Source of the DNA: an uncultured Candidatus Saccharibacteria bacterium | Lineage (GTDB): Bacteria; Patescibacteriota; Minisyncoccia; Phycocordibacterales; UBA9973 | Direction: 5' to 3' | Assembly (NCBI GenBank): GCA_964591445.1 | Contig: CAZQAW010000001.1 | Location: 14,625 to 78,624, forward strand | Length of the DNA: 64,000 nucleotides | In this document: positions 1 through 64,000 of the stretch, in pieces | Position numbering within the stretch: position 1 is the first letter of the stretch | Layout of the letters: each line of letters starts with the position of its first letter | Notes under the pieces: model-generated | Database searches by the model: none | Told to the model about the DNA's origin: nothing | The model's input: only the letters and a program-made list of their open reading frames with translations | Position numbers and translations under genes: made by a program

Positions 1-1605
1 GAAAAAGATTGCCCATATGTTTGAGATTGGTATTGGTTGTCGTCTTTGCCAGCTGTCACTTGGAGTATGCCATTTACTTTGTCTCCTTTTGCAAAATTAC
101 CTTTTGGATTGTTGTCTACTCCGACATACAAAGTAAGACTATCATCTATAAATGAAATGTTATCAGAAAATGCGCCGGCGACGTTGCCATAGGTTGTGAC
201 TCCATCTTCCGGACAGCCAGTGTAGTCAACAGTATACGAAACAGTCTGTGTTCCACCCGGTACTATATGAGCGATGTCGCCAGAAACCGTATCCCATGTA
301 ATCGTATTTCCAGAAAGCAAACCTCCACCAAGCGGCGTAATGCGCGATGCCGGAGTACCAACACCACAAACGTTCTGCAAGTTTGTCATGATGTTGGTGA
401 GATTGTCGGTAATCGTCGGATTGAAAATAGTTTCGCGGCCAGTTCCGACAAAGCTGTTTGAAAGTGTGACAGTGTACGTAACGATCGGCGTATATCCGGC
501 AGCATTTACGACATAATGTTTATCGCCAATAAGCGCTGTTCCGGAAACATTCTTTTCAATAGTTGGGTCTGGTGTCGAAGTGATCTGCGTTATGTATTGC
601 TGCACGCCGGCTGTAAATGGATCGAGATCTGACACAGTCGCATTGCCGCGAAGCGAATCTATATGTGCGGAGAAATTAAATTGCATTCCAGATTGCCAAC
701 CGTTGGTTGTTTGGAGCTGCATGTTCAAAGTTCCAGACTGACCGGCCGCGACATTGCCCAAAGACCAATACACGCTTCCCGCCGGAACAGTGATGCCGTT
801 GACTGCAATCGAGCTTGCGGTGTATTGCCCGCCGTTTGACGCAGAGAGAAATGTGAGCGCCGGATTTTGGTTGTACAAATTGTTGTAGTTGTTGATGCCG
901 CTTGCCATGGTTGGAACCGGGATCCACACAACAGTGTTCACATCGTCGACATATGAGATGGAGTAGTTCACATCAACGCCCAAGTTCGCACCAGCAGGAA
1001 CTGATGCCGGAGTTGTCATTGTGATCAAATACCCTGGAAGCGGATTCCATGTCACACGCAAACTGTTGATTGTCGGCGGAGTAACGCCGTTTGTCATGTC
1101 GACGCGGACTTTAATACATGGATACGTCGTTGCAGAAAGCGAACCAATGTTGTACATGCCGCCCGCAAGTGTGAGATTTTGAAATCCAGAAATCGGAGTG
1201 AGATCGCATTCGTACAAACTTACCACGACGTCTGTCGCACCAGAATAGTTTGCATCAAGTTCGACAGTATTCCATTTCGTAAAAGAGTTTGGGCGAATAT
1301 CTGCCGTTGTAAAATAACCAGTCGTTTTGCCGGCCGCGACTTTTGCAACGCCGACGATCGTGTCGATCTCGGTATCTTGGCGGCCAGGATCGCCTTCGGC
1401 AACCACACCTTGCTGGTCATTGTTGAAGTCGACAAGGAAATATCCGCTGTTGTCGTTTTGCACATATGAACCAAGCGCGGTCAACGCTCCTGTAATTTGA
1501 AAAAAGACGAACGCGATCAATACGCCGTTTTGAAGAATTTGTACACCTTGCCTTCCTGTGTTCGTATGAAAAAAGTTTCGAATACGTGAAAATAACGCGT
1601 TCATA
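1..1605 (-). CDS. Large secreted/cell-surface repeat protein, N-terminal part; the CDS runs off the window start.
   Basis: Manual translation of the minus strand from ATG at 1605-1603 gives MNALFSRIRNFFHTNTGRQGVQILQNGVLIAFVFFQITGALTALG..., a signal-peptide/TM-like N-terminus. An uninterrupted reading frame follows to position 1, rich in T/N/G/S/V and beta-strand-like. The ORF track omits it because no stop codon lies in the window. GC content is at the core-gene level. Confidence 0.55.
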
Positions 1606-1761
1606 GATAAAGCCAAACCGCTTAAATGCTAAGCTCCGCACAAAGAAATTCTTAGCTTTATTATACCCCGTTTCCCCGCCTACCTGAAAGGAAATGTGTG
1701 GATAAGAAAAGCCCCCTATTCGAAATAAATCGAGGGGGCTTAGAGTATCATAGACACTATT

Positions 1762-2193
1762 TTACAGGCTAAAAATTATGGTTTCGGACTTAAATTTATT
1801 AGGAAATAAAATATGTTTTCGAAACATCGTTCTAGAAAGAACTTTTTCATCATAACTAGCCACTTCTACTAAAAATCCATTATCGAATTTTTTTTCTTTT
1901 ACAAAAATAAATTTTTGATTTTTAAATAAACCCTTACTTTTTATTTCTTCAATTGTAAAGATATAACCAATGTCTTTAAGAAGAAACATTCCGATTAAAC
2001 CTAAGACAAAAGAGCTGGTGAATAGGCCGGCTGCATACAAAACCTGCTGCTCGTTTATTATAAATTTATTTGATGGATAAATAAAATAATACAAAGTAAG
2101 TAACAGTGCTGCGCAACAAAAACAAAAAAGTTGTCCCATAAGAAAATTAGCAATTTTTCTCTTTTTTTCGAATTTCTGATATTGAGTTGTCAT
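1762..2193 (-). CDS. Hypothetical small membrane protein in an AT-rich segment.
   Basis: 143 aa ORF with two or three hydrophobic segments (LFCFCCAALLLTLYYFIY, FTSSFVLGLIGMFLL). No recognisable motif. Confidence 0.45.
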   Translation of the reverse strand: MTTQYQKFEKKRKIANFLMGQLFCFCCAALLLTLYYFIYPSNKFIINEQQVLYAAGLFTSSFVLGLIGMFLLKDIGYIFTIEEIKSKGLFKNQKFIFVKEKKFDNGFLVEVASYDEKVLSRTMFRKHILFPNKFKSETIIFSL

Positions 2194-2293
2194 AATTAAT
2201 TGTTTTTTGAGTTTAGAAAATTATTTACAGTTATAATATTAAAAAATATTGACAATGTCAACTATGGGTGCTTTTATATAAAATTTACTTCTG

Positions 2294-2365
2294 TGCCCTC
2301 GGTACGAATCGAACGTACATCTATTCCTTAGGACGGAACTGTTCTATCCATTGAACTACGAGGGC
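2294..2365 (-). tRNA. tRNA-Arg (anticodon CCT).
   Basis: The reverse complement reads GCCCTCGTAGTTCAATGGATAGAAC-A-GTTCC-GTCCTAA-GGAAT-AGATG-GTACGTTCGATTCGTAC-CGAGGGC-A. This gives a cloverleaf with a 7/7 acceptor stem, D-arm, T-arm with TTCGATT loop, and a 7-nt anticodon loop gtCCTaa. Confidence 0.8.
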
Positions 2366-2397
2366 GTTTGGTAACTTTAGCACGCTTGGTACGAAGC

Positions 2398-2478
2398 CAA
2401 AAGCCCCAGAAAAAGATTTTGAAAATGGTCTGGCGATTTTACCCGAGGACCTTTTCGAAACTTTTTCTGGGGCTTTTG
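2398..2478. repeat. Long inverted repeat: 18-bp perfect arms caaaagccccagaaaaag / ctttttctggggcttttg separated by about 45 nt.
   Basis: The arms at 2398-2415 and 2461-2478 are exact reverse complements. The repeat lies between tRNA-Arg and the 3' end of the glutaredoxin-like gene. It could be a terminator or a small structured RNA. Confidence 0.45.
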
Positions 2479-2485
2479 TGTAAGT

Positions 2486-2737
2486 CTATATCTTCACGTC
2501 TAAAAGTTCTGCTATTTTTGGTTTGTTGAATCCAACAATCAAATTGTTTCCGATTGTAATTACCGGCACGCCCATCTGTCCGCTGATGTCGATCATCTCT
2601 TCGCGCTTTGCTTGGTCGGCGGCAACGTTAAATTCTTCATACGCAATATTGTGTTCTTGAAAAAATGCTTTTGCCATGCGGCAGTACGTGCACACCGGCG
2701 TCGTATAAATAGCTACCTTTTTTGCGTCATCTTGCAT
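2486..2737 (-). CDS. Glutaredoxin-like / NrdH-like small redox protein.
   Basis: 83 aa with an N-terminal CTYC (CxxC) active site directly after a beta-strand (VAIYTTPVCTYCRMAK). It also has GVPVITIGNNLIVGF, the typical glutaredoxin cis-Pro region. Confidence 0.7.
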   Translation of the reverse strand: MQDDAKKVAIYTTPVCTYCRMAKAFFQEHNIAYEEFNVAADQAKREEMIDISGQMGVPVITIGNNLIVGFNKPKIAELLDVKI

Positions 2738-2787
2738 AAAATAAATATATTACTTGTATGTGTATAGTATAGCACAGCCGTCAAGCG

Positions 2788-3180
2788 TTATTCTGCTTCC
2801 CTCTTACCAAAAAGCTTTTTGAAGAAGTTTGTCAAACTGCTCTTGCCTTTTTCTTCGCCTGTTTTTGCTTCTGGAGTTTCGTCGACAACCACCACAACAC
2901 CTTCGCCTTTTTTCACTACGCCAAATTTCTCGCGGATTACCTGCTCGGTGCCGCGGTCAGTCTCGAGCTCTTTCATGTCGGCTTCCAAGTGCGCTTGCTG
3001 GTCGAGCAGTTTTGCGTTTTCAACTTGCGCACGAACTTTGTTCTCTTTTGTTTCGCTATTTTTACGAATCAAGCCCAAAATATTGTACACAAAAAACAAA
3101 AGAAGAAGCGCCAATATGAGGAGCGCCGGCGTCGTATGGATAAGTCTTCGTTTTGGTTGTGGCTTTTGGAATTCTCGCAT
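2788..3180 (-). CDS. Septum formation initiator (FtsB/DivIC-like) protein.
   Basis: 130 aa with a basic N-terminus, a single TM (ALLILALLLLFFVYNILGL), then a coiled-coil segment (NAKLLDQQAHLEADMKELE) and REKFG. This is the typical FtsB/DivIC architecture. Confidence 0.5.
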   Translation of the reverse strand: MREFQKPQPKRRLIHTTPALLILALLLLFFVYNILGLIRKNSETKENKVRAQVENAKLLDQQAHLEADMKELETDRGTEQVIREKFGVVKKGEGVVVVVDETPEAKTGEEKGKSSLTNFFKKLFGKREAE

Positions 3181-3337
3181 AATCGTGGTACTATGGGTGC
3201 ACTACCAATAGTATACAACATATATGTTTCTCAACCCTAAACACAAAAACAAAGTCAAAATCGTCTGGGCGGTCATCTCCGTCCTCATCATGATTTCTAT
3301 GGTACTTCTCTATATGCCGGGGCTGTTTCAGTAATAC

Positions 3338-3751
3338 CTAGCGACCAAATAATATCACACGTACTAATCCAAAAAGTTGGTCATTATCAAGATCTTTGGT
3401 TTTTTCTACAGACACAGCAAGAACATCAAGAGAGATGTGTTTTGTGCTTATGACAAGCCCGTATATTTCACAAAAAATTTGAAGCCATAGAACTGCCATT
3501 CGCTTATTCCCATCCACAAACGGGTGATCTTTTATAATGAGACAGAAAAATGCTGCCGCTTGTTTTTCTAAAGTAGGAAATCGAGAAAAGCCAAAATAGT
3601 TTGCGTATACTGTTTTAACTATCACGTCTATTTTATCGGCGTGCTCATCTTGCAACTCAAAAAATACTTCCCCTCTTTGCAGAAGAAGATTATAAGCTTC
3701 GCACAATATTTTTGAGGCTGGCTGGAGTGATTGTTTTTTCTCCTCGGTCAT
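3338..3751 (-). CDS. doc: Doc (death-on-curing) / Fic-family toxin.
   Basis: Contains HPFVDGNKRMA, matching the Doc motif HxFx(D/N)(A/G)NKR. The protein is 137 aa and helix-rich, a size typical of Doc. Confidence 0.75.
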   Translation of the reverse strand: MTEEKKQSLQPASKILCEAYNLLLQRGEVFFELQDEHADKIDVIVKTVYANYFGFSRFPTLEKQAAAFFCLIIKDHPFVDGNKRMAVLWLQIFCEIYGLVISTKHISLDVLAVSVEKTKDLDNDQLFGLVRVILFGR

Positions 3752-3869
3752 ATTTTCTTAAAGATTCAATTTCTTTTTCTCTTGTTTTATAGGCAGCAGA
3801 AATAACATCCGGGGAGACATTCGGAAGTTTGTCATTGTTTTTATTGAAAAAAGCAAGGATTTTCTTCAT
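3690..3869 (-). CDS. Candidate small antitoxin-like ORF upstream of and overlapping doc.
   Basis: Manual translation gives MKKILAFFNKNNDKLPNVSPDVISAAYKTREKEIESLRKYDRGEKTITPASLKNIVRSL (59 aa). It is on the same strand as doc, immediately 5' of it, and overlaps the annotated doc start by about 60 nt. It was missed by the 60-aa ORF cut-off. Confidence 0.35.
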   Translation of the reverse strand: MKKILAFFNKNNDKLPNVSPDVISAAYKTREKEIESLRKYDRGEKTITPASLKNIVRSL

Positions 3870-3915
3870 ATATACTCATTATACCAGTTATATTACAACC
3901 AAACAACCTAGACAT

Positions 3916-5733
3916 TTAATCCCCGCTCCGCATCATCTTCAAGAAAACTTCTTGTGGAATGTTTACGTTGCCGCGGCCGCGCTCTTTCATGCGCTCTTTT
4001 CCTTTTTTCTGCTTTTCAAGCAATTTCTTTTTTCGAGAAATATCTCCACCTCCCACAACTTTAGAGCCGTGCATCAACACATCTTTTCGAAATGCAGAAA
4101 GTGTTCGAGAAGAAAGGATTCTTCCGGAAGCAAACCCTTGGATTTTTGTAGAGAATTGTTGTCGTGGCAAAATGCTGTGAAGTTTTTCGACAGCTTGTTC
4201 AGCTTCATCGTAAGCTTTTCGTTTTGAAACAACGCGCGTAAACGCAGCCACGATTTCATCTGCAACCAAAATATCAAGACGAGTTACGTCGGCTTTTCTT
4301 AGTTCGCCAATGTTATACGAAATAGACGCAAAGCCGGACGTCGCGCTTTTCAATTCATCAAAAAAGTTGCGCATCATTTCGCGTAACGGCATACGGATTT
4401 CCATTTCGCTTCGGTCGTCTCCAAAGTTTTCAGTCTTACCAACTTCCGCTTCATGATCAAAAAGCATTTGCATGACATTGCCCAAATACGCAACCGGCGT
4501 GATAAGCGTAATGTTTACCCAAGGTTCTTCGATGCCGATTATTTCTCCATCGTTTGGAAACAAGTGCGGAGAATAAATCGTTTCGCGTTTTCCATTTTTT
4601 AAAGTCACGTAGTACGTGATCGACGGACTTGTTACCACAAGCTCCAAATCAAATTCACGTTTCAATCGTTCGGTAATAATTTCCAAATGAAGCATTCCCA
4701 GAAATCCGCATCGATATCCGCGACCAAGCGCGCCCGAAGTTTCTTCTTCAAATGAAAAAGCAGAATCAGAAAGTTTAAGTCGTCCAAGCGCCATGCGAAG
4801 CTGGTTGAAGTCATCTTGCGATTCCGGATAGACAGACGCCCACACCACCGGTTGCGGATTCAAATATCCAGGAAACGCCGGCAATGGATTTTTAAGAAGC
4901 GTGATAGTATCTCCCACAGAAGCGATACCCGGCTTTTTAATTCCAGTTACGATGTAACCAATACTTCCCGCAGTCAATTTTTCTTTCGCGTCTTCTTCCG
5001 GAGAAAATGTTCCGACTTCAAGCGAAATAAATTTTTCATCTGCGATTTTAAAAAGCATATTCTCGCCTTTTCGTGCCGCGCCGTCAAGCACGCGCACGTA
5101 CACAATCACACCTTTGTGGTCAGAATATTTAAAATCAAACACGAGCGCTCGCAAATCATTTCCACCAGAAAATTCCATAGTTGGTGGTGGCACGCGACGG
5201 ATCACTTCGTGTAAAAGTTCTTCCACGCCTTGCCCCGTTTTTCCAGACACTTCCAAGATATCATCCAAATCGCAATCAAGTAGTTTTGCAACTTCAAACT
5301 TTACTTCATCGATTCGCGCCAAAGGCGAATCAACTTTTGAAAGAACTGGGATAATTTTCAAACCAGATTCGCGTGCCATGCTGAGCGTCGTCAAAGTTTG
5401 CGCTTGCACACCTTGCGTACAGTCGACAAGCAAAATAGAACCTTCGACAGCTTTCAATGCTCGAGAAACTTCGTACGAAAAGTCGATATGGCCCGGAGTA
5501 TCGATCAAGTTGAGCTCAAAAGTTTCCCCTTCGTGCAGAAATTCCATTCGCACTGGCTGCATTTTGATAGTGATTCCCCGCTCGCGTTCAAGCTCCATGG
5601 AGTCAAGCACCTGGTCCTTCATCTTTCGCTTTTCGATTGTGTGTGTAACTTCAAGCATTCGGTCAGCCAAAGTAGACTTCCCGTGGTCAATGTGGGCAAT
5701 AATGCTAAAGTTGCGGATATGTCGTAGTTCCAT
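3916..5733 (-). CDS. lepA: Elongation factor 4 (LepA).
   Basis: IRNFSIIAHIDHGKSTLADR (G1), DTPGHIDF (G3), and the LepA-specific C-terminal domain (...GDISRKKKLLEKQKKGKERMK...). The likely start is the Met of MELRHIRNF. Confidence 0.95.
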   Translation of the reverse strand: MELRHIRNFSIIAHIDHGKSTLADRMLEVTHTIEKRKMKDQVLDSMELERERGITIKMQPVRMEFLHEGETFELNLIDTPGHIDFSYEVSRALKAVEGSILLVDCTQGVQAQTLTTLSMARESGLKIIPVLSKVDSPLARIDEVKFEVAKLLDCDLDDILEVSGKTGQGVEELLHEVIRRVPPPTMEFSGGNDLRALVFDFKYSDHKGVIVYVRVLDGAARKGENMLFKIADEKFISLEVGTFSPEEDAKEKLTAGSIGYIVTGIKKPGIASVGDTITLLKNPLPAFPGYLNPQPVVWASVYPESQDDFNQLRMALGRLKLSDSAFSFEEETSGALGRGYRCGFLGMLHLEIITERLKREFDLELVVTSPSITYYVTLKNGKRETIYSPHLFPNDGEIIGIEEPWVNITLITPVAYLGNVMQMLFDHEAEVGKTENFGDDRSEMEIRMPLREMMRNFFDELKSATSGFASISYNIGELRKADVTRLDILVADEIVAAFTRVVSKRKAYDEAEQAVEKLHSILPRQQFSTKIQGFASGRILSSRTLSAFRKDVLMHGSKVVGGGDISRKKKLLEKQKKGKERMKERGRGNVNIPQEVFLKMMRSGD

Positions 5734-5833
5734 AAAGTACTTACACCATAGCACAAATCTGGCTTTATTTCATGCTTTGGTTGACAAGTATAGATAAGTC
5801 ATATACAATTTTTAAAAACTACAACTTAATACT

Positions 5834-6760
5834 ATGAAGATACTGTGCATCCTATTGCTTCTCACTCTGGGTGCAGAAGTATTCTCACAAGAGAGAAAGT
5901 ACATTTACAAAACATCTACAATCACTATTCCTTTAGGGCTTTATACTCGGCTTGAAATTTCTGCAATTACTAAAAAACCATCCATTTATTCTCCCCGATC
6001 TGACAGCAAAGAAACAACTCGAAAAAGTACTCTGACATACACTAAGACGCAAAAGCCAATTTTGTTAGACAGCCTCTCTCTATCTTCGGATTCCTTGTCT
6101 CTTGATTCTATCAATGTGCAAGATTCATTAGGACGTTATCCTAACAAACAAGAAGCAGACTCTGCACTTTTTCATTGGAAATCTGACTTACAGAAAATTG
6201 CTGAATGTATCGAAAGCAAAGTAGATTCTTTGTTAATTGCCGAAACTACGAAAGTTGATATACGAAGAACTATAGAGACAGTCGTACGCCAAGAATCACG
6301 AAATATTCTGTACGTTGGCAAAGACAGCGCGGTATGGCATTTCATGCAACGTTTTGAGAAATCTATCAAGGAAACATACTCAATAACTACTACAACCTCT
6401 CGGACTATTCAAATCATAACGCATGAGTGTGTCGAAATAGAAACAAAGAATAATCAAGACAGCACCCAAGAGATAATGCTCGCTCTGAAAGATAGTACTA
6501 TAGAAGATCCTATTCCAGAGAAAGAGAAGAAAGGTATATTTCGTAAAAAGGGTGTCAAAATTGCATTAGTAGTTGTCGCAGCACCAGTTGCTATCCCGGT
6601 GTTTATAGTGGGGTACCCTATCTATCTTCTTATCGATAAACTTTCAAACCGTTCCAGCAACAGATCATTCACCATTCAGTTCAAAATCAAGAAAGTTGGT
6701 AAAGTTAAAAGAAGTAAGGGCAAAAAACGTTATAAAAACCAGTGTTTTGACAAATTTTAA
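5834..6760 (+). CDS. Hypothetical secreted/membrane-anchored protein.
   Basis: N-terminal signal peptide MKILCILLLLTLGAEVFSQ, a serine-rich repeat (DSLSLSSDSLSLDS), a C-terminal TM (IALVVVAAPVAIPVFIVGYPIYLLI) and a basic tail. AT-rich. Confidence 0.5.
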   Translation: MKILCILLLLTLGAEVFSQERKYIYKTSTITIPLGLYTRLEISAITKKPSIYSPRSDSKETTRKSTLTYTKTQKPILLDSLSLSSDSLSLDSINVQDSLGRYPNKQEADSALFHWKSDLQKIAECIESKVDSLLIAETTKVDIRRTIETVVRQESRNILYVGKDSAVWHFMQRFEKSIKETYSITTTTSRTIQIITHECVEIETKNNQDSTQEIMLALKDSTIEDPIPEKEKKGIFRKKGVKIALVVVAAPVAIPVFIVGYPIYLLIDKLSNRSSNRSFTIQFKIKKVGKVKRSKGKKRYKNQCFDKF

Positions 6761-6791
6761 AAAGGAGTATGATATACTCCTTTTTTTGTTT

Positions 6792-8486
6792 TTAGAGCTC
6801 CTTCTGCGACGGCACAATCACTTTTGCTTTCCAGAATTTGTGCTTGAATGCTTCTTGGACTTCTTTATATTCTTTGTTCTTCAAGAGCCACAGCACGAAG
6901 ATGCCGGCGAAGATTCCCAAAATGCCGGAGATAAATCCTTGCCCTAAAATTCCCCAAAATGTATTGATATCGAAAATATTGTCAAAGACGTCGAGGAATT
7001 TGTACGCGACAAAGCCCATAAAAAATGCTCCGGCAAAGACTTCGAAAAAGGTGCGGGTCAAACAATGTGAAAATTCTTTCAAAAAGTCGCGCTTGAAAAG
7101 GAACCACAAACCAAGGAAGTTGAGTATCGTACCGACGGAATATCCGAGCGGAAGCATGAGAAGCTCGGTGCCGGGCACGTCTTGCACACGGAAAAGCGAC
7201 TCCATAAAGTATCGGAAGAATTCGTGCGTGCGGAACAAATGAAGGAATAAAACTGCGAACCCGATTTCAAGTGCGGTGAAAACGAGGTTGACGACAAGCG
7301 GACGGCGCGTCTTGCCGGCAGCGTAATATCCGCGAACGAATAACACTATCAAACTTTGAGCCAACACCGAAAGTGCAAAGAGCGCAAGCGCCGCCGCGGT
7401 GAGCTTGGTATCATTCCACGAGAAAGCTCCGGAGCCCAAGATCACACGCACGATCTGCGCGCGAAGAACGATGAAAAGGAAAATAACCGGCAATGACCAG
7501 AAAATAATTTGTCTTGAAGCATCGATAATCTGTTTTTTAAAATTGTCTATTTGCCCGGAAGAAAAGGCGTGTGCGAGCATTGGAAACGCCGCGACCGAAT
7601 ACGAAACTCCGATGATGGATATCGGCACCGCTTGCAAATTGTAAGAGAAATTGAAAAGCGAAATGGAACCTTCGCGGATAGTCGAAGCAATGGACACGAT
7701 CGCCGCAATAGCAAAGCTGTTGAGCGAAAGTGCAAGCGTACGCGGAAGTGAAAGCATGAATACTTTTTTAATATGAGAGAAATCAATACGCTTGGTAAAT
7801 GTCGGAGTAAAATGATTGCGAATCAACACTGGAATTTGTATGCACATATGAAGGAGTGCGCCGACTGCAACTCCATATGCCAAGCCAAAAATCCCAAACT
7901 GCGGATACAAAAATACTATTCCAAAAATAATGCCGAGGTTGTAACACACCGGCGCAAGAGCATAGACGAAATATCTTTTGTGAATTTGTGTAATCGTACC
8001 GAATAGATTTGAAAAACCAAGGAGTATCGGAGACAAAAGCATGATGCGGCTCATGCTTATAAGAGACGCTTTATCTGCTGCCGCAAAACCTGGCGCAACG
8101 TACTTTACCAAATGCGGCATAAGAATAAATACAACGAGCGCAACGAAAGTTATGAAGAAGAAAAATGAAGTGAAGATTTCGTTAAAGAAATGTCGCGCAT
8201 GCCCACCGCCTTGTCCGCTGTCGTCTTTGTTCAACTTGTCGATAAAAAATGGAATGAGCACTGTCACCGCAACAAGCGACGCAACAGAATTGAAAATCAA
8301 ATCTGGAATTCGAAACGCGGCATAGTACACATCAAGCGATGCAGACGGCCCGACGAAGTGCGCCAAAGCTCTGTCGCGGAAAAGCCCGAGAACTTGCGAA
8401 AGTAAAGCAAACCCGCCTAGAAGAATGGCGGCCTCGTTGATGCCGCCAAACTCCTTATTGAAGATGGAAAGAAGACGCTTTACCAT
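6792..8486 (-). CDS. murJ: Lipid II flippase MurJ (MviN).
   Basis: The N-terminal region LLGGFALLSQVLGLFRDRALAHFVGPSASLDVYYAAFRIPD is the conserved MurJ signature. There are 14 predicted TM segments across 564 aa. Confidence 0.9.
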   Translation of the reverse strand: MVKRLLSIFNKEFGGINEAAILLGGFALLSQVLGLFRDRALAHFVGPSASLDVYYAAFRIPDLIFNSVASLVAVTVLIPFFIDKLNKDDSGQGGGHARHFFNEIFTSFFFFITFVALVVFILMPHLVKYVAPGFAAADKASLISMSRIMLLSPILLGFSNLFGTITQIHKRYFVYALAPVCYNLGIIFGIVFLYPQFGIFGLAYGVAVGALLHMCIQIPVLIRNHFTPTFTKRIDFSHIKKVFMLSLPRTLALSLNSFAIAAIVSIASTIREGSISLFNFSYNLQAVPISIIGVSYSVAAFPMLAHAFSSGQIDNFKKQIIDASRQIIFWSLPVIFLFIVLRAQIVRVILGSGAFSWNDTKLTAAALALFALSVLAQSLIVLFVRGYYAAGKTRRPLVVNLVFTALEIGFAVLFLHLFRTHEFFRYFMESLFRVQDVPGTELLMLPLGYSVGTILNFLGLWFLFKRDFLKEFSHCLTRTFFEVFAGAFFMGFVAYKFLDVFDNIFDINTFWGILGQGFISGILGIFAGIFVLWLLKNKEYKEVQEAFKHKFWKAKVIVPSQKEL

Positions 8487-8513
8487 AAATACATAGAAAG
8501 TATAACGCTCTTT

Positions 8514-11429
8514 TTACACCGCTACAATGTTAACAAGTCTTCCCTTCACGTAGACTATTTTGACGATCTTTTTGCCGTCAGTCCATTTTTTGATCATTTC
8601 GTTTTCCTGCGCTTTCGATTTGATGATTTCTTCGTCCATGTCTACCGGTATAATGAGTTCCGCACGAACTTTGCCATTTACCTGAAGCGCAATAGTGACT
8701 TCGTCGTCAACGATTTTCGATTCGTCATACTGTGGCCACGTTGAGAGATGGATAGAAGCCGTCTCGCCAAGCTCGTGCCACAGTTCTTCGGCAATGTGCG
8801 GCGCGAATGGAGAAAGGAGTTTGCAGAAAGTAAGGAGATCTTGTTTTGCAATTCCTTCTTCTTTTTCCCATAGGTTGAGTAGAATCATCATTTGGGAAAT
8901 GCAGGTGTTGAATTTATACTCGGCAATATCTTCTGATATTTTTTTGATTGCTTTGTGAAGCGCTTTGCTTGCAGTATCGCTTGTTGTTTTTCCTGCGTCA
9001 TTATTTTTTTCTACAAGCCTCCACACTCGCTCCAAGAATTTTCGCACGCCCACAACTCCATTCGGGTCCCAAGGATAATTTCCTCCGTCTCCATACGGAC
9101 CCATGAATGCCAAATACAATCGCACAGTGTCAGCACCCAAAAGCTGAACCACTTGGTCGGGGTCAATGACGTTACCTTTGGATTTACTCATTTTGTTTCC
9201 GTCCGGGCCAAGAATAAGTCCGCGATTGCGGCGCGCAAGATACGGCTCGGTTTCTTCCACCATGCCAGCATCGTGCATCGCCTTCACCCAAAAGCGTGAA
9301 TAGAGCAAGTGCATCGTTGTGTGTTCTGCTCCACCGAAATACATATTGATCGGCATCCAAGCTTTGCGAGATGCTTTGCTTGCAAATTCATTTTCATTTT
9401 TCGGGTCAAGATATCGATAGAAATACCACGAAGAGTCGACAAATGTGTCCATCGTTTCAACTTCCGGTGTCCAGCCTTCCCCAAAAATATCTGTCACTCG
9501 CTTTTTCAATTCAGCACTGCGAGCAAGCGGCGCAGTTCCGTCTGGAGTATGGTCAACATCTGTTGGCAAAAGCCACGGCAAATGTTCGTTCGGAACTGCA
9601 TGCGCTTTGCCCGCTGGGTCGTACACAATAGGAATCGGCACACCCCAATAACGCTGACGAGAAATTCCCCAGTCGCGCAAACGATAAGTGTTCACCATTT
9701 TTCCACCGACGTGTTCTGTGATTTTCTTTTTCGCTTCTTCAGACGGAAGGCCAGTGAATGTAGCGGAGTCTTCCAGTATTCCACAATCAGTTAAGCACGT
9801 AGTTTTAAATTTTTTCGCATCGCTTGTGGTGTCGTAGCCGAGTTCGATCGCACGAGCTACTGATTCATCCAAAAATCTAATGTAATGTTTCAATCCATCT
9901 TCGTCGTTGTGAGTTTCCCAATATGTTTTTATTTCTTCAGCCGTCTTCCAGCCAAGAGTAAATTTTTCGTGCGCTTCAAGTTTAGTTGGTTTTGTCTGGG
10001 CGCTGTTAAGAATGATCAAAAAGCATTCGGCTCGGGCCGAGCGATTTACCTGTTTAAGTGTATTAAAATAATGCGCATAACTTGATTCGATCCATTCGAC
10101 ATATTTGAAATCATACAACCCACTTTCTTCTGCAACTTCACGCAGAACTCCTTTTTCGACAGATTCTCCATCATCAACCCCGCCCGCAAACAAAAGTATT
10201 TTTCCGTTTTCAAATTCACTCACCGCATATTTCTGAGTTGCTGGATCAAAAATAATTCCAGCACCGCCATTTCGAAATTCTTCGTTTTCTCTCTTCTGTC
10301 CAGTTTCTCGAGCAATCACTTTTTTTATCGGCAAATTATATTTCTTCGCAAATTCAAAATCACGTTCATCGTGCGCTGGCACTGCCATTACCGCACCTGT
10401 TCCGTAATTTACTAACACATAATCTGCAACCCATACTGGCACTTCTTCGCCATTTGCAGGATTAATTGCTTTTATACCCTGGAGCTCTACTCCTGTTTTT
10501 TCTTTTGATTGCTGGCGGTCAAGGTCGGACTTCTTTTTCGACAGAGAAATGTATTTTTCAACTTCATTCCAATTTGAAATACTTTCTTTAAGTTTTGACA
10601 CAAGAGTATGCTCAGGAGACAACACAACATACGTAACACCAAACAATGTGTCAGCACGAGTAGTGAAAACCCGAATACTCTCCCTCTCCTGGCTAGGAGA
10701 GGGCTGGGGTGAGGTTGTAATTTTAAATTCAATCTCGCTTCCTTCGCTTCTGCCAATCCAATTCTTCTGCGCTTCTTTGATATGCTCCGGCCAATCCAAA
10801 GTATCCAAGTCGTCGATCAATCTGTCTGCGTATTTTGTAATGCGGAACATCCACTGGTCTTGATCTTTCTGTATCACTTCAGCACCACAGCGTTCGCAGC
10901 AGCCGTTTGTCACTTGCTCGTTTGCAAGCACCGTTTTGTCTTTCGGACACCAGTTCACTTGCGTTGTTGCGCGATACACCAAATCTTTTTTCAAAAATTT
11001 TGCGAACATCCACTGCGTCCATTTGTAGTAAGATGGATCGCACGTCACCACTTCTCGCGACCAATCAAACGAAGTTCCGATCGAGTAAAATTGCTCGCGC
11101 ATTTTATCCATGTGCGAGTATGTCCACACTTTCGGGTCTTGGCCAAGTTTGATAGCCGCGTTTTCAGCCGGAAGTCCAAAGGCGTCGAAGCCCATCGGGT
11201 AGAGTACATTAAAACCTTTCATTCGTTTGTAGCGCGCATACATGTCTGGAATAGCAAAAGCGTACCAGTGCCCGACGTGCAAATTCCCGGAAGGATAAGC
11301 AAATTCAACCAAAGTATAGAAATTCTCTTTGCCGGTAACGCTATCTTCTACACGGTATACGCCCTGTTCCCGCCAAGCATCCTGCCATTTCTTTTCGATA
11401 TCTTTATGGTTATATTCGCGCTTTTTCAT
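8514..11429 (-). CDS. leuS: Leucyl-tRNA synthetase carrying two insertions: a palindromic-element peptide and a Nudix-box domain.
   Basis: HVGH (HIGH motif), the CP1 editing domain TTRADTLFGVTYVV...AHDERDFEFA, VNTYRLRDWGISRQRYWG, and KMSKSKGN. The protein is 971 aa, longer than the ~860 aa typical of bacterial LeuRS. Confidence 0.95.
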   Translation of the reverse strand: MKKREYNHKDIEKKWQDAWREQGVYRVEDSVTGKENFYTLVEFAYPSGNLHVGHWYAFAIPDMYARYKRMKGFNVLYPMGFDAFGLPAENAAIKLGQDPKVWTYSHMDKMREQFYSIGTSFDWSREVVTCDPSYYKWTQWMFAKFLKKDLVYRATTQVNWCPKDKTVLANEQVTNGCCERCGAEVIQKDQDQWMFRITKYADRLIDDLDTLDWPEHIKEAQKNWIGRSEGSEIEFKITTSPQPSPSQERESIRVFTTRADTLFGVTYVVLSPEHTLVSKLKESISNWNEVEKYISLSKKKSDLDRQQSKEKTGVELQGIKAINPANGEEVPVWVADYVLVNYGTGAVMAVPAHDERDFEFAKKYNLPIKKVIARETGQKRENEEFRNGGAGIIFDPATQKYAVSEFENGKILLFAGGVDDGESVEKGVLREVAEESGLYDFKYVEWIESSYAHYFNTLKQVNRSARAECFLIILNSAQTKPTKLEAHEKFTLGWKTAEEIKTYWETHNDEDGLKHYIRFLDESVARAIELGYDTTSDAKKFKTTCLTDCGILEDSATFTGLPSEEAKKKITEHVGGKMVNTYRLRDWGISRQRYWGVPIPIVYDPAGKAHAVPNEHLPWLLPTDVDHTPDGTAPLARSAELKKRVTDIFGEGWTPEVETMDTFVDSSWYFYRYLDPKNENEFASKASRKAWMPINMYFGGAEHTTMHLLYSRFWVKAMHDAGMVEETEPYLARRNRGLILGPDGNKMSKSKGNVIDPDQVVQLLGADTVRLYLAFMGPYGDGGNYPWDPNGVVGVRKFLERVWRLVEKNNDAGKTTSDTASKALHKAIKKISEDIAEYKFNTCISQMMILLNLWEKEEGIAKQDLLTFCKLLSPFAPHIAEELWHELGETASIHLSTWPQYDESKIVDDEVTIALQVNGKVRAELIIPVDMDEEIIKSKAQENEMIKKWTDGKKIVKIVYVKGRLVNIVAV
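10676..10717. repeat. Copy A of the in-frame palindromic element (actct-ccctctcc-tggcta-ggagaggg-ctggggtgaggttg) inside leuS.
   Basis: Identical 36-nt core to the copies at 31229-31264 and 33731-33766. It forms an 8-bp perfect hairpin ccctctcc/ggagaggg. In the leuS frame it reads [13 protein letters not shown]. Confidence 0.85.
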
Positions 11430-11476
11430 AGATTTGAGTATAGCAAAAAACCCCCGAAAATTCGAGGGTTTTTCTT

Positions 11477-12514
11477 TTACATCTTCATAGGCTCAGGCTT
11501 TGGGTAAGGTGGATACAAATCTTTGTCTATCGTTCGGTCGTAGCAGGTGCGGCCGGCTTCGTGATCCCATGAATCTCCGGCAATGCCTGGGTACGGCGCT
11601 ATTGCAGAAACAGCAACGTCGCGGCTTTCAGAAAACATCGGCTTCATGCCGCCACCGCTGTACTCGCTCCACCCTTCCGGCATCGGCTCGGCAAACGTTG
11701 CACAAAGTTTGAACGACAAGTCTCCAGTTTTTTCATATTCGTATATAAACCCTTTTTGGAATTCCGGATCGACAGGCACCATGTAGCTTGAAATCGGGTT
11801 CGAAAGGTCTTTCAAAGTTTCCGGCAATTTTTCTTTCTGTTGCCAGTACGAAATGATCTGCCATTGTATACTTTGGATGTCTTGCACGCGGCGTTCATCC
11901 AAGCGATACGCGCGCTGCTTCATTGGGCTACCCATTACTGCAAATGAAAATACAATGAGTGCCCCTACAAGGATTGCAGATTTGATAGCCATCCAAGTTC
12001 CAATATTACATCCAAGAATTTTTCGCATTCCGCGAAGCTCCCACATGTAATACATGCCAACCATTGCGGCGACAACAAGAGTAATAACAACTTTCAAAAT
12101 AAATCGTGTCGTAATTTCTCCTGAAACAAAGTATCGTACAAGTGTGACAAGGTCAACAGCAATTACCAAACCGGAAAGGAAAATGATGAGGTACAGCATC
12201 CATTTTTTAATGATAGCATCAACGCGCGCCAACTCTCCGCGAATGCTCTTTGTCCACAAACGCGACAGGATGAGGAATATGGGGAACATGATGATAAGCG
12301 TCGCAAGCGCAGTGCGCATTGCCTGATAGTCATACGTATTGTAGCCGTACGTGTACACTGCATTTAACGCATCCGGAAATTTTTTATCAAGCGTTGCAAA
12401 AACCAAATTCAAAAACGACGTCACGCTTGCAATGAGCGAGACGAGCACGCCGAGCGAAAGGAAGAAAAACTTTGGTGTAAGTGTATGTTTCTGTTGTTCC
12501 ATAAAAATATTCAC
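11477..12514 (-). CDS. Multi-pass membrane protein with a C-terminal extracellular domain (hypothetical).
   Basis: 345 aa with 5-6 TM helices in the N-terminal ~200 aa, then a soluble Pro/Tyr-rich C-terminus (YPPYPKPEP). No catalytic motif recognised. Confidence 0.6.
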   Translation of the reverse strand: MNIFMEQQKHTLTPKFFFLSLGVLVSLIASVTSFLNLVFATLDKKFPDALNAVYTYGYNTYDYQAMRTALATLIIMFPIFLILSRLWTKSIRGELARVDAIIKKWMLYLIIFLSGLVIAVDLVTLVRYFVSGEITTRFILKVVITLVVAAMVGMYYMWELRGMRKILGCNIGTWMAIKSAILVGALIVFSFAVMGSPMKQRAYRLDERRVQDIQSIQWQIISYWQQKEKLPETLKDLSNPISSYMVPVDPEFQKGFIYEYEKTGDLSFKLCATFAEPMPEGWSEYSGGGMKPMFSESRDVAVSAIAPYPGIAGDSWDHEAGRTCYDRTIDKDLYPPYPKPEPMKM

Positions 12515-12570
12515 ATGAACTGCTAATACTTATATAGTATACTAAACGTATAAGTTTACAAATTTGTGAT

Positions 12571-13167
12571 ATGACACCCAAACCGAAACAACCATTCAAA
12601 AAGCGCGAGCTTACAGACATCGAGAAAATGTCGATGGCGCTTACTCGTTGGGTCGGCTCGACAAAGTCGCTCGTTGCGCATACTGTATTTTTCGCTGTCA
12701 TGATACTCCTTGCCATTTCCGGTGTCGGTTTTGACAAAGTGCTTCTCATCCTCACAACGGTCGTTTCGCTTGAAGCAATTTATCTTTCCATTTTTATCCA
12801 AATGTCTGTGAACCGCCAAGCTCGCCGACTGCGTGAAGTGTCGCAAGATATCGAAGAGATTCAAGAAGACGTTGAGGAAATCCAAGAAGATGTCGAAGAA
12901 ATTGCCGAGGATGTGGAAGGCATTGAAAAAGATATCGATGAAATCCAAGAAAATGTGGACGAGATTCAGGAGGACGTGGAAGACATTACCGAAGATGTCG
13001 AGGATATTACCGAAGACGTAGACATGTATGAAAAAGAAGAGAAAGTCCGCGATGAAGCGATGATGAACAACATTCAGAACACGCTCGCGGAACTGATGCG
13101 AGAAATTCAAGAATTGAAAGAAAGCAAAGCAAGCAAAACTGTCGTGAAGAAAAAATTGGAAAAATAA
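12571..13167 (+). CDS. DUF1003-like small membrane protein with an acidic heptad-repeat tail.
   Basis: LTRWVGSTKSLVAHTVFFAVMILL and the following TM match the DUF1003 pattern. The C-terminus is about 8.5 tandem heptads, EDVEEIQ/EDVEDIT. Confidence 0.6.
   Translation: MTPKPKQPFKKRELTDIEKMSMALTRWVGSTKSLVAHTVFFAVMILLAISGVGFDKVLLILTTVVSLEAIYLSIFIQMSVNRQARRLREVSQDIEEIQEDVEEIQEDVEEIAEDVEGIEKDIDEIQENVDEIQEDVEDITEDVEDITEDVDMYEKEEKVRDEAMMNNIQNTLAELMREIQELKESKASKTVVKKKLEK
12850..13029 (+). repeat. Tandem 21-nt coding repeat, about 8.5 units (gatgtcgaagaaattcaagaa-like).
   Basis: Direct tandem repeats visible in the nucleotide sequence, encoding (D/E)(V/I)(E/D)EI(Q/A/T)E heptads. Confidence 0.7.
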
Positions 13168-13225
13168 AAGGCCCACAACAATTTGAATGTGTAGACCGTT
13201 TTATCGCGCTTCATCTTTAAGTTGG

Positions 13226-13471
13226 TTAGTACGGGGTAACACTCGATAGAATGATAGGCTGTTTTATATACAGAGGTAGTTGAGATGGTGTTTCTTGTTT
13301 CAGAAACATAAGTTGCGTAGACATTTTTTTACACAAATCTATGTCTCTAATAAATCCGCTTTCATTCATAAACTTCTTTATGAAATCTCCGTCTTTATCT
13401 ACAAAAAATCCATACTCTTCTGTAATCACAAACAGGGACCCTGTTGGCATAAATTTAAAGATACTAACCAT
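13226..13471 (-). CDS. Hypothetical small protein (low confidence).
   Basis: 81 aa ORF in the AT-rich spacer. GSLFVITEEYGFFVDKDGDFIKKFMNESGF looks protein-like. Confidence 0.3.
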   Translation of the reverse strand: MVSIFKFMPTGSLFVITEEYGFFVDKDGDFIKKFMNESGFIRDIDLCKKMSTQLMFLKQETPSQLPLYIKQPIILSSVTPY

Positions 13472-13541
13472 ATAAATAAATTTAAAGATTTGCCTTAAGT
13501 ATAGCCTATTTTAGGCTATTTGTCAATCTAGTATTTTATCC

Positions 13542-14126
13542 TTATTTTCTAAGCTTTAAAAGGCTTCCGCGGATGATTTCCGGCTCTTTTTTAAGAAGGG
13601 AGATAATGACAGACGGCTCCCCTTCTTTGCGGCCATCGCTTACGTAAAAGTCCACGCTTTTCTTAAAATAATTCTTCGCACCGGTGGCAGTCGTTGCCGG
13701 AGGCATACCTTGCGGGTTGGCAGACGGGGCAACAAGTGGACCAGTTTTTTTCAAAAGTTCAATCAAATCTTTTTTGTCTGGCATGCGAAAAGCTAACGAT
13801 TTAGTTCTGCGATGCACATATTCAAATTTCTTGCTTGTGCAAGGAAGTATGACACTTACCTTTCCCGGCCACACATTTTTCAAAAATGCTCGATGCTTTT
13901 CAGTCAATTTAATTCCAAACTTTTTTAAATCTACAATAGAAGAAACGAGCACAATAAAAGGCTTGTTTTCATCGCGGCCTTTCACATCATAAATCCGCTC
14001 GACAGCTTCCGGCAAAAAAGCAGAACCAACGACCCCGTACAAAGTGTCGGTAGGTAAAACCACAATTCCGCCTTTTTTTAGTATAGAAACCGCTTCGTTC
14101 ATATGTTGATTATAGCCATAAAGCAT
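13542..14126 (-). CDS. tsaC: L-threonylcarbamoyladenylate synthase (TsaC/YrdC/Sua5 family).
   Basis: GGIVVLPTDTLYGVVGSAF is the hallmark YrdC motif. 194 aa. Confidence 0.85.
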   Translation of the reverse strand: MLYGYNQHMNEAVSILKKGGIVVLPTDTLYGVVGSAFLPEAVERIYDVKGRDENKPFIVLVSSIVDLKKFGIKLTEKHRAFLKNVWPGKVSVILPCTSKKFEYVHRRTKSLAFRMPDKKDLIELLKKTGPLVAPSANPQGMPPATTATGAKNYFKKSVDFYVSDGRKEGEPSVIISLLKKEPEIIRGSLLKLRK

Positions 14127-14222
14127 TAAAACTCAACACTAAAATGGCGAATTCGTGATATTGACTTTTTTAAATATTAATGATAAAATAAGAATTAACA
14201 AACAAATTAAAAATCAAAAAAT

Positions 14223-14732
14223 ATGGAAAGATCCAAAAAAGGCATTCGTGCCATTATCGTAACAGCAATTTTTGCGATTATTTGCTCAATTATTGGGGTT
14301 ACTTTTATCAAACCAGACTTTATTGGTCCGATAGGTAGCACCATGATTGTGTCTTTCATTTATGCCAAAATTATTATGGCAATGGTGTTTACACAAGGGT
14401 GGAAAGTTTTCAATCGTAAAACCATTCTTGGCATGCCTGTCATCTTGTTCACTTTTTACATTCTACTGGGAGCAATTTTGTTTTCCCTGTATGTAACGAC
14501 CAAGTATGCAGGGCCAGATCTTGCGAACTCAGTAAAAAATATCCTTTCTCTCGTTATTACTGCTTCCTCAGCATTAATAGGGACATTCTGTGCATGGCAT
14601 ATAGGAGTTAGGGAATGGATGGCAGCAGGAAGCGAGTATGACGCCAGGATGCAGTTCAAGAATAAAGGTTACACAGATCCAGTAATTGAACAAAAGATTA
14701 CTGAGCTGAAAAATCTTAACATTATTTCTTAA
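14223..14732 (+). CDS. Hypothetical 4-5 TM membrane protein.
   Basis: Hydrophobic helices throughout. AT-rich. No motif. Confidence 0.5.
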   Translation: MERSKKGIRAIIVTAIFAIICSIIGVTFIKPDFIGPIGSTMIVSFIYAKIIMAMVFTQGWKVFNRKTILGMPVILFTFYILLGAILFSLYVTTKYAGPDLANSVKNILSLVITASSALIGTFCAWHIGVREWMAAGSEYDARMQFKNKGYTDPVIEQKITELKNLNIIS

Positions 14733-14789
14733 ATTTTAAAGGCTCAATGATTAAGCATCACGAAAGTGATGCTTTTCTTTTTTCCTGAG

Positions 14790-15314
14790 TTAAAACTCAA
14801 TCACGTAGCGCAAAAGTTTCTTGCCCCAGATCGGACCCGAAGAATCTATGCCGATTCGCGGAGTTTTGCGGATTTTTCCTTCAAGCGGTTTTTTACGCCA
14901 TTTGATATACAAGCCATTTTTCTTTTCCGCTTTTAAAGTATTCAAACTTTTATCTATGTGCAAATATTTTGTAAGCTTTCCCGGTCCGTCCACTTTTCTC
15001 CCATCATCTTCTCCACCTTTTATAATTCCTCCACGGATTAAAATCGCCGCCGGATAACCTTTTTCTCTGGTAACAAAATTCAGCATCCAATGCATCCCAT
15101 AACTCAAATACACATACCAATGTTCCGGCGCGCCAAACATCACAAAGTTACGCATCGTTTCTCCGCGAGCGGCATGCGAAGCCTTGTCTTCATGTCCATC
15201 ATAAATTTCCACTTCGTTTATCACCAAAGCAATGGACTTTCCCTCCCAAACCCGCACCAAAGTACTCCCGAGCATATCGAGCGCAATTTGTTCAGAGGAT
15301 TTAAAGGTTTTCAT
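14790..15314 (-). CDS. mpg: DNA-3-methyladenine glycosylase (Mpg/AAG family).
   Basis: EVEIYDG...ASHAARG.T.RN..MFGAPEHWYVYLSYGMHWMLNFV matches the AAG/Mpg family core. Confidence 0.8.
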   Translation of the reverse strand: MKTFKSSEQIALDMLGSTLVRVWEGKSIALVINEVEIYDGHEDKASHAARGETMRNFVMFGAPEHWYVYLSYGMHWMLNFVTREKGYPAAILIRGGIIKGGEDDGRKVDGPGKLTKYLHIDKSLNTLKAEKKNGLYIKWRKKPLEGKIRKTPRIGIDSSGPIWGKKLLRYVIEF

Positions 15315-15370
15315 GGATTTAGTATAACAAAAAGCACCTTTTTAGGGTGCTTTTAAAAAGTTTGTTAATT

Positions 15371-15556
15371 TTAGAAAGATATTTTCTTTTCTAAACTAAA
15401 TAAATAGAGGACAAGAGGAATAAAGATAGGTAGGAGCTGGGAAGTTGGTGTAACATACTTCATTTCCTCAGCAGTAAAATAATGTGGTAAAACAGTTACA
15501 TTTATTAGAGCAACTAGAGTATTCCACAAAGCAAGGGAAATCCAGATTTTTTTCAT
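15371..15556 (-). CDS. Possible small membrane protein (low confidence).
   Basis: 61 aa with two hydrophobic helices, in an AT-rich spacer. Confidence 0.25.
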   Translation of the reverse strand: MKKIWISLALWNTLVALINVTVLPHYFTAEEMKYVTPTSQLLPIFIPLVLYLFSLEKKISF

Positions 15557-15606
15557 CGTATATATTTTTAATACAAAATATTATATTTAAGAAACTTTGT
15601 CAAGTT

Positions 15607-16752
15607 TTATATCTTAAATTCCACCACATCCCCATCCTTCACAATATATTCCTTCCCTTCAGTTCGAACTTTTCCTTTTGATCTTGCTTCGCCGTAACTT
15701 CCCGCTTCGAGAAGGTCTTTGTAGTAGACAACTTCTGCGCGGATAAATTTATCTTTGAAATCTGTATGGATTGCTTGGCCGGCAACTGGAGCGGTTGAAC
15801 CTTTTTGAATTGTCCATGCGCGAGTTTCATCTTCTCCGGTTGTAAAATACGTGTCGAGTCCGAGAAGCTTGTAGCCTTCGGTAATAAGGTTGTTGATTCC
15901 GTCCCACTTCGCCAAAGCTTCGCGGGACACGTCTGCCCCAACTCCCATCATCTCTTTACGAAATATTTCTTTTTCTTCCCCTTCAAAATCTTTGAGTTCG
16001 TCTTCAATCTTTGCATCAAGTACAACAAAGGCTGCGCCTGTAGAAACAATATAGTCAGTCAGTTCCTTAAAAATCTCCGGGCTTGTTTCATCCAAATTCT
16101 TTGAGCCAGAGCGTTTGTTGAGTCCATACAATATCGGCTTGATGGTCAGCAAATTCATCTGTTTAATTTTCACCAATTCTTTTTCATCAAGCGTGACGGT
16201 GTTTGCCATTTGTTCAGCTTCAAGAGCTTTTTCTACTTTTACCAAAGCATCGTGTTCAAGCACAAATTCTTTGTCACCTTTTTTGACTTCACGCGCGATA
16301 TTTGAAATGCGTTTTGCAACCGTTTCCAAATCCGCAAGGATGAGTTCCATGTTGATGACTTTGATATCACGAAGCGGATCAATGTCGCCATACACGTGCA
16401 TAATATCTGTTCCGCCTTCGTTCTTGAGCGGAAAGATTCGCACCATTTCAAAAATAGCATCCGTCTCACGAATATTCGCCAAAAATTTATTTCCAAGCCC
16501 TTCACCTTTCGAAGCGCCAGCAACAAGTCCGGCAATGTCCACGAATTCGATCGCAGCCGGAATTGTTTTTTTAGATTGAGAGAAATCAGAAAGCTGCCAC
16601 AAGCGAGCGTCTGGCACAGCAACGATACCAACCGAAGGATCGATAGTACAAAAAGGATAATTCTCAGCAGGCACGCCTTTTTTCGTAAGAGCATTGAAAA
16701 GCGTACTTTTCCCCACGTTTGGGAGGCCAACAATTCCGATAGATAATGACAT
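15607..16752 (-). CDS. ychF: Ribosome-binding ATPase YchF (Obg-like GTPase family).
   Basis: IGIVGLPNVGKSTLFNALT (P-loop), NYPFCTIDP, FVDIAGLV, and the C-terminal TGS domain (VVEFKI). Confidence 0.95.
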   Translation of the reverse strand: MSLSIGIVGLPNVGKSTLFNALTKKGVPAENYPFCTIDPSVGIVAVPDARLWQLSDFSQSKKTIPAAIEFVDIAGLVAGASKGEGLGNKFLANIRETDAIFEMVRIFPLKNEGGTDIMHVYGDIDPLRDIKVINMELILADLETVAKRISNIAREVKKGDKEFVLEHDALVKVEKALEAEQMANTVTLDEKELVKIKQMNLLTIKPILYGLNKRSGSKNLDETSPEIFKELTDYIVSTGAAFVVLDAKIEDELKDFEGEEKEIFRKEMMGVGADVSREALAKWDGINNLITEGYKLLGLDTYFTTGEDETRAWTIQKGSTAPVAGQAIHTDFKDKFIRAEVVYYKDLLEAGSYGEARSKGKVRTEGKEYIVKDGDVVEFKI

Positions 16753-16806
16753 GGCACTACTATAGCAGAAATCACCTAAATAAAAAACTCTCGAGCTGAG
16801 AGTTTT

Positions 16807-17205
16807 TTATTCGGTAGTTTTTCCATCAAATTCTTCTTCGTGTGCGAGAGCTTCTGCTTTTGTTGATCTAACAATTCCGTCTTTGTGATGTGCTGGGGAA
16901 TAAATGGTGTAGAGTTTCAAATCTTCTTGGCCGGTGTTGATGACGTTATGTTGCGCTCCAGACGGAACGAAAATCGCGTCGCCATCTTTAACACTATATT
17001 CAGTTTCGTTGATTATCACTTTTCCCTGCCCTGCTTCAAATCTGAAAAATTGATCGTTTTCTTCGTGAATTTCCATGCCAATATCTTCGCCAGGCTTCAA
17101 ACTCATAAGTACAAGCTGTGAATGCCCGCCAGTATACAACACGCGACGAAAGTCGGTGTTTGTTTTTGTCAGATCTTCGATATGGCCAAAGTATCCCTTT
17201 TTCAT
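16807..17205 (-). CDS. Cupin-domain protein.
   Basis: Two cupin motifs: G(X)5H-E-H (GEDIGMEIHEEND) and ...GDAIFVPSGAQHNVINTG. Confidence 0.7.
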   Translation of the reverse strand: MKKGYFGHIEDLTKTNTDFRRVLYTGGHSQLVLMSLKPGEDIGMEIHEENDQFFRFEAGQGKVIINETEYSVKDGDAIFVPSGAQHNVINTGQEDLKLYTIYSPAHHKDGIVRSTKAEALAHEEEFDGKTTE

Positions 17206-17207
17206 AG

Positions 17208-17435
17208 TTAGTTGCCCATTACTTTTTGGAGCTCGGCTTTGTATTTTTGCATTACGGCCATAGTTGCGTGCATTTGGCTCATGCCGCCTTTGATTTTTTC
17301 TTGGGTTTCTTCAGCGATTTTCTTGAAGAGCGCTGGGTTGTCGGACACAAGCTTGATAATACGGTCTTGCTCAGCTTGAGGCATTCCTTTCAACTGGCGC
17401 TTCAACATTTGTTTCATTAAAAATTCTTTGAACAT
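17208..17435 (-). CDS. Small helical hypothetical protein, co-oriented with the cupin gene.
   Basis: 75 aa, charged, helix-rich. No motif. Confidence 0.4.
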   Translation of the reverse strand: MFKEFLMKQMLKRQLKGMPQAEQDRIIKLVSDNPALFKKIAEETQEKIKGGMSQMHATMAVMQKYKAELQKVMGN

Positions 17436-17528
17436 GCTTGTAGTATACCTTATTTTGCACAGTTCGCTCTACTTGACTTTTTTATATATTTTTGTATAAT
17501 AAAAACAAACAATTAAACTCAATAATAT

Positions 17529-17999
17529 ATGAAAAAGAAAAATCCCCTTCCTACCTCCACCAGACCCGAACCTTTTGTATTTGACGAATGCGGGTGGTCT
17601 ACCTACGCAGTATTTATCCTCTGTATTATATTTTATATAATACTAGGCACCATCCTCCCTACCAATACCTACGCACAAGTAAGTACTGAAATAAAAAAAC
17701 CAACTCTGGAAGAATTGCGTACAAAGTGTACTGGTGAACTTCAAAGAGAATATTTTATCACTACCCCATTTGTTTTATACATATATGCATGCAATGATAC
17801 AGGTCATGTATATTACTTCCAGAACAATACATGGACGCCTCCAACTTTGGCAGACGATTTTATGATCGATCCTGATATAGCCATGTATAAAACAGAAGCT
17901 AATGAGATGCGAATAAGGCTTCAGCAGAAGAAGGACAAAAAAATAAGATGGTTAAACATATACAAAAAATCAGGAAGTATTTTTCGAAATGTCCTATAA
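17529..17999 (+). CDS. Hypothetical membrane-anchored protein (AT-rich).
   Basis: 156 aa with an N-terminal TM (YAVFILCIIFYIILGTILP). Confidence 0.45.
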   Translation: MKKKNPLPTSTRPEPFVFDECGWSTYAVFILCIIFYIILGTILPTNTYAQVSTEIKKPTLEELRTKCTGELQREYFITTPFVLYIYACNDTGHVYYFQNNTWTPPTLADDFMIDPDIAMYKTEANEMRIRLQQKKDKKIRWLNIYKKSGSIFRNVL

Positions 18000-18071
18000 A
18001 GACAAAAACAAAAAAAGTGCAGATATACATCTGCGCTTTTTTATTTTTATGTATTTGTATATACTTTACCT

Positions 18072-18659
18072 ATGACAAAGCAGGAACAGCTTGCCGAACT
18101 GCATAAAAAATGGCTTGCTGAATGCACTTGTGAATTGCGCCACACTGCGACACAGGGTGTGCCGGGCGATGGAAATGCGAATTCAGATATTGTGTTCATC
18201 GGCGAAGCACCGGGCAAAGATGAAGATATCCAAGGCCGGCCTTTTGTTGGCAGAGCTGGGCAATTCTTGAACGAAATGCTTGCGAGCATCAATATGAAGC
18301 GCGAGGATATTTATATTACAAACATCGTCAAATATCGCCCGCCGAACAATCGCGACCCATTGCCAGATGAAATCGCCGCTTGCAAAGAGTGGTTGCACGA
18401 AGAGCTCGCGCTTATCAAACCAAAGCTCATCATTTTCTTGGGACGGCATTCAATGAATCATTATTTTCCGCTTGAGAAAATTTCGCAGATTCATGGAAAG
18501 CTTATTATCAAAAGTTTTCAGGGCATGGGGCGGCAGCATTTCTTCCCTCTTTATCACCCGGCGGCAGCGCTTTACAATGGCGGCATGCGCGAAACTTTGA
18601 TGGAAGATTTTCTTAAAATACCGAAGGTTCTCCAAAAAATAGAACGTACAGAAAAATAA
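18072..18659 (+). CDS. Uracil-DNA glycosylase, family 4.
   Basis: GEAPG motif (IVFIGEAPGKDED), N-terminal cysteine cluster CTCELRH, and the C-terminal HP...LYN region typical of family-4 UDG. Confidence 0.85.
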   Translation: MTKQEQLAELHKKWLAECTCELRHTATQGVPGDGNANSDIVFIGEAPGKDEDIQGRPFVGRAGQFLNEMLASINMKREDIYITNIVKYRPPNNRDPLPDEIAACKEWLHEELALIKPKLIIFLGRHSMNHYFPLEKISQIHGKLIIKSFQGMGRQHFFPLYHPAAALYNGGMRETLMEDFLKIPKVLQKIERTEK

Positions 18660-18752
18660 AAATACTACTTTAAAAAGCACGACATAAAATCCTGCTGGAT
18701 TTTTGCTCTGCTCGGCTCGACAGCCTGCGCAAGGCTTTTCAAAGTAGTATTT

Positions 18753-19997
18753 TTATTTTTCTTCCAGTATCCCAGACGCGCACGTAATGCAACTTTCGCA
18801 ATTCTTCTCCCCTTCTTTCCATGCGCGCCAGGCTTTACGAAGTGGAAGTATAGACATGAAATAACGAAGATCAATAAGCGTTCGCATCCACCAGCCGACA
18901 AGCCCGGAAAAAGAATGTTTGCCGACGACAATCATCGCCCAGTCGGGGCCAACTGGCATCGCATAGGCAACTTTTTTGGGAACGTACGAAAACTTTTTTG
19001 TAGAATACCGAATACGCGAAGCAATGACTTTTGCGACGAACTTGCCATTGTCGATCGCTGTTTGTGCAAGGCCGGCATACTGTGTCTGCGCGCCGTCACC
19101 GATAACGAAAACATTTTTTTGTCCAACGGCTTCAAGTTCACCTGTCACTTCCACGCGGCCGTTGGGTGCTTTTTTCAACCCTTGCGCGTTCATATAATAG
19201 TGCGAAGCTTTGACGCCCGCAGTCCACACAACGCTGTGTGATGGAATATGCATGTGGTCGGTATAAATGCCGCCCGCATCCGCGCGAAGCATTTTTTCTC
19301 CGGTATGTACATGTACACCCAAGAATTTCAAACGCTCTTCGATTTTTACTGAAACTGTCTCGCTCATCATCGGCACAAGTCTTTCCGCGCCTTCGATAAG
19401 AAGCAAGTTCACATGTTCGCGCGCAACTTCGTGCAGTGTGCAAAGCTTGTCAACATACGAAGAAAGTTCTCCGGCAAGTTCAACACCGGCTGGACCGCCA
19501 CCGACAATCGTCACACGCAAATTGCTTTCCAAATCTTCTTTGCGAGCGAGGCTGTGATCGTGAAATACTTGATGCAGATGATTTTTCAACCGAAGCGCAT
19601 CGTTGATAGACTTGAATGGAAAGGCATGTTCTTCGAGACCGGGAATGCCGAAGTACGCGCTTTCGGACCCGAGCGCAAGCACCAGATAGTCATAATGATA
19701 GCGCGAGCCGCTCACACCGGCGACAACTTTTTGGTCAAAAATAAATGACACCACTTCGTCATGTACGACATACACGTTTGTGTCTTCAAAAATATCGGAA
19801 AGCTGGATGCACACTTCAAGCGGACTTTTGCCGGCAACAGCGCGATAAAGCATAGGATAATATTCAAAATGAGTATTTTTTGAAAGAAGCGTGATGGAAG
19901 TATTTCGAAAATGTTTTTTAGACAAGCGAAGTGCCGCTTCGATACCAGCAAAGCCTCCGCCGACTATGAGTATGCGCGTATGTTCTTTGTGAGACAT
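18753..19997 (-). CDS. ndh: Type II NADH dehydrogenase (NDH-2) / FAD pyridine-nucleotide disulfide oxidoreductase.
   Basis: Two Rossmann motifs: ILIVGGGFAGIEAA (FAD) and VTIVGGGPAGVELAGEL (NADH). 414 aa. Confidence 0.85.
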   Translation of the reverse strand: MSHKEHTRILIVGGGFAGIEAALRLSKKHFRNTSITLLSKNTHFEYYPMLYRAVAGKSPLEVCIQLSDIFEDTNVYVVHDEVVSFIFDQKVVAGVSGSRYHYDYLVLALGSESAYFGIPGLEEHAFPFKSINDALRLKNHLHQVFHDHSLARKEDLESNLRVTIVGGGPAGVELAGELSSYVDKLCTLHEVAREHVNLLLIEGAERLVPMMSETVSVKIEERLKFLGVHVHTGEKMLRADAGGIYTDHMHIPSHSVVWTAGVKASHYYMNAQGLKKAPNGRVEVTGELEAVGQKNVFVIGDGAQTQYAGLAQTAIDNGKFVAKVIASRIRYSTKKFSYVPKKVAYAMPVGPDWAMIVVGKHSFSGLVGWWMRTLIDLRYFMSILPLRKAWRAWKEGEKNCESCITCASGILEEK

Positions 19998-19998
19998 G

Positions 19999-21432
19999 TC
20001 AGTCCACTATCGCAATGTCGTCCGCATTTTCTGGTTCGCCTCGTTTTCTTCGTCGAATGTACAAAGTGATGCCGATCGAAAGCGCGAGCATGATTGCAAG
20101 TGTAACAATACTTATTGTAGCAGAACTTCCGCGTGTTTCATCACTTTGTGTATCCACAGCTTGCGCGGAAAGTGGGATTGCTGGAGTGATTTCAGTTTTT
20201 TGTTCTTCGGGAATTTCAGTTGGTAATGAAAGCGAAGACGAAGATGGAGCGCGCGAGGATACGCGCGCTGCCGAAGACCGCGCATTGTTAAATGTAAAAG
20301 CAATCGTTCCATCTTTGCCCACAAGCACAAGCGGCAGTGTATGATCAGCACCGGCAAACCCTGTTACCGAAGCTGCCAAAAACAAACTTTTGCCTGGCAA
20401 AATAATACTATTATACGCAAACGCAAACTGCTTGCTGCCAAGAGAAAGTGACCAGCCGGAAAGATCGAACTCTTTCGTGTCTGCATTTTGCAAAGTAATA
20501 TTCCCTGCTTCGTCAAACGAAGTTATGGCAAGCTTGTGGTCTTCAACCGTAAGGATCACTCGATCGCCAGCATCAGAAGTCGTACTTGCAATATACGGAT
20601 TCATAAAATAATCGAGCGTGACCACATAGTCGCCAGACTTTTTATACGTGTGCACCACTTTCTCATTTGTCTCTTTCATCACACTTGCTCCGTCGCCAAA
20701 ATTCCAAGCGAATTTGCCGCGGCGTATCACTTCACCAGAAGGCGCAAGCACTTTTGGCTCAAACACGACTTCGATATTCGTAATAGCAACTTGCTTCACA
20801 ATCATTTCCGCTGTCATTTTCTGCACCGTTTGCTCGACAGGTTTTTTGGTTACGGGTGTTGTTGGCGTCGTAGAACTTCCACCGCTTCCACCATTTGCAT
20901 TGTCGCCACCTGCGTCAACGTCAGAAGTTGTCGCATTAGTCGCACCAGGAGTCGGCGCTGCTATCACCCAGTTCTCGCCATTTTTCTGCAAGCTTTTACC
21001 TGCACCCGCACCACTTGGGTCGGCAACATACGTCACTTGGTTTACGATAGTATTTGTCGCATCTTTCATCGCCAAGGTCTCACCCGGATCGTTGTTGAGC
21101 GAAAAACTTGAGTCAAAAAGTATACCTGAAAAATTGGGCCAGTCGGTTTTAAATTTTGAAATCGTATCCGCAATGATTGCAAACCCACCAGCTGGAATAC
21201 TTGCCGAGCCATCGGGCACGAGCGAGTGGTTCGTATTGCCTTCGAAAAATTTATACGTCGACAAATCAACAGCAGCTGAACTGGTATTCAACACTTCTAT
21301 CCATTCTCGGTCGGTGTCGGTCCCGTCCAAGTCGTACATGATTTCATTGATAATGATTTCCGCGCGCGCAACAAATGGAAGCGCGCATATAAAACCAAAC
21401 GCTATGAGTTTCTTCATAGCGTTAGTATACAA
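19999..21432 (-). CDS. Lamin-tail-domain (LTD) surface protein with a C-terminal membrane anchor.
   Basis: Signal peptide, then IINEIMYDLDGTDTDREWIEVLN (the canonical LTD start). Gly/Thr-rich linker and a C-terminal TM (IVTLAIMLALSIGITLYI) followed by RRRKR. Confidence 0.75.
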   Translation of the reverse strand: MYTNAMKKLIAFGFICALPFVARAEIIINEIMYDLDGTDTDREWIEVLNTSSAAVDLSTYKFFEGNTNHSLVPDGSASIPAGGFAIIADTISKFKTDWPNFSGILFDSSFSLNNDPGETLAMKDATNTIVNQVTYVADPSGAGAGKSLQKNGENWVIAAPTPGATNATTSDVDAGGDNANGGSGGSSTTPTTPVTKKPVEQTVQKMTAEMIVKQVAITNIEVVFEPKVLAPSGEVIRRGKFAWNFGDGASVMKETNEKVVHTYKKSGDYVVTLDYFMNPYIASTTSDAGDRVILTVEDHKLAITSFDEAGNITLQNADTKEFDLSGWSLSLGSKQFAFAYNSIILPGKSLFLAASVTGFAGADHTLPLVLVGKDGTIAFTFNNARSSAARVSSRAPSSSSLSLPTEIPEEQKTEITPAIPLSAQAVDTQSDETRGSSATISIVTLAIMLALSIGITLYIRRRKRGEPENADDIAIVD

Positions 21433-21435
21433 AAC

Positions 21436-23670
21436 CTATTCTAAAATTTTCTTCAAGACGTCTTCTGGAACTTCCTTGATTTTTGTCTCATTTTCGGCTT
21501 TATGCACAGATTCTTCTTCGATCTTCTTTTGTTCTTCTTCTTTTGACGGTTCTGTTTGAAGCGGCACTTCAACTTGTACAGGAGAGGGTTCTTCTTTCTT
21601 TTGCTCAGTTTTTGCAGCCATATACGAAGCTGGAGCGATATTTGGTTTGCCCGCCATCGCTTTTGCAATGACATCTTTCAAAAGCGAGATGCTTTCTCTA
21701 CTGCCGGCTTTTTTGGTGGCGACACGCTCTGGCGGATTGCTTTCTCTTCGCAAGTCTTCAAGTGGCATTTCTTTTTTTTGTTCTTGTATTTCCGGACGAG
21801 GAGTGACGGATTTCACATCTTCCAATTTCGGCTTATGAAAAACTTCTTTTTCTTTTTTTACCAAAATAACTTCCGGCTGTTTTTCAGGAACTTTTTTCGG
21901 AGTTGGTTCAAAATCTGCTGCCGCGGGCAACACATCGGCAAGTGCATCATTTAATGCGGACTTGATTGTATCCGGATCAATCGAAGCTCGCACCGGCCGT
22001 TCGACAGGTTGTGGAATTGGGCGAGGCGCGGGTTGAGGCTGAGCTGGTGTTTGTTGCGTTGGTTGTGGTACTTGCGGTTGCGGCATCGGTTTTGAAGGCA
22101 CTGGCGCAATTTCTCCAGATTTTATCTTTGCCAAATCTTCTTTGCAGTAGACCGGCCGGCCTGGAGTTGGCTCGAACGGCAACCAAATTTCTTTGCCACA
22201 CACGGCACAGTTTGCCTTAAACTTCCCTTCTTTATCTTTTTCGCTTATTTCATCTGGTGGTGGAACTTCTCCGGGCGCAAGCACAACACCGCCTTTGGCA
22301 CTGCTCCATGCATTGATCGTTTCTTCAATCTCTGTTCGCGGCATTGTGTAGAGTTCGCGAGAACGATCGACGATTTGCTGAATACTTACCAAGTTCCCTG
22401 GGAATTTGAGTGGTGGAATAGTGCCGGCAGAAAATGGTCGTGATGTGAATCCATCTACCATGAGTTTCAAATATACATTGTAGTTTGGAAGCGCGACTAA
22501 ATCTTCTGGAGTAATTTCTGGTGCGAATTCTTGTTCCAGGAATTCCGCGTCTTGTGCGCCAACGCGGAAAACGATCATCGTTCCAACGTTGCCGAACACA
22601 GCGTCGCGAACCGCAGTTCCGTTCGCAGTGACAAGCTGGTTGGTATATTGGTGCGCAATGATCAAGTTCAAACGGTATTTTCGCGCTTCAGAAAGAATCG
22701 AAGCAAAAGATTCTGTCACGAAGTTTTGAAATTCGTCCACGTACAAATAAAAGTCTTTTCGTTCTTCTTCGGGCACGCGCACGCGCTCCATCGCCGCAAG
22801 CTGGATTTTGGTAATAAGCATTCCTCCCAAAAGCGCAGAGTTGTCTTCACCGATGCGTCCTTTTGAAACGTTCACCAAGAAAATTTTCCCTGTGTTCATC
22901 ACATCAAACACGTTGATCGTGGACTTTGATTGCCCAACCACGTTTCGCACGATCGCACTTGAAAGAAATTGCCCGACTTTGTTTTGGATCGGGGCGATTG
23001 CTTCGTTTCGAAATTGGTCTCGCCACTGTTCGTATTCGTGCACCCAAAAAGCTTTCACCACAGGGTCTTTCAAATTCCCGATGATTGTTTTTCGATAATC
23101 TTTATCTACAAGTAGTCGCGGAATGCCAAGCAATGTTGTGCCCGGCGTATCAAGCAAAGCAAGAATCGCATTGTTCAAAATGTATTCCATTCGAGCGCTC
23201 CACGCATTGGCCCAAATCTTTGTGAAAATTCCCATCAAACCTGACGCAACCAGATGCTTGTATTGTGGATCTTCGAGTTCGAGCACGTTGAACCCAACAT
23301 GAAAATCCGTATCGGCGGGGTTGAAATAAATGACGTCGTTCAAGCGATGCTCGGGAATTGAAGCGAGAATTCCTTCCACCAGTTCTCCGTGCGGGTCAAC
23401 AACACACACACCTTCGCCATTGTTGATGTTCTGAATGATCATATTGGAAAGCAGAACAGACTTTCCTGTTCCAGATTTTCCAAGCACGTACATATGTTGG
23501 CGGCGGTCGCGGCGCTTAATACCAAAAAGCTGATTGCTTCCGCGGAAATTCGTGCGGCCGAAATATGTAATGTCTCTATTGTGTGGTAGTTCGTTTAAGT
23601 CCATTGCGTTATTCTTGCTATAAGTATAACGTGATTTACCGCGCTTTGCTAGATGTGATCCGTCGTTCAA
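21436..23670 (-). CDS. VirD4/TraG-like type IV secretion coupling-protein family ATPase with a C-terminal zinc-ribbon and a Pro/Gln-rich tail.
   Basis: Walker A at YVLGKSGTGKSVLL and Walker B at LYVDEFQNF. The TraG/TraD-like core gives ...IAHQYTNQL...IVFRVG. There is a CAVCGKE...VYCKED Cys4 module, then PQPQVPQPTQQTPAQPQPAPRP and a K/E-rich acidic tail. Confidence 0.75.
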   Translation of the reverse strand: MNDGSHLAKRGKSRYTYSKNNAMDLNELPHNRDITYFGRTNFRGSNQLFGIKRRDRRQHMYVLGKSGTGKSVLLSNMIIQNINNGEGVCVVDPHGELVEGILASIPEHRLNDVIYFNPADTDFHVGFNVLELEDPQYKHLVASGLMGIFTKIWANAWSARMEYILNNAILALLDTPGTTLLGIPRLLVDKDYRKTIIGNLKDPVVKAFWVHEYEQWRDQFRNEAIAPIQNKVGQFLSSAIVRNVVGQSKSTINVFDVMNTGKIFLVNVSKGRIGEDNSALLGGMLITKIQLAAMERVRVPEEERKDFYLYVDEFQNFVTESFASILSEARKYRLNLIIAHQYTNQLVTANGTAVRDAVFGNVGTMIVFRVGAQDAEFLEQEFAPEITPEDLVALPNYNVYLKLMVDGFTSRPFSAGTIPPLKFPGNLVSIQQIVDRSRELYTMPRTEIEETINAWSSAKGGVVLAPGEVPPPDEISEKDKEGKFKANCAVCGKEIWLPFEPTPGRPVYCKEDLAKIKSGEIAPVPSKPMPQPQVPQPTQQTPAQPQPAPRPIPQPVERPVRASIDPDTIKSALNDALADVLPAAADFEPTPKKVPEKQPEVILVKKEKEVFHKPKLEDVKSVTPRPEIQEQKKEMPLEDLRRESNPPERVATKKAGSRESISLLKDVIAKAMAGKPNIAPASYMAAKTEQKKEEPSPVQVEVPLQTEPSKEEEQKKIEEESVHKAENETKIKEVPEDVLKKILE

Positions 23671-24217
23671 CTATCTGGCTTACAATGATGCCACATGCGA
23701 GCACCATGGCATAGAGCGCGAGCGCTTCCGGATACGTAAAAGGAATTTTGGAAAGCGAGCCCAAGATGAATGCGAGCACCCACGACGACACCGACACCGC
23801 ACCAAAGGCAAATGACCAGCGGCGGATGCGAATGTATTTGTTGCGACCTTTTGTATCGGTAAAACTGATGTGCGGCAATGCCGGATGCACGACGAAATGG
23901 AAGAAAAGGCCGTTCAAAATAAGCACACCAACTATGGACATTTTTGTGAGGAATTTGACAGAGACCGCGTACACTTCCGGATTTGAAAAGAAAAGCGCAG
24001 CGCCCGAAAGTACTATAAAGAGAAGCGCGATCCACACGATTCGCGACAGAGTCGACAACACACCGTTTTCCGTAATGTTCAACTTTTTGTCTTTGATAAA
24101 AATATTGAAAAGCAAATCTGAAACAAGCGCAGCGCCCATGCCAATAACAACGGAAAAAACGTGAAGTATCACGAACAAAGTTTTATATTCGGCACAAAAT
24201 GAAATAAATGATTCCAT
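23636..24217 (-). CDS. Hypothetical 5-TM membrane protein.
   Basis: 193 aa, hydrophobic throughout. Its start overlaps the upstream ATPase stop by about 35 nt. Confidence 0.5.
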   Translation of the reverse strand: MESFISFCAEYKTLFVILHVFSVVIGMGAALVSDLLFNIFIKDKKLNITENGVLSTLSRIVWIALLFIVLSGAALFFSNPEVYAVSVKFLTKMSIVGVLILNGLFFHFVVHPALPHISFTDTKGRNKYIRIRRWSFAFGAVSVSSWVLAFILGSLSKIPFTYPEALALYAMVLACGIIVSQIVERRITSSKAR

Positions 24218-24222
24218 AAAAT

Positions 24223-24732
24223 TTATTCCCCATTATAAGCCTTTTCTAAATCTGCGATGATAATTTTCTTCATCGGCATCATGGCTTGCATTGCGCGGGC
24301 GGATTTTACTGCGTCAGAGCCATTCATCCACTCTCCCATATTCGGAACTATCTGCCACGAAAAGCCGTATTTGTCTTTGCACCAGCCGCATTGGCTTTCT
24401 GCGCCTTCTTTTGTAATCGCATTCCAGAAATAATCGATCTCTTCTTGGTCTTTGCAATTTACAAGAAACGAAACGGATTCATTTGGCTTGAAAAGCGGGC
24501 CGCCATCGAGTGCCATAAATGTTTGGCCGTTCAACATAAAAACTGCAGTCAGAACTTGGCCATCAAACCCAGCCATCGGTCCTTCGGTGATTCCGCTTGG
24601 GTAACGCTTGATGGAAACGATTTTTGATTCGCTGGTTGAGTCAGCAGGATTGCCATTAAAAAGAGAAACATAAAAGTTGACAGCTTCTTCGCAATTGCGA
24701 TCAAACCAAAGAAACGGGGTTATTTTTTGCAT
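24223..24732 (-). CDS. VOC/glyoxalase-superfamily protein (PhnB/3-demethylubiquinone methyltransferase-like fold).
   Basis: ITPFLWFD...AEEAVNFYVSLF...GQVLTAVFMLNGQTFMALDG...GFSWQIVP is the PhnB-like family pattern. Confidence 0.7.
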   Translation of the reverse strand: MQKITPFLWFDRNCEEAVNFYVSLFNGNPADSTSESKIVSIKRYPSGITEGPMAGFDGQVLTAVFMLNGQTFMALDGGPLFKPNESVSFLVNCKDQEEIDYFWNAITKEGAESQCGWCKDKYGFSWQIVPNMGEWMNGSDAVKSARAMQAMMPMKKIIIADLEKAYNGE

Positions 24733-24836
24733 AAGTAAATTGTAGCAAAAAAGCATAAATCAGCATTATTGACTTACATTTATAAATATAGTATTATTTT
24801 TAAAAATACATTCACACTCAAAATTTAATAATCATC

Positions 24837-25493
24837 ATGGCAGAAACCACAACACCCACTACTTTCATAAAGGACATTACAGAGGAATTTATTAAAGTCC
24901 ACCGTACACCACTTCCTCTCGCTAACATATTTATTTACACAATTAAGCTGGTGAAATGCTCTGGCATGGGAGCTTCAGCATACATTGTAAAACCAATAGA
25001 TACACTCCTAAAGAACATATCTTCATACGAACATACAAATCAGCGTTTCATTGCGATGCGCTATAACCTTGAGGCTGCACTGCAGAGCCTCATATTGATG
25101 GACAACAAAATTCTTGTAGACATCCTTAATTATTTTGAATCTATAAAGAAAAAAAGTAATCCTTTAGAATTGTTTATGAAAAATCAATTGGGCATTTCTT
25201 CGGGCGCAGATAAAAAGATGGATCGAGCGCTGATACTTTTTATGCTTGATAAGGTGTCTAGGCACCAAGAATATTTTTTATTAGAAAAAAATTCTGAAAC
25301 ATCGCATATGCTACCCTACATTCTAAGAAACTACTACGCGGAACAAAAACAAGGGTACCAAGTAGAAATAAATCACGCTCAATGCTATGGGTTCGTTTAT
25401 CAGGCGAAAAACAACAGGAGCGCGACAAAAGGAACAGTAAGTATAGAACCATCACACATTAAAGTGATGGTAGACTTCAGCCCCACAAGCTGA
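24837..25493 (+). CDS. Hypothetical protein (ORFan) in a 23-30% GC islet.
   Basis: 218 aa. No motif. Compositionally distinct from its neighbours. Confidence 0.45.
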   Translation: MAETTTPTTFIKDITEEFIKVHRTPLPLANIFIYTIKLVKCSGMGASAYIVKPIDTLLKNISSYEHTNQRFIAMRYNLEAALQSLILMDNKILVDILNYFESIKKKSNPLELFMKNQLGISSGADKKMDRALILFMLDKVSRHQEYFLLEKNSETSHMLPYILRNYYAEQKQGYQVEINHAQCYGFVYQAKNNRSATKGTVSIEPSHIKVMVDFSPTS

Positions 25494-25665
25494 AGTTTTT
25501 TATTTTTAAGAAATCTCCTAGAGTGGACTTGGGATACCATTTTTGGAACCGATTTGCAACGGAATGTGATTATTTAATGATGATTATGCAAGAGTATAAG
25601 GCAGATAAAGTGAAATAAAAAAAGTGCTTTGATTAAAAAGCACTTTGATTAAAAATTGTATAAAC

Positions 25666-26166
25666 CTACCCTCTTTCGTACATATGATAGGCATACGATG
25701 TTGGAATAAATTTGAAAAACATTCCTTCATCTTTTGACACAACATCCAATGCCTTCAATTTTTCTTTAGTTGTAACTTGATTCATTGAAGAAACATTTGT
25801 GTCATTCGTCCTTTTTTCAAGGTCTGCCCTTAGTTCATCTTTGAACTTTCTAATATCTTCAGATTTACTAAGTAAATACAAGGTGCCAAAAGCTCGCATT
25901 TGGCAAACGTTGATTTGGTTATAAGCCCCCAAAAAGTAAGTTTTACAAGGAAAGACAGCAATCTCTGTTTTCTTGTTACGCTCATCTTTTGTGAGATGAA
26001 AAAATATTTCCATAGTTTCCTCATCAGAAATCTTAAAAAAACAGCGAGGTCTCAAATCTCTATTTTCGAATGGATTTGCCCAAAGGTCTTTATTGTTGGA
26101 AACAAAGACTGTTCCTATCAAGGGGAAAAATTTAATTCCTTCCTTTTTCTTTATTCTTTTGTACAT
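25666..26166 (-). CDS. Hypothetical protein (ORFan) in the same low-GC islet.
   Basis: 166 aa, convergent with the 24837 gene. No motif. Confidence 0.45.
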   Translation of the reverse strand: MYKRIKKKEGIKFFPLIGTVFVSNNKDLWANPFENRDLRPRCFFKISDEETMEIFFHLTKDERNKKTEIAVFPCKTYFLGAYNQINVCQMRAFGTLYLLSKSEDIRKFKDELRADLEKRTNDTNVSSMNQVTTKEKLKALDVVSKDEGMFFKFIPTSYAYHMYERG

Positions 26167-26533
26167 ATAGCTAATATTTAAGTTTATTGATTTATAACAT
26201 AAAAGACTATTTATAGCAATGCGTATTTTTACCCCACACTTACAATCACTATTGTTTAGGAGTTTTCCGACATTATAGATGGTTGTTATCTGCCTATTTA
26301 TCAGCGTATTCCTTATTGATTTCGGTGGGATTTTTATTTTATTATCAAATAAATTCTCTAGTGGTCAAAAATATTTTCCTCCTCGACACTCGGAAGATTC
26401 TTCAGTCGTCAGGAATAAATTTCCAGACGACTCTGGAAATTTTCACGACTCCTCCCGGTACGATTTTCTAATCGCCTGTCTCGTCTGTTTTTTTCTGCTG
26501 AAAAAAACATGACTCCGGCTTCCACAAGTATCA

Positions 26534-26562
26534 AAAAATCCCCAGCAGTGGGGATTTTTCTA
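26534..26562 (-). terminator. Rho-independent terminator hairpin (aatcccc-agcagt-ggggatt flanked by A/T runs).
   Basis: Perfect 7-bp stem with a T-run, immediately 3' of the minus-strand tRNA-Ala. Confidence 0.6.
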
Positions 26563-26567
26563 TCTAG

Positions 26568-26640
26568 TGGACCCTACAGGACTCGAACCTGCCACCCCCT
26601 CATTGCAAATGAGGTGCTCTACCAGATGAGCTAAGGGCCC
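26568..26640 (-). tRNA. tRNA-Ala (anticodon TGC).
   Basis: The reverse complement reads GGGCCCTTAGCTCATCTGGTAGAGCACCTCATTTGCAATGAGGGGGTGGCAGGTTCGAGTCCTGTAGGGTCCA. It carries the G3:U70 alanine identity pair, a ttTGCaa anticodon loop and a GGTTCGAGTCC T-arm. No CCA is encoded. Confidence 0.85.
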
Positions 26641-26688
26641 AAAATATTTACCCCACTATTCTATCAAAACTCAAGGAAATTGCAACCA

Positions 26689-27687
26689 TTATTCTTCAAG
26701 GGCCTTTTCGACTATATGATCCACGAACTGCGGCATAGAAATGCCGACAGCCGCGAGGGCTTGCGGAACGAGCGAATGTTCGGTGAGGCCTGGTAACGAA
26801 TTTACTTCGATAAAATATATCTCGCCGCGAGGAGTAATCATGAAGTCGCTGCGCGAATAATGACGAAGGCCGAGTGCTTGGTGCACAGCGCGCGCAAGCT
26901 GTTGCAGGGTTTCTTTTTCTTTTTGCGTAAAGCTGCCGCCGACAACTGAACGGCCAGAGTCAGAATATTTGTGCGCGTAGCTGAATATGTCTTTTTTATC
27001 TTTCAAAATTTCTATCGGCACAAGCGCATAGTGTTCTTCACCGCGCAAGCCTTCGACGATGCCAGCTGTCGCCTCTCTGCCTTCGATAAATTCTTCGACA
27101 ATAAGCGCAACACCGAGACCGAGCGCCCACCGAAGCACGCTTACAAGTTCGGGCAAAGTGCGAGCAATGACAATACCAATAGAGGAACCCCCAGACACAG
27201 GCTTCACGATCCACGGCGGCGGAGTCGAACGAAATACTTTTTGAGCCTGTTCAAAGGCGTAGTCGTCAGCACTTATACCAAACTCATCTGTATACGCATT
27301 TACAATATAGTGTTGTGGAACTTTCACGCCAAGCATTGCCATTTTTTTCTTTGCCAAATCTTTTTCCATCGCAAGCGCAGATGCAAGCGCCCGACTTCCA
27401 GTAAACGGCATGCCGATGTTGTGTAAATATTGCGAAAGCGTACCATCTTCGCCGGCGCCGCCGTGAAGCGCGTTGAATATAACGTCGACATTGTCGCGCA
27501 AGCGATCAAGTGTTACCGGCAAGCCGTTGATATGCCACTCGCCGTCGCGAGTCACGAGCATGTCAACAACTTTGTATTTGTCGGGCATTGCGGAAAGTGC
27601 AGCCAGCACTTGCGCGCCGCTTCGCAAAGAAACTTCGTATTCATCACTCATGCCTCCGCGCATTACTCCGACTTTTATCATATTCAA
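26689..27687 (-). CDS. ddl: D-alanine--D-alanine ligase.
   Basis: The N-terminal VGVMRGGMSDEYEVSLRSG (EHEVS-like) and the ATP-grasp C-terminus ...YFIEVNSLPGLTEHSLVPQ. Confidence 0.9.
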   Translation of the reverse strand: MNMIKVGVMRGGMSDEYEVSLRSGAQVLAALSAMPDKYKVVDMLVTRDGEWHINGLPVTLDRLRDNVDVIFNALHGGAGEDGTLSQYLHNIGMPFTGSRALASALAMEKDLAKKKMAMLGVKVPQHYIVNAYTDEFGISADDYAFEQAQKVFRSTPPPWIVKPVSGGSSIGIVIARTLPELVSVLRWALGLGVALIVEEFIEGREATAGIVEGLRGEEHYALVPIEILKDKKDIFSYAHKYSDSGRSVVGGSFTQKEKETLQQLARAVHQALGLRHYSRSDFMITPRGEIYFIEVNSLPGLTEHSLVPQALAAVGISMPQFVDHIVEKALEE

Positions 27688-27829
27688 ATTATAACCTATA
27701 ACAACAAATAGCGCGAAAGAAATGTGAATAGTCTTTGAGAAAAGCCTTGCGCAGGCTGTCGAGCCGAGCAGAGCAAAAATCCAGCAGGATTTTATGTCGT
27801 GCTTTTATACAAGATATTTTATTCTTTTG

Positions 27830-29080
27830 CTAAGAAAGAAAATTTTTATTTCTTTTCTGTTTATGGAAATCAATAGCGAAACGATGCGACTCTGAGTTTG
27901 CAAGCACGATTTCTTTTGCATATTTCGTCGCGTATTCTTTGTCTCCCAAAATTTCTCGCGCTTTGTGTTTATCGTCTTTCACTACCGACACAAGAGGAAT
28001 TTTCATTTGATAACGGAACAGTACTTGCTTTGCAACGTTTAACTGTCCGACGCCACCGTCTATCACCACCAAATCCGGCATACCCCATTCGTTGTGTCGC
28101 AGTCTGCGCGAAAGCACTTCTTCAAGCGCGCCGGTGTCGTTCGAACCACTTTGTGAACGAATGATGAATTTGCGGTATTCATTTTTGTCCGGAGTTCCGT
28201 TTACAAGCACTGTCATTACACCAACCATATTTTTGCCGCTCATATGAGCGATATCGTACGCCTCGATACGGAAACTTGAAGAAAGCATCGTGTGTGAATC
28301 CAAGAAATCGCTTTTCATAAGAGCGATGTCGTTGATGTGTTCAAGCGCAAAAACCGTTTTCTTCACTTCATCTGCAAGTTCAAATTCCTGACGCTTGGCA
28401 TGCATCATCATTTCCTTTTTAAGTTCGCGAACGATCTGCTTTTTCTTGCCCTCAAAGAAAAGTTTGATGTTGCGGATCGTTTTTTGATATCGCTCGCGAG
28501 CTTCTTCCTCTACAACGTCGGGCGTAAGTCCAAGCTGTTTGTAAAATTCATAATTATCTTTCTTCGAAGAATACTGGTCGCGAAATGGGAAAATTCTGCG
28601 GATAATTTTCAAAGCTTCACGCAAAGAACCACCGCTTGTAAATGGGCCATACACAGCTTGGAGCTTCACTTCGCGCTTGCCGCGCTCGATCTTTGCACTT
28701 TTTTTATCTGCGCTCAAATCTTTTTTGCGAATACTTAAAACTTGCGGAAAATCTTCTTTCGTAATACCTACAACAAGAAAACTTTTTCCGTCTTTTTCTT
28801 TGACGTTATAATGCGGCTGGAATTTCCGAATAAGTTCCGCTTCCAAAATAAGCGCTTCCAAAACTGAATCTGTTTCTTCAAAAGTCACAGTGTCAGACTT
28901 GAACACCATGTCGACAATCGAAGGCCCGCGAGTCTTGATCAAGTCCTTTGCAAAATAACTTTTTGTTCGATCACGCAAAGATGTCGCTTTTCCAATGTAC
29001 AAAATATCCTTCCCTTTCCGGAAGAAATACACGCCAGGCGCTGGCGGCAATTTGAGTTTTGCTAAATCTTGACTTTTCAT
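27830..29080 (-). CDS. uvrC: Excinuclease ABC subunit C, short form lacking the C-terminal (HhH)2 domain.
   Basis: GIY-YIG domain (PGVYFFRKGKDILYIGKATSLRDRTKSYF) and the RNase-H-like endonuclease domain (IEAYDIAHMSG...LVVIDGGVGQLNVA). The protein ends about 150 aa earlier than canonical UvrC. Confidence 0.85.
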   Translation of the reverse strand: MKSQDLAKLKLPPAPGVYFFRKGKDILYIGKATSLRDRTKSYFAKDLIKTRGPSIVDMVFKSDTVTFEETDSVLEALILEAELIRKFQPHYNVKEKDGKSFLVVGITKEDFPQVLSIRKKDLSADKKSAKIERGKREVKLQAVYGPFTSGGSLREALKIIRRIFPFRDQYSSKKDNYEFYKQLGLTPDVVEEEARERYQKTIRNIKLFFEGKKKQIVRELKKEMMMHAKRQEFELADEVKKTVFALEHINDIALMKSDFLDSHTMLSSSFRIEAYDIAHMSGKNMVGVMTVLVNGTPDKNEYRKFIIRSQSGSNDTGALEEVLSRRLRHNEWGMPDLVVIDGGVGQLNVAKQVLFRYQMKIPLVSVVKDDKHKAREILGDKEYATKYAKEIVLANSESHRFAIDFHKQKRNKNFLS

Positions 29081-29435
29081 TATATGAAATGTACCATAAA
29101 CATTAAACAAAAAAAACTAATAATCAAATGCTACGAATTGCTTCACAAAGTTCGCAAAAAATGAGGAAGTCTTATCTTTATATTGGTTATATTACTGAAA
29201 ACGAGAAAAATTTTATTTGTTTTAGCTTTTTTTATAAAAATAACGAACAGGCATGCGACATGTCTATAAGTCATGAGAGTAAAACCGCACTGCTTACTGG
29301 ACCGTTTTATACAAATTTTATAAAAGAAAAGTTTCCTAAACAGGCACAGAAAATAACCAGAGCACTGAAACTATTTTTTACGAAAAACAATCTAAGCTGG
29401 GCGTCCAACAAGCAAGGGAAATAACCTTGCTTTTT

Positions 29436-32144
29436 TTATTTCTTCTTCAAAACTTTCTTCAAATATTGCCCGGTGTAAGACTTTGGTGTATTTGCAACTT
29501 CTTCCGGAGTTCCTTTGGCTACCAAATGTCCGCCGCCGATACCGCCTTCGGGCCCAAAGTCGAGAATATAGTCTGCGCATTTTATGAGATCCATGTTGTG
29601 CTCGATAACGACGACTGTATTCCCTTTGTCGACAAGACGGTTCAACACACCGATCAAATTTGCAACGTCATCATAGTGCAACCCGACAGTTGGTTCGTCG
29701 AGCAAGTAAATGGTTTTTTCAATATGAGGTCGATATAGTTCAGAAGAAATTTTCACACGCTGCGCTTCCCCGCCAGAAAGTGTCGTTGCGCTTTGGCCGA
29801 GCTTCACGTATCCAAGCCCGACATCCATGAGAGTTTTCAAGCGGTCATAAATAGCAGGAATATCTTCGTAGAATTTCAAACCTTCTTCAACGGTAAGCTG
29901 AAGAATTTCGTAAATATTCTTTTTCTTGTATTTTACTTTCAAAGTTTCTTTGTCGAAACGCTTGCCACCACACACGTCACACGTCACATACACTGTCGGC
30001 AAGAAATGCATTTCTACAGCGATTTCTCCATTTCCTTCACACGCTTCGCAGCGGCCACCTTTGACGTTGAATGAAAATCGGTTTGATTTCCAACCGCGGA
30101 TTCGTGATTCTTCGCTTTCAGCAAACAAGTCGCGGATAAATGTAAACGCGCCTGTGTATGTCGCAATGTTTGACCGCGGCGTTCGTCCGATCGGAGATTG
30201 GTCAATCAAAATCGCTCGAGACAAATATTCGGTACCAGTAAATGTTGCTGCATTAAAGACCTTTGCGCTACGATATTTGCGTTCAAAACGCGCTTGCAAA
30301 TTTTGGTGTACGATTTCATACATAAAAGAAGATTTGCCGGAACCAGACACACCAGTAATGCACACCAACTTTCCGAGAGGAATTTCAGCATTCACATTTT
30401 TGATATTGAAAGCATGTCCGCCGACAACCTTGAGCGAACCTTTGTCAGAGGTGCGGCGTTTTTCTGGAATAGGAATTCGCACTTCTTCGCGCAAGTACGC
30501 AAGGGTGCGAGATTTTGATGTGTTTGTTTTTGCGGCAAGCAATTTTTCTAAATCATCTTGCACTATCACTTCCCCGCCATGCACGCCGGCTTTCGGGCCG
30601 ATGTCTACCAGATAATCTGACGCGTAAATCGTATCTTCATCGTGTTCAACAACGATAATCGTATTTCCCAAATCTCGCAAATCTTCAAGCGTTTTGATCA
30701 AGCGTTCGTTATCGCGCTGATGCAAACCGATCGTCGGTTCGTCAAGCACGTACATTGCGCCGACGAGGCGTGAGCCGAGTTGTGATGCCAGACGGATACG
30801 CTGCGCTTCTCCGCCAGACAAAGTATTTGCCCGGCGTTCAAGCGCCAGATATTCCAAGCCGACGTTCAACATAAATTGCAATCGGTCTTCAATTTCACGG
30901 ATCACCGGTTTTGAAATTTCTTTTTCTTTTGCAGTCAGTTTAAGCTCGATGAAAAAGTCCGCCGCGTCTTGGATTGAAAGCGCAGTCAAATCTACAATGT
31001 TTGTTTTTTTAGTACCAAGAAACACATTGAGTGCTTCGATACGCAGACGCTTGCCGCCACAAACGTCGCAAGGTTCTGTACCCATAAAATATTTGCTTCC
31101 GAGCCCATTACATTCTGGACAAGCTCCGTACGGCGAGTTGAAAGAGAAAAGTCGCGGCTCAACTTCTGGGAAAGAAAAGCCGTCATTCGGACAAGAGAAT
31201 TTTGCAGAAAGAAGAAACTCTGAACTCTCCCTCTCCTGGCTAGGAGAGGGCTGGGGTGAGGTTGATCCAAATTGTATCGTCACCAAACCTTCACTTTCCA
31301 AAAGTGCGCGTTCGATAGACTCAGCTAAACGCATGCGCGCGTCGGCCGGGTTATCTGCAAATTCATGAAGCGCAAATTCGTCCACCATCACGTCGATATT
31401 GTGCTGCTTTGTTTTTGAAAGTTCGATACGGTCACGCAGATTTTTTATAGTCCCATCAAGTCGAACTTTGCTGTAGCCTTTGCCAAGCAAGTCGTACAAA
31501 AGCTGGTAGTACTCGCCTTTTCGTCCGCGAACCACCGGCGAATAGATCGTAATCGGTGTTTCGCTCCACTGCACTCCCATCACTTTTTTTGAGCCTTTGG
31601 TATTTTTTTTATACGTTTCAACTTTCTCGAGCATGAAATTCAAAATTTCTTCGTTCGAAAGTTTTTTGATTTCTTCGCCGCACTGTGGACAATGTGGCCG
31701 GCCGATACGCGCGTACAGCACGCGCAAATAGTCATAAATTTCGGTAATCGTTGCCACAGTTGAACGCGGGTTGTTCGAGCGAGATTTTTGGTCGATAGAA
31801 ATTGCCGGGGAAAGCCCGGAAATTTCATCAACTTCCGGCTTGCTCATTTGCTTCAAGAATTGTCGCGCATACGAAGAAAGAGATTCAACGTATCGTCGCT
31901 GGCCTTCAGCAAAAATAGTGTCGAACGCCAAAGAAGACTTTCCTGAACCGGAAAGCCCTGTGATCGCGATCATCTTGTTGCGCGGCATCTCAACATTAAT
32001 ATTCTTCAAGTTGTGTGTTCGAGCGCCTTTGACGATAATTTTTCCTTCACTGTCTTTTTTCATATATAAGCCAAGCGCACCCGGCAAGTCTCCTTGAGGG
32101 TGTCTATCTCTCTTTAACTTCTTTAAGTATACCACATATGCCAT
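29436..32144 (-). CDS. uvrA: Excinuclease ABC subunit A, carrying the 13-aa palindromic-element insert.
   Basis: Two ABC ATPase modules: [15 protein letters not shown] / [12 protein letters not shown] / [11 protein letters not shown], and [13 protein letters not shown] / [11 protein letters not shown] / [11 protein letters not shown]. Zinc-finger Cys pairs are present. Confidence 0.95.
31224..31264. repeat. Copy B of the in-frame palindromic element, inside uvrA.
   Basis: actctccctctcctggctaggagagggctggggtgaggttg is identical to copy A over 41 nt. In-frame it reads [13 protein letters not shown]. Confidence 0.85.
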
Positions 32145-32182
32145 ATGATGACAAAAATAATAAACGGAGTTACACTATACGT

Positions 32183-32626
32183 ATGAATATACAAACTATG
32201 GATCAAGGTATCATGCATACCATCAAGCGAGTTTCGCTTCCATTATCACGTATTGCTATTTTTGTCGTGTACTTTTGGTTTGGGATTTTAAAAGTGTTTG
32301 GTGTCAGCCCAGCAAACCCGCTTATCATGGCGCTTCAGCAACAAACACTTCCCTTCCTCACATTTCACCAATTCATCATCTTTTTTGGAATTGCAGAAAT
32401 GATCATCGGTATCATCTTTCTCATTCGCGGATGGGAGCGTCTGGCGATCGCATTACTTATGCTTCATATGATCACCACCATCCTTCCTCTTTTTCTTCTT
32501 CCTCAAATCGGTTGGCAAGGATTTTTTGTTCCGACCATTGAAGGACAATACATCATCAAAAACATAGTCATCATAGCCGCAGCCATAGGCATCGCCGCAC
32601 ATTCGCATCTGCAGCCGATGAAGTAA
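32183..32626 (+). CDS. Hypothetical 4-TM membrane protein.
   Basis: Hydrophobic helices (IAIFVVYFWFGILKVFGV, IIFFGIAEMIIGIIFLI, ...). The ORF-track start at 32138 overlaps the uvrA start. The more likely start is the Met of MNIQTMDQG. Confidence 0.5.
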   Translation: MNIQTMDQGIMHTIKRVSLPLSRIAIFVVYFWFGILKVFGVSPANPLIMALQQQTLPFLTFHQFIIFFGIAEMIIGIIFLIRGWERLAIALLMLHMITTILPLFLLPQIGWQGFFVPTIEGQYIIKNIVIIAAAIGIAAHSHLQPMK

Positions 32627-32676
32627 AGAATATTTTGTAGAAAACTTTTTATGTTGTATAATAAAAAGAAAAAGAT

Positions 32677-32895
32677 ATGGAAGCAAAAATTATCGATTTC
32701 TTCTTGATAATATTAACAATGTTTTTAATGTTATCAGTCTCAGATTTCACAGCGTGGTTAATGATAAAAATACCTATATTGGGTAAAGTAACAGAATACT
32801 TATGGAATTCACCCCGAGTTTCTTTTCTGGTATTACTTTATTTTATAATAATTGGTTTTTATTTTGAAACCAGATTAAACAAATACGCTTTGTAA
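32677..32895 (+). CDS. Possible small 2-TM membrane protein (low confidence).
   Basis: 72 aa, AT-rich. Confidence 0.3.
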   Translation: MEAKIIDFFLIILTMFLMLSVSDFTAWLMIKIPILGKVTEYLWNSPRVSFLVLLYFIIIGFYFETRLNKYAL

Positions 32896-32939
32896 GAAAA
32901 TGAGAAAATTCAACTAAGCAAGGATATAATCCTTGCTTT

Positions 32940-35099
32940 TTATTTTTCCGGTTCCAACTTTGCGCGTAAAACACTAATCTCGTCGCGAACAATCGCGGCC
33001 GTTTCAAAGTCGAGCTCTTTGACGGCTCTCGACATTTCTTTTTCTTTTATTTTGATGATTTTTTCGTAGACTGCCAAGTTGCGCTCTTCGTCAGAAAGTC
33101 TTGCAAGTTTTTTCTCTTCTTTTTTATCGAGCGCTTTGCGAGCTTTGCCAAGCACTTCAAAATCTATCGCAAGCTCAGCGTTCACCGCTTTTGCATGTTC
33201 AGATTCCATTTGTTCAGTAATGTCTTTGATATTTTTCTTGATCGTTTTCGGAGTAATGCTGTGCTTTTTGTTGTACTCCATTTGCACTGTTCGGCGGCGA
33301 TTTGTTTCGGCAATTGCACGTTCCATCGAGCCTGTCATGTTGTCTGCATACAAAATCACGCGACCCTGCGCGTTTCGAGCTGCGCGGCCGATAGTCTGGA
33401 TAAGCGATGTTTCGCTTCGAAGAAATCCTTCTTTGTCTGCGTCCAAAATGCCGATCAATTCTACTTCCGGCAAATCCAACCCTTCGCGGAGCAAGTTCAC
33501 TCCGACCAAACAATCAAATTCCCCTTTTCGAAATGCCGTCAAAATTTTAATTCGGTCAATTGTTTTAATATCGCTATGCAAATATTCTGATTTTATTTTT
33601 CGCTCTTTCAAATACGCAGCCAAATCTTCCGCCATTTTTTTCGTTAGCGTTGTTGCAAGCACGCGCCCGCCGCCCTTGATATTTGCAACCGCTTCTTCAA
33701 TAAAGTCTTGGACTTGGCCTGGGTAGTTCCCCCTCTCCTGGCTAGGAGAGGGCTGGGGTGAGGTTGATGCAGCCACCGGCTTGAGCGTAATTTCCGGATC
33801 AAGAAGTCCAGTTGGACGAATGATTTGTTCTACTATTTGGTCACTGTTTTCTCGTTCATAGTCGCTCGGAGTCGCTGAAGTATAAATCACTTGGCTTACG
33901 CGTTCTTCAAATTCGTTGTATTTAAGCGGGCGATTGTCTTTCGCGCTCGGCAAACGAAAACCGAATTCCACCAAAGTATTTTTACGAGCCTGGTCGCCAG
34001 CGTACATGCCGTGAAGCTGCGGAAGCGTCACATGCGATTCATCGATCACCACCAAAAAGTCCGCAGATCCATCTTTGTGATGTGGAAAATATGAAAGCAA
34101 TGTTTCTGGCGGCTCGCCTGCTTTTTTACCAGACAAATGTCGAGAATAGTTTTCGATTCCGCTGCAATAGCCGATTTCTTTGATCATCGCCAGGTCATAC
34201 GTCGTTCGTCGTTTGATTCGCTCCGCTTCCAAAAGCTTTCCTTCTTTTTCAAAAAGTTTGAGCTGGTCTGCAAGTTCTGCTTTGATCGCTTTTATTGCTT
34301 TTTCTTTTTTAGTTTCATTTGTCAAAAAGTGTTTTGCCGGAAAAAGGAAAATACTTTCTGGATTGTCGAGAATCTGCGAAGTCACCGGATCAATTTTTAA
34401 AATCTGCGTAATTTTTCCCGCTACGATTTCAATCGAAAGCATAAACGTTTCCGACACTGGCATGATTTCCACTTTATTACCAAGTGCACGAAACTGCCCT
34501 GAAGACAAATCTGCGTTTGTACGCGTAAAATGAATTGAAACTAAATTCGAAAGCAAATCATTGCGCGCCATTTTCATCCCAGGTTTTAATTCCAAATGTT
34601 CTTCGCGATATTCTTCTGGACTTCCCAAACCGTAAATACACGAAACCGACGCAACGATGATGACATCTTTTCTCGTAAGCAAAGATTGTGTTGACGCATG
34701 ACGAAGACGATCAATTTCTTTGTTGATCTGCGCGTCTTTTTCAATATACGTATCCGTCACCGGCATGTAAGCTTCCGGCTGGTAGTAGTCGTAATACGAA
34801 ACGAAATAATGCACCGCATGGTCTGGGAAAAATTCTCGATACTCTTGCGCAAGCTGTGCTGCAAGCGTTTTGTTGTGAGCAATCACCAAGGTTGGCTTTT
34901 CAAATTGCGCAATCACATTTGCAATAGTAAAAGTTTTACCAGTTCCCGTAGCACCAAGAAGGGTCTGCTTTTTCATCCCTTTTTTGAGGCCACTTACGAG
35001 GCCCTTGATAGCCTGAGGCTGGTCGCCATCCGGCTTATATTCGCTTGTAAGTTTGAAAAGCGGCATAGGTATCAGTACATTGTAAGCTATTTTGGGCAA
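32940..35099 (-). CDS. uvrB: Excinuclease ABC subunit B, carrying the palindromic-element insert.
   Basis: LLGATGTGKTFTIANVI (Walker A), VVIDESHVTLPQ (DEAH-like), the helicase C-terminal motifs, and the UVR domain at the C-terminus (ETAAIVRDEISVLRAKL). Confidence 0.95.
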   Translation of the reverse strand: MPKIAYNVLIPMPLFKLTSEYKPDGDQPQAIKGLVSGLKKGMKKQTLLGATGTGKTFTIANVIAQFEKPTLVIAHNKTLAAQLAQEYREFFPDHAVHYFVSYYDYYQPEAYMPVTDTYIEKDAQINKEIDRLRHASTQSLLTRKDVIIVASVSCIYGLGSPEEYREEHLELKPGMKMARNDLLSNLVSIHFTRTNADLSSGQFRALGNKVEIMPVSETFMLSIEIVAGKITQILKIDPVTSQILDNPESIFLFPAKHFLTNETKKEKAIKAIKAELADQLKLFEKEGKLLEAERIKRRTTYDLAMIKEIGYCSGIENYSRHLSGKKAGEPPETLLSYFPHHKDGSADFLVVIDESHVTLPQLHGMYAGDQARKNTLVEFGFRLPSAKDNRPLKYNEFEERVSQVIYTSATPSDYERENSDQIVEQIIRPTGLLDPEITLKPVAASTSPQPSPSQERGNYPGQVQDFIEEAVANIKGGGRVLATTLTKKMAEDLAAYLKERKIKSEYLHSDIKTIDRIKILTAFRKGEFDCLVGVNLLREGLDLPEVELIGILDADKEGFLRSETSLIQTIGRAARNAQGRVILYADNMTGSMERAIAETNRRRTVQMEYNKKHSITPKTIKKNIKDITEQMESEHAKAVNAELAIDFEVLGKARKALDKKEEKKLARLSDEERNLAVYEKIIKIKEKEMSRAVKELDFETAAIVRDEISVLRAKLEPEK
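33731..33766. repeat. Copy C of the in-frame palindromic element, inside uvrB.
   Basis: ccctctcctggctaggagagggctggggtgaggttg is identical to the 36-nt core. In-frame it reads [12 protein letters not shown]. Confidence 0.85.
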
Positions 35100-35150
35100 G
35101 AAAAAAAGCAGCTGATACGCGGCTGCTTTTCTTTGAATCTTCGATTTTTA

Positions 35151-35546
35151 TTAATTAGAAACAGGAACTGCTGATCCTGCTTCAATTTTTGAAATTGTAA
35201 AATTTGCAAAATAGGGTTCATTTGCTTTATACGTGATAACCAGCGCGTGATCACTCGTATTGTTTTGAGCATCCTTGATAAGCTCCCTGTAGTAATGACT
35301 GTTAGTTGTTTTGGGTCTTACTAGCAAAGATGATAAATGGTACGCGGGCATTGGTATTATGTTTAAGCCCACTAGTGTCTCATCAAGGTTCTGACTAAGT
35401 TTTTCCTTGCCGTGTGGTATGAAGAGTGGTATTTCTTTATCTCTTAAATGCTGCAAAGCTTTAGAAAGAAATGCTGATGTCGGGGTGCTATTCGGGTCTT
35501 CCAAAAAGAGCACGTGGATGGTTTTTCCTTTAGTTGTAGTAGCCAT
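35151..35546 (-). CDS. Hypothetical protein.
   Basis: About 130 aa from MATTTKGKTIHVLFLEDPN. No motif recognised. Confidence 0.4.
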   Translation of the reverse strand: MATTTKGKTIHVLFLEDPNSTPTSAFLSKALQHLRDKEIPLFIPHGKEKLSQNLDETLVGLNIIPMPAYHLSSLLVRPKTTNSHYYRELIKDAQNNTSDHALVITYKANEPYFANFTISKIEAGSAVPVSN

Positions 35547-35635
35547 AATAATAATCTGATTTTTAGTTGGATTTTTGTTTTGTTTTGAAAATGTACGAAG
35601 ATTCGGAAACATTATATACCAGCTTTACAATAAAG

Positions 35636-36862
35636 TCAAATACTGTATTTTTTAAAAAAGTTGGCTTTGTATTCCTCAAAATTCCCTTCTACAATGGCAT
35701 TTCTCATTCCTTTGACGAGGTGTACTATAAAATACAGGTTGTGAATAGTCGCAAGGGTTCCACCCAACATTTCCTTCGCCCTAAAAAGATGCGCGACGTA
35801 TGCGCGAGTGTAGTTTTTGCAAGTATAGCATCCGCAGTTTTCTTCGATCGGAACAAACGCTTCTTTGTGCTCCGCATTGAACATGTTTATTTTGCCGGCA
35901 TGAGTATACAAAGTGCCATTGCGAGCCATGCGAGTCGGAGCAACACAGTCAAAAAAGTCGACACCGTTTTCTACACCCATAAATAAATCTTCGGGCTCAC
36001 CAATACCGAGCAAATGGCGCGGTTTGTTTTCTGGCAAAATTTCGTTCACCCATTTGACCGCAGTCGACATATCTTCTTTTGCAAAACTTCCGCCAATACC
36101 GAAGCCGTCAAAATCCATACCGCCGATAAACTCTGCCGACTTTTTTCGTAAAGACTCTTCTCTGCCACCTTGGACTATGCCAAACAATGCTTGCTTGGTT
36201 TTTCTTGATTTATGGAAATCTAAAGACCGTTTTGCCCAAGCGTGCGTGCGATGAAGCGCTTCTTCTTGATATCGAAATGGTTCGGCTGGCGACGTACATT
36301 CGTCAAATGCAAAAATAATATCTGCACCCAAATTCTGCTGAATCTCGATCGATTTTTCTGGAGTAATGTAGTACAAAGTGCCATCAATATGCGAACGAAA
36401 CGAAACTCCGTCCGCGCCAATAGTCGCAAGTTTTGGAACACCTTCGTCTGCGCTTGATCTTTCTGTAATTTGTAAACTTGGATCAATAGCTTTCGTAATT
36501 TTTGAAATATCCTTGCCGTATGCCGCGCCAAGCGAAAACACTTGGAAGCCGCCAGAGTCTGTCATCATCGGGCCTTTCCAATTCATAAACGAGTGGAGTC
36601 CTCCGGCTTTTTGTACGACTTCGTCTCCAGGTTGTAAAAGCAAGTGGTATGTATTTGCAAGCATGACATCTGCGCCAAGCGACTCCAACATTTCGGGAGT
36701 AATAGCTTTGACAGTTGCTTTTGTGCCAACGGGAACGAATGCTGGAGTTGGAATATCTCCGTGCGGAGTGCGGAAGATACCGGCGCGCCCAAGCATGGGC
36801 GCGCCGGTAGTGTCTTCTAATTTCTTTTCAATATCAAAACGGAAGTGCATGTTATTGTTCAA
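35636..36862 (-). CDS. tgt: Queuine tRNA-ribosyltransferase (tRNA-guanine transglycosylase).
   Basis: FRTPHGDIPTPAFVPVGT, LGADVMLANTYHL and the C-terminal zinc site CGCYTCKNYTRAY...H. Confidence 0.9.
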   Translation of the reverse strand: MNNNMHFRFDIEKKLEDTTGAPMLGRAGIFRTPHGDIPTPAFVPVGTKATVKAITPEMLESLGADVMLANTYHLLLQPGDEVVQKAGGLHSFMNWKGPMMTDSGGFQVFSLGAAYGKDISKITKAIDPSLQITERSSADEGVPKLATIGADGVSFRSHIDGTLYYITPEKSIEIQQNLGADIIFAFDECTSPAEPFRYQEEALHRTHAWAKRSLDFHKSRKTKQALFGIVQGGREESLRKKSAEFIGGMDFDGFGIGGSFAKEDMSTAVKWVNEILPENKPRHLLGIGEPEDLFMGVENGVDFFDCVAPTRMARNGTLYTHAGKINMFNAEHKEAFVPIEENCGCYTCKNYTRAYVAHLFRAKEMLGGTLATIHNLYFIVHLVKGMRNAIVEGNFEEYKANFFKKYSI

Positions 36863-37616
36863 TTTCTACCCACAAAAGGTGCTCGACGTTTGTCGTGCTG
36901 CGAAGCAAAACTTTTTGAAATGGATCTCGCGGATCAAACAACACTTGCTCGACAATACCAACAATGGCCGAGCTCATACCGGGAAGCACAGCAATGGAAC
37001 CGACCGGTATCTCGACATCTCGTGGAAACGTAAGTTCAAAATTCTGCCCGCCGCGACCGACAGCTTCTGCGGTGACATTTGAGCCAAGCACTACGACAGA
37101 CGTTTTTTCTCCGGGAGTCGAGTATAATTTTATTTTTGAACTTGTCTCAAACACTTCAACCACTGTTCCTAAAATCGAAGTCGGTGACGCATACACTTTT
37201 GTACCAACAAAAACTCCATCGCGACTTCCCTTGTTCACCACAAGAGAGTCATACACCGAAGTGCTTGGTTTTGCAAGAATTTCTGCGCGGATAAAAGTTG
37301 GATTTTCGCCTTGCTGTTTGAGCGACTCATTTTCTTGCTGCAAAAGCGTAAACTCGGCGTCGCGCGCTTTCAAAGTTTCAACTTCTTGCTTCAAAGCATC
37401 TCGCTCTCGAAGCAAAGCTTTGCGAGAAACAAATGCATCACCTTCTATATACGAAGCACCTTGCATGAGCGGAATTCCAAGCCGCACAAAAACAGATTGT
37501 AGACCTTTCCGCACAGAGCCGATCGAAAGCAAAATAACAATCACCACAACAAGTACGACGACAATCGTCCACGCTTGGCGAGCCTTTTTTTGTTTTCTAT
37601 CGTAGAGGTAACTCAT
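36852..37616 (-). CDS. mreC: Rod shape-determining protein MreC.
   Basis: N-terminal TM, a coiled-coil (LKQEVETLKARDAEFTLLQQENESLKQQ), then a beta-rich domain with ...GSRDGVFVGTKV...VLPGMSSAIVG. Confidence 0.8.
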   Translation of the reverse strand: MSYLYDRKQKKARQAWTIVVVLVVVIVILLSIGSVRKGLQSVFVRLGIPLMQGASYIEGDAFVSRKALLRERDALKQEVETLKARDAEFTLLQQENESLKQQGENPTFIRAEILAKPSTSVYDSLVVNKGSRDGVFVGTKVYASPTSILGTVVEVFETSSKIKLYSTPGEKTSVVVLGSNVTAEAVGRGGQNFELTFPRDVEIPVGSIAVLPGMSSAIVGIVEQVLFDPRDPFQKVLLRSTTNVEHLLWVEIEQ

Positions 37617-38643
37617 CGTTTGAAGAAAGAAGCACGTCTTTGAAATAATCTAAATCTTCGAATACGACGCCTGTGCCGCGCGCGACAGCAGAAAGCGGAT
37701 CGTCTGCAATATAAATAGGAAGCTTGAGTACATTTGAAAGCAGTACGTCGAGGCCTTGGATCAGCGCACCACCACCGGCAAGAATAATACCGCGATGCAT
37801 CACATCTGAAAGAATTTCCGGCGGAGTTGTTTCTAACACTTCTTTAATTCCGTCCACCAAGTTTGCTATTGACGCACCAATAGCTTCGCGGATGTCGCTG
37901 TCTGTCACTACCACTTCACGAGGAAGCCCGGTCACCAAATCCCGTCCACGAACTTGGGCTTCCATAAATGTGCCCGGCATGACATTGCCCACCGCAATCT
38001 TTACTGCTTCGGCAGTTTTTTCTCCGATCAAAAGTTTGAATTCGTCGCGCAAGTAACTCATGATGTCGGCATTCAATTTGTCTCCGGCGATTTTCAAATT
38101 CTTGCTTCGCACAATGCCGCCAAGCGAAATAATTGCGATGTCTGTCGTTCCACCGCCAATGTCTACTACCATCGAACCTGTCGGATCTTTGATCGGAAGT
38201 CGCATGCCGATTGCCGCAGCCATCGGCTCTTCGACGATATACACTTCGCGCGCGCCGGCAGATTTTGCTGCATCATACACCGCGCGGATTTCTACGTTTG
38301 TGACACCAGACGGAACCCCAACTACAACACGCGGACGGAAAAACTTTTTAGACATTTTTTCTGCTTTGCCGATAAGGTACGCAAGCATTTCTTCGGTCAC
38401 TTCGAAGTCTGAAATCACTCCGTCGACAAGCGGACGGACTGCTTTGATGTGCGCTGGAGTTCTTCCAAGCATCTGTTTTGCTTCTGCACCGACTGCAACG
38501 ATACGGCCTGTTTTTTGGTTGAGCGCAACGACGGAAGGTTCGTTTATCACAACACCATGCCCACGCAAATACACGAGGGTGTTCGCTGTTCCCAAGTCTA
38601 TGCCGATGTCATTTGAAAATGATTCATACAGTTTACCCAGCAT
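37597..38643 (-). CDS. mreB: Rod shape-determining protein MreB.
   Basis: DIGIDLGTANTLVY, VVDIGGGTTDIAIIS and ILAGGGALIQGLD, the actin-fold phosphate and adenosine motifs. Confidence 0.95.
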   Translation of the reverse strand: MLGKLYESFSNDIGIDLGTANTLVYLRGHGVVINEPSVVALNQKTGRIVAVGAEAKQMLGRTPAHIKAVRPLVDGVISDFEVTEEMLAYLIGKAEKMSKKFFRPRVVVGVPSGVTNVEIRAVYDAAKSAGAREVYIVEEPMAAAIGMRLPIKDPTGSMVVDIGGGTTDIAIISLGGIVRSKNLKIAGDKLNADIMSYLRDEFKLLIGEKTAEAVKIAVGNVMPGTFMEAQVRGRDLVTGLPREVVVTDSDIREAIGASIANLVDGIKEVLETTPPEILSDVMHRGIILAGGGALIQGLDVLLSNVLKLPIYIADDPLSAVARGTGVVFEDLDYFKDVLLSSNDELPLR

Positions 38644-39895
38644 GTGATAATTCGTTCATTAATTCGGCAGCAGTTACAAAGCGGCCTTTTTCTTCCGTGC
38701 GTTTTTTGATTTCCACTCCGCCTTCTTTAATGCTTCGTTCTGAAACAACAACGCGATACGGAATGCCGATCAAATCTGAATCTGCAAATTTTTCTCCAGC
38801 GCTCATGTCTTCTCTGTCATCAAAAAGCACTTCGATATTCGCAGTATTCAAGCGTTCATACAAAGCTTGAGCTTCTTTCTTTACCTCGGCGCTCACACCA
38901 AGCGCAAGCACATGCACCTTGAAAGGCGCAACCGCCTCCGGCCAAATGATTCCTTTGTCGTCTGAAAAAATTTCTACAATAACTCCCATTGTTCGACTTA
39001 CGCCGATGCCGTAACAGCCTGAAATGATGGATTTCTTTTCTCCATTTTCGTCTGTGTAATACACTCCGAGCGCGTCTGTATATTTGCTTTCAAGCGGGAA
39101 AATATTTCCGACTTCGATAGCGCGTTTTTCAACAAGCTTTGATTTATCAAGACCGAGCTTTTCCAAGTTTTCATCTGTATAAATTTCTTTGTTAACGGCA
39201 ATATTCTTTTCTTCATCAAGATAAATAATATCTTCACCGATACCAGAGAGTGCCTGGAATTCATCGCTGAATTTTTTTGTAAAAATACCGCCGTCTGCGT
39301 ATGTTCGGTATGTAATGTGTCCGATTCCGAGTCTTTTGTACACTTCAAAATAAGCCGCTGCGGTTTTTTCATAAATCGCGTTATGCTCTTCTTCTGACTT
39401 TGCAAAAGAGTACATGTCTTTCATGATGAATTCACGTCCACGCAAAAGACCTGACTTTGCTCGAAGTTCATTTCGGAATTTATTTTGAATTTGATACACA
39501 GAAAAAGGAAGGTCGCGATATGAATTCACGTATTCTGAAATTGCATCAACGATAGGCTCTTCGTGTGTTAAGCCCACACCAAGCTCTTCTCCGCTTTTTA
39601 GTTTTGTCTTGAACCAGTTGTCTACTTTTGCATCATCCCATCGATCTGTCTTTTCCCAAATGTCGCGAGGTTGAAGAATAGTCATGTACAATTCCTGCCC
39701 ACCAATTTTATTCATCTCTTCGCGAATAATATTCTTGATCTTTTCAAGCACGCGCACTCCAAGTGGTAAGTACGCATACACCCCTGCCATTTCCTTGTGG
39801 ATAAAACCTGCACGGATCAAAAGCTCGGCATTCTTGGCGATTTCGTCCGCAGGTGCTTCCTTTTTGGTCTTTGTAAACAATCTAGATTGCAACAT
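38633..39895 (-). CDS. proS: Prolyl-tRNA synthetase, bacterial-type but lacking the INS editing domain.
   Basis: Class II motifs: ...FRNELRAKSGLLRGREFIMKDMYSF (motif 2) and GCYGIGVSR (motif 3). The N-terminus is ...TKKEAPADEIAKNAELLIRAGFI. At 420 aa it is shorter than the usual ~570 aa. Confidence 0.9.
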   Translation of the reverse strand: MLQSRLFTKTKKEAPADEIAKNAELLIRAGFIHKEMAGVYAYLPLGVRVLEKIKNIIREEMNKIGGQELYMTILQPRDIWEKTDRWDDAKVDNWFKTKLKSGEELGVGLTHEEPIVDAISEYVNSYRDLPFSVYQIQNKFRNELRAKSGLLRGREFIMKDMYSFAKSEEEHNAIYEKTAAAYFEVYKRLGIGHITYRTYADGGIFTKKFSDEFQALSGIGEDIIYLDEEKNIAVNKEIYTDENLEKLGLDKSKLVEKRAIEVGNIFPLESKYTDALGVYYTDENGEKKSIISGCYGIGVSRTMGVIVEIFSDDKGIIWPEAVAPFKVHVLALGVSAEVKKEAQALYERLNTANIEVLFDDREDMSAGEKFADSDLIGIPYRVVVSERSIKEGGVEIKKRTEEKGRFVTAAELMNELSHAG

Positions 39896-39953
39896 ATATG
39901 CTTATAGTACAGGAAAAAGTGCCTCTCAGCAAACGAAAAATCAAGCAACAAAA

Positions 39954-39982
39954 AAACCCAACTTTACAAAGTTGGGTTTTTA
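39954..39982 (-). terminator. Terminator hairpin aacccaact-ttacaa-agttgggtt with a T-run.
   Basis: Perfect 9-bp stem lying 3' of the small K-rich ORF on the minus strand. Confidence 0.5.
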
Positions 39983-39996
39983 AATGTAAACAAATT

Positions 39997-40170
39997 TTAG
40001 CTGAGTTTTCTGGGAGTTATTTTTATATCTTTCCCAACAACAACTTTTTCACCAGTCGCCAATTTTCTCTTAATTTCAATCTTAGGTGTTTCCTTCTTAG
40101 TAATAGTTATTTTTGACTTAGGGGTGATTTTAATTTTTTTAGTAATCTTGATTTTCTTAGTGATTTTCAT
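39997..40170 (-). CDS. Possible 57-aa lysine-rich repeat protein (KITKKIKITKKIKITPKSKITITKK...).
   Basis: Manual translation: MKITKKIKITKKIKITPKSKITITKKETPKIEIKRKLATGEKVVVGKDIKITPRKLS. It has its own downstream terminator hairpin and is below the ORF-track size cut-off. Confidence 0.3.
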   Translation of the reverse strand: MKITKKIKITKKIKITPKSKITITKKETPKIEIKRKLATGEKVVVGKDIKITPRKLS

Positions 40171-40419
40171 AATAATATGGATTTTTACATTTGCTTAAAT
40201 ATTATCATATTTTTTAATATTTGTCAATATGGCCAAAAAGCCTTATTCCTGCTATTATAAAAGCACTTCCACGTGGTCTGACGGTCGTCAGATTTGGCCT
40301 TAAAAAGCCGGGCTGCAATGCCAACTAACGTTGAAGATTCCCTTTCGGAATTATTAATTAATGCAGAGAGATTCTTCTTTGCGAAGGATTTTTTTATTAT
40401 CCTTTTTTACTTTTACGAT

Positions 40420-41115
40420 ATGTCAAAGACACAAGAACACATCGATATGATGTTCAAAGCCGGAGCACATTACGGCTATTCGAAGACTCGCCGACACCCG
40501 TCGACAGCTTCACACATTTTTACTACTAAGAACAAGAACGATATCATCGACCTTGAAAAGACAGCAATGTCTTTCGAGTCTGTGCTTGAATTCTTGGCTG
40601 AACTTGGCAAAGGCCAGAAAACAGTGCTTTTCGTCGGCGCAAAGCCGGAAGCAAAGAAAAAGGTTGTCGAAACTGCGACAGCGCTCGATATGCCTTACGT
40701 GGTAGAGCGATGGATCGGTGGAACGATCACAAACTTTGTGGAAATCAAAAAGCGCATCGCGACTCTCGAAGAGCTCCGCGACAAGCGCGAAAAAGGCGAG
40801 CTTGATATGTACACGAAAAAGGAACGCCTTCTCATCGACCAGAAAATCGAAAAGCTTACAAAATACTTCGGCGGTCTCGTACATTTGAAAAAAGCTCCGG
40901 ACGCGCTCTTCATCATCGATGCAAAGCGTGAACACATCGCTCTTACAGAAGCTCAGTCTGCAGGCATCCCGATCATCGCTCTTGCAAACACAGACACAAA
41001 TATCAAAGGCATCGAATTCCCTATTGTTGCAAACGACGGATCACAGTCAAGCATCGCCTTCTTCCTCGAACAGGCAAAAGTTGCCTACGAATCTGGCAAA
41101 ATCACAAAAGCGTAA
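40420..41115 (+). CDS. rpsB: 30S ribosomal protein S2.
   Basis: MFKAGAHYGYSKTRRHPS..., VLFVGAKPEAKK, YVVERWIGGTITNF and ...DALFIIDAKREHIALTEAQSAGIPIIALANTD. Start set at the Met of MSKTQEH. Confidence 0.9.
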   Translation: MSKTQEHIDMMFKAGAHYGYSKTRRHPSTASHIFTTKNKNDIIDLEKTAMSFESVLEFLAELGKGQKTVLFVGAKPEAKKKVVETATALDMPYVVERWIGGTITNFVEIKKRIATLEELRDKREKGELDMYTKKERLLIDQKIEKLTKYFGGLVHLKKAPDALFIIDAKREHIALTEAQSAGIPIIALANTDTNIKGIEFPIVANDGSQSSIAFFLEQAKVAYESGKITKA

Positions 41116-41161
41116 TCTCGTTTTTTTGTTCATTATTACAAAATAATTTTTTATAGTTTTT

Positions 41162-41935
41162 ATGGCTATTACAACAGAGCAAATCAAAGAACTTCGAGAC
41201 GCAACAGGTGTCTCCGTTATGCAGTGTAAGAAAGCATTAGAAGAAGCTGGTGGCGATATGGAAAAAGCGCTTTTGGTTTTGAAAAAGAAATCAAGCGACA
41301 TCGCACTTAAGAAAGCAGACCGCGAAGCAAACGACGGTATCATTGTCGTGCGACAAAACCCGGGCAAAGCGACAGTGGTCGTGCTCAATTCTGAAACAGA
41401 CTTCGTTGCAAAAAATGAAGACTTCACAAACCTTGCAAACGCTCTTGCCGACCTCGCAGTAGCCGAAGGCAAAGACGCTGCAACTGCAAAAGCGGCGGAC
41501 ATGATCAACCCTGTAATCCAAAAAGTTGGAGAAAATATCCAGCTCGGTTCTATCGAAGAAATTACCGCGCCAGTTGTCGGTTCGTATGTACACAGTGGCA
41601 AATCTGCTGCAGTCGTAGCGCTTTCTGGCGGCGATGAAGCTTTGGCAAAAGACGTTGCAATGCATGTTGCAGCGATGAAACCGGAATATGCTACACTAGA
41701 AGATGTCACTTCGGAAATGAAAGAAAAGGTAAAAGACATGTTTACCAAAGAAGTGATGGAATCTGACAAGCCGGAAGAGATCAAAGCAAAGATGCTTGAA
41801 GGAAAGATCGGCACGTACTTGAAAGAACAAGTGCTCGTCGAACAAGCATTCATCAAAAACCCAGACATGACCATCGGCAAGCTTTTGGAAAGCAAAGGCG
41901 CAAAGCTCGAAAAGTTCGCTCGCTACAGCATATAA
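41162..41935 (+). CDS. tsf: Elongation factor Ts.
   Basis: IKELRDATGVSVMQCKKALEEAGGDMEKA (UBA-like N-terminus) and the dimerisation core. Confidence 0.95.
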   Translation: MAITTEQIKELRDATGVSVMQCKKALEEAGGDMEKALLVLKKKSSDIALKKADREANDGIIVVRQNPGKATVVVLNSETDFVAKNEDFTNLANALADLAVAEGKDAATAKAADMINPVIQKVGENIQLGSIEEITAPVVGSYVHSGKSAAVVALSGGDEALAKDVAMHVAAMKPEYATLEDVTSEMKEKVKDMFTKEVMESDKPEEIKAKMLEGKIGTYLKEQVLVEQAFIKNPDMTIGKLLESKGAKLEKFARYSI

Positions 41936-41947
41936 CGTAGCACCACT

Positions 41948-42355
41948 ATGTGGACACTTATTTTCATCTTCATAGGTTCTCTACTTGCCACGCTCGGAAT
42001 GCTTTTGTTCCGTGTGTGGCAAATACAGAACGGGAAAGTTGCGGTAGACCCCGACGCTCCCGAAAAAATGATCATCCCCGAGATGACCTTTGCATCTTTG
42101 AAAGAAAATGTGCTATATTACGGCAAGCGCGCAGGACATTTGTCTGTTATGGCAGCCATTGCGCTCTGGATCCGTGGTAGCCACGAAGTGACCAAGCATG
42201 CCAAGAAATTGCGCTTGAAGGTCAAGAAGAACGAAGACGGCACCGAAGAAAAAACGCCGATCTCAAGCTTCCTTATAACAGTCTCTGAATACAAGAAACG
42301 CGCCCGCAAGCTACGAGAGAGAATCACAAAAGAAGACAAAGAAGGTTCATTATAA
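41948..42355 (+). CDS. Hypothetical membrane-anchored basic protein.
   Basis: N-terminal TM (LIFIFIGSLLATLGMLLF), a second hydrophobic segment and a K/R/E-rich tail. Confidence 0.45.
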   Translation: MWTLIFIFIGSLLATLGMLLFRVWQIQNGKVAVDPDAPEKMIIPEMTFASLKENVLYYGKRAGHLSVMAAIALWIRGSHEVTKHAKKLRLKVKKNEDGTEEKTPISSFLITVSEYKKRARKLRERITKEDKEGSL

Positions 42356-42362
42356 TAACCAT

Positions 42363-42438
42363 GCCGCTTTAGCTCAGTTGGTAGAGCGCCAATTTTGTAA
42401 ATTGGATGTCGTCAGTTCGAATCTGACAAGCGGCTCCA
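42363..42438 (+). tRNA. tRNA-Thr (anticodon TGT), CCA encoded.
   Basis: GCCGCTTTAGCTCAGTTGGTAGAGCGCCAATTTTGTAAATTGGATGTCGTCAGTTCGAATCTGACAAGCGGCTCCA, with anticodon loop ttTGTaa. Confidence 0.85.
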
Positions 42439-42442
42439 AACT

Positions 42443-42463
42443 AAAACTCCCCGAAAGGGGAGT
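42443..42463 (+). terminator. Terminator hairpin aactcccc-gaaa-ggggagtt with a T-run.
   Basis: Perfect 8-bp stem directly after tRNA-Thr. Confidence 0.6.
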
Positions 42464-42465
42464 TT

Positions 42466-42969
42466 TTAATTAGTGTATTTTTTTATAAATTCTTTTTCAT
42501 CTCTAAGGTTTTTTATAATAAAAACTTTTTTGGTATCTGAATAACTGAGAATTTTTTCAAGTTTTTCTTTACTGCTATAATTCCAAATAAATTTGATTAA
42601 TTTCCAGTTTAATTTTTCGATATTATCCCCACCCATTTCTGGTCGCTGCTTGTTATGAAATTGAATTCTACGTTTTAAAAGTCTATAGAAAATAAGAATT
42701 TTTGAGAAATCAAAATATATAATTGTGTCAGAATTATTCAATCGAATATCAAAAGAGCGAGACTTTGTAAAATCTCCATCAATAATCCATTTTTCATTGA
42801 GCATCATTTCTTCCTGGTGTTTTATAAAAACATCTTGTTTAATTCCCCCTTCTTGAATCCAAAATATTTTATCAAGATGCAAAACAGGAATAGAAAGTTT
42901 CTCACTTAATTTTCTTGAAAGTGTTGTTTTACCGGATGCAGGACAGCCGCAAATTATTATTTTATTCAT
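42466..42969 (-). CDS. P-loop NTPase of the adenylate-kinase-like / topology-modulation protein family.
   Basis: IIICGCPASGKTTLSRKL (Walker A). 167 aa. AT-rich. Confidence 0.6.
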   Translation of the reverse strand: MNKIIICGCPASGKTTLSRKLSEKLSIPVLHLDKIFWIQEGGIKQDVFIKHQEEMMLNEKWIIDGDFTKSRSFDIRLNNSDTIIYFDFSKILIFYRLLKRRIQFHNKQRPEMGGDNIEKLNWKLIKFIWNYSSKEKLEKILSYSDTKKVFIIKNLRDEKEFIKKYTN

Positions 42970-42976
42970 ATAGATT

Positions 42977-43771
42977 TTATTCCCCAGCAGTTTCGCCAGC
43001 TGGTGGAGTTGTTGGCTCTTCTTCTTTTGGAGTTTCTGATGTTGGTTCGGTCGGCTCTTCGACTTTTTGTTTCTTTGTCGACTTTGTTGTCGTTGGTTTT
43101 ACTTCAACTTTCGGCTTTTCTTCTTCTGGTAAAAGCGTCTTCAATTCTGGGAGATTTTTTTCTATGTCTTCGACGCTTTGGAAGCCGTTGAATGTTTTGC
43201 CATTCATAACAAGCGCTGGAAGCGCGTCGCCAACTTTGTAGATAGACTTGAGGGTTTGTACCGCAGAGATGTCGATATTGTAGTCAAACGAATATACACG
43301 AAGGCCCGGGTATTTCTCGCGGAGTGCGGTAAGCACGTAGCTTTGCTTGTCGCAGTCTTCGCAGTCGTTCGCATTGCCATAGAAGTACAGCACAAACACA
43401 GACGCTTCTTTACAGCGTTCGGTGATGCGCTTCATAAGCAAATAGTCTTTGATTTCAAGAAGCGAATAGTAGCGCTTGAGAGCTGCCACGTCTTCACTGT
43501 CGCCAATGTTTTCTTCGCTCGAGTCGATCTTCTCTCCCAACGAATTGAGTTCTTGAGAAAGATAGGATTCGGTAACGTTCGAACAAGAAGATTCTTCAAG
43601 CAAAGAAAATTGTGTTTCAGAAGAAAGGATGTCGATGGCGATCTTGTCTTGAATAGACTTCAAGTTGTCGATCTTTTTATTATTAAAATAGTTGCTCAAA
43701 TACAGCGCAGTCAAAAAAAGTCCGCAGGTAATAAAGAAAACGAAGATATATTTTGTCCAATTGTTTTTCAT
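42977..43771 (-). CDS. Membrane-anchored thioredoxin-fold protein (hypothetical).
   Basis: N-terminal TM. The C-terminal region has a CEDCDKQ CxxC-type motif and VMNGKTFNGFQ (thioredoxin/glutaredoxin-like), then a K/E/P/T-rich tail. Confidence 0.5.
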   Translation of the reverse strand: MKNNWTKYIFVFFITCGLFLTALYLSNYFNNKKIDNLKSIQDKIAIDILSSETQFSLLEESSCSNVTESYLSQELNSLGEKIDSSEENIGDSEDVAALKRYYSLLEIKDYLLMKRITERCKEASVFVLYFYGNANDCEDCDKQSYVLTALREKYPGLRVYSFDYNIDISAVQTLKSIYKVGDALPALVMNGKTFNGFQSVEDIEKNLPELKTLLPEEEKPKVEVKPTTTKSTKKQKVEEPTEPTSETPKEEEPTTPPAGETAGE

Positions 43772-43777
43772 AAAAAA

Positions 43778-45022
43778 TTATCGCCAGCTTGGGGCTTTGC
43801 CGGAAACGGCTTTATACATAGCGTGTATCAACCAGAACGGCGCAATGATGCTATAAATGATCATATACGAAATGACGTGCAATGGAAACTTCGCCTTGCC
43901 TGTCGACATCCGCGTACCGATCAAAATCGCAAGCAGCACGAAGCTGTAAAGGAAAAGAAGGAGGAAGGCTGTTGTGTGCGTGTTGATGAAAAACCAGTCA
44001 AACTGGACGCTTGGTAGAGACCAGTGGAGACCTACTGTGCGTATCTCGACGCTTTTTTCATACATGTTTTTTACAAAAGAAGTCGCAGCTGAACCGAAAA
44101 GAAATACCGCCGCAGAAATAGAGATGATGCCAGACGGAACCGTAAACAAAGAAAACGTTCCGTACTTTGGATTGAAGAGAATTTTGCGATAGTCGACAGT
44201 GTTGCGGATGAATCCGTGGATCCATCGCAAGCGCTGTTTGTAGAGTTTTGGAATCGTGTTCGGAGAAACGGTGTAGACATACGCGTCGTTGCACTGCTCG
44301 ATCTTCATGTGGAATTTCTGCATGCGATACGCGATTTCCATGTCTTCGGTATTGTGCGCTTTGCGGAAAAGGCCGATTGTTTTAAACATTTCTCTTTTGT
44401 AAGTTGAAAATGGCCCCGGCGCTACGTGGATACCGCCATTCAAGCCAAGCATTTTCTTGATATACACTGCCATGTCGTATTCGATCTTTTGGATCGTCTG
44501 GATGATATTTTGCGGGTTGTGAACGATAATCGACGGCGCAACAGCCATGACTTCCGGGTCTTTTTTGAAATACGTAATGATGCGTTTGAGAGCATGCGGG
44601 TCGACAAAAGAGTCCGCGTCCAAACATGTAATCAAATCTGCTTTCGAAAGTTCAATACCCATGTTCATTGCCGTATGTTTGCCGCCATTTTCTTTATGAA
44701 AAGCTTGTATCTGCGGATGAGACGCAAAGGCTTGCATGACATTCCACGTGTTGTCGGTGCTTCCATCGTCAATCAAAAAGATTTCCAATTTGTCTTTCGG
44801 ATAATCAAGTGCGAGAAGCGACTCGATAGTCTTGTGTATCGTCTTTTCTTCGTTCCAACATGGCACAATGACCGTTACCGTTGGGTATTCAGGAAGTTCG
44901 CCCATTGCACCACTTCGATAGACTATTTTCTTGCGATTCTCCAAAAAAGTAACCAAGAAAAAGACCTGCACGTAAAGTGCAGTAAAGGTAAGCGTATAAG
45001 TAACAATTGTTGAAATATCCAT
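43778..45022 (-). CDS. Family-2 processive glycosyltransferase (cellulose/chitin-synthase/PgaC-like).
   Basis: VTVIVPCWNEE, IFLIDDGSTDNT, CLDADSF (DxD) and QRLRWIHG (QxxRW), with flanking TM helices. Confidence 0.85.
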   Translation of the reverse strand: MDISTIVTYTLTFTALYVQVFFLVTFLENRKKIVYRSGAMGELPEYPTVTVIVPCWNEEKTIHKTIESLLALDYPKDKLEIFLIDDGSTDNTWNVMQAFASHPQIQAFHKENGGKHTAMNMGIELSKADLITCLDADSFVDPHALKRIITYFKKDPEVMAVAPSIIVHNPQNIIQTIQKIEYDMAVYIKKMLGLNGGIHVAPGPFSTYKREMFKTIGLFRKAHNTEDMEIAYRMQKFHMKIEQCNDAYVYTVSPNTIPKLYKQRLRWIHGFIRNTVDYRKILFNPKYGTFSLFTVPSGIISISAAVFLFGSAATSFVKNMYEKSVEIRTVGLHWSLPSVQFDWFFINTHTTAFLLLFLYSFVLLAILIGTRMSTGKAKFPLHVISYMIIYSIIAPFWLIHAMYKAVSGKAPSWR

Positions 45023-45117
45023 ATTTTACAAGGCTTTTCTAGCGTTTCTGAAGTGCTCTCAGTATACCATTTTTAGACCTTTTTTTCAAGAATGTGTTCC
45101 TGTGGTATACTTTGAAC

Positions 45118-45819
45118 ATGAAAACAGAAAAAATAAGCACTGGAACGGGAATCATTGTGGCGGGTATTTTTATTGCCGCGGCGATATTCTTTTCTCGAGG
45201 AGGAGCTGCTCCACAAGTCGCAAGCACTACGACCAAAATCACTGTGCCGACATATACCGTTAAAGCTGAAGCAAGCGGAGACCACTATATCGGCAAAGCT
45301 GACGCGCCGATTGTGATTACAGAATATTCTGACCTCGAATGTCCATTTTGTAAACAAGCACACCCAACTGTGCACAAAGTTCTCGAAGCTTACAAAGATG
45401 AAGTCGGTGTCGAGTACGTCCACTTCCCTCTTTCTATCCACCCGAAAGCACAAAAAGAAGCTGAAGCCGCGGAATGCGTATACAAACTTGGCGGCAACGT
45501 TGCGTTCTGGAGTTTTATCGACACGATCTTCGCAATCACTCCGGCAAACAATGGTTTGGACGCAGCACTCCTTCCTGAAGTTGCGAAAAAAGTCGGCGTG
45601 AATGAAAAGCAATTTATGACATGTCTTGATTCCGGAGAAATGGCAGACAAAGTAGCAATCGACCAAGCTCGCGGAACAGCAAATGGCGTGAAAGGTACAC
45701 CGCAGTTTGTCATCACGTCTCGAGCAACAGGCAAATCCATCACTATCCCGGGTGCAATTCCATTTGAGCAATTTAAACTAAAAATCGAAGAAGTACTGAG
45801 TGGAGGTGGGCAAGTATAA
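45118..45819 (+). CDS. DsbA-family thiol:disulfide oxidoreductase, membrane-anchored.
   Basis: N-terminal TM, then YSDLECPFCKQAHP (CPFC active site) and the DsbA-like helical insertion. Confidence 0.8.
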   Translation: MKTEKISTGTGIIVAGIFIAAAIFFSRGGAAPQVASTTTKITVPTYTVKAEASGDHYIGKADAPIVITEYSDLECPFCKQAHPTVHKVLEAYKDEVGVEYVHFPLSIHPKAQKEAEAAECVYKLGGNVAFWSFIDTIFAITPANNGLDAALLPEVAKKVGVNEKQFMTCLDSGEMADKVAIDQARGTANGVKGTPQFVITSRATGKSITIPGAIPFEQFKLKIEEVLSGGGQV

Positions 45820-45820
45820 A

Positions 45821-45858
45821 ACACTAAAAAAATCCCCTTTCAGGGATTTTTTTAGTGT
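45821..45858. terminator. Perfect 38-nt palindrome / bidirectional terminator (acactaaaaaaatcccc-tttc-agggattttttagtgt).
   Basis: The reverse-complement symmetry is visible directly. It sits between dsbA-like and the yerC-like gene. Confidence 0.6.
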
Positions 45859-45908
45859 TTTGTTAACTTTACTTGACTAAAGTACTTTAGTTTGCTAAAG
45901 TAGCTTAT

Positions 45909-46241
45909 ATGGAAGTTAATTGGAAGACAAAAGAAAACATGCAACTTGTGGAAGCCTTGCTTTCACTTAAAAATCCTGAAGAATCAAGGCTTTTTCTGCG
46001 CGACCTTATGACTAAAGGAGAAATCGAAGAATTTGCACGTAGACTGGAAGCCGCTCGTCTACTTTCAAAAGACACTCAGTATTCTGCAATTATAGAAAAA
46101 ACGGGATTGTCTTCAACAACAGTAGCTCGTATTTCAAAGTGGCTCAAAGGCTCACTTGGAGGTTACAAACTTGTACTTAATCGCATGCATCATACCCATT
46201 CTCGCACTCAAACTGGGAAAGGGTTGTCTTTGCATACATAA
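45909..46241 (+). CDS. TrpR-like YerC/YecD-family DNA-binding protein.
   Basis: ...EEFARRLEAARLLSKDTQYSAIIEKTGLSSTTVARISKWLK is a helix-turn-helix matching the YerC/YecD (Trp-repressor-like) family. Confidence 0.65.
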   Translation: MEVNWKTKENMQLVEALLSLKNPEESRLFLRDLMTKGEIEEFARRLEAARLLSKDTQYSAIIEKTGLSSTTVARISKWLKGSLGGYKLVLNRMHHTHSRTQTGKGLSLHT

Positions 46242-46255
46242 GTTATACCGAAGCT

Positions 46256-46288
46256 AACCCCTTCCTCGTTTGAGTGAAGGGGTTTTGC
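46256..46288 (+). terminator. Terminator hairpin aaccccttc...gaaggggtt with a T-run.
   Basis: 9-bp stem, 3' of the yerC-like gene. Confidence 0.5.
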
Positions 46289-46465
46289 GTTTATGTCCCA
46301 AAACAGGCGTTTGTACTTTAAAAAAAATAAATAATGGGAAAAGAATTCAATTGTTATTCTTTGGGAGGAGAAGGTCCTCATATGTAAAAAAGATTCCCAG
46401 GTAGGCTGAGATAAATTCAGCCTACCTATTTATGTACACTCAAAACAATCTAAAATATTTTTAAA

Positions 46466-47344
46466 ATGCAACACAAAACAACAACCATTATGCAATGGCT
46501 TCGCGAACGAAGTAAAACAGTCCGACCAAATAATCTTAGAATAAACGATTGGGTGGATGAATATATAGACAAATGTGTACTGACAGGAAAACCGGTAGAG
46601 ATACTTACCCAGTATTGTCTTTCAAAAGACCTAGAGAAACGATTCTCTGCTCAAGGAAATACTTTTATTGCTCTTAAACCTGAGGAGAAAATGTTTAAAA
46701 AAACAGTCCCTTCAATTATTGAAAAGTTCAAGCAAAACACTATCTCCGTAAATTGGTATATCACCTTTCATAATTCTTTTTTAGATCGTGGAAGGATTTC
46801 TGAACATATGAGTATCTCTTATATTAATATGATTCAGAACCTAGTAAGCAATGAAGAATTATTATTACTTAATTGGGAAAAAGATGTTCTTGGAAAAAGA
46901 CCGGGGGCAGCCAAAGAAGTTTTAAAAAATTTCAAAGATATGGTTTCTGAAGAGGCGTTTGAACTGGACATACACAACCTTCTGGAACGGGTGAAGCAAT
47001 ATGGAGATTTTACAAAAACAGAAGAACAACTTCGAGAAGAAGCGATGTTTAAAATCGCCTGTGAGGCCGAAGAAGGAAGATATATATTTAGTTCTGAATC
47101 AATTTTCTCAAATGGTGATATTCTTATTACACCTCTTGAGTTTCCGGAAAGACTAACCTTTTTTGAAATACTCACACCTGGTTTTCAAAAAAGGATTGTA
47201 CCAATTCTACCCCTTTACCCATGGAGACTGGACTCAAGCGAACTTATATACAGAGAAAGCTACATAGACACAAGCACTTTCAAAGGTAGTCCTGATCGAA
47301 CTTACACAAAAAGAAAGAGTGGGTATTCAAGAGCAGATTGGTAA
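46466..47344 (+). CDS. Hypothetical protein (ORFan, AT-rich).
   Basis: 292 aa. No motif. Confidence 0.45.
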   Translation: MQHKTTTIMQWLRERSKTVRPNNLRINDWVDEYIDKCVLTGKPVEILTQYCLSKDLEKRFSAQGNTFIALKPEEKMFKKTVPSIIEKFKQNTISVNWYITFHNSFLDRGRISEHMSISYINMIQNLVSNEELLLLNWEKDVLGKRPGAAKEVLKNFKDMVSEEAFELDIHNLLERVKQYGDFTKTEEQLREEAMFKIACEAEEGRYIFSSESIFSNGDILITPLEFPERLTFFEILTPGFQKRIVPILPLYPWRLDSSELIYRESYIDTSTFKGSPDRTYTKRKSGYSRADW

Positions 47345-47378
47345 ATAAAATGGGATACAATGTTATGTATCCCATTTT

Positions 47379-48362
47379 TTAGTGCCTAAGTATTTCAATA
47401 TTGACTTTGCCAGACTTTGCTTTAATCCGAACTACGCCACCTACTGGAAAAGTAAAAATTGGTTGGGTGTGGCCAAAATTTGCATCAGCGACAATTGGTA
47501 TATTTTTAGATAATTTTTTTGACTCAAACAAATGCTCAATTTGTTTGATTGTTACTTTTGAATCTTTCTGAAATCTACCTAAAATAATGCCTTTGATAGA
47601 GACACTAGGAAGTTGCAATAAAGATTCAAGATTACGTTCAAACTCAAAAATAGTTTGATCTCCTCCAAAATCATCATCTTCAATAAAAAGAACGACATCT
47701 TGCAGATTGGGCATATACTCTGTACCTTGTAGCAAATTGATAGTTGAAAGATGACCTCCAATCAAGACTCCCTCTGCGGTACCGTTTTGGATAATAGAAT
47801 ATCCTTTGTTTTTTCTAAAAGGATGTCTGCGTTCTCCTATATATTTACTTGGAGTAACATTAAAGAATTCTTCGCTCATCAAGCATTTTTTGAAAAAATC
47901 AAACATGTATTCTATATTATCTTTGTTCTCATCCATACCGAACGAAGAATAATTTGGTCCGATATAAGTTACCAACCCAGTTTTTGCGTATATTGCATTA
48001 GAGAGAACAGTAATATCAGAAAACCCCCAAATTGGTTTAGGGTTTTTTCGAATAAGTTCCCAATCTAAATATGGCAAAAGTGTATTTGCATTATAACCCC
48101 CTCTCACACACGCAATTCCCTTTACTTTTTTATCCCTAAAAGCATCATGTAAATCTTTTACTCTTGAATCAATGGAAGAATTTCCAAATAAATCTTTTTC
48201 AAAAGCATTTTTACTATAGGTAACTTTTAGCCCGAGAAGTTCTTTGGTTCTCTTATCTGCGATTCTTTTTACGGATGCTTTCATTGAAGCAGCTGAACTA
48301 GACGGAGCAATTATCCTTAGTTCATCGCCTGGTTGAATTTTCTCTGAAAAAATAGTTTTCAT
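47379..48362 (-). CDS. ldcA: LD-carboxypeptidase (peptidase S66, LdcA-like).
   Basis: LRIIAPSS..., the GFSDITVL serine nucleophile motif and the C-terminal ...FGHTQPIFTFPVG (the S66 His region). Confidence 0.8.
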   Translation of the reverse strand: MKTIFSEKIQPGDELRIIAPSSSAASMKASVKRIADKRTKELLGLKVTYSKNAFEKDLFGNSSIDSRVKDLHDAFRDKKVKGIACVRGGYNANTLLPYLDWELIRKNPKPIWGFSDITVLSNAIYAKTGLVTYIGPNYSSFGMDENKDNIEYMFDFFKKCLMSEEFFNVTPSKYIGERRHPFRKNKGYSIIQNGTAEGVLIGGHLSTINLLQGTEYMPNLQDVVLFIEDDDFGGDQTIFEFERNLESLLQLPSVSIKGIILGRFQKDSKVTIKQIEHLFESKKLSKNIPIVADANFGHTQPIFTFPVGGVVRIKAKSGKVNIEILRH

Positions 48363-48377
48363 ATATAGAAAATTGTA

Positions 48378-49658
48378 TTAATCAAAATAATTTTTCAATC
48401 GAATGATCTTTTCGTGGTTGCGAAGCTTGTCGTGGACTTTGGCTTCGATCTGACGAATACGTTCGCGAGTAACTCCGAACTCTGCGCCCACTTCTTCGAG
48501 TGTGTGCTGAATGCCGTCCATCAAGCCGTAGCGCATTTCCAAAATCTTTTTTTCTTTTGGATTGAGCTCGTCGAGCACAGAACGGATCTGGTCTGAAAGA
48601 ATGCGTCGAGACGCGTCCTGGTCTGGGCCAGAGATTTTGTCGTCCGCAATGAATTCTCCGCGAGTAGACTTTTCATCGTCATCCCCGATCGGCTGTTCGA
48701 GCGAAATAGTTTCTTGGTTGATGTTTTCAATCACATGCACTTTTTCAACTTCGATTCCCATTTCAGTCGCGATTTCTTCGGCCAACGGCTCACGGCCCAA
48801 GTCTTGAGACAAACGTCGGACAACTTGTTTATATTTTGAAATCGTTTCCACCATGTGGACCGGAATACGGATCGTTCGAGACTGGTCGGCAAGCGCGCGA
48901 GTGATCGCCTGACGGATCCACCATGTTGCATATGTTGAGAATTTATATCCTTTTGTCCAATCAAATTTCTCTACCGCTTTAAACAAACCAAGGTTTCCTT
49001 CTTGGATCAAATCAAGAAGCGTAAGGTCTGAACTTCGTCCGACGTATTTTTTCGCAATCGAAACCACAAGTCGCAAGTTTGCGCGAGCAAGCAAGTTCTT
49101 GGCTTCCATGTCACCTTTTTCAATGCGTTTTGCGAGGTCGCGTTCTTCGGCTGCGTGAATAAGCGGAAATTGTCCGATTTCTTTAAGATAAATTTGGATC
49201 GAGTCGTATGCAGCCTGGTCTTTGCCAAGTTTCAAATCTTTTTCAGGAGCAGAAACATCGAGCAAGTTCCCGCCTTCGAGTACGTCTACTCCGGCAACGG
49301 AAAGCATTTCATAGAGCTCGTCCAAGAAAAGAATATTGTTTTCGATGTCTGGAAATGTTTTTAAAATTTCATCATAAATAACGAAGCCACGCTTTTTGCC
49401 TTTTGTTACCAATTCTTCGGCCTTCTTTTTAAGTTCTTCTTCTTTCTTTTGCTTCGAAAGTTTCGGAGCTGATTTTGCAACAACCTTTTTAGGCACTGGT
49501 TTTTTGACTGGCTTTTTAACAGATTTTTTGGTTGCAGGCTTTTTTGTTTTTGCAACCTTTTTTGAAGCTGGCTTTTTCTTTGGCGCAGACTTGCGAGACG
49601 GTGATTTTTTCACCGGTTTTTTGGACTTCGTATTCTTTTTTTGTTTTTTATTTTTCAT
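48378..49658 (-). CDS. rpoD: RNA polymerase sigma-70 factor RpoD with a lysine-rich, histone-H1-like N-terminal extension.
   Basis: Region 2 ([40 protein letters not shown]), region 3 and region 4 ([20 protein letters not shown]). N-terminal K/P/A repeats. Confidence 0.9.
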
Positions 49659-49666
49659 ACTCGACG

Positions 49667-51394
49667 TTACGATTCTATTGATAATGATTCCAATTGGTTC
49701 TTTGTTGTTCGAATGGTGTGGAGGAGCTCGTCGCTTTTCGCCTTGTCTTTAGCAGATTCTGCAGCGTGGAATTCATTCATAAGCGCGGCGAGTTTGTCTT
49801 TTAAAAGTTCTCGTTCGAGATTTCGGAGCAGTGCGTCTGTTTCTTTGGCAATGTCGCGGTCTTTGTACACAAGTTCTGTTTCAAAAATAAGCGTGTTTGA
49901 TTCGGGGCTGTCAGTCGGCGGACTTTCTTCTCTTTGCAATATGTCGTTTAAAGCTTTTTCAATCTTTACAGCAAGCTCGCTGTCGGTCGTTTTTTTCCAC
50001 AAAGCAATACCTGTCAGCGCTTTGATAATTCCTTCTTTGCGATTAACTTCGGTGGGAACAAGTGCTTCGCGAATAGTATGCACGACGTCCGGTTTCGGAA
50101 TGCGACGCAAGTCTTCGGCAACAACTTCTTCACCAACACCAAGCTTTCGCGCAAGAAGCGAAATAAAGTGTGCTCGATCGATTGCGCTTTTGAGACGTGC
50201 AACATACGGGAGCACTCGTGTAGTCACTTCTTTCTTGAACATGCGGTCGTCAGTCGTCGCTTCGCGAAGCACTTCGGTATACATTTCGATAAAATGTTTT
50301 GGATGTTTCAAAGCGTCCCGCCATTTACTTTCGTCTTCCTTTATCATATCTGCCGGGTCAACTCCTTTTGGCATGCGGATGACTGATACATCCATCCCTG
50401 TTTCATACGCGAGACCGACAGCACGTTCTGAAGCTTTCATGCCCGCTTGGTCTCCGTCAAAACAAAGCACAAGCGAATCGGTAAAGCGTTTCAACATAGA
50501 CAGATGATAACTCGTCAGTGCTGTTCCAGAAACCGCAACTGCTTCGTTCGTACCGGCTTGGTGCGCAAGCACCAAATCCATTTGTCCTTCGACAAGCACG
50601 GCGCGGCGTTCGCGAGCGATCGCTTGCTTTGCCTTGTCGTAACCAAACAAAATACGAGATTTGTTGTAGACGATCGTCTCCGGAGAATTCACATATTTTG
50701 CAACAGTTGGATCAGCACTTGTGTCTCCAAAAATTCTTCCGGAGAAACCGACAACTTTGCCTTGCGGATTCATGATTGGAAACATGATGCGGCTGCGGAA
50801 ACGATCGTAAAATCCTTTTTGACTTTTGATCGAAAGCCCGGCTTTTTCTTGTACGTCTTCGGAAATTCCTTTTGACGAAAGAAAAGTCGAAAGATTGCGC
50901 CAGCCATCCGGAGCAAAACCAATACGGAAAGATGCTATCGATGCATCGCTCACACCACGTCCTCGCACGTACTCTAAAGCGTCTGGGAATTTTTGAAGAA
51001 CAAGTTCGTAATACTTCGTAGCAAGTTCGAGTGCTCGATACACCTGCGTGTTATCCGGCTCTTTTTCACGATGGACATTTCCTTCTTTGGGAATCACGAC
51101 ACCGGCTCGATCTGCGAGCTGCTTCAAAGATTCTGGAAATGTCAGACCTTCGATGTCTTGAATGAACGTAAACACGTCGCCACCTTTTCCGCAGCCAAAA
51201 CAATGGAATGTTCCTCGCTCGGGTGATACAAAAAATGATGGAGTCTTTTCGTTATGAAACGGACATCGCCCGCGCATGTGAAGCCCAGATTTTTCGAGCT
51301 TCACATAAGGCGAAATCACGTCAACGATAGACAAACGCTCTTTGATTTCTTGTACGGGTGAATTCATGGGGATAATAGAACCGCACACATTCAC
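49667..51394 (-). CDS. dnaG: DNA primase.
   Basis: Zinc-binding [26 protein letters not shown] and a TOPRIM domain ([10 protein letters not shown]...CFDGDQAG). Confidence 0.9.
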
Positions 51395-51402
51395 TTACTT
51401 TA

Positions 51403-54400
51403 TTATTCGACTACTTCTTCAACTTTTTCTTTACGAATTTCTTTGTTTCGGAAACCTGTTCCAGCTGGGATCAAGCGGCCGATGATAACGTTTTCTTTCA
51501 AGCCTCGGAGCTTGTCGACACCACCACGAACGGCGTTGTTGATAAGCACACGGTTTGTGTTTTGGAATGACGCTGCAGAGAGCCAGCTTTTCGTTGTAAG
51601 AGAGACCTCTGTGATACCAAGCAAGATCTGTTCTCCCTTTGCTTCCTCACCGCCTTCTGCTTTAACTCGGTTATTTTCTTCGATCAATTCTGTATTTTCT
51701 ACGATTTCACCAACAGAGAAGAGCGTTGTTCCCTGTTCTTTGATGCGCTTTCGAGAAAGCATTTGTCGAATGATGATTTCGATGTGCTTTCGAGAAATAG
51801 ACGCGCTCTGAAGTTCGTACACTTTCTTGATTTCGCGAATAATGTAATCTTCTGCAAGTTCTCGTCCGCCGAATTTGAAAATTTCAGAAATATCTGCAGA
51901 ACCGTCTGTGATGATCTGGCCTTTTTTGATATCTTCGCCAACTTTGACAAACACTGTGCGTCGAGCTGGAACGGTATATTCAATAGTGTTTGATTTTGCA
52001 TCACCTTTCGTGTCTGAAATAACAACGATCGTTACGTCCTTGCCGTCATTTCGGATTTCAGAAACTTTCGCGTCTGTTTTTGAAACGATAGCTGCGCTCT
52101 TTGGAGTTCGTCGTTCAAATATTTCTTCGATACGAGGAAGACCTTGCGTAATGTCGACTCCGGCAACACCTCCGGCGTGGAAGGTTCGAAGCGTAAGCTG
52201 TGTTCCAGGTTCACCGATCGCTTGCGCGGCAATGATTCCCACCGCTTCACCGAGGTCGATAAGTTTGTTTCGTCCAAGGTCAAGACCGTAACACATCTGA
52301 CAAATGCCGTGCACTGTCTTACATGTAAGCGGAGTTCGAACGAAGACTTCTGTAATACCTTTGTTTTCGATCATCTGCGCGTCTTCTTTTGTAACCAAGT
52401 ATCCTTTCTTAAATACAACATTACCTTCGTTATCTTTCAAATCTGCTGCAAGTACGCGGCCGCGGACATTTTTAGAAATTGGAATTTCAATACCAGAAAT
52501 GATTTCTTTCGTCATTGTCTTTCCTTCTTTTGTTCCACAATCTGCTTCGGTGATAGTCACATCTTGAGACACGTCAACGAGACGTCGTGTCAAATATCCA
52601 GCGCGAGCAGTGTTCAAAGCCGTGTCGGCCAAACCTTTACGCGCACCGTGAGTAGTAATGAAGTATTCAATCGGAGAAAGTCCTTCTTTGTATGAAGGCA
52701 CAATCGGGAAATCGATAGTTCGTCCTTGAGTGTTGACGATAAGACCTTTCATACCTGCCATCTGTGTAAGGTTTGAAAGAGATCCTCGAGCTCCGGATTT
52801 GATCATGTCTTCGACAGAACCATTTTTCTCGAGTGTTGCAGGAAGAGTTTTTTCGATTTCGATTTTGATGCCGTCCCAGATTTCAATAATCTTTCGGAAG
52901 CGTTCTTCGTCAGAAAGAAGTCCTTCGTTGAATTGACCAACGATTTCTTCTTCCATCTTGCGTCCTTTCGCAATGATAGATTCTTTTTCTTTTGGAACAA
53001 CGACGTTATCGATTCCCCATGTAATACCAGACTGAGTGACGAATTTGTAACCGAAGTCCTTGATCTTGTCGAGGATTGCGGGAGTTGCGTCGATACCGTA
53101 ATGCATGATGAGTTCGTCAACGAGCGCTGAAATACGCTTCTGGCTCATTTCTTCGTTCAAGTATGGAAGATCTGCCGGAAGAATACTGTTGAACATAAGT
53201 CGTCCAACTGTTGTTTCAAATGGCTTGCCTTGAAATTGCGCATACTTCACTTTGTCTGTGCCCATGACTTTGATTTTCGCGCGGAAAGAAACTTCGCCGA
53301 AGTCATAGGTTGTCATCGCTTGGTTCGGATTTGAGAAGAATTTTCCTTCACCTTTTTCACCTTCAATGATCTTCGTCATCCAGTAACAACCAAGAGCGAT
53401 GTCGAGAAGTTTGACTGATACGATCGGGTCGCCGTTCTGAGGCTTGAGCAAGTTCTTGTTTGCCGCCATTAAAGTGCGAGCTTCATCTTGAGCTTCAACT
53501 GAAAGCGGAACGTACACCGCCATTTGGTCTCCGTCGAAGTCAGCGTTGAAGGCAGAACATACGAGCGGGTGAACCTGGATAGCGTTACCTTCGATCAAGA
53601 TCGGATTGAAAGCTTGGATACCAAGTCGGTGAAGCGTCGGCGCACGGTTCAAAAGAACGTACTTGCCTTCGATCACTTCTTCGAGTATCGCCCATACTTC
53701 CGGAACTCCTTCTTCGATGAGCTTGTTTGCACCGCGAATGTTGAATGCAAGTTCGCCTGCAAGGATCTTTGAAATGACGAATGGTCGGAAGAGTTCAAGC
53801 GCCATGTGCTTTGGAAGTCCGCACTGGTTGAGCTTGAGCTGAGGACCAACGACGATCACTGAACGTCCAGAGTAGTCAACGCGTTTACCGAGCAAGTTCT
53901 GTCGGAACAAACCTTGTTTTGATTTCAAGTTGTCAGACAAAGATTTGAGCGCACGTCGCTGTGACTGGCTCATCGCTTGAGAGTCGCTTTGGTTGGTGAT
54001 TGAGTTGTCGATCAACGCGTCCACTGCTTCCTGGAGAATACGCTTTTCGTTTCGAAGGATCACGTCCGGAGCGCCGATTTCTTTCAACTTGCGGAGACGG
54101 TTGTTTCGGTTGATCACGCGTCGGTACAAGTCGTTGATATCTGAAGTTGCATGTCGTCCGCCATCAAGCGCGACCATCGGTCGGAGCGCTGGAGGGATGA
54201 CTGGAATGACAGTTAAGAACATCCATTCTGGACGAATTTGTGAGTGGATCATTGCTCTAATAAGCGCCAAACGCTTCTGAAGCTTTTCGCGTTCAAGAGA
54301 GCTTGCTTTTTCAAGCATTTTTTCTGTTGCAGCTTTCAACTTTTCAAGGTCGAGATTTTTGAACAAGTTGTAAATTGCTTCTGCGCCGATGTTCGCTTCG

Positions 54401-55026
54401 AAACATGTTCCGTATTTCAAAGAGAAGTGATGGAATGAAATTTCGTTCAACACTTTTCCTTCGTAGATATCGTTGATTTCTTTCTTTGCGGCAGCCAAAA
54501 GTTCTTTCAACTTTTCGCGAGTTTCTTCGTCGTTTGTTGATTTTACTTTTGATTTGTATTCAGTTTCGATGTTTGAGATGATTGAAGCTTTTTCTTCTTC
54601 GTGAACTTTTGTGATGATGTAACCGGCAAAGTACACAACCTTTTCAAGGTCGGTGATTGGTATATTGAGCAAGCTCGACATGCGAGATGGCACGCCGCGG
54701 AGGAACCAGATGTGCGCAACCGGACTTGCAAGCTCGATATGGCCCATGCGTTCACGTCGAACGATAGAGCGAGTAACCTCAACTCCACATTTTTCACAGA
54801 CGATATCTTTGTATCGGATGCGTCGGTATTTTCCACAGTAACATTCGTAATCTTTTTCCGGACCGAAGATCTTTTCGTCGAAGAGCCCACCGCGTTCTGA
54901 ACGTCCTGTTCGGTAGTTGATCGTTTCAGGCTTTGTCACTTCTCCATAAGACCATTCGCGGATGCGGTCCGGTGAAGCAAGCTTGAGCGTGATTGAATTG
55001 AAATCTGTTGTATCAATTGTTTTCAT
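51403..55026 (-). CDS. rpoC: DNA-directed RNA polymerase subunit beta'.
   Basis: Zn-finger CEKCGVEV, the NADFDGDQM catalytic motif, and bridge-helix/trigger-loop regions. Confidence 0.97.
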   Translation of the reverse strand: MKTIDTTDFNSITLKLASPDRIREWSYGEVTKPETINYRTGRSERGGLFDEKIFGPEKDYECYCGKYRRIRYKDIVCEKCGVEVTRSIVRRERMGHIELASPVAHIWFLRGVPSRMSSLLNIPITDLEKVVYFAGYIITKVHEEEKASIISNIETEYKSKVKSTNDEETREKLKELLAAAKKEINDIYEGKVLNEISFHHFSLKYGTCFEANIGAEAIYNLFKNLDLEKLKAATEKMLEKASSLEREKLQKRLALIRAMIHSQIRPEWMFLTVIPVIPPALRPMVALDGGRHATSDINDLYRRVINRNNRLRKLKEIGAPDVILRNEKRILQEAVDALIDNSITNQSDSQAMSQSQRRALKSLSDNLKSKQGLFRQNLLGKRVDYSGRSVIVVGPQLKLNQCGLPKHMALELFRPFVISKILAGELAFNIRGANKLIEEGVPEVWAILEEVIEGKYVLLNRAPTLHRLGIQAFNPILIEGNAIQVHPLVCSAFNADFDGDQMAVYVPLSVEAQDEARTLMAANKNLLKPQNGDPIVSVKLLDIALGCYWMTKIIEGEKGEGKFFSNPNQAMTTYDFGEVSFRAKIKVMGTDKVKYAQFQGKPFETTVGRLMFNSILPADLPYLNEEMSQKRISALVDELIMHYGIDATPAILDKIKDFGYKFVTQSGITWGIDNVVVPKEKESIIAKGRKMEEEIVGQFNEGLLSDEERFRKIIEIWDGIKIEIEKTLPATLEKNGSVEDMIKSGARGSLSNLTQMAGMKGLIVNTQGRTIDFPIVPSYKEGLSPIEYFITTHGARKGLADTALNTARAGYLTRRLVDVSQDVTITEADCGTKEGKTMTKEIISGIEIPISKNVRGRVLAADLKDNEGNVVFKKGYLVTKEDAQMIENKGITEVFVRTPLTCKTVHGICQMCYGLDLGRNKLIDLGEAVGIIAAQAIGEPGTQLTLRTFHAGGVAGVDITQGLPRIEEIFERRTPKSAAIVSKTDAKVSEIRNDGKDVTIVVISDTKGDAKSNTIEYTVPARRTVFVKVGEDIKKGQIITDGSADISEIFKFGGRELAEDYIIREIKKVYELQSASISRKHIEIIIRQMLSRKRIKEQGTTLFSVGEIVENTELIEENNRVKAEGGEEAKGEQILLGITEVSLTTKSWLSAASFQNTNRVLINNAVRGGVDKLRGLKENVIIGRLIPAGTGFRNKEIRKEKVEEVVE

Positions 55027-55041
55027 ATATATGTTGGAGTA

Positions 55042-58000
55042 TTACTCTTCTGACTTTTTAGAATTGCGCAGGTCGACATCGAGCGCAAGACCTCGGAGAT
55101 AGTTCAACATCACAGAGAATGATGCTGGAGCATTCGGAGATTTGATTTCCTCACCTTTGATAATAGAATCAAACGTCGCACTTCGTCCCATGATATCGTC
55201 AGACTTGATCGTGATCATTTCTCGGAGAGCGTGAGCGGCGCCGTATCCTTCAAGTGCCCACACTTCCATTTCTCCAAATCGCTGACCTCCACCGTGAGCT
55301 TTACCACCGAGCGGCTGTTGCGTGATAAGAGAGTAAGGACCGATACTTCGCATGTGAATCTTGTCTTCCACCATGTGGTGCAGTTTCAAAACATACATGT
55401 ATCCGACTGCAATGTCTTGTTCAAACTTGTCGCCAGTTCGTCCGTCGTAAAGAGCGATCTTGCCGTTTTCTGGAAGCCCAGCTTTGACAAGTTCTTCTTT
55501 GATTTCATTTGTTGTTGCACCAGAGAAAGTCGGAACAATAGCCTGGTAGCCGAGCGTGTGCGCAGCCATACCCAAGTGCATTTCCATGATCTGACCCAAG
55601 TTCATACGAGATGGCACGCCGAGCGGAGTCAAAATAACGTCAATCGGAGTTCCGTCTGCCATGTATGGCATGTCTTCTTCTGGAAGCACAGTAGAGATAA
55701 CACCTTTGTTTCCGTGTCGTCCAGCAAGCTTGTCTCCAACTGAAATATTTCGGATCTGTGCAACTTCGATCACAACTTTCTTGATGATGCCTGATTCCAA
55801 AGTGTGTCCTTGGTCGCGAGAGAAAATCTTGACCCCAATAATGCGTCCTTTCTTTCCGTGTTCCATGCGTAGAGATGTGTCTTTAACATCGCGAGCTTTT
55901 TCAGCAAAGATAGATCGGAGCAAGCGTTCTTCTGGAGTAAGTTCTGTTTCGCCTTTCGGTGTAATCTTTCCAACCAAAATATCGTTCTCACGGACTTCTG
56001 CACCGATGCGGATGATACCTTCTTCGTCGAGGTCTTTCAACTTCGCTTCACCAACGTTCGGGATATCGCGAGTTGTAACTTCCGGACCAAGCTTTGTATC
56101 TCGGACAGCACAAGTGAATTCTTCGATGTGGATAGAAGTAAATTTACTATTTTTTACAAGTCGTTCTGAAAGGATGATCGCGTCTTCGTAGTTGTTTCCG
56201 CTCCAAGACATGAACGCAACGAGCACGTTCTGACCCAAAGCAATCTGACCGCGGTCTGAAGTTGAAGTATCTGCAAGGACACTTCCCTTTTTCACTTTAT
56301 CGCCAAGGTTCACACTTGGTCGCTGGTGAAATGCCGCGAAGTTGTTTGTTCGAGAAAATGCAACAAGGTTGTATGTTTTCTTTCCTTTATCATTTGTTAC
56401 AACGATTTTCTTTCCGTCAACATGAGTAACAACACCCGCCTCTTCTGCAATAATAAGTCGTCCAGAATCTTTTGCAGCGAGTTCTTCCATACCTGTCGCA
56501 ACGAGCGGAGCTTCAGGAACGATACAAGGCTGAGCTTGTTTCTGCATGTTACTTCCCATGAGTGCTCGGTTCGCGTCATCGTGTTCGAGGAATGGGATCA
56601 TTGAAGTCGCGATAGAAAACGCTTGGTTTGCAGCAACATCGATAAAGTCCACCTTGTCACGATCTACGAGACCTGGTTCTGTTTGTCGGCGAGCTTCAAT
56701 TCTTTCTTCAAGCAATTTTCCATTTTCGTCGTAAGAAACTCCCGAGTGAGCAATGTTGTACTTTTCTTCTTCAAGCGCGTTCATGTAGACGATCTCGCCT
56801 GTGATTTTTCCGTTCTTCACTTTTACATAAGGAGTTTCGATAATTCCGAAATCGTTTACGCGAGCATAGACAGACAAGTGAAGAATAAGACCGATGTTCG
56901 GACCTTCCGGAGTGTGGATCGGACATACGCGACCGTAGTGAGAAGTGTGAACGTCGCGCACTTCCAAGCCAGCGCGTTCTCGTGTGAGACCGCCAGGACC
57001 AAGCGCAGAAAGTGTGCGCAAGTGTTCAAGTTCCGCCAAGACGTTTTCTTGGTTCATGAACTGTGAAAGTTGGTTTGTTGTGAAAAATTCTTTGATTCGA
57101 GCCTGAAGTGGCCGCTGGTTGATGATTGCGATCGGAAGCGCAGTTGAAGTGTCGATAGTCGACATGCGGTCTTGGATATTTCGCTTGATCTGTGTCATAC
57201 CAACGCGAATTTTCTGCTGAAGAAGCTCGCCTACGAATCGGACGCGGCGTTGACCCAAGTGGTCGATATCGTCTGCATGTGAACCCGGTGTGTTGTTCAA
57301 CATCACCACGTGCTTGACGATAGTTGCAACGTCTTCTTTTGAAATAGTGCGTCGAGCCATTTCTTTGTCGCCCATGTCGAGTAGGAAACGGTTGTTGAAT
57401 CGGAATCGTCCAACTGGAGACAAGTCGTAGCGTTCAGGGCTAAAAAGAGAATCGATAAATTCTTTCGCGTTGTCCGGAGTTGCAAGATCGCCGTCGCGGA
57501 GACGTTTGTAGATGTCGATATATGCATCGTTCAAAGATTTTGCAGTATCTTTTTCAAGCGCGATCTTCATGAGAGACTGCGTTGTTTCGTCAGAAGCAAA
57601 TGCTTTCAAGATCTGCTCGTCTGTGTGATATCCGAGTACGCGAAGAAGCGCAGTTACAGAGAACTTTCGCTTTTTGTCGATACGGACATAGAGGATGCCG
57701 TCGACGTCTGATTCGATTTCGATCCACACGCCACGCGCAGGGATGATCTTCGCACCAAAATATTTCTTACCTTTTGCTTCAACATCTGTAAAGAAAATAC
57801 CGAAACTTCGCGCAAGCTGAGGAACGATAACTCGTTCAACTCCGTTGATGATAAATGTTCCATGCGCTGTCATCATTGGGATGTCAGACATGAAGATTTC
57901 TTGCTCTTTTGTTCCACCAATCGTCTTGTTCAAAAGTTTAACGCTTGCCTTCAAAGGCGCTTCGTACGAGAGCTTGTTGATCTTTGCATGCTGCTCATCG

Positions 58001-58221
58001 CACTTTGGCTCGCCAAGAGAAAAACCGGAAAATTCAAGCTGGAATTTCTTTGAGGAATAGTCGTTGATCGGAGAAAACTCTTTAAAAACTTCTTTCAAGC
58101 CATGCTCGATGAGCCACTTGAAAGACGCCACCTGTGTTTCAAGGAGGCTCGGGAATTCGACCAATGGTTGCTTGTACTTTGAAAAGTACTTCTTCTCATG
58201 CTTCGTTTTTGCTGGGGTCAT
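55042..58221 (-). CDS. rpoB: DNA-directed RNA polymerase subunit beta.
   Basis: [24 protein letters not shown] and the Rif-cluster-like region [29 protein letters not shown]. Confidence 0.97.
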   Translation of the reverse strand: [1059 protein letters not shown]

Positions 58222-58407
58222 ACAAAAAAAACAAAAGACAAGGTAGAGAAATCTACCTTATAATTAAAGGCTATTAAAGTGAACCGTTATTCAATTTTCG
58301 CACGCGAACGTAAAGCTATTACGCTACTAAAGGGTCAGATTGATAAGCCATTACTCAATCTTCAATCGTGATTACAATCCTAGCAGAAATGTATTTTAAT
58401 GTCAAAT

Positions 58408-58438
58408 AAAAACGCCCTGTCTTTATGACAGGGCGTAG
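58408..58438 (-). terminator. Terminator hairpin acgccctgtc-ataaa-gacagggcgt with a T-run.
   Basis: 10-bp perfect stem, 3' of the 58449-59177 gene. Confidence 0.6.
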
Positions 58439-58448
58439 ATAATAAATT

Positions 58449-59177
58449 TTAGTTTTTCACAATTTGCAGACGTGCTTGTTTAATTTTTTTAAATATAAAG
58501 AATCCCCAAATGATAGAGAGAAGAGTTACTATAAGAAATAATCCCTTTTTATCCAATACAAATAAGCTAAATGCAAAAAGAGCCCAACCAACAAAGAGAG
58601 TACAGAATCCTAAAAGATAACCCACTCCCCTTGCGAAGCTGCCAGAACATAGCCAGTAGAGTCCCAACCAAATGATAAATACCATATAGTAAACAAACTG
58701 AAAACCTGTATTAGGTAAAGGATCAATAACAACTTTTGGCTTAGCAATAAAACCTGTAAAATCTTTTTCAGAAGTGTAGCTAAAAAATAGCTTAGATCCT
58801 CTCTTGTATGTTTGAAATCCATATAACGGAAAGACGTTGGGCTTAGCAGTATAAACCTCATCAAATTCTATCCACCCAAGTTCTATTTCTTTATTTGGAT
58901 TTGAAAGCATCCAAATTATTTCCTCATAACTGGCATTGTGGATGACAGTATCCGGAAGGTTAATATCATTCTCTAAAACTTCCCTGGTGTGTCTAACATT
59001 GCTATCCACTTCTACGCTATCAATTTTCCACATTTGCAAATATATGGACCCGTATGAGTCGTGAACTTCATATCTTACATTGTTAGTTGGGTCGAGTTTT
59101 ACATACAAGAGCGTATCCGCTTTATCGGCCAGAACCATACAAGGCACTGCCAGCAAGAGTACCAGTAGTTTTTTCAT
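58449..59177 (-). CDS. Hypothetical secreted/membrane protein (AT-rich).
   Basis: Signal peptide MKKLLVLLLAVPCMVLA, four C-terminal TM helices. Confidence 0.5.
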   Translation of the reverse strand: MKKLLVLLLAVPCMVLADKADTLLYVKLDPTNNVRYEVHDSYGSIYLQMWKIDSVEVDSNVRHTREVLENDINLPDTVIHNASYEEIIWMLSNPNKEIELGWIEFDEVYTAKPNVFPLYGFQTYKRGSKLFFSYTSEKDFTGFIAKPKVVIDPLPNTGFQFVYYMVFIIWLGLYWLCSGSFARGVGYLLGFCTLFVGWALFAFSLFVLDKKGLFLIVTLLSIIWGFFIFKKIKQARLQIVKN

Positions 59178-59236
59178 TGTTTAATTTTTTAGTGGGTTTG
59201 GTTTTACATTATCATGTTTTTTAGATTTGTCAAACT

Positions 59237-59265
59237 AAAAAGCAGCGCTTACCGCGCTGCTTTTT
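59237..59265. terminator. Bidirectional terminator hairpin agcagcgc-ttacc-gcgctgct flanked by A and T runs.
   Basis: Perfect 8-bp GC-rich stem, 3' of the DUF559 gene. Confidence 0.55.
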
Positions 59266-59274
59266 CTGGGTTTT

Positions 59275-59296
59275 CCCCTCCTTGGGTAAGGAGGGG
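59275..59296. repeat. 22-nt CT-rich hairpin palindrome cccctcctt-gggt-aaggagggg (left flank of the DUF559 gene).
   Basis: Exact reverse complement of the 59711-59732 copy. Confidence 0.7.
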
Positions 59297-59306
59297 TCGA
59301 CGCGCT

Positions 59307-59693
59307 TCAGGCGCGCGGGGGTGGTAATTTCTGTAGTTCAACCTTTATCCGATCAACTACTGAGGAAAGTTGAGTGAGAATTTCTTTATTACTAAAACGC
59401 ACAACTCTTTTTCCTAAAGATTCAAAATAGACAGTTCGCTTAGTGTCATATTCTTCTGCATCTTTTTCATAATGCTGAGAACCATCAATTTCTATAATGA
59501 GAAATTTTTTAGGACAATAAAAATCTGCAATGTATCCTCCAATACTATGCTGCCTACGAAATTTTACCCCGAGTTTATTATTTTGCAATTGCAACCAAAG
59601 AACCGCTTCTTCATGCGTTCCATGATTTCTGAGTTCTCTTCTTCTATCAACAAATTGAGGAGTGTTGTGAATAATTGGCATACAAGTTACCAA
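59307..59693 (-). CDS. DUF559-family protein (Vsr-like/PD-(D/E)xK endonuclease fold).
   Basis: ...EEAVLWLQLQNNKLGVKFRRQHSIGGYIADFYCPKKFLIIEIDGSQH...KRTVYFESLGKRVVRFSNKEI matches the DUF559 pattern. The start is TTG at 59693, or an internal ATG at 59681. Confidence 0.7.
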   Translation of the reverse strand: MVTCMPIIHNTPQFVDRRRELRNHGTHEEAVLWLQLQNNKLGVKFRRQHSIGGYIADFYCPKKFLIIEIDGSQHYEKDAEEYDTKRTVYFESLGKRVVRFSNKEILTQLSSVVDRIKVELQKLPPPRA

Positions 59694-59710
59694 CCCCAGC
59701 GCAAGCGCTG

Positions 59711-59732
59711 CCCCTCCTTACCCAAGGAGGGG
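59711..59732. repeat. 22-nt CT-rich hairpin palindrome cccctcctt-accc-aaggagggg (right flank of the DUF559 gene).
   Basis: Reverse complement of 59275-59296. Preceded by the GC palindrome cagcgcaagcgctg at 59697-59710. Confidence 0.7.
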
Positions 59733-59741
59733 AAAATTTTT

Positions 59742-61937
59742 TTACTGCACCACAGTAATAGGCACGGAAACGACAGAAGTTTTGTTACTTGCCATGTTTT
59801 TGGCTGTGAGGTTGATGTTGTATGTTCCTGGCGCGATGCTTCCAGATGCAGTTATAGTTGGAAGTTGCGCTGTGCCAAAATTTTCTGCCGCGATGCTACT
59901 CATCGTATACGTAAGCGGGCTTGCAGTCATACCAGACGGAAGTGTCATTGTTACAAGCATGTTCGCAGGCGCGCAGCCGGTGTAGTCGTCATTCCACACT
60001 GTTGGGAAAATCGCAAAACTTGAACCCGGGCCGATGGTGAGTCCATATGAATCTGCATACAAGAATTTTGGATTCTTGCGCACGCAACTTACCGGCGAAA
60101 TACTGACGTTGAATTTGATTGCGCTTGCGGTTTTGGAAGTAATTGGTCCAATAGTAATGCCTGTACGTGGATCAGAAAATGTCCCGGTTGTGCTGTTGAA
60201 AGACGCAGCTTTAATATCATCCGTCCATAAAGAAGACGTTGCGCGAGCATCAAGCATGCGCGCTTGGTTGTAAGGAAGTTGCATGCTGTCGCTGTACGCG
60301 CGAGTAATTATCAAACCATTTTTATTCGAAGAAATAGTACTGTTTGAAAGCATGCTGTCAAACCCTGTCGACTGTCGCCATTCGACATAATACGGAGCTG
60401 TGCCGTTTGCAAGTTGGATCTTCACCGCTTTTTTGCCAGTTGTATTTTCGTACGGAGCAAGGGTGTAATTTCCGCTAGCAGTTGCGGTAATCATATTCGT
60501 ACCATCAAGCCACCCCATCATTTCTTTATAAAACGCATTCGTATGAAAACCGTATCCGCGCTGGTCTCCCATGATGTCAAAAGGATTTCCGTATTCTTTG
60601 TGCGTACAAGTTGCGCTCTGCCCCATGCTTGCCGTGTCGAGCGTTGTCGAGCCACAGTCGTATCCATTTGCATGCCACCATCCTAGTCCATGTCCAACTT
60701 CATGCGTTACCATCGAGTCCAAGTTTGTCCAAGAAAATGTTGGGGGAGTGGAAGTAGACCACATCGAATTCTGCAAGAAGTTTGCACCAGAGCCATTTAC
60801 CCACGAAACGGAAAGAGTGTAGACTTGGTTGTTGATGAAAATAGGTGAAGCGCCAACAAATGCCGAACCTTTTGCGTATCCACCCGAGCAGTTCGTAATA
60901 ATGAGCACATGCTGATAGTTTGCAAGATTGATCGATTGCGAAGTGATATAAGAATCAAGATCACCTCCCCAACCAAGACTTGGGTTTTCGCAAGAACCTG
61001 TGGTACGTGGAATCATGTACCACCCATATACATCACCGCTAAAAGAAATACCACCGTAGGATTGTTCGTTGTAGAAGTTTTTGAATTGTCCAGAGAAAAT
61101 TTTGCTTTGCGCAACAGCGGTTGTAAACGGCGTAGTTGTTGCATCAGAATAATGTGCCAAGATGACGAGCATTTTGTGCGGCACGGCAACACGAGTACCA
61201 TCTTCCCCAACTTGTGCAGACATGCGCGCCGGGGTGTTTCCTTGTCGAGTAATGTCTCCTATCAAGTTGTCATCGAGCTGCAAGCCTTTGACCGTTACTT
61301 CGGTACCAGGCGCGACAGAGATCGGTTGCGTCGGATAAAACTTGTAACGCTTGTTGCCATTTACTATTTGATATTGAAAATCAGCTTCATGTTCCTTTAA
61401 ATTCATGAAATCTTCTTGGTGAAACACAACGAGCGTTCCGGTTACCGTTTTTGGTTCTTCGTAGAGGCCTTGTGCTGCGTCTGGCAAAAGTGAACGTGTA
61501 AGAAGCGGAAGCGCATATGCGCCGACCATTTTTGGATTTTCTTTGAGCATTGCAAGCAAGACTTTTTTGCGTTCAGCCAAAACGTTGAAAATATTTTTCT
61601 CGGCTTGCTGCTTGAATTCTTTTTTCGCAAAGACGGATTTGGAATTGTAGTTGATGCCATTTTTCAGAAGCTCGTGGTTCATCTCGTGCACGTATTTTGG
61701 AGCTTCAGTTGCGCGGTTCTCGCTTGCAAGTACGGCTTGAGTTGCAGCTGCAGAGATCTGTGAACTGTCTACCGTTTTGTCGACTTTTGCAAATGCAGCT
61801 TTGAGAGTTGTGATAAACTTTTGGAAACCGCTTTGTTCAACCTGTGCAGTTTCTTGTGCAAATGCTTGATAATCGAACACGCCAAACGCTGCCACAAACG
61901 CGATGGCAAGCACAAAAAGAGGTACGTATTTTTTCAT
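59742..61937 (-). CDS. Secreted metzincin-type zinc metalloprotease with a C-terminal beta-rich region.
   Basis: Signal peptide MKKYVPLFVLAIAFVAAFGVF. HEVGHGLGWWH gives an exact HExxHxxGxxH metzincin motif. 731 aa. Confidence 0.7.
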   Translation of the reverse strand: MKKYVPLFVLAIAFVAAFGVFDYQAFAQETAQVEQSGFQKFITTLKAAFAKVDKTVDSSQISAAATQAVLASENRATEAPKYVHEMNHELLKNGINYNSKSVFAKKEFKQQAEKNIFNVLAERKKVLLAMLKENPKMVGAYALPLLTRSLLPDAAQGLYEEPKTVTGTLVVFHQEDFMNLKEHEADFQYQIVNGNKRYKFYPTQPISVAPGTEVTVKGLQLDDNLIGDITRQGNTPARMSAQVGEDGTRVAVPHKMLVILAHYSDATTTPFTTAVAQSKIFSGQFKNFYNEQSYGGISFSGDVYGWYMIPRTTGSCENPSLGWGGDLDSYITSQSINLANYQHVLIITNCSGGYAKGSAFVGASPIFINNQVYTLSVSWVNGSGANFLQNSMWSTSTPPTFSWTNLDSMVTHEVGHGLGWWHANGYDCGSTTLDTASMGQSATCTHKEYGNPFDIMGDQRGYGFHTNAFYKEMMGWLDGTNMITATASGNYTLAPYENTTGKKAVKIQLANGTAPYYVEWRQSTGFDSMLSNSTISSNKNGLIITRAYSDSMQLPYNQARMLDARATSSLWTDDIKAASFNSTTGTFSDPRTGITIGPITSKTASAIKFNVSISPVSCVRKNPKFLYADSYGLTIGPGSSFAIFPTVWNDDYTGCAPANMLVTMTLPSGMTASPLTYTMSSIAAENFGTAQLPTITASGSIAPGTYNINLTAKNMASNKTSVVSVPITVVQ

Positions 61938-61979
61938 ACATATAGTATATCGCTTTTTTGAACAGCAAGCTGTGGAATA

Positions 61980-62711
61980 TTATTTTTGCTTTTTCTTCCA
62001 GTCTTCGATATTTTTTGCATGACCGGAGAGCAACACTTTTGGCACGCGATATTTTTTTCCTTTGTATTCCAAAATTTCCGGTCGAGTATAAAAAGTCGCC
62101 GCAGAAACGCGCTCTTCTTCGAGTGATTCAAATTTACCAAGTACACCTTCCACTTGCCGAGACATGCAGTCGACAAGCACCATTGCCGGCAATTCACCTC
62201 CGGTCAAAACGTAGTCGCCAATCGAAATGTCTTCCACCCCGCCATAGCGGGGCAAACTCTTCAAAATCTTTTTTACGCGAGCATCAATGCCTTCGTATCT
62301 TCCAGAAATAAGAATAATATCCGTGTATTTTTTCACAGCATTTTTTGCATAGTCAGTCGTAAACTTTTTACCGCCTGGGGCGAAGTTTATAATTTTCACC
62401 CGTGCCCCGCGTAGCTTGAGCGAAGTGGGGTTTTTGGCTTTTTTAAAAATGTGACTAAGCGCTTTCTCCACCGCCTTCAACACCGGCTCAGCGCGGATGA
62501 TCATCCCGGGCCCGCCGCCATACGGCCTGTCGTCCACGATTTGCGAAACATTTCCGTCCGGCCAGACTTTTTTATATTTGCCGGTAACAAACAAACGCGG
62601 ATTGTAAAACTTTACCGAAATCTTCTTCTCCTTTATCCCCCGCGCCAAAATAGACTCATTCAAATATGAGGTAAACATCTCAGGGAATAAGGTTATAACG
62701 TGGAAATTCAT
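61980..62711 (-). CDS. trmD: tRNA (guanine37-N1)-methyltransferase.
   Basis: MNFHVITLFPEMF..., DDRPYGGGPGMII and ...LISGRYEGIDARV, the SPOUT TrmD motifs. Confidence 0.95.
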   Translation of the reverse strand: MNFHVITLFPEMFTSYLNESILARGIKEKKISVKFYNPRLFVTGKYKKVWPDGNVSQIVDDRPYGGGPGMIIRAEPVLKAVEKALSHIFKKAKNPTSLKLRGARVKIINFAPGGKKFTTDYAKNAVKKYTDIILISGRYEGIDARVKKILKSLPRYGGVEDISIGDYVLTGGELPAMVLVDCMSRQVEGVLGKFESLEEERVSAATFYTRPEILEYKGKKYRVPKVLLSGHAKNIEDWKKKQK

Positions 62712-62803
62712 ATGTATTAGTACATTAGCGTTTTAGGCTTCATTTTGCAAATAAAAAAACCTCATTAAACACTTTAATGAGGTTGTTAATGAGGAGTTTA
62801 CAA

Positions 62804-63394
62804 TTAATATTCAGTGTGTTCTTTTAATATACATAGTTTTGGCAAAACTCTTTTTTGCTCACCATTCTTATAAGAAAGCACTATGTAGCTATCGCTGGGT
62901 TGTGAAAAATCAAATTGTGTTTTTTGATGTGACTTGATATATACATATACCTTTGCATCAGATATAAACCATTGATCAATCATCACGGAAGCATTTTCGG
63001 ATTTTACAGATCCGATATTAGGCAAAGCTTCGTCCATGAAAGATAGAACATACAGATAGTTGTATGATTTATCATTTCTCATAAAGAAATCTAGCTCACG
63101 CCTATCATGCAACTCATTTTCAAAACCCCACAAATTAAAAGCTAAGCCATTCTTGAATCTTACCAAAATCTGATAACCAGGATTACCTGGCATCATCACT
63201 TCAACCATTTCGTTAGACGAGCCATCACGCCATTCCATTGCATCCCCGTTGTTATCAGTTATAGAACTAATATCATCGGGGGTTAAACTGGCATTTAATT
63301 CATTGGGTCGGAGTGAATACTCCTTAAAGTCTTGCGCATGTCCCAGACATGAGAAGAACAGGGTTACGTTCAATAAAACAATAGTTTTTTTCAT
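62804..63394 (-). CDS. Hypothetical secreted protein (AT-rich).
   Basis: Signal peptide MKKTIVLLNVTLFFSCLGHAQ. 196 aa. Confidence 0.45.
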   Translation of the reverse strand: MKKTIVLLNVTLFFSCLGHAQDFKEYSLRPNELNASLTPDDISSITDNNGDAMEWRDGSSNEMVEVMMPGNPGYQILVRFKNGLAFNLWGFENELHDRRELDFFMRNDKSYNYLYVLSFMDEALPNIGSVKSENASVMIDQWFISDAKVYVYIKSHQKTQFDFSQPSDSYIVLSYKNGEQKRVLPKLCILKEHTEY

Positions 63395-63535
63395 TTTTAC
63401 TTTTTTTAAATTTGCTTGAATTATATACTATTTAATACATTTTGTCAACCAAACAAAAAAACCGCTGATAGGGGCGGTTTTTTTGTTTGGGAATTTTGCT
63501 TTCACTTCCCTATTTTCAATTCTTTTGAATTCAGT

Positions 63536-63856
63536 TTAAATTCCTTTCAAATCTTCCATGGCTTGGTCCACAGTAGCGTGGGTCATGCCTGAAGATGATG
63601 GGCCCTTTCCGCCTTCCGGTTCATTGATCTTCAAATTCACGCGAGCATTGTTCTTCATGCCGATGACTCGAAGAAGTGTGCGGATAGCTTTTGCAGTGTT
63701 GCCTTGTCGTCCGATGATCTTGCCCATGTCAGCTGGATTTGTGGTGAGTGTTATGAGCACGCCCATTTCGTCCACCGTACGGTCAATTTTGACATCATTC
63801 GGATTGTCAACAAGAGCTTTCACTACGTATTCAAGAAACTCTTTGTCGTTTTCCAT
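63536..63856 (-). CDS. KH-domain RNA-binding protein (KhpA/YlqC-like).
   Basis: GKIIGRQGNTAKAIRTLL is a KH GxxG loop. Classic position near trmD. Confidence 0.75.
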   Translation of the reverse strand: MENDKEFLEYVVKALVDNPNDVKIDRTVDEMGVLITLTTNPADMGKIIGRQGNTAKAIRTLLRVIGMKNNARVNLKINEPEGGKGPSSSGMTHATVDQAMEDLKGI

Positions 63857-63946
63857 ACTAAGTCGTCCTTCCTATCTTGTAATTCTTGCAGCAAGTCGAC
63901 CTCAACTTTCTGCCGTACTATAGAGTATACAATATATAAGTTCAAA

Positions 63947-63967
63947 ACAAAAATCCCCTTTCGGGGA
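63947..63967 (-). terminator. Terminator hairpin atcccc-tttc-ggggat with a T-run on the minus strand.
   Basis: Hairpin followed on the minus strand by tttttgtttt. It presumably terminates a minus-strand gene beyond the window end. Confidence 0.4.
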
Positions 63968-64000
63968 TTTCTTATGCAGCTTGTTTCAATTCTTTGCGTT

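Follow-up and report, generated by a model that had tools for sequence, protein, structure and literature searches.

Introduction

The active site of Doc toxins is marked by the motif HxFx(D/N)(A/G)NKR, in which a lysine stands in place of the second glycine of the Fic motif. Class I Fic toxins carry GNGRxxR and are AMP-transferases, not kinases, and the FicA and VbhA antitoxins are helical proteins of about 55-62 aa that have no DNA-binding domain and are encoded just upstream of the Fic toxin. A DNA-binding domain is typical of type II antitoxins, although it is not universal.

Doc phosphorylates EF-Tu on Thr382, and in toxin-antitoxin (TA) modules in general the antitoxin gene comes first, the two genes overlap, and a disordered region of the antitoxin folds on the toxin (PMC4803016). 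Peptides derived from Phd are under exploration as Doc inhibitors (PMC9207808, PMC10728895).

Here we describe a two-gene cassette in a stretch of 64,000 nucleotides (the window) from an uncultured Candidatus Saccharibacteria bacterium. The first-pass annotation of this DNA had proposed a Doc toxin together with an upstream, overlapping and co-directional small gene that was probably its antitoxin, and our computational analysis supports this proposal, with the antitoxin activity itself predicted from sequence. We read the cassette as a compact, horizontally acquired, type II-like TA module with a minimal, inhibitor-only candidate antitoxin, and put the probability of this reading at roughly 0.65. 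The Doc toxin is of a known kind; what is probably new is the candidate antitoxin family and the unusual, conserved long overlap between the two genes.

The closest described systems are the Phd-Doc modules of P1 (PDB 3K33, 3DD7 and 3KH2), Enterococcus faecalis (9VZC; PMC13034048) and Streptococcus phage Javan181. Their toxin shares its fold and active-site motif with the one described here, the small gene likewise comes first, and the genes are again overlapping and co-directional; by analogy, the two would be expected to share a mechanism in which the inhibitor peptide folds onto the toxin and Doc phosphorylates EF-Tu. However, phage Phd-Doc modules overlap by a 4-nt ATGA, whereas the overlap here is out of frame and spans 62 or 38 nt. 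Phd is 73-85 aa long, as opposed to 59 aa for the small protein in the window, and since the latter is shorter and has no DNA-binding or dimerisation domain, conditional cooperativity in the style of Phd is unlikely here.

A similar small helical partner is found upstream of the Fic-fold toxin in FicT-FicA, VbhT-VbhA and Bep1-BiaA (PDB 5JFZ, 3SHG and 5EU0). The Fic domains of FicT, VbhT and Bep1 are, however, only the next-best structural matches of our Doc model, and the toxin here is of the Doc type, with NKR in its motif, rather than a class I Fic protein. The conserved core of the small protein lacks the α-inh motif [ST]xxxE[GN], which defines the FicA and VbhA antitoxins.

Organization of the locus

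Both ORFs are encoded on the minus strand with the small one upstream, as the first-pass annotation had it, and every position that it gave proved correct (Table 1). The overlap, put there at about 60 nt, measures 62 nt, and the frame of doc is +1 relative to that of the small ORF. The two genes form a self-contained cassette of about 580 bp (roughly 3338-3915), with murJ and leuS lying farther upstream than lepA; we found no second copy of the cassette within the window. In near-identical public contigs, the 59-aa ORF is annotated by gene callers (P0054).

Table 1. Features of the Doc cassette and its surroundings, in positions of the window
Feature	Positions	Strand	Remarks
Small ORF (candidate antitoxin gene)	3869..3690	minus	59 aa; ATG start, TAA stop
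Doc-like ORF (Doc-family, Fic-fold toxin gene)	3751..3338	minus	137 aa; ATG start, TAG stop
Out-of-frame overlap of the small ORF and doc	3690..3751	minus	62 nt
Conserved core of the small protein, A26-I47 (AYKTREKEIESLRKYDRGEKTI)	3729..3794	minus	alignment of homologues
Catalytic Doc motif H76-P-F-V-D80-G-N-K83-R84 (HPFVDGNKR)	3526..3500	minus	read from the sequence
Alternative Doc start TTG	3704..3706	minus	one JGI gene call (P0001, L060); 122-aa product, 17-nt overlap
Extended -10 element TGGTATAAT (TGnTATAAT-type)	3878..3886	minus	ends 8 nt before the small-ORF ATG
Weak -35-like hexamer TTGTTT	3901..3906	minus	17 nt upstream of the -10; 3 of 6 positions of TTGACA
Terminator-like hairpin, 8 pairs (3 G-C), then UAUUUUUU	3658..3688	minus	starts 2 nt after the small-ORF stop, inside doc
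lepA	3916..5754	minus	upstream of the cassette; 46-nt gap between lepA and the small ORF
36-aa ORF, convergent	3224..3334	plus	downstream of doc
divIC/ftsB-like gene	2788..3180		beyond the 36-aa ORF, downstream of the cassette
Glutaredoxin gene	2486..2737		beyond the divIC/ftsB-like gene, downstream of the cassette

A divergent Doc with an intact active site

The Pfam Fic model (PF02661; cutoff 24 bits) recognises the 137-aa protein at 40.3 bits and E=5.9e-10, and PHROG 577 ('Doc-like toxin') does so at E=3e-14; against NCBIfam TIGR01550 (DOC_P1) the protein scores 34.4 bits, just short of the cutoff of 38.65. When a profile of 35 Doc relatives was compared by hhalign with the Doc of phage Javan181, which adjoins an annotated Phd, the probability was 98% (E=7e-14), and the only match of the Doc profile in the PDB sequence set was to the death-on-curing family protein 9VZC of E. 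faecalis (E=2e-5).

The AlphaFold2 (AF2) model of the protein (pLDDT 93, pTM 0.87) is a single-domain, all-helical fold of seven helices, as expected of Doc, whose fold spans about 125 aa. A Foldseek search of the PDB returned chains of P1 Doc (3K33, 3DD7 and 3KH2) as its top five matches, the best of them being 3K33_A (TM 0.67/0.73 over 122 aligned columns, probability 1.00), even though the structural alignments show only 17-18% identity between the two proteins. Larger Fic proteins come next and are far lower, with TM values of 0.38-0.53 for their Fic domains.

Neither the catalytic histidine nor the aspartate is substituted in any of the 35 aligned relatives, and G81, N82, K83 and R84 are equally unchanged alongside H76 and D80. 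The assignment to the Doc family made in the first-pass annotation thus holds, through a Pfam Fic score above threshold, an invariant motif and a structural model whose nearest neighbour is P1 Doc: the 137-aa protein is a divergent but genuine Doc. Its kinase activity and its EF-Tu target are predicted from family membership, and the target in particular is assumed because the DOC_P1 score is under its cutoff and the identity to P1 Doc is only ~18%. The tuf gene for EF-Tu is absent from the 64-kb window.

A small protein family paired with Doc

All fetched loci were anchored on the HxxxDGNKR motif, and the 31 distinct loci with enough upstream sequence were counted; every relative among them that has a name belongs to the Patescibacteria. 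The small ORF is present upstream of doc in all 31, in an identical relative frame; the spacing between its Y/H-D-x-G motif and the Doc motif never changes among them, and its stop codon falls mostly at one shared nucleotide position. Four further loci also carry the small ORF, three of them (L054, L056 and L057) without annotation by a gene caller, and the frame is open in 35 of 35 loci. The gene pair, whose conservation in relatives the first-pass annotation had singled out as a point to check, is thus kept throughout, and among the loci examined every Doc of this clade came with a small ORF.

We found 24 close homologues of the small ORF, 54-72 aa long, and a profile search of 1.84 billion proteins brought up 84 representatives (50% identity, E<=1e-3). 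Members of the family are 50-130 aa long, almost all of them 50-70 aa, and the match is always at the C-terminal end. In the alignment, a basic and variable N-terminus is followed by a conserved core, within which K32-K45 are invariant among the close homologues. The family consensus of the core is AY..KEIESLRKYDxGEK.I, its helix-turn portion also being written AY..KEIESLRKYDRGEK.I or AY..EIESLRKYDRGEK, and the motif Y-D-x-G-(E/K/N)-K within it takes the form YDRGEK in 66 of 105 family members. The AF2 model (mean pLDDT 80) consists of a low-confidence, basic and disordered N-terminus, a helix (20-42), a loop (43-49) and a second helix (50-58).

Searches for a relationship to described proteins were negative. 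The small ORF has no domain match in Pfam and NCBIfam at E<=1, no match in PADLOC or PHROGs, and no solved structure in the PDB by sequence, and its AF2 model has no structural relative; no recognisable DNA-binding domain (HTH, RHH, AbrB or Phd/YefM) could be discerned in Pfam, NCBIfam or the AF2 model. The comparison with Phd/YefM and other antitoxin families suggested in the first-pass annotation therefore came out empty, and for Phd/YefM (Pfam PF02604) specifically, hhalign against two phage proteins in the Phd position gave a probability of 0.1%, so that we consider the two families unrelated. An identity as an α-inh antitoxin of the FicA/VbhA type was also rejected, since [ST]xxxE[GN] occurs in 7 of 105 members and solely in the variable N-terminus. 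Our literature search on Doc or TA modules in the CPR, and on the peptide motif, found nothing specific.

The lack of a database family, the omission of the frame by several gene callers and the fact that its last 12 codons mostly reflect the demands of the doc frame (see below) might suggest that the small ORF is non-functional, being either a chance frame or a nucleotide-level signal, such as a ribosome-binding site or an RNA structure, for the expression of doc. The codon-phase pattern effectively refutes this reading, to which we attach next to no weight. In the part of the conserved core that does not overlap doc, all six leucine and arginine codons and all serine codons are used with the peptide unchanged, and the entropy at codon positions 1, 2 and 3 of the core is 1.02, 0.81 and 1.52, the third position being the most variable. 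Such free synonymous variation indicates selection on a translated small protein and not on an RNA signal, and the frame is, moreover, open in every locus. Judged in this way from its sequence, the small ORF is a real, selected gene of an undescribed family.

The overlap and the start codon of doc

Two types of doc start were seen among the 31 loci. In 22, including the window, Doc begins with MTEEKK from an ATG located 75 codons before the motif, with an overlap of 62 nt; in the other nine, an ATG eight codons downstream (MHPIS, codon -67) is available, with an overlap of 38 nt. The ATG at codon -75 (3751 here) is retained in 22 of the 22 loci that do not have ATG -67, and it falls within a tyrosine codon of the small protein that reads TAT in every one of these; where ATG -67 is present, 5 of 9 loci have TAC or CAC at this position. 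This co-variation of the start codons is significant by Fisher's test (p=7e-4), a value that is indicative only, the loci being related. Three loci with ATG -67 have a stop codon between the two start positions, and in the GC-rich relatives the T that makes the downstream ATG -67 is retained even though T is otherwise disfavoured at third positions. From this pattern of retention we conclude that doc has its own selected start codon.

The first-pass annotation, struck by the size of the overlap, had suggested an internal doc start near 3690, but there is no start codon there, and ATG 3751 is kept throughout the relatives of the same type. A TTG start, as used in one gene call (Table 1), is probably not the real start either, a start-like codon being found at 3706 in only 12 of the 22 same-type relatives. 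With ATG 3751 kept in all 22 and the TTG position start-like in barely more than half, the 62-nt overlap appears to be both real and conserved.

The two halves of the overlap are ruled by different frames. Over positions 3728-3751, the entropy in the three positions of the small-ORF frame is 0.48, 0.26 and 1.01, and over 3690-3727 that in the three positions of the doc frame is 0.78, 0.63 and 1.31 (31 loci in each case). Because the small-ORF frame mainly constrains the first of these stretches, the nearly invariant 'MTEEKKQS' of Doc is a shadow of 'YDRGEKTI' in the small protein; conversely, the doc frame mainly constrains the second, and the last 12 residues of the small protein are thus largely a shadow of 'HP.S..LCEAY' in Doc. 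The locus therefore offers a clean natural case of two genes that overlap at length in different frames, with each frame governing selection over one half.

The switch of the selected frame from the small ORF to doc around 3727/3728 occurs just past a run of six A residues (GGAGAAAAAACAA, 3730-3735), and, although the region before the doc ATG is unusually unstructured, no Shine-Dalgarno sequence is conserved there among the aligned loci. Both observations could be accommodated by a fusion protein of ~180 aa, made by programmed +1 frameshifting or by transcriptional slippage on the A-run, of which the small ORF would be the N-terminal domain. We regard this as very improbable. The start codons of doc co-vary as described above, with ATG -75 in 22 of 22 loci that have no ATG -67 and ATG -67 kept in GC-rich relatives, and the A-run itself varies among relatives, reading GAAAAGA, GAGAAAA or GGCAAGCGG. 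There is no Doc-small ORF fusion protein among 53 Doc or 105 small-ORF relatives, and the AF2 model of Doc is a complete and confident Doc fold without any extension.

Expression signals

The promoter found in the cassette is located before the small ORF only, and doc would be co-transcribed with it. An extended -10 element is accompanied by a weak -35-like hexamer, which was not reported by a consensus promoter scan (Table 1). A TAnnnT hexamer precedes the start of the small ORF by 5-8 nt in 27 of the 31 loci, the usual distance being exactly 6 nt, and the TGn extension is present in 16 of these; the background of TAnnnT within doc is 7.5%, giving a binomial p of about 1e-26 for loci that are not independent. 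A promoter set so exactly at the start codon of the small ORF is a further argument that this ORF is functional. No operator-like inverted repeat was found at the promoter.

The position of the -10 box would place the start of transcription at or next to the start codon of the small ORF and would thus yield an mRNA that is leaderless or has a leader of 1-2 nt. In Mycobacterium tuberculosis, TA transcripts are predominantly leaderless (PMC3898074, PMC8485053), and the cassette would resemble its type II TA operons in having an mRNA that starts at the start codon of the candidate antitoxin or within 1-2 nt of it, though in another phylum and with other families of toxin and antitoxin.

A terminator-like hairpin follows the stop codon of the small ORF (Table 1). 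Among the homologues there is a weak tendency toward such a structure (mean z about -1), with a shifting register and with 8 of 31 loci in the top 10%, and two other places within doc score equally well. As the tendency is no stronger than at those two sites, we claim no conserved function for the hairpin (3688..3667), either as an intrinsic terminator or as an attenuator.

The cassette as an insertion

The GC content of the cassette is 35.9%, compared with 44-45.5% for lepA, divIC, murJ and leuS, and its neighbourhood varies from one genome to another. The pair lies between S6-SSB-S18 and EF-P in one locus (L001) and follows S16-KhpA-TrmD, in a neighbourhood that extends to rpoB, in two others (L005 and L055); elsewhere it adjoins a restriction island of GmrSD, HNH and methylase genes (L054), sits beside genes of the pentose-phosphate pathway (L056), or shares a GC-rich contig with genes for a DUF932 protein, a sigma factor and FHA/kinase proteins (L003). 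Most informative is L057, in which the backbone is as in the window (MurJ-LepA-small TM ORF on the opposite strand-DivIC-Grx) and a bidirectional terminator occupies the position of the cassette, an "empty site", with the pair ~1 kb farther on. The low GC content, the varied neighbourhoods and this empty site together show that the cassette has been inserted into a MurJ-LepA-DivIC-Grx backbone that is itself conserved. The location between cell-division and translation genes, which the first-pass annotation had considered noteworthy, is accordingly correct in that the pair does sit by lepA and divIC, but it is less striking than proposed, as it belongs to an inserted, low-GC cassette that is found elsewhere in other genomes.

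We found no convincing flanking direct or inverted repeats that would mark a mobile element, and no copies of the small ORF or of this Doc clade on phages, plasmids or viral contigs. The plasmid matches that were obtained for the cassette were chance matches to FecA at E=0.9.

The pair is also sparsely distributed: in 185,579 species genomes, the patterns used picked up only 11 loci. Ten of these 11 GTDB-representative records name Patescibacteria-group lineages (Paceibacterota, Nomura-, Taylor- and Vogelbacteria, and MAGs labelled Saccharibacteria), and the remaining one is labelled 'uncultured bacterium'. Two loci (L017 and L041) have an intact small ORF but a doc disrupted by a 1-nt indel in a T-run, a pattern to be expected of decaying TA loci that could reflect either decay of the toxin or an assembly error. 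The S16-KhpA-TrmD site common to L005 and L055 would agree with the vertical transmission of a domesticated pair.

Toxin-antitoxin module or two-subunit regulator

Several features that are characteristic of type II systems are present: adjacent, co-directional and overlapping genes, a conserved pairing, and a patchy distribution with signs of transfer. A DNA-binding, autoregulating antitoxin is not seen. A number of observations also count against a TA module: the small protein has an unusually conserved core for an antitoxin, it matches no known antitoxin family or fold, there are no copies on phages, plasmids or viral contigs, and the TrmD site is shared by L005 and L055.

These observations overlap with those that would be expected if the two proteins formed an obligate two-subunit regulator, in which the small protein activates, targets or stabilises a Doc-type kinase that tunes translation, for example in dormancy, and no toxin is held in check. 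The residues K32-K45 are invariant while the Doc proteins are 55-70% identical to one another, the partner has neither a DNA-binding domain nor similarity to antitoxins, and the cassette is often found among translation genes (lepA here, S6-SSB-S18/EF-P and S16-KhpA-TrmD elsewhere), the TrmD context being common to two lineages. We nevertheless consider such a regulator, the main rival reading, unlikely. The distribution is sporadic (11 loci in the species genomes searched), the GC content is foreign, and the cassette is inserted at differing sites, one relative having an empty site; frameshifted doc copies accompany intact small ORFs, and one copy resides in a restriction/GmrSD island. These are typical properties of selfish or defence TA cassettes and are atypical of core regulators.

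A possible mechanism

Returning to the TA module as the preferred reading, we can outline how the cassette may work. Transcription would begin from the extended -10 promoter that lies in the 46 nt between lepA and the small ORF and would produce a (nearly) leaderless, bicistronic mRNA. The 59-aa protein would be the neutraliser of Doc, its helix-turn core (AY..KEIESLRKYDRGEK.I) binding to the toxin. Doc, a predicted kinase with an intact HxFxDGNKR site, would, once freed from its partner, phosphorylate EF-Tu and arrest translation, as P1 Doc does. The doc ATG at 3751 is buried 62 nt within the first cistron, so that any ribosome engaged on the small ORF would pass over the site at which Doc synthesis is initiated; this traffic, over a start that has no Shine-Dalgarno sequence, would keep the synthesis of the toxin below that of the antitoxin. 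As the partner has no recognisable DNA-binding domain, it would act solely as a protein inhibitor, probably with no autoregulation of the operon, unlike Phd.

A broader proposal is that these ~60-aa proteins represent a new class of minimal Doc inhibitor, found almost only in Patescibacteria, for which the ratio of inhibitor to toxin is hard-wired in the mRNA and not set transcriptionally. The elements of such a hard-wired ratio would be leaderless translation of the inhibitor and an SD-less toxin start 38-62 nt inside the inhibitor frame, to which an attenuating hairpin just past the inhibitor stop codon may add. We offer this generalization tentatively and would give it somewhat less than even odds.

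If the small protein does neutralise Doc, it would represent an antitoxin family that is unrelated to Phd/YefM and has no DNA-binding domain, and its short conserved peptide (about 22 residues) might inhibit Doc kinases. The general picture of TA biology is unchanged by this locus. The varied sites of insertion suggest that the very small genomes of Patescibacteria keep gaining tiny, self-contained TA cassettes at differing positions within housekeeping clusters.

Variable and conserved sequence around the cassette

The differing content of the murJ-lepA junction, a 308-aa ORF within a low-GC islet in the window versus a transposase in relatives, makes this junction, on sequence comparison, an insertion hotspot that is variable between strains. 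In the relatives' contigs L060/L062, which carry a small ORF identical to that of the window and share the lepA-to-glutaredoxin gene order, the murJ-lepA junction contains the 223-aa Y1 transposase in place of the 308-aa ORF. A second low-GC stretch, the minimum within the first 12 kb, is possibly a further acquired islet; the 143-aa protein encoded within it matched no Pfam family.

Features in and around the cassette locus
Feature	Position	Strand	Remarks
Low-GC stretch	1601..2400		27-33% GC
143-aa ORF	1762..2193	-	hydrophobic stretches; within low-GC stretch
36-aa ORF, MFLNPKHKNKVKIVWAVISVLIMISMVLLYMPGLFQ	3224..3334	+	hydrophobic stretch
Terminator-like hairpin + U-run	3658..3688	-	inside Doc; starts 2 nt past small-ORF stop
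lepA	3916..5754	-	612 aa from GTG start in mechanical ORF list
Low-GC islet	5601..6800		between murJ and lepA; 35-38% GC
308-aa ORF	5834..6760	+	inside islet; N-terminal hydrophobic segment
Y1 (IS200-like) transposase, 223 aa	L060/L062 180..851		weak Pfam match

The 36-aa ORF converges on Doc, with 3 nt between their stop codons, and its hydrophobic stretch could form a single transmembrane helix. Another relative (L057) has a positional homologue, MNIFRTKNKTWVKWVWRVIVVLVVLSMTALFAIK, in its lepA-divIC interval; the 36-aa ORF therefore appears to encode a backbone micro-protein that is conserved but not annotated, and its transcription diverges from that of divIC. On the other side of the cassette, lepA has 605 aa in public gene calls from near-identical contigs, and translation probably begins at the internal ATG (MELRHIRNF...).

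Integrity and expression of Doc

The hairpin inside Doc could act as an attenuator of toxin transcription; among relatives it is weakly conserved and shifts in register. In two relatives, L017 (at about 6090-6110) and L041 (at about 1030-1060), the Doc ORF is broken at around codon 30 by a 1-nt indel in a T-run, and the small ORF upstream stays intact in both. The L017 run is T7, and T6 would put Doc back in frame. Such indels could mean that the toxin has been inactivated, that the homopolymer undergoes phase variation, or that the assembly is wrong at these points.

Atypical relatives of the cassette

P0110 is a predicted protein of 425 aa whose N-terminal region is repetitive and resembles surface proteins. 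At its C-terminal end it runs in frame into about 55 final residues of a small-ORF homologue, and this homologue is identical to the one in the relative L012. This arrangement could have arisen by recombination at this junction, from an assembly that is chimeric, or from a gene call over-extended beside the cassette. The most divergent pair, L003/L038 (Doc identity 48%), lies on a GC-rich contig of 244 kb with genes for DUF932, subtilase, sigma-70, FHA and Ser/Thr-kinase proteins. Since these surroundings do not look typical of Patescibacteria, the cassette may also be present outside that group.

Follow-up and report, generated by a model that had tools for sequence, protein, structure and literature searches.

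Results

Three copies of a short element in leuS, uvrA and uvrB

Three copies (A, B and C) of one short sequence are present in the window, by which we mean the whole 64,000-nucleotide stretch of DNA analyzed here, one each in the essential genes leuS, uvrA and uvrB (Table 1). As an earlier note on this DNA had reported, a 36-nt core, CCCTCTCCTGGCTAGGAGAGGGCTGGGGTGAGGTTG, occurs exactly three times on the plus strand (10682-10717, 31229-31264 and 33731-33766), and copies A and B have 41 nt in common. From 100 dinucleotide-preserving shuffles of the window, the expected number of such triple occurrences is 0. A fourth copy of the 36-mer was not detected in the 64 kb, even when 3 mismatches were allowed. 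Two independent JGI assemblies (L122 and L123) likewise contain the copy in uvrA, and we can thus rule out an assembly artefact. The lineage is represented in JGI samples 3300045392 and 3300045395.

All copies lie within minus-strand open reading frames, of which that of UvrB spans 32940-35099. They have one orientation and one frame relative to the host gene and encode a 12-residue peptide, flanked by serine in some copies, in which the same 11 residues are followed by E or G; on these points the translations agree with the earlier note. In UvrB, residues 434-446 of 708 correspond to copy C, that is, (S) plus 12 residues. The shared frame and orientation are not significant (chance approximately 1/9), because three frames alone are open, one in the plus orientation and two in the gene sense. 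The absence of stop codons in either direction, as claimed previously, is wrong for three of the six frames. Identity among the copies, over 36 to 41 nt, extends to synonymous and third codon positions. At the copies, we see neither a target-site duplication nor a fixed target motif; they have only an adjoining (A/T)CA in common. The true start of uvrA is probably a later one, at MKKDSEGK.

Table 1. Positions in the window of the three copies, their host genes and the DUF559 cassette
Feature	Position	Strand	Remarks
Copy A, triplex-motif (TM/BoxC-type)	10677..10717	+	in leuS (host gene -); 13-residue gene-sense reading
Copy A, C block	10682-10690
Copy A, first loop	10691-10694
Copy A, G block	10695-10703
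Copy A, second loop	10704-10706
Copy A, mirrored G block	10707-10715
Copy B	31224..31264	+	in uvrA (host gene -); same 41 nt as copy A
Copy C	33731..33766	+	in uvrB (host gene -); same 36-nt core
leuS (host gene)	8514..11429	-	LeuRS, 971 aa, with NUDIX insert
uvrA (host gene)	29436..32144	-	longest ORF, 902 aa
uvrB (host gene)	32940..35066	-	708 aa, identical to database protein P0001
DUF559 cassette	59275..59732	-	in intergenic gap
DUF559 nuclease ORF	59307-59681	-	Pfam PF04480, E = 1e-32

The element consists of a 9-nt C block, a 4-nt loop, a 9-nt G block, a 3-nt loop and a mirrored 9-nt G block. Its hairpin, CCCTCTCCT-GGCT-AGGAGAGGG, has a perfect 9-bp stem and a 4-nt loop (DNA fold -9.7 kcal/mol, z = -2.9), not the 8-bp stem and 6-nt loop described earlier. 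The sequence GGGTGAGGT, which follows the 3-nt loop CTG and had been regarded as a tail, is a third conserved block. Computed from the sequence, all nine triads that the blocks would form are permitted purine-motif triads (6 G*G·C, 2 T*A·T and 1 A*A·T). For the sense RNA of the element, a fold of -17 kcal/mol is predicted.

The copies occupy sites that are empty in relatives

Comparison with orthologues bears out the proposal that the copies are insertions and not an ancient motif. Among 120 UvrB homologues, 93 have no insert of any kind at the copy C site, and the insert itself is missing from 119; its sole carrier is the identical protein. In a relative with a UvrB 87% identical to that of the window (L124/L126), the uvrA and uvrB sites are both empty. 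The uvrA of this relative is exactly 39 nt shorter, which places the insertion at 31224-31262, and there is no clear duplication between the filled and the empty site. A closer relative, represented by L122 and L123 (UvrB 95% identical in amino acids, uvrA 96% in nucleotides), has the uvrA copy in both assemblies and a different insert of 108 nt in uvrB, at the copy C junction. In LeuRS, for which the closest relative is only 69% identical, the insert lengthens the usual spacer by just 8-9 residues; either this was not a clean 39-nt event or the ancestral state is unclear. Taken together, the alignments indicate that copies A-C are recent insertions of DNA into three unrelated essential genes. 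The absence of the copies from orthologues argues for inserted DNA and against an ancient peptide motif.

All three copies are positioned at domain junctions. Copy A is at the LeuRS hinge directly before the CP1 editing domain, just ahead of the 'VFTTR(P/A)DT' segment, where the earlier note had placed it. In an AlphaFold2 model, the UvrB insert falls within a coil at residues 430-450 with pLDDT <50, which predicts a disordered linker. The UvrB and LeuRS sites are both length-variable hotspots among homologues. The suggestion that insertion-tolerant positions are occupied agrees with the low-confidence coil in UvrB and with the placement before CP1 in LeuRS.

The element belongs to a known family of triplex motifs

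As in the repeats known as BoxC, PIT or TM-ECO, or as the intrastrand triplex motif (Bergler 1992; Hoyne & Maher 2000; Holder et al. 2015, PMC4666352), a CCCTCTCC(C/T) hairpin is followed by CTG and then by GGGTGAGG(G/T), in near-identical sequence and with the same three blocks. The likeness extends to dispersed copies that are well conserved among each other, to occurrence in many bacteria and to locally variable sequence nearby. The blocks match the published pattern CCCTCNCCC-N3-6-GGGNGAGGG-N3-GGGNGAGGG (PMC4666352), except that the last stem position is T/A and not C/G. Judged by sequence, copies A-C fit as solo units of this family and not as a new kind of repeat, and the window element is a family variant with the terminal triad T·A*T on all three blocks in place of C·G*G.

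We found the core CCCTCTCC-N6-GGAGAGGGCTGGGGTGAGG exactly in at least 120 loci, including loci of Enterobacter and other Proteobacteria; among the matches listed, the host phyla were Proteobacteria, Chloroflexota, Cyanobacteria, Saccharibacteria and others. The family repeat was found in 4898 of 5426 E. coli genomes, in copies 93% identical to an Enterobacter-type copy, and E. coli K-12 has a BoxC-like copy, albeit degenerate, upstream of fabI. Stem pair 9 and the last base of the third block vary together: G accompanies C·G in 104 of 119 cases, and T accompanies T·A in all 9 cases of one set and in 38 of 52 of another. The exact 34-mer had 0 matches in a metagenome scan, and a literature search for the exact 19-mer returned no mention. 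Rfam contains no family for the element, giving chance matches to eukaryotic miRNA/lncRNA alone, far below threshold.

What is conserved is the DNA, namely the hairpin and the mirrored third block, and not the peptide. On metagenome contigs, the element is located inside PolA, Tgt, a Mur ligase, RHS-repeat proteins and T9SS-tail proteins, and readings elsewhere include NLTPALS..GEG, TSPQPSP..ER, PHPSPLL.RRG and PSP..ERAGVR. The peptide is not conserved because the frame in which the element is read, and its orientation, differ in other genomes.

E. coli copies are 'always located intergenically' (Holder et al. 2015, PMC4666352), whereas the window copies are inside essential genes in an open frame that would be read through. 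Neither copies A-C nor the copies in at least eight other host genes are intergenic, and an intergenic location is a habit of E. coli outside the published sequence pattern. The published work concerns Proteobacteria, with Cyanobacteria mentioned, whereas the host of the window is a member of the CPR/Patescibacteria, a bacterium with a tiny genome. New here are this CPR host and the copies inside essential genes at insertion hotspots, where they would be translated. For E. coli, Holder et al. reported neither mobility genes close to the copies nor an in vivo triplex (PMC4666352); the link to DUF559 presented below is not described there.

Inverted triplex motifs flank DUF559 genes

The DUF559 nuclease gene in the window is bracketed by inverted TM copies with the hairpin CCCCTCCTT-GGGT-AAGGAGGGG, at 59711-59732 and 59275-59296. 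In each copy of the CCCCTCCTT subtype, this hairpin is followed by a second GC hairpin and then by a mirrored third block, GGG(T/G)TGGTA. The subtype differs from that of copies A-C, for which no cognate nuclease gene was seen in the 64 kb.

Among 176 loci found by means of the TM, all 6 DUF559 matches were within 175 nt of a TM (positional chance approximately 7e-7), and several of these genes were bracketed on both sides; just some 3% of the TM loci had a DUF559 gene in their vicinity. In 36 independently sampled loci found by means of DUF559, there were 31 homopyrimidine/homopurine GC-rich hairpins in 24 kb near the gene versus 5 in 59 kb farther away, corresponding to an approximately 15-fold higher density near the gene. 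A mirrored third block was present in 25 of these 36 hairpins versus 13% in the control. At each DUF559 locus, the gene is flanked on its two sides by a repeat subtype particular to that locus.

Three LeuRS homologues have an in-frame TM-DUF559-TM cassette at the hinge where the window has a solo copy, and for one of the three, true inverted repeats were confirmed at the DNA level. On another contig (L155), a DUF559 ORF terminates in a TM of the window type, ...NKTSPQPSPLEERE. The occurrence of a DUF559 domain within an intein-like insert (L166) and in the LeuRS inserts resembles homing endonucleases, and the DUF559 profile matches the mobile-intron protein I-Bth0305I (PDB 3r3p; E = 3e-4), one of the EDxHD / Vsr-like homing endonucleases. 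Unlike I-Bth0305I, DUF559 cassettes are standalone or fused in frame, have TM inverted repeats at both ends and do not lie inside a group I intron. In the one E. coli strain that we examined for a solo motif at an empty ycjD site, the interval was replaced by efflux genes. Just 62% of genomes have ycjD, E. coli strains carry between 1 and 29 copies of TM-ECO, and Salmonella reportedly has none.

Discussion

DUF559 genes are associated with inverted triplex motifs that bracket them, and we infer from this association that a DUF559 nuclease mobilizes the repeat. The account we consider likely as a whole is that a BoxC/TM variant was recently copied, is tolerated in frame and is probably selfish, with mobilization in trans by DUF559 as the preferred mechanism. 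The recent arrival of a solo unit in three unrelated essential genes, in a Paceibacteria-like genome of high gene density, is shown. Judging from the occupied sites, copies would persist where they add a multiple of three bases, keep an open frame and meet a tolerant hinge or loop. They would then be read through as a Ser/Pro/Gln-rich linker of 12-13 residues, and for the host proteins the element would most likely be selfish or neutral. The mobilizing enzyme would be a DUF559-family PD-(D/E)XK nuclease, similar to Vsr and to EDxHD homing endonucleases, whose genes have inverted cognate motifs at both ends, much like the REP/REPIN repeats around RAYT transposase genes. The DUF559 cassette of the window may be related to the enzyme system responsible for spreading such elements. 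Counting against this explanation are the lack of a target-site duplication, the LeuRS gain, which may not be clean, the differing TM subtype that flanks the DUF559 gene of the window, the low share of TM loci with a DUF559 neighbor, and the report by Holder et al. of neither mobility genes nor an in vivo triplex for E. coli (PMC4666352).

A broader and more tentative proposal, which we put at somewhat below even chances, is that BoxC/TM motifs serve as cognate terminal repeats for a class of selfish cassette that is widespread but as yet undescribed and encodes a DUF559 (Vsr / EDxHD-like) nuclease. Solo and paired motifs would be its non-autonomous derivatives, and the system would be a PD-(D/E)XK counterpart of REPIN-RAYT. 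In gene-dense CPR genomes, solo motifs and whole cassettes would survive in frame at hinges of essential proteins, among them LeuRS, UvrA, UvrB, PolA and Tgt.

It is also conceivable, albeit unlikely, that no dedicated enzyme is involved. The hairpin or triplex would stall replication or repair, template switching or break repair would paste copies, and selection would leave those in frame in tolerant loops. Small indels and rearrangements are known to concentrate at TM-ECO loci, and in vitro PIT elements stop DNA polymerase (PMC4666352). The absent target-site duplication, a LeuRS event that was not a clean 39-nt gain, and sister lineages with differing inserts at one junction would all be in keeping with such a process. 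It leaves unexplained, however, how identical units of 36-41 nt reached unrelated genes, and why, across many phyla, inverted cognate motifs enclose DUF559 genes.

A role as a selected cis-acting signal, in place of selfish DNA, seems improbable; such a signal might be an mRNA hairpin that pauses ribosomes at domain boundaries or a DNA structure that promotes local recombination. The location of all three copies at domain junctions and the predicted fold of the sense RNA would suit such a role, and Holder et al. speculated on an adaptive role for instability (PMC4666352). Yet insertions are tolerated at domain junctions in any case, close relatives are functional in the absence of the inserts, and other lineages have unrelated inserts at these sites. 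In addition, neither promoter nor terminator activity has been found for PIT elements (PMC4666352).

Mobilization by a RAYT (IS200-like Y1) transposase, as for REP/REPIN repeats, is very improbable. The element shares with REPs a short GC-rich palindrome of 20-40 nt that is dispersed and non-autonomous, and with REPtrons a presumed mobilizer gene bracketed by inverted cognate repeats. But REPs have a GTAG or CGTC tag at the end of the palindrome (PMC3733652), neither of which is present at either end of the 41-mer, and a mirrored third block is not a REP feature. The gene that we found adjoining such motifs encodes a DUF559 nuclease of the PD-(D/E)XK type, with a putative role in mobilization, and not an HUH/Y1 transposase.

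The earlier note had proposed a miniature analogue of the Rickettsia palindromic elements (RPEs). The resemblance holds in that a palindromic repeat lies in frame in essential genes, is absent from orthologues and would be translated; RPEs are translated at surface positions without loss of function, and the window copies are at insertion-tolerant sites. RPEs are reportedly about 100-150 bp long and confined to Rickettsia, whereas the window element has 36-41 nt, a triplex-type third block and relatives across phyla, and it is not a new 'miniature RPE' but of the BoxC/PIT/TM-ECO type found over many phyla. That the element is an RPE proper or an ancient functional linker peptide is scarcely tenable: one peptide does recur in frame in three proteins, but orthologues lack the insert, the identity is at the DNA level including third codon positions, and other frames are in use elsewhere.

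Further classes were likewise rejected. MITEs have terminal inverted repeats, a target-site duplication and a length of 50-500 bp, and the element has 36-41 nt and no clear duplication. For an intron, an intein or a translational bypass, the element is too short, and its frame is open with no stop to bypass.

In conclusion, our preferred reading remains that of a triplex-motif variant mobilized in trans by a DUF559-family nuclease. BoxC/PIT/TM repeats have been in the literature from the early 1990s on and are known from hundreds of genomes, yet their origin, spread and function still lack an explanation. The window adds the CPR as a host group, filled and empty alleles between close relatives, and inserts in essential genes that would be translated. 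DUF559 provides a concrete and testable candidate partner, including in cassettes fused to LeuRS at the same hinge. If this link is functional, it would explain an orphan repeat and give a role to a large domain of unknown function, and some of the many insertions in CPR proteins that now lack a cause would be accounted for.

Identity and family of the repeat

The 36-mer CCCTCTCCTGGCTAGGAGAGGGCTGGGGTGAGGTTG is present on the + strand at three positions in the window (copies A, B and C; see table), against zero expected from shuffled sequence; a search for degenerate copies found none further within the window. Each copy lies inside a long minus-strand ORF, recognised by comparison with solved structures as LeuRS, UvrA or UvrB, and all are read in one common frame. 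For copies A and B, identity extends to 41 nt. An earlier note based on sequence alone had described the three in-frame copies, their uniform orientation relative to the host gene and the longer A/B identity, and we observed the same. Folding gives a 9-bp hairpin closed by a 4-nt loop (-9.7 kcal/mol, z = -2.9, as DNA; -17 kcal/mol as sense RNA) instead of the 8 bp proposed, and the stated absence of stops in either direction applies to only three of the six reading frames, the other three containing stops. G or C occupies 25 of the 36 bases, versus ~43% G+C for the window.

The element had been taken for a new miniature analogue of Rickettsia palindromic elements. It belongs instead to a known cross-phylum family, named BoxC, PIT element or TM-ECO for one motif in Holder et al. 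2015 (PMC4666352), the triplex motif (TM). The published pattern, CCCTCNCCC-N3-6-GGGNGAGGG-N3-GGGNGAGGG (PMC4666352), is matched in every block by CCCTCTCCT / GGCT / AGGAGAGGG / CTG / GGGTGAGGT, and 9 of 9 triads are of an allowed type. The only departure is at the terminal position, where C·G*G becomes T·A*T with all three blocks changed together. The idea of a selfish in-frame palindrome was right in spirit, but not as to the novelty of the repeat kind. Rfam holds no family for the window element.

Earlier work counted 3610 TM copies in 262 proteobacterial genomes; for E. coli K-12 the figure is 23, the copies being "always located intergenically"; in vitro, single-stranded TM DNA folds into a stable intrastrand triplex of the purine-motif type, which was not seen in vivo; neither promoter or terminator activity nor adjoining mobility genes were found, and sequence variability is raised locally at TM loci (PMC4666352). 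Scanning a single genome from each species for CCCTCTCC-N6-GGAGAGGGCTGGGGTGAGG, we obtained at least 120 loci. Hosts among the matches listed are Alpha-, Beta-, Gamma- and Deltaproteobacteria, Cyanobacteria, Nitrospirales, Verrucomicrobiota, Bacteroidota, a Saccharibacteria genome and Chloroflexota/Dehalococcoidia, the last with many copies in each genome. An Enterobacter-type copy has matches in 4898 of 5426 complete E. coli genomes (median, 6 places per genome), and E. coli K-12 carries a degenerate but recognisable relative, ccctcaccctaaccctctccccagaggggcgagggga, upstream of fabI. The genome scan left the three terminal positions free; among the matches listed, the stem pair was C·G for a third-block G (104 of 119 cases) and T·A for a third-block T (9 of 9); in the metagenome set, forced to end in T, the stem pair is T·A in 38 of 52. 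These counts, which are not phylogenetically independent, are consistent with a constraint tying all three blocks.

Positions of repeats and associated features (window coordinates unless a locus is named)
Feature	Position	Setting	Detail
Copy A	10682-10717	leuS (8514-11429, -)	
Copy B	31229-31264	uvrA (29436-32144, -)	
Copy C	33731-33766	uvrB (-)	
DUF559 cassette	59275-59732	intergenic gap	nuclease gene 59307-59681, Pfam E = 1e-32
GC-rich palindrome	36778-36809	5' part of tgt	perfect 14 bp, TACCGGCGCGCCCA-AGCA-TGGGCGCGCCGGTA
Acidic repeat protein ORF	12571-13167 (+)	long opposite-strand ORF overlaps	highly acidic, EEIQEDVEEIQEDVEEIAEDVEGIEKDIDEIQENVDEIQEDVEDITEDVEDITEDV
uvrB of closest relative (L122)	7819-10014 of L122		108-nt insert at copy C junction
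DUF559 in intein-like insert (L166)	~12100-13100 of L166	980-codon methylase-like ORF	insert end ...VHNC
E. coli ycjD locus (L186)	1348500-1352500 of E. coli K-12		fabI-sapF interval variable in genome collection
Metagenome copy		CPR-like DNA polymerase I	conserved 'DIH..TA...F......R..AK' region; 3 more similar inserts
Metagenome copy		Tgt	
Metagenome copy		Mur ligase	
Metagenome copies		RHS/YD-repeat proteins	
Metagenome copies		type IX secretion C-terminal domains	
Metagenome copy		methylase-like ORF	

Insertion history of the genic copies

The nearest UvrB and LeuRS homologues carry Paceibacteria/Nomurabacteria names, and we therefore read the host as a similar CPR member. The insertion is polymorphic between close relatives, and its sites are hotspots. 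In 93 of the best 120 UvrB homologues the stretch from 'RP(I/V)xx' to 'GxYxGQ(I/V)QDFI' has no added residues; another 26 carry differing inserts there, 7-59 residues long, and within this set the window-type insert is confined to the identical protein. A relative with 87% identity in UvrB (L124/L126) has no insert at either site, uvrB or uvrA, and compared with the window its uvrA is shorter by exactly 13 codons (39 nt). The closest relative (L122/L123; UvrB 95% identical in amino acids, uvrA 96.2% in nucleotides) shares the uvrA element, unchanged in sequence and position, and its uvrB carries a different in-frame insert of 108 nt at exactly the copy C junction, GTGGCTGCA | ... | CTACCCAGGC; this insert combines one triplex-type unit, in which the second loop is long, with a second homopyrimidine/homopurine hairpin. 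The expectation that orthologues would lack the insert is borne out for UvrA and UvrB. In an AlphaFold2 model of the window UvrB (mean pLDDT 72), the insert (residues 434-446) falls inside a coil (430-450) with pLDDT <50 at 436-445.

The leuS copy indeed precedes the CP1 editing domain: the spacer before the 'VFTTR(P/A)DT' segment has 20 residues, versus 10-12 in 82 of the 120 homologues listed, and 17 of the 120 hold whole domains of 122-211 residues at this hinge. With sites filled in some relatives and empty in others at uvrA and uvrB, the copies are recent insertions, placed at hotspots; for leuS, where the closest listed LeuRS homologue is only 69% identical, this origin is probable.

Other features of these genes were seen. 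LeuRS is interrupted at residues ~376-547 by a NUDIX domain (PF00293; motif GGVDDGESVEKGVLREVAEESG); solved LeuRS structures lack this insert, which is common in Paceibacteria LeuRS homologues. UvrA is without ~100 residues of solved structures (~320-420 of 9gxk_A), as are the UvrA proteins of close relatives. The tgt palindrome, judged by eye, adds no residues relative to E. coli Tgt.

Copies within genes elsewhere

Searching metagenomes for the ...GAGGTT variant yielded 56 loci; the element lies within real genes in some (table) and in short ORFs or intergenic DNA in others. The element occupies several genes in frame, and in several frames: its four frame/orientation readings are NLTPALS..GEG, TSPQPSP..ER, PHPSPLL.RRG and PSP..ERAGVR. 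Stems are kept between loci and loop sequences vary; the conserved entity is the DNA rather than the peptide. Given these genic copies, in-frame survival is a general habit of the TM family in low-G+C, gene-dense genomes; our literature search found no report of TM in-frame survival inside genes. Two metagenome contigs (L157 and L182) encode a CPR-like DNA polymerase I with at least 4 triplex-motif-like in-frame inserts, one of them within a conserved finger-domain motif, DIHEATARDIF[NLTPALSSRGEGAE]VTPDMRRAAK.

Association with DUF559 nuclease genes

Genes for the DUF559 nuclease domain (PF04480) are physically associated with inverted cognate motifs. Three LeuRS homologues (P0136, P0176 and P0211) have an in-frame DUF559 domain, with motif-like peptides at both sides, at the hinge that holds the solo copy in the window. 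In the DNA of P0176, both junctions are true inverted repeats with complete three-block architecture, AGCCCATCCC-cga-CCCTTCCC-aaa-GGGAAGGG ... CCCTTCCC-tt-GGGGAAGGG-cag-GGATGGGCT. Across LeuRS homologues P0122-P0236, the domains at this hinge (equivalent to window ~10680-10740) include alpha/beta-hydrolase, DUF559, ASCH, further NUDIX and others; 3 of the 17 proteins with whole domains have in-frame TM-DUF559-TM cassettes.

The window itself contains a DUF559 gene with inverted CCCCTCCTT-GGGT-AAGGAGGGG hairpins on both sides. After each of them come another GC hairpin and then GGG(T/G)TGGTA, a mirror of AAGGAGGGG at 8/9 and 9/9 positions. Immediately downstream there is also a hairpin that resembles an intrinsic terminator, GCAGCGC-GGTAA-GCGCTGC-TTTTT.

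A profile of LeuRS DUF559 domains and E. coli YcjD, compared with six-frame translations of 176 motif-seeded loci, detected DUF559 in six (L002, L072, L155, L080, L046 and L166; 4.5-13.5 kb each), in all six within 175 nt of a motif (placement chance ~7e-7). Motifs stand at both sides of the gene in the first four; on the CPR-like contig L155 a window-type motif (...ELNKTSPQPSPLEEREKF) forms the end of the DUF559 ORF, and the outermost repeats, which are inverted copies, have the same loop. The DUF559 domain of L166 is interrupted by a triplex-motif insertion.

An independent set of loci was collected from viral/proviral contigs by their homology to DUF559, and in it we counted perfect, GC-rich, homopyrimidine/homopurine hairpins with stems of at least 8 bp. 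The best 36 loci have 31 within 200 nt of DUF559 (24,047 bp) versus 5 farther off (59,350 bp), a ~15-fold higher density. A mirrored third block (at most 1 mismatch, within 25 nt) accompanies 25 of the 36 hairpins, versus 13% of random placements. The repeat subtype is specific to each locus and matches on both gene sides, the same 'cognate repeat' pattern as that of RAYT genes and REPs. E. coli ycjD, present in 3378 of 5426 complete genomes, has a motif-like hairpin at its end and a BoxC-like copy ~150 nt beyond, upstream of fabI.

Two PDB entries are matched by the DUF559 profile: 3hrl, an 'endonuclease-like protein' (E = 2.6e-37), and 3r3p, a 'mobile intron protein' (E = 3e-4). The latter is the homing endonuclease I-Bth0305I. 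In our literature search, no paper that mentions DUF559 tied it to repeats.

Possible mode of spread

As a candidate mechanism, the DUF559 nuclease would recognise the structured repeat and promote its copying in a homing-like or REPIN-like manner. With almost no intergenic space, selection would leave only in-frame, stop-free insertions in loops, and the inserts may be translated and tolerated as disordered linkers. Against the nuclease step, filled and empty uvrA alleles reveal no target-site duplication, the repeats flanking the window DUF559 gene are of a subtype other than that of solo copies A-C, and DUF559 is a neighbour in only ~3% of the 176 motif-seeded loci. The main rival explanation does without an enzyme: template switching or break repair, at a structure that stalls polymerases, would spread the repeat; on the other side stands the clustering of cognate repeats around DUF559 genes.

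In conclusion, the type of repeat is not new. What is novel is the host group, the setting in coding sequence of essential genes with both filled and empty alleles, and the association with DUF559. This association makes an old question, what spreads BoxC-type repeats, testable.

Follow-up and report, generated by a model that had tools for sequence, protein, structure and literature searches.

A Nudix-family domain nested within the CP1 editing domain of a bacterial leucyl-tRNA synthetase

Few protein modules have been studied as thoroughly as the editing domains of class Ia aminoacyl-tRNA synthetases, with CP1 taking in the CCA end of the tRNA for proofreading. All modules of the T. thermophilus (1h3n) and E. 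coli (4aq7) leucyl-tRNA synthetases (LeuRS), together with their catalytic and editing signatures, are also found in the LeuRS encoded in the window, the 64,000-nucleotide stretch of DNA from an uncultured Candidatus Saccharibacteria bacterium analysed here (Table 1). The NCBIfam HMM TIGR00396 (leuS_bact) matches the window protein with 943.6 bits (cut-off 548.4), in two stretches with an insert between them, the match to 1h3n has an E-value of 8.5e-205, and the full-length AlphaFold model has a pLDDT of 92.5 and a pTM of 0.83. Published LeuRS work assigns editing roles to the threonine-rich motif and the conserved aspartates of CP1. The nearest relatives of the protein carry the names Paceibacterota and Nomurabacteria. 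In contrast to both 1h3n and 4aq7, the window LeuRS has a 172-aa enzyme domain in place of a ~13-aa CP1 loop, and a peptide encoded by a palindromic element in a second CP1 hairpin.

Table 1. Coordinates of leuS and of the features discussed, in window positions and in residues of the protein.
Feature	Position	Strand	Residues (aa)	Remarks
leuS CDS, nested Nudix domain included	8514..11429	-		971 aa ORF
HVGH, HIGH-type signature	11268..11279	-	51-54	synthetic site
CP1 editing domain, N-terminal part	10305..10766	-	222-375	PF13603 E=4.9e-62
Palindromic element, 22 nt, CCCTCTCCTGGCTAGGAGAGGG	10682..10703		~239-251	translated in frame; at CP1 hot-spot S1
TTRADT, threonine-rich motif of CP1	10647-10664	-	256-261	aligns with T. 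thermophilus editing-site motif
AHDERD, conserved editing aspartates of CP1	10359-10376	-	352-357	aligns with T. thermophilus motif
Nested Nudix domain, type NudA	9789..10304	-	376-547	
KRENEEFRNGG, N-terminal motif of NudA/F Nudix family	10260..10292	-	380-390	right after CP1 strand KKVIAR
Nudix box GGVDDGESVEKGVLREVAEESGL	10116..10184	-	416-438	sole GX5EX7REUXEEXGU match in protein, exact
CP1 editing domain, C-terminal part, DCGILEDSATFTGLPSEEAKKKITEHVGGKM	9696..9788	-	548-578	resumes after insert
KMSKS signature	9180..9194	-	746-750	synthetic site

In the alignment to T. thermophilus LeuRS, the nested residues stand in for T. thermophilus residues 366–378, with the alignment picking up again at residue 379 downstream of the insert, and the loop concerned lies on the surface of CP1, ~20 residues past the editing-site aspartates. 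A sequence-only reading of this DNA had located the insert beyond the CP1 domain, between the LeuRS landmark peptides AHDERDFEFAKKYNLPI (aa 352–368) and VNTYRLRDWGISRQRYWG (aa 579–596). The insert does lie between these landmarks, which are 210 aa apart, however it sits inside CP1 and splits the editing-domain model PF13603 (profile positions 1–164 before the insert, 148–184 after). The same landmarks are separated by 19–78 aa in 45 insert-free relatives, making the ~60 aa of E. coli, the yardstick of that reading, a fair one, and the nesting of the Nudix domain accounts for the length of the protein, as had been proposed. All peptides quoted in the sequence-only reading, including the exact Nudix box, are where it had put them; peptide GGAGIIFDPATQKYAV corresponds to aa 388–403.

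That LeuRS contains a Nudix domain, the central claim of that reading, is confirmed by HMM search, fold prediction and homology. Pfam PF00293 scores 31.8 bits on the full protein (E=1.6e-7) and 35.0 bits on the insert alone, against a gathering score of 21.1, far beyond chance. The predicted structure has the alpha/beta/alpha fold of Nudix proteins, in which the box occupies a loop-helix-loop and the catalytic, Mg2+-binding REx2EE residues (R430, E431, E434, E435) lie on helix 424–436. In these models the insert is a discrete folded domain, comprising a complete Nudix protein of the free-standing type and a ~16-aa C-terminal linker (aa ~532–547), and its linkers (pLDDT ≥91 in the full-length model) hint at a fixed rather than a floppy attachment. 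Transposon-like insertion was considered and rejected, with neither a target-site duplication nor a convincing inverted repeat found at the junctions (the best candidate, 15 nt with 80% complementarity, is chance-like). Composition is likewise rejected as a marker of foreign origin; GC3 is low (0.33 vs 0.46), yet low GC3 spans the whole CP1 region (aa ~241–540) and is not particular to the insert.

The Nudix subfamily of the insert is specific to the CPR and consists mostly of free-standing proteins of ~172 aa, the closest of which are 50–62% identical to the insert over the whole domain (end-to-end match, E~1e-55), with every residue invariant in the free-standing family retained in the insert. 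E383, G388 and G389 do not vary among 119 family members, nor among 27 LeuRS-embedded NudA copies. Free-standing copies group with embedded NudA against the Nudix inserts of type B in 200 of 200 bootstraps. Across 62 loci no conserved operon was found around the free-standing homologs and leuS is never adjacent; their most frequent neighbours are an ABC-F ATPase (12/62), a CYTH-like protein (8), HIT (5) and NDK (5). A single ancient insertion inherited vertically is rejected, with NudA-bearing LeuRS scattered in the tree of the LeuRS core, close LeuRS pairs carrying different insert types, and embedded NudA recovered as monophyletic in only 2 of 200 bootstraps. A history of several recent captures of the free-standing gene is not supported either, embedded and free copies being at most 62% identical. 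Monophyly of the free-standing NudA/F copies reaches 83 of 200 bootstraps, and the nesting of the free-standing clade inside the embedded copies, seen in a first NJ tree that carried no support values, was not upheld by bootstrapping. Embedded and free copies appear mutually exclusive on the basis of only 80 of 162 loci, from incomplete MAGs. Among PADLOC defence profiles, no match was obtained for the NudA/F family, domX or domY, and type C and one free type-B relative match PDC-S07 weakly, at the Nudix level only.

The survey of the 120 nearest LeuRS relatives bears out the insertion as a feature of orthologues, with the same loop (S2) holding a Nudix domain in 68, another domain in seven and no insert in 45. 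Nudix domains make up 68 of the 75 S2 inserts and belong to at least two lineages that share no detectable similarity (NudC lineage against the window insert, E=9.6). They occur also at S1, a second CP1 loop (aa ~238–251) into which homologs have taken hydrolase, Ham1, ASCH and DUF559 domains. Strains with ~100% identical flanking DNA differ in the presence of an insert, and a recombination gradient surrounds it; S1 and S2 are insertion hot-spots, the contents of which are swapped between near-identical strains via homologous recombination. The same in-frame LeuRS-Nudix architecture recurs in dozens of independent assemblies (NCBI, ENA, JGI, Logan). Furthermore, members of the window insert's subfamily are found nested in RNase PH (4 cluster representatives), in ArgRS (2), in IleRS-like or further class Ia synthetases (2) and in an M17 peptidase with GNAT domains that is unrelated to tRNA, so that 4 of 5 host families bind tRNA. 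The enrichment of Nudix inserts and of tRNA-binding hosts points to a degree of functional coupling, and not to hitch-hiking alone.

On balance, we regard it as fairly probable that the gene product is a canonical, editing-competent bacterial LeuRS, as predicted from its signatures, and is bifunctional, with an autonomous Nudix pyrophosphohydrolase cassette nested in a surface loop of CP1. The Nudix domain would ride in LeuRS in frame, co-expressed with an essential gene and dispensable for aminoacylation and editing, and would have essentially the function of the free-standing enzyme, hydrolysis of a nucleoside-diphosphate-X compound. The closest folds suggest that this compound may be ADP-linked, along the lines of ADP-ribose, an NDP-sugar or ApnA. 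The suggestion that the domain hydrolyses mis-activated adenylates is not supported, since the one phosphate of an aminoacyl-adenylate is part of an acyl-phosphate anhydride, whilst Nudix substrates are defined by a nucleoside-diphosphate-X bond; the nested domain is thus unlikely to be a module for editing adenylates. Nor does the evidence favour an obligatory additional editing or regulatory module, because the family is mostly free-standing, is nested in other hosts (RNase PH, ArgRS, M17 peptidase) and is missing from the LeuRS of near-identical strains. Hydrolysis of Ap4A is conceivable, with hosts such as RNase PH fitting it poorly.

The closest solved Nudix enzymes are T. thermophilus Ndx2 (2yvm), a Bdellovibrio nucleoside-diphosphate-sugar hydrolase (5c7q), the T. 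thermophilus Ap6A hydrolase Ndx1 (1vc8), A. thaliana NUDT7 (4zb3) and E. coli RppH, the nearest folds being Ndx2 and the NDP-sugar hydrolase. The window family is only 12–22% identical to any solved Nudix enzyme and no recognised X-loop specificity motif is clearly present, so a substrate class cannot be transferred from them. NADH diphosphatases (NudC-like) carry SQPWPFPQS downstream of the box (Dunn et al. 1999, summarised in PMC5389931), a motif absent from the post-box sequence YDFKYVEWIESSYAHYFNTLKQVNR of the insert. ADP-ribose diphosphatases have a conserved X-loop proline ~16–17 residues after the box (PMC5389931); no proline occurs within 25 residues after the window box, though Ndx2 and the NDP-sugar hydrolase lie in the ADP-ribose diphosphatase functional neighbourhood. 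Ap(n)A hydrolases are marked by a tyrosine in their X-loop region (PMC5389931), and Y451 and Y454 of the window protein, by sequence position only, follow the box by 13 and 16 residues, where the family consensus reads T-H-Y.

Among the alternatives, a functional coupling in which the Nudix domain, from its place on CP1, acts on the tRNA 3' end or on synthetase by-products made or offered there appears rather unlikely. Its candidate substrates are speculative: Ap4A or Ap3A made by the synthetase, or a tRNA 3' end bearing a pyrophosphate or some other modification. The recurrent recruitment of dissimilar Nudix lineages to two CP1 loops, the nesting of one subfamily in other tRNA-binding enzymes and the confidently modelled linkers are all consistent with such a role, as are the position of Y454 in the region of the ApnA hydrolase signature and the presence of Ap4A/Ap6A hydrolases and RppH among the fold neighbours. 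To our knowledge, though, Ap4A is not made by RNase PH, nor is ArgRS known to make it. In favour of the tRNA-end variant, some toxins pyrophosphorylate the CCA end or lengthen it (10.1101/2021.04.30.441581, PMC11559606, PMC10435456). Against coupling stand the free-standing majority of the family, never beside leuS, the near-identical strains that live without the insert, the M17 peptidase host with no tRNA link, the unrelated domains that fill the same CP1 loops, and the lack of a PADLOC match for the Nudix family.

A wider form of this idea, which we consider improbable, holds that the CP1 loops and the equivalent loops of IleRS, ArgRS and RNase PH are docking slots for exchangeable small hydrolases that mend or detoxify the 3' end of tRNA. 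Were it true, Nudix, HAD, histidine phosphatase, Ham1, alpha/beta-hydrolase and ASCH domains would form a toolkit, for example for removing the 3'-pyrophosphate that toxSAS/CapRel-type toxins add, or further modifications made by toxins, strain-level turnover of cassettes would reflect an arms race, and the window Nudix would act as a pyrophosphatase of tRNA ends (or alarmones) brought to its substrate by the editing domain.

It is more improbable still that the fold is kept as a non-catalytic module, for structure, RNA or nucleotide binding, or regulation. Nudix-fold proteins without enzymatic activity exist (review PMC5389931), and REx2EE is lost in five type-B LeuRS inserts (P0140, P0148, P0151, P0157 and P0237). 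The window copy, however, has an exact Nudix box, REx2EE is kept in 27 of 27 embedded NudA copies, along with E445, H453, H487, E488, W494 and H515, which are also invariant in the free-standing enzymes, and purifying selection on the insert, measured in frame at the codon level, is strong and at least equal to that on the host LeuRS. From these conserved catalytic residues and this selection, the nested Nudix is probably catalytically active. An assembly chimera, intein or intron-like intervening sequence missing from the mature protein is scarcely credible, for although insert presence varies among close strains, as with mobile intervening sequences, and a DUF559 endonuclease cassette bounded by terminal inverted repeats occupies S1 in homologs, such origins are contradicted by a fold that is Nudix and not HINT, by junctions (KKVIARE/TGQK and CLT/DCGIL) with neither an N-terminal Cys/Ser nor a C-terminal His-Asn followed by Cys/Ser/Thr, and at S2 with no target-site duplication or inverted repeat, by recurrence in dozens of independent assemblies, and by in-frame selection.

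No description of a Nudix domain nested in LeuRS was found in the literature, in agreement with the sequence-only reading, and a whole second enzyme nested in CP1 is, as far as we found, undescribed; the architecture is nevertheless widespread and not peculiar to this genome. A CP1-nested enzyme that recurs over many CPR lineages, with parallels in RNase PH, ArgRS and IleRS-like enzymes, provides a natural and testable system for asking whether synthetase-linked nucleotide hydrolases act on synthetase by-products or tRNA ends, and shows that, in bacteria with reduced genomes, essential enzymes of translation serve as carriers of mobile domain cassettes inserted in frame. There is also a consequence for annotation, with the named insert-bearing proteins among the NCBI records examined labelled only 'class I tRNA ligase family protein'.

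The nearest counterparts of the guest domain are the free-standing CPR Nudix hydrolases of ~165–180 aa, such as P0005 ('NUDIX hydrolase [bacterium]') and P0031 ('NUDIX hydrolase [Candidatus Nomurabacteria]'), which have automatic annotation only. They share with the window insert the motif (K/Q)RENEE(R/F)R(D/N)GG, a box of the REV.EESGL type and 16 invariant residues, but are separate genes in variable neighbourhoods, whereas both ends of the window copy are fused into CP1. A precedent for a class Ia synthetase with an unrelated small-enzyme domain is NCBIfam NF040702 ('isoleucine--tRNA ligase, N-acetyltransferase domain-containing'), which matched the window LeuRS via its IleRS part and differs from it in host, guest domain and, so far as tested, position. 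The palindromic element, which had been noted ~500 nt away in the same gene and is real, occurs in three identical copies in the window (0.01 expected); its peptide forms an unstructured hairpin tip (pLDDT 71 in the full-length model), in the same S1 loop that accommodates whole domains in homologs. Rickettsia-type RPE are short in-frame palindromic repeats in housekeeping genes, and the S1 element resembles them in being a short palindromic repeat found in frame, at surface loops, in several such genes (LeuRS, UvrA, UvrB). In contrast to the RPE, it is of unrelated sequence and much shorter (22-nt core), and here a similar style of palindrome also makes the terminal inverted repeats of a DUF559 cassette.

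The leucyl-tRNA synthetase (LeuRS) of the window is a bifunctional polypeptide, in which the synthetic and editing signatures of the host are intact and a discrete, selectively maintained Nudix domain is carried within the CP1 editing domain, and this Nudix domain is part of a recombining cassette system. The NCBIfam model TIGR00396 scores 943.6 bits against the protein (cut-off 548.4), T. thermophilus (Tth) LeuRS is matched at E=8.5e-205, and the Pfam domains tRNA-synt_1, PF13603 (LeuRS editing domain), and Anticodon_1 are all present. In the alignment to Tth LeuRS, query residues 5-375 pair with Tth 3-365 and the match picks up again at query 548 (Tth 379), with the insert therefore taking the place of a loop of ~13 residues and beginning ~20 residues past the AHDERD editing motif. 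The sequence-only reading had set the Nudix domain after the end of CP1; the insert instead divides the PF13603 match into profile positions 1-164 upstream and 148-184 downstream, and together with the Tth alignment this places the domain inside CP1, whose motifs TTRADT and GTGAVMAVPAHDERD align with their Tth counterparts without change. The peptides quoted in that reading are all found in the protein, its position for the Nudix box proved exact, and the domain it proposed is recovered by Pfam NUDIX above the gathering threshold of 21.1 bits, with scores of 31.8 bits on the whole LeuRS (E=1.6e-7) and 35.0 bits on the insert alone.

Features of the leuS region and the palindromic elements, in window and LeuRS residue coordinates
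Feature	Nucleotides	LeuRS residues	Strand	Remarks
MurJ-family ORF	6792-8486		minus	directly downstream of leuS
leuS ORF, 971 aa	8514..11429		minus	bacterial leucyl-tRNA synthetase by HMM and homology
HVGH		51-54
KMSKS		746-750
Nudix insert	9789-10304	376-547	minus	gap in alignment to Tth LeuRS
Nudix box GGVDDGESVEKGVLREVAEESGL	10116-10184	416-438	minus	strict Nudix pattern, single match in LeuRS
Palindrome copy 1	10682-10703			in LeuRS, CP1 loop S1
Palindrome copy 2	31229-31250			in UvrA-like ORF 29436..32144(-)
Palindrome copy 3	33731-33752			in UvrB-like ORF 32940..35099(-)

The order leuS-murJ-lepA is kept in two Nomurabacteria loci (L082 and L083), so leuS lies in an ordinary housekeeping context. 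GC3 is 0.27-0.40 over the entire CP1 including the Nudix insert (window 9800-10710, aa ~241-540) and 0.45-0.57 in the catalytic core, consistent with a different recombination or selection history for CP1 as a whole.

With the insert as the only query, 167 proteins match. The 120 of these listed are, with few exceptions, free-standing NUDIX proteins; they measure ~165-180 aa, come from CPR bacteria (Paceibacteria and Nomurabacteria among them), and align with the insert over its full length at 52-60% identity. A 302-aa fusion (P0003) and a 135-aa fragment (P0055) are among the few length outliers. The loop has thus received a whole small enzyme, in frame. The N-terminal motif (K/Q)RENEE(R/F)R(D/N)GG is specific, in the alignment, to inserts of the window's type (NudA) and their free-standing relatives of ~172 aa (the F family), and all 16 invariant positions of the family are kept by the window insert. 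Across the loci examined, F-family genes have no conserved neighbours and were never seen adjoining leuS. In P0003, a domain of ~110-130 aa (domX, aa 1-135) is fused N-terminally to an F-family Nudix, and domX is also the sole insert at the equivalent CP1 loop (S2) of the LeuRS proteins P0145, P0168, and P0220 (BLASTP E=1e-7 and 3e-5); neither domX nor domY, the S2 insert of P0160 and P0194, has a Pfam match. At locus L070 (3557-4477), an F-family Nudix is joined to another N-terminal domain of ~140 aa, unlike domX.

The nested architecture is widespread among the best 120 LeuRS relatives. Calling an insert at ≥120 residues in the interval equivalent to window aa 369-578, S2 is occupied in 75 of the 120, by a Nudix-type domain in 68 and a non-Nudix domain in 7, and is insert-free in 45 (interval 19-78 residues). 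The strict box is present in 54 of the Nudix-type inserts and its catalytic motif REx2EE in 63, with 5 having lost the latter. NudA accounts for 9/120 (49-71% identity within the type, 50-62% to the free-standing family), and shares 14-33% identity with the majority type B, which has free-standing relatives at 34-46% identity; type C shows no detectable similarity to the window insert (E=9.6). The second CP1 loop (S1, aa ~238-251) harbours Ser-hydrolase or alpha/beta-hydrolase, Ham1-like, ASCH, DUF559 endonuclease, nucleotidyltransferase-like, and type-B Nudix guests in LeuRS homologs (P0122-P0240), some of which have both loops occupied. P0125 carries a HAD-like segment downstream of its S2 Nudix, P0137 an ASCH domain at ~aa 281 (window-equivalent), and P0279 and P0316 three Nudix stretches each. 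Additionally, 17/120 relatives (P0135, P0187, P0189, P0199, and P0207 among them) have 19-20 residues between ...NLPI and VxTYRLRDWG, and so are missing the C-terminal part of CP1 (GILxNSxxFxGL...ITExVGGK) that is normally present even in insert-free LeuRS; judged by sequence, their editing domain may be trimmed.

The content of S2 differs between LeuRS cores of 90-98% identity, with Nudix B in P0131 and domX in P0145 (97.7%), Nudix B with a decayed box in P0140 and no insert in P0163 (97.5%), and NudA in P0122 and Nudix B in P0179 (89.9%). The loci of P0140 and P0163 (L082 and L083; CP064958.1, Ca. Nomurabacteria, 808 kb) lie in two near-identical genomes and are syntenic, with flanks of ~100% DNA identity and scattered patches of 92-96%, and differ by a 128-aa Nudix-B insert (AEIQQE for REx2EE); the presence of the insert therefore varies at the strain level, as an accessory trait, and LeuRS works without it. 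In 150-nt windows around S2, DNA identity between these loci runs 97, 50, gap, 73, 83, 87, 93, 97, and 100%, a two-sided gradient indicating that a divergent allele segment was probably brought in by homologous recombination. Furthermore, NudA-bearing LeuRS are scattered across the LeuRS core tree. NudA and the free-standing family form a clade relative to type B in 200/200 bootstraps, within which embedded copies are monophyletic in 2/200 and free-standing copies in 83/200; therefore either the two states have interconverted more than once or the branching order lacks support.

REx2EE is retained in 27/27 LeuRS-embedded NudA copies (9 proteins and 18 genome loci), which also keep essentially all of the family-invariant residues E383, G388, G389, G416, E431, E435, G437, L438, E445, H453, H487, E488, W494, H515, and L530. 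In the closest embedded pair (L006/L007), synonymous sites are saturated (pS ~0.74), and pN is 0.098 across the remainder of LeuRS (85% aa identity) but 0.038 across the Nudix part (93%), so that constraint on the nested domain is no weaker than on its essential host. In species-representative genomes, 162 loci match the family profile, and the 80 examined comprise 18 embedded in LeuRS and 62 free-standing. Each of the 80 belongs to a different assembly, and the two forms therefore never share a genome in this sample; the 64-kb window likewise holds no second copy of the family. These counts would fit an embedded copy that substitutes for the free-standing gene, though weakly, because the sample is partial (80/162 loci) and the MAGs incomplete.

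The 22-nt palindrome CCCTCTCCTGGCTAGGAGAGGG occurs in three identical copies in the window (0.01 expected), all in frame within housekeeping genes and encoding (S) + 11 residues + (E/G), and in the LeuRS model its peptide forms an unstructured hairpin tip (pLDDT 71). Its behaviour resembles that of in-frame palindromic insertion elements of the RPE type. The LeuRS homolog P0136 (L084 1214-1656) carries at S1 a cassette of DUF559, a Vsr-like endonuclease, with 35-nt terminal inverted repeats (80% complementary; PSPTLPQGKG...LPLGEDLGG in translation), each holding a C-rich/G-rich palindrome in the style of the window's solo element. This suggests that the window palindrome is a related element, left as a solo or footprint copy, and that cassettes of this kind may be mobilised by an endonuclease.

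The nested domain is predicted to be an active nucleoside-diphosphate-X pyrophosphatase, and its substrate would be that of its free-standing relatives. By fold, it comes closest to hydrolases of ADP-ribose or NDP-sugars and to ApnA hydrolases. Of the X-loop specificity motifs of the Nudix clan review (PMC5389931), neither the NADH motif nor the proline of the ADP-ribose enzymes occurs in the region past the box, and the tyrosines at +13 and +16 may or may not be equivalent to the ApnA tyrosine. When 1.84 billion cluster representatives were searched exhaustively with the family profile, 576 proteins matched at E≤1e-3, the best 150 of which include 49 LeuRS, several further LeuRS fragments, and 78 short proteins. 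Other hosts among the matches include RNase PH (P0293, P0301, P0307, and P0343, with the Nudix between the two RNase PH domains), ArgRS (P0329 and P0346), an IleRS-like enzyme with Nudix and histidine phosphatase (P0330), a Ham1-Nudix-class-Ia fragment (P0378), and an M17 aminopeptidase with Nudix and two GNAT domains (P0277), alongside tandem-Nudix proteins.

Most of the non-LeuRS housekeeping hosts (RNase PH, ArgRS, IleRS-like/class Ia, and M17) are tRNA-binding, and the enrichment of Nudix domains on enzymes that bind the tRNA 3' end might reflect a real functional coupling, which we regard as a less likely but substantial alternative. Speculatively, such coupling could take the form of repair of toxin-modified CCA ends, toxins being documented that add pyrophosphate to the CCA end or lengthen it (10.1101/2021.04.30.441581, PMC11559606, PMC10435456). 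Hydrolysis of Ap4A, raised in the sequence-only reading, sits uneasily with RNase PH being another of the hosts. Hydrolysis of mis-activated adenylates, from the same source, is improbable on chemical grounds, since the bond concerned is an acyl-phosphate and not a diphosphate linkage. We therefore favour, with some confidence, the nested Nudix being an autonomous cassette.

Insert-bearing sequences are already public, under automatic names alone. Among the best 120 relatives, the insert-bearing LeuRS that have a name in NCBI, several in number, are called 'class I tRNA ligase family protein', and all but one of the named insert-free relatives 'leucine--tRNA ligase'. A nested domain thus appears to make automatic annotation less precise, though TIGR00396 is well above its cut-off for the window LeuRS. 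Full-text literature searches for LeuRS-Nudix, aaRS-CPR insertions, and Nudix-aaRS fusions returned no description of the architecture, and the comprehensive Nudix clan review (PMC5389931) nowhere mentions tRNA or synthetases. The two component families are each well known; the novelty lies in their nested architecture together with its cassette behaviour.

Follow-up and report, generated by a model that had tools for sequence, protein, structure and literature searches.

Gene order and features of the locus

Three open reading frames, all on the minus strand and read in one direction, span positions 19999-24217 of the window, the 64-kb stretch of DNA analyzed here, which comes from a Patescibacteria bacterium with a tiny genome. 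In order of transcription they encode a membrane protein with five transmembrane segments (5-TM; 24217-23636), an ATPase that we call ATPz, and a surface protein with a lamin-tail domain (LTD). The trio is part of a close-packed, co-directional string of five genes (3-dmu-9_3-mt-family [PF06983], 5-TM, ATPz, LTD, NDH-2-like) separated by gaps of 5, 31, 18 and 1 nt; shuffled sequence contains promoter- and terminator-like sites at least as often. The three genes and their domain calls agree with an earlier note on this DNA, but that note had the ATPase stop overlapping the membrane-protein start, an order that is reversed because the minus strand runs from membrane protein to ATPase to LTD gene. 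The overlap itself also disappears: the longest ATPz frame begins at TTG 23670 and gives the 744 aa reported earlier, but near-identical homologues are 722 aa long with a start matching ATG 23604, and this start leaves a 31-nt gap to the membrane-protein gene.

Features of the locus, with position in the window, strand and supporting evidence
Feature	Position	Strand	Evidence
5-TM membrane protein, 193 aa, upstream neighbor of ATPz	23636..24217	-	five hydrophobic segments
ATPz, soluble T4CP-like ATPase, 722 aa from ATG at 23604	21436..23604	-	Pfam/NCBIfam T4CP profiles, homologue lengths, no TM, hhalign
ATPz Walker A GKSGTGKS, aa 42-49 of the 722-aa protein	23458..23481	-	41 homologues compared
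ATPz Walker B region YVDEFQ, aa 288-293	22726..22743	-	columns Y288 to Q293 invariant (41 homologues)
ATPz zinc-ribbon-like module CAVC-x17-CKED, aa 466-490	22135..22209	-	zf_Tbcl_2, TIGR04272, 84-locus comparison
ATPz low-complexity P/E/K/Q-rich tail, aa 499-722 (~225 aa)	21439..22110	-	composition
Conserved peptide IKEVPEDVLKKILE, end of ATPz tail	21439-21480	-	
LTD-PKD surface protein, 472 aa, most likely start ATG 21417	19999..21417	-	Pfam, hydropathy, identical to public protein P0391
LTD	~21025-21369	-	Pfam
PKD	~20614-20715	-	Pfam
C-terminal TM of LTD protein	~20053-20130	-	hydropathy
Cytoplasmic C-terminal peptide ADDIAIVD-COOH of LTD protein	20002..20025	-	motif counts, 92 family members

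Hydropathy analysis detected no TM segment in ATPz, and its profile matches comprise TrwB_AAD_bind (5.6e-14), T4SS-DNA_transf, TraG-D_C, DUF87 and zf_Tbcl_2/TIGR04272 (CxxC-x17-CxxC). The Walker A motif recognized in the earlier note is confirmed by the 41 homologues, in which G42, K43, S44, G45, G47, K48 and S49 never vary and T46 hardly ever does. The PQ-rich tail was likewise correctly called; it ends in a peptide, KEVPEDVL(R/K)K(I/V)LE, common to loci with an LTD partner and loci in a dnaK operon. A Cys4 zinc ribbon, by contrast, had been overcalled: the module here has three cysteines, with Asp at the fourth ligand position (CxxC-x17-CxxD) as in the closest relative, and most homologues carry CxxC-x17-CxxC.

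The LTD protein has Pfam matches to LTD (E 6e-22) and PKD (3.8e-7), a signal-like hydrophobic N-terminus and one C-terminal TM followed by a cytoplasmic tail, in keeping with a secreted, C-terminally anchored protein as previously described. Its domains run in the order LTD, PKD, a further weak LTD, the TM anchor and an acidic-hydrophobic cytoplasmic end. DNA binding by such domains, which had been invoked earlier, is not established; LTD is an Ig-like surface domain. The membrane protein does have about five hydrophobic segments, and its similarity to DUF2214/CopD falls under the curated cut-offs.

ATPz is a VirD4/TrwB-type coupling-protein homologue

ATPz is a homologue of VirD4/TrwB-type coupling proteins (T4CPs), not of FtsK or HerA, and the coupling-protein-like character assigned to it earlier stands on Pfam/NCBIfam, hhalign, PDB and Foldseek comparisons alike. 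Alignment of the family profile by hhalign with a plasmid-borne T4CP from the actinomycete Embleya, which lies in a T4SS-like cluster of PrgI, VirB4-like, relaxase-like and NlpC-P60 genes, gave a probability of 100% (E 5e-45, 35% identity, 378 columns). PDB sequence and profile searches retrieved TrwB as the sole superfamily member, and the best Foldseek matches were TrwB, DotL and Cag-beta.

Two other assignments were considered and rejected. The E. coli FtsK motor reached an hhalign probability of only 20% over 58 columns, the sole aligned segment being the Walker B region YVDEFQ, and Foldseek placed FtsK and HerA at E >= 0.1; ATPz thus does not cluster with either; such clustering is what the earlier note had named as refuting its own reading. 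VirB4 profiles matched around the P-loop only, and the VirB4-like ATPase adjoining the Embleya T4CP scored 76% (E 2e-5), favoring T4CP over VirB4.

Genomic contexts of ATPz and its LTD partner

The ATPz family is large in Patescibacteria: it comprises >8000 clusters at 90% identity (E<=1e-5) and has at least 591 matches in species-representative genomes, and its core is 65-80% identical across Paceibacteria. Over the same 29 genomes (29 species), mean pairwise identity was 88.8% for the ATPz core versus 84.3% for DnaK, with ATPz the more conserved protein in 330 of 406 genome pairs. A shorter paralogous ATPase, ATPs, forms its sister clade, is about as conserved as DnaK, and lies within 8 kb of ATPz in 51/84 loci; a third FtsK/HerA-superfamily ATPase was found within that distance in none of the 84. 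Relatives at ~50% identity carry an N-terminally fused, membrane-anchored domain (Ndom) with a fold like the VirB4 N-terminal domain. Such TM-Ndom-ATPase fusions account for 59 of the best 150 50%-cluster representatives (tandem ATPases for 4-5), and a single profile, phrog_5156, spans Ndom and motor. In 12 loci Ndom is a gene of its own that immediately precedes ATPz or ATPs; searches of the LTD and dnaK groups detected no such gene within 8 kb. A Cys-rich zinc-ribbon protein, F1, occurs in multiple copies (112 across 45 loci) and is invariably found near the ATPases. In one large clade both ATPases sit inside the grpE-dnaK-dnaJ operon, with the recurring order GrpE-F1-PaaX_M-like-DnaK-ATPz-(F1)-ATPs-DnaJ; DnaK is present in 31 loci.

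None of these more widespread partners, ATPs, Ndom and F1 among them, is encoded in the window, where tblastn/HMM searches found neither the paralogue nor the partner families. Apart from the ATPase, no T4SS-like gene was detected in the 64-kb window when 37 further ORFs, among them the largest, were scanned with Pfam, in agreement with the earlier reading.

The neighborhood was expected to be conserved as a whole, which holds for one pair of genes and not for the third. ATPase and LTD genes are adjacent in 16/84 loci (gaps 3-49 nt), all in one Paceibacteria lineage; reverse look-ups from LTD homologues at 32-35% identity found a T4CP-like ATPase immediately upstream in 3/3 cases, and across this small family (110 clusters) the same was true of all 19 contexts examined. 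The 5-TM gene adjoins the ATPase in 2/84 loci and is found no farther than 8 kb away in 5/84; its product is probably a bystander outside the functional unit, and not the module member it had been taken for. A motif in the LTD family, (A/G)(D/E)D(F/I)(E/T)I(V/I/L)(E/D), falls in the last 14 residues of 55/92 members and in 0.33% of other 14-residue windows. This conserved cytoplasmic tail suggests docking to a cytoplasmic partner.

Possible roles of ATPz and comparison with known systems

The model we tentatively favor, which falls just short of being probable, is that ATPz is a T4CP-derived ATPase serving a chromosomal T4SS and paired with the LTD surface protein. ATPz is one of two such paralogous ATPases (with ATPs) that are under housekeeping-level constraint and recur together in related Paceibacteria loci. 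The ancestral form may have been one polypeptide of TM helices, VirB4-N-terminal-domain-like Ndom and T4CP motor; in Paceibacteria the motor is separate and soluble, and it has acquired the zinc ribbon, the extended disordered tail and, at its C-terminus, a conserved peptide that probably serves in docking. From the parallel with TrwB/VirD4 we infer a hexameric NTPase at the cytoplasmic membrane face that could act as a motor or as the receptor for a substrate. Its likeliest client is the relaxase-less T4SS carried on Patescibacteria chromosomes, with genes that would lie away from this locus. In the lineage of the window, ATPz is presumably co-transcribed with the membrane-anchored LTD-PKD protein and probably docks to its conserved acidic-hydrophobic cytoplasmic C-terminus.

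Conservation beyond that of DnaK is atypical of coupling proteins and fits a core cellular role better, which counts against the T4SS-client model; so do the lack of T4SS genes in the 64-kb window, the lack of a third FtsK/HerA-superfamily ATPase within 8 kb in the 84 loci, and the placement of both ATPases in the grpE-dnaK-dnaJ operon of one large clade. That a coupling protein can be dispensed with is a weaker objection, as VirD4 is dispensable for pilus biogenesis in Agrobacterium. Passages of a Patescibacteria T4SS survey report that a T4CP homologue of Southlakia epibionticum (not necessarily an ATPz orthologue) is dispensable and the T4SS genes essential (PMC12102498), an observation that also weighs against the model. 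In the model's favor, the same passages place VirB4, nested in the monoderm MPF-FATA class, in 2417/3035 Patescibacteria genomes, and 5713 T4CP homologues in 2918/3035 (~2 per genome), only 148 of them near virB4 (PMC12102498).

That low count, together with the exaptation raised by the survey's authors, also feeds a rather unlikely alternative: ATPz, ATPs, the Ndom anchor, a small membrane protein (f27) and F1 form an exapted, T4SS-independent housekeeping machine, an ATP-driven system specific to Patescibacteria that could handle or translocate proteins with DnaK/DnaJ/GrpE, with the LTD protein as a lineage-specific membrane tether or client. The DnaK-level or higher conservation of both ATPases, the recurring dnaK-operon order, the constant proximity of F1 and the undetected Ndom gene in the LTD and dnaK groups all fit. 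However, the closest non-CPR relative lies in a T4SS-like cluster, operon neighbors in tiny genomes are often unrelated in function, and genuine systems often have T4CP genes far from virB4 according to the survey passages; by our own arithmetic on those data, finding VirB4 in 80% of genomes and one or more T4CPs in 96% is what ~80% completeness would give with one virB4 and two T4CP genes per genome (PMC12102498). The ATPase-LTD adjacency could also be inherited synteny with no functional coupling, given that only a single lineage, made up of closely related ATPz sequences, has the pair and that small genomes pack unrelated genes co-directionally, as with the NDH-2-like and PF06983 genes of this string. 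We regard this as improbable: flanks vary both upstream (5-TM, F1, cytidylyltransferase-like, DUF4015, others) and downstream (NDH-2, UDG, F1, methyltransferase, GT4), yet the pair is never split, even at 32-35% LTD identity, and the conserved LTD tail points to a partner in the cytoplasm.

None of the findings points to DNA as the substrate, and we do not read the locus as a self-contained DNA-translocation module. T4CPs such as TrwB and TraD act as DNA-dependent ATPases during conjugation, the trio is co-directional and closely spaced, and the N-terminal LTD bears a weak likeness to its counterpart in ExeM, an extracellular nuclease (26 bits, cut-off 1300); even so, the minimal DNA uptake or transfer module of LTD protein, ATPase and 5-TM protein proposed earlier is very unlikely given the rarity of the 5-TM neighbor, an ATPase devoid of a TM domain whose more widespread partners are different proteins, and a search that identified no relaxase, ComEC-like or other channel gene, or DNA-binding partner in the window or the related loci examined. 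The supporting premise that solitary coupling ATPases had been proposed for DNA uptake or transfer is not borne out by the survey passages, which suggest possible exaptation and do not propose DNA uptake (PMC12102498). Least credible of all is an anti-phage defense ATPase of HerA or MADS type: T4CP profiles outscore, the neighbors match 0 PADLOC models, and vertical inheritance, housekeeping contexts and extreme conservation are the opposite of defense islands.

Compared with VirD4/TrwB/TraD proteins, ATPz shares the FtsK/HerA-superfamily P-loop motor with Walker A and B, has an all-alpha insert of ~125 residues at the place of the T4CP all-alpha domain, and finds its best structural and PDB sequence matches among them. 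The C-terminus of F-plasmid TraD is likewise extended and closes with a short conserved peptide. ATPz differs in having no N-terminal TM domain and no nearby relaxase or T4SS genes, in its zinc-ribbon module and ~225-aa disordered tail, and in being a chromosomal, vertically inherited member of a paralogue pair. The ~810-aa monoderm T4CPs that carry a long N-terminal domain, as on the Embleya sp. NBC_00896 plasmid (WP_331738717.1), have the motor aligned above and an N-terminal region that matches the Ndom profile collinearly; this fused architecture (also phrog_5156) is common to many Patescibacteria relatives at ~50% identity, whereas in the group of the window the motor is split from Ndom and the gene lacks the PrgI-like, VirB4-like, relaxase-like and NlpC/P60 neighbors. 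The orphan VirD4-type homologues of Quinonero-Coronel et al. 2025 (PMC12102498) are probably the same gene set as the ATPz family; the term-matched passages, Methods and VirB4-distribution section of that paper describe no two paralogue families, split VirB4-NTD-like anchor, or zinc ribbon and tail, and no LTD partner, Cys-rich F1 neighbors or dnaK-operon context. Unlike VirB4 (TrwK/TraC), ATPz is without any N-terminal domain; with FtsK/SpoIIIE and HerA translocases it shares the superfamily and its RecA-like P-loop core. The LTD protein, finally, resembles bacterial extracellular proteins such as ExeM in its secreted N-terminal lamin-tail (Ig-like) domain, but in place of a nuclease domain it carries the LTD-PKD-weak LTD-TM arrangement that ends in the cytoplasm.

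A T4CP-derived motor that has lost its membrane anchor

ATPz, the coupling-protein (T4CP)-like ATPase of the window, matches Pfam TrwB_AAD_bind at 52 bits (cut-off 20.5; 5.6e-14) as well as T4SS-DNA_transf and TraG-D_C, both above cut-off, and is also assigned DUF87 and the treble-clef zinc finger zf_Tbcl_2. NCBIfam agrees, with an additional match to TIGR04272 (CxxC-x17-CxxC); its TraD/VirD4-type models all score far below their equivalog cut-offs, which means that no named TraD or VirD4 is orthologous to ATPz. Across 41 homologues, Walker A (GKSGTGKS) and Walker B (DEFQ) do not vary. With a nucleotide-binding domain of the FtsK/HerA superfamily, intact Walker motifs and its best profile similarity to T4CPs, the protein is rightly described in an earlier note as a coupling-protein-like ATPase.

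This placement rests on hhalign, PDB and fold comparisons. In hhalign, the family profile aligned to an 812-aa T4CP from a plasmid of the actinomycete Embleya with a probability of 100% (E 5e-45, 35% identity, 378 columns), versus 76% for the VirB4-like ATPase encoded beside it and 20%, over 58 columns, for the E. coli FtsK motor; at the level of sequence profiles, T4CP is thus resolved from VirB4-like and FtsK for ATPz. The Embleya gene sits in a cluster of PrgI-like, XF1762, VirB4-like, T4CP, replication-relaxation and NlpC/P60 genes. PDB sequence searches returned TrwB as the only match, and Foldseek with a moderate AF2 model (pLDDT 66.8) placed TrwB, DotL and Cag-beta at the top, followed by VirB4, with FtsK and HerA at E >= 0.1. 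On these results ATPz does not cluster with FtsK or HerA, the outcome that the earlier note had set against its own interpretation. Pfam FtsK_SpoIIIE had no match on ATPz, which also has no transmembrane segment and does not qualify as a member of FtsK/SpoIIIE (an alpha/beta motor with an N-terminal membrane domain and a gamma domain); nor does it qualify as HerA, which joins a HAS-barrel to a RecA-like core and has NurA, Sir2 or another effector as partner. FtsK is reportedly mentioned in two TM7x transcriptome studies; the idea that ATPz substitutes for FtsK, suggested by its housekeeping-level conservation, was dropped given negligible similarity to the FtsK profile.

The 722-aa ATPz has no hydrophobic segment and thus no N-terminal anchor of the T4CP type. 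It begins ~40 residues before Walker A, and the VirB4 layout, with a VirB4-type N-terminal domain followed by an ATPase domain in one protein, is absent; a VirB4-NTD-like fold is present only in the separate or fused Ndom, the membrane-anchored domain of relatives. The zinc ribbon, previously read as Cys4, is CAVC-x17-CKED: three ligand positions are cysteines and Asp takes the fourth, whereas in most homologues all four are cysteines. The C-terminus is a conserved peptide, KEVPEDVL(R/K)K(I/V)LE.

Paralogue, partners and constraint in related loci

In 84 non-redundant loci, we called ORFs, clustered them and built HMMs. A shorter paralogue, ATPs (~440-520 aa, without the zinc ribbon), was found no more than 8 kb away in 51 loci, often as a direct neighbour; no third ATPase of the superfamily was found within 8 kb in any of the 84. 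ATPz and ATPs form sister clades in a tree with Sulfitobacter and Embleya proteins as outgroups. The Sulfitobacter protein, the closest motor relative outside the CPR (38.5% identity, 395 aa), is likewise anchor-less; its orphan gene is surrounded by genes for recombinases and transposases, and the plasmid that carries it is typed as non-mobilizable.

Relatives of ATPz obtain an anchor from a fused or separately encoded protein with transmembrane (TM) helices and Ndom. The separate form, two TM helices and a ~400-aa domain, precedes ATPs or ATPz in 12 loci, usually in the order SecD, SecF, a sigma70_r4/HARE-HTH protein, Ndom, a small membrane protein, ATPs and ATPz; EF-P is encoded on the other strand. 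TM, Ndom and ATPase are fused in 59 of the best 150 50%-cluster representatives, and 4-5 of the 150 are tandem ATPases, which is Rosetta-stone evidence that the TM, Ndom and ATPase parts act together. The first 400 residues of the Embleya T4CP show a weak, collinear match to Ndom, and phrog_5156 spans Ndom and motor in one profile. Neither Ndom nor the small membrane protein (f27) matched a curated family or sequence in Pfam, NCBIfam or PDB; a precomputed tag on Ndom homologues, PF26449, was the only family label seen. This is probably DUF8128, and the literature searched mentions neither name. The sigma-70 region 4/HARE-HTH protein (RNA polymerase delta-like in its second domain) is kept directly upstream of Ndom in 12 loci. 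Three proteins of 1190-1230 aa (P0206, P0216 and P0229) carry two T4CP-like ATPase cores in tandem on one polypeptide, behind an N-terminal region of 135-410 aa that has no match to the Ndom profile, a layout that recalls the multi-ATPase architecture of EssC/EccC.

A further partner, F1, is a cytoplasmic, Cys-rich protein 550-600 aa long that carries zinc ribbons at both termini and the motif KVPPPTFCPxCR; it occurs in 112 copies, usually in tandem beside the ATPases, and had no match in Pfam, NCBIfam, PHROG or PDB. DnaK is present in 31 loci. In a large Nomurabacteria-like clade the ATPases are embedded in a chaperone operon (L007, L018, L025, L038 and others), in the order GrpE, F1, PaaX_M-like (opposite strand), DnaK, ATPz, (F1), ATPs, DnaJ.

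The family is widespread and strongly constrained. More than 8000 90%-identity clusters match at E <= 1e-5; every one with a named source is from Patescibacteria and bears the label 'type IV secretion system DNA-binding domain-containing' or 'CxxC-x17-CxxC domain-containing' protein; 23,493 50%-identity representatives match at E <= 1e-3, with at least 591 confirmed matches in species-representative genomes. Core identity to the window's ATPase is 64-80% across 80 retrieved loci, among them Nomura-, Kaiser-, Lipton-, Jorgensen-, Wolfe- and Colwellbacteria records. In 29 species where a single locus holds both genes, the ATPz core averages 88.8% pairwise identity and DnaK 84.3%, with ATPz the higher in 330 of 406 pairs; in the same 29 loci ATPs averages 85.7% and DnaJ 78.2%. 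Constraint above the level of DnaK is unusual for coupling proteins. We conclude that ATPz is a motor derived from a T4CP: the covalent membrane anchor has been lost, a paralogue serves as partner, and constraint is very strong.

The LTD protein and the three-gene neighbourhood

The three genes are co-directional and belong to a longer, tightly spaced string of five that also holds a 3-dmu-9_3-mt-family (PF06983) gene and an NDH-2-like gene. The 744-aa length given before for the ATPase is that of the longest ORF, from a TTG; near-identical public homologues are 722 aa, from an ATG at 23604. With that start a gap of 31 nt remains, and the ATPase and membrane genes therefore do not overlap. Promoter- and terminator-like sites in a scan of 18600-25000 numbered as expected from shuffled sequence, and the scan was uninformative.

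Coordinates of features in the window and in related loci (L-numbers)
Feature	Position	Strand	Details
Three-gene group	19999-24217	minus	transcription order: membrane protein, T4CP-like ATPase, LTD protein
Membrane protein	24217-23636	minus	193 aa, five hydrophobic segments
LTD protein, ATG start	21417	minus	472-aa product, identical to P0391 (public homologue)
Conserved acidic-hydrophobic cytoplasmic C-terminal peptide	20002-20025	minus	LTD-family comparison (P0391-P0500)
Leucyl-tRNA synthetase	8514-11429	minus	971 aa
Protein with HEVGH motif	59742-61937	minus	731 aa
ORFs without Pfam family	5834-6760, 12556-13176, 24837-25493, 25666-26166, 42977-43771, 45073-45771, 46466-47344, 58449-59177		eight, 166-308 aa
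Sulfitobacter motor relative	L088, 5986-7173		plasmid NZ_CP081110.1
Sigma-70 region 4/HARE-HTH protein	L061:3163-4182	plus	339 aa
F1 copies	L007:192-1889, L018:10052-11797	plus	110 further copies, 45 loci in all

The lamin tail domain (PF00932) of the surface protein is confirmed at 78.5 bits (gathering cut-off 34.3; 6e-22) in two stretches, and PKD is also assigned. Of the 84 loci, 16 have an LTD gene directly downstream of ATPz, separated from it by 3-49 nt; every one of them comes from the lineage nearest the window, a grade or clade beside the dnaK-operon clade, and the genes flanking the pair vary on both sides. In the reverse look-up, three LTD homologues at 32-35% identity all had a T4CP-like ATPase immediately upstream (gaps 17-47 nt), among otherwise different neighbours. 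The ATPz-LTD pair is also carried by the near-complete, 840-kb contig CBFHKH010000001.1. The LTD family is small (110 clusters), and ectodomain identity within it falls to ~30%. Nevertheless, 55 of 92 full-length members end in (A/G)(D/E)D(F/I)(E/T)I(V/I/L)(E/D)-COOH, positioned in the cytoplasm after a TM helix and a basic stretch; the pattern occurs in 0.33% of other 14-residue windows. A tail conserved despite a divergent ectodomain suggests a cytoplasmic binding partner, for which the co-transcribed ATPase would be the obvious candidate. In a minority of members the TM helix is missing and the protein terminates in a basic segment rich in Phe (...FFKNLFSK). In the window's lineage, then, ATPz is firmly linked, at the gene level, to an LTD-PKD protein that is anchored at the surface and whose cytoplasmic end is conserved. 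A general rule joining the ATPase to a surface protein was rejected, because the genes downstream of ATPz in non-LTD clades (the unannotated f43/f37 and f63, and EF-P) encode no TM or signal-like segment.

The five-TM gene adjoins the ATPase in no more than 2 of the 84 loci, and in 5 it is found within 8 kb; its matches to CopD and DUF2214 fall below gathering scores (19.3 bits vs 34.1 and 16.8 vs 32.1). Of the three-gene neighbourhood, the ATPz-LTD pair is thus conserved, within one lineage, and the five-TM gene is not, and we regard its product as a bystander.

The window is housekeeping chromosome of a Paceibacteria-type CPR bacterium, with genes for LepA, MurJ, LeuRS, UvrA, UvrB, TGT, MreBC, RpoBC, sigma-70, DnaG, S2, EF-Ts and DUF5671 and three tRNA genes, beyond which Rfam found nothing. 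No T4SS, pilus or competence gene was found in these 64 kb, in keeping with what had been noted for T4SS components; the ATPase has no relaxase or VirB4 gene beside it there, and searches of the window for ATPs, Ndom, f27 and F1 were all negative. In the window's leucyl-tRNA synthetase the editing domain is directly followed by a match to a NUDIX domain (residues 407-501, E 1.6e-7), an unusual insertion. The HEVGH protein has a signal-like N-terminus and a zincin-type motif outside any Pfam family, and is possibly a novel extracellular metallopeptidase. The eight ORFs without a Pfam family are typical CPR dark matter.

Readings of ATPase function

By analogy with TrwB and VirD4, ATPz would form a hexamer at the inner membrane face and energise or gate macromolecule transfer. 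The proposal that the LTD protein, ATPase and five-TM protein form a minimal DNA-translocation module is unsupported as stated and very improbable: a conserved membrane component, a channel and a DNA-related partner are all absent. We tentatively prefer the reading, in our view quite possible, that ATPz serves the T4SS of Patescibacteria, which is chromosomal, has no relaxase and would be encoded elsewhere in the genome. The relatives nearest to ATPz outside the CPR are T4CPs from a T4SS-like cluster, and T4CP genes are often far from virB4. In the accessible excerpts of a survey of Patescibacteria T4SS genes (Quinonero-Coronel et al. 2025, PMC12102498), 5713 VirD4-type homologues occur in 2918 of 3035 genomes, only 148 of them near virB4; the excerpts leave the role of these homologues open and suggest exaptation. 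The prevalences they give (VirB4 80%, at least one T4CP 96%) are those to be expected, by our own arithmetic, at ~80% genome completeness if each genome had one virB4 gene and two for T4CPs, which also favours a T4SS-serving role, and the ATPz/ATPs pair fits the roughly two T4CP homologues per genome reported there.

The main rival, that ATPz has a core function independent of any T4SS, seems to us unlikely, albeit a serious contender: it would account for conservation above that of DnaK, the embedding in dnaK operons and the association with F1, and the survey excerpts describe a T4CP homologue as dispensable in Southlakia epibionticum, which may not be the ATPz orthologue. Rather improbable, in our estimate, is a bolder form in which ATPz, ATPs, the VirB4-NTD-like anchor and F1 would constitute an undescribed, near-universal Patescibacteria machine, derived from a conjugative coupling protein and T4SS-independent; in the window's lineage the LTD protein would replace the missing anchor, and its conserved C-terminal peptide would join the hexameric motor in the cytoplasm to an adhesin-like domain outside the cell. 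A defence system was rejected: PADLOC matches (mad8, HerA) cover the ATPase alone, and context and conservation speak against it.

Orphan T4CP homologues in Patescibacteria are already published. The literature searched did not contain the two paralogue families, the split VirB4-NTD-like anchor, the zinc ribbon, tail and terminal peptide of ATPz, conservation above DnaK, the F1 and dnaK-operon associations, or an LTD partner with a conserved tail. Patescibacteria account for a large part of the diversity of bacteria, with most conserved genes lacking a known function, and this ATPase family, very widespread in that major radiation, is genuinely unexplained: it is present in almost every genome, on the survey's excerpted figures, and evolves more slowly than Hsp70. 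The split VirB4-NTD-like anchor and T4CP motor, the paralogue pair, the conserved terminal peptides and the lineage-specific surface-protein partner are testable handles. A coupling protein is defined as one that brings substrates (relaxosome or effectors) to a T4SS and is needed for their transfer. They could help to tell whether these episymbionts employ a coupling protein in their T4SS, which is essential and has no relaxase, or whether a conjugation ATPase has been recruited to a new core function.
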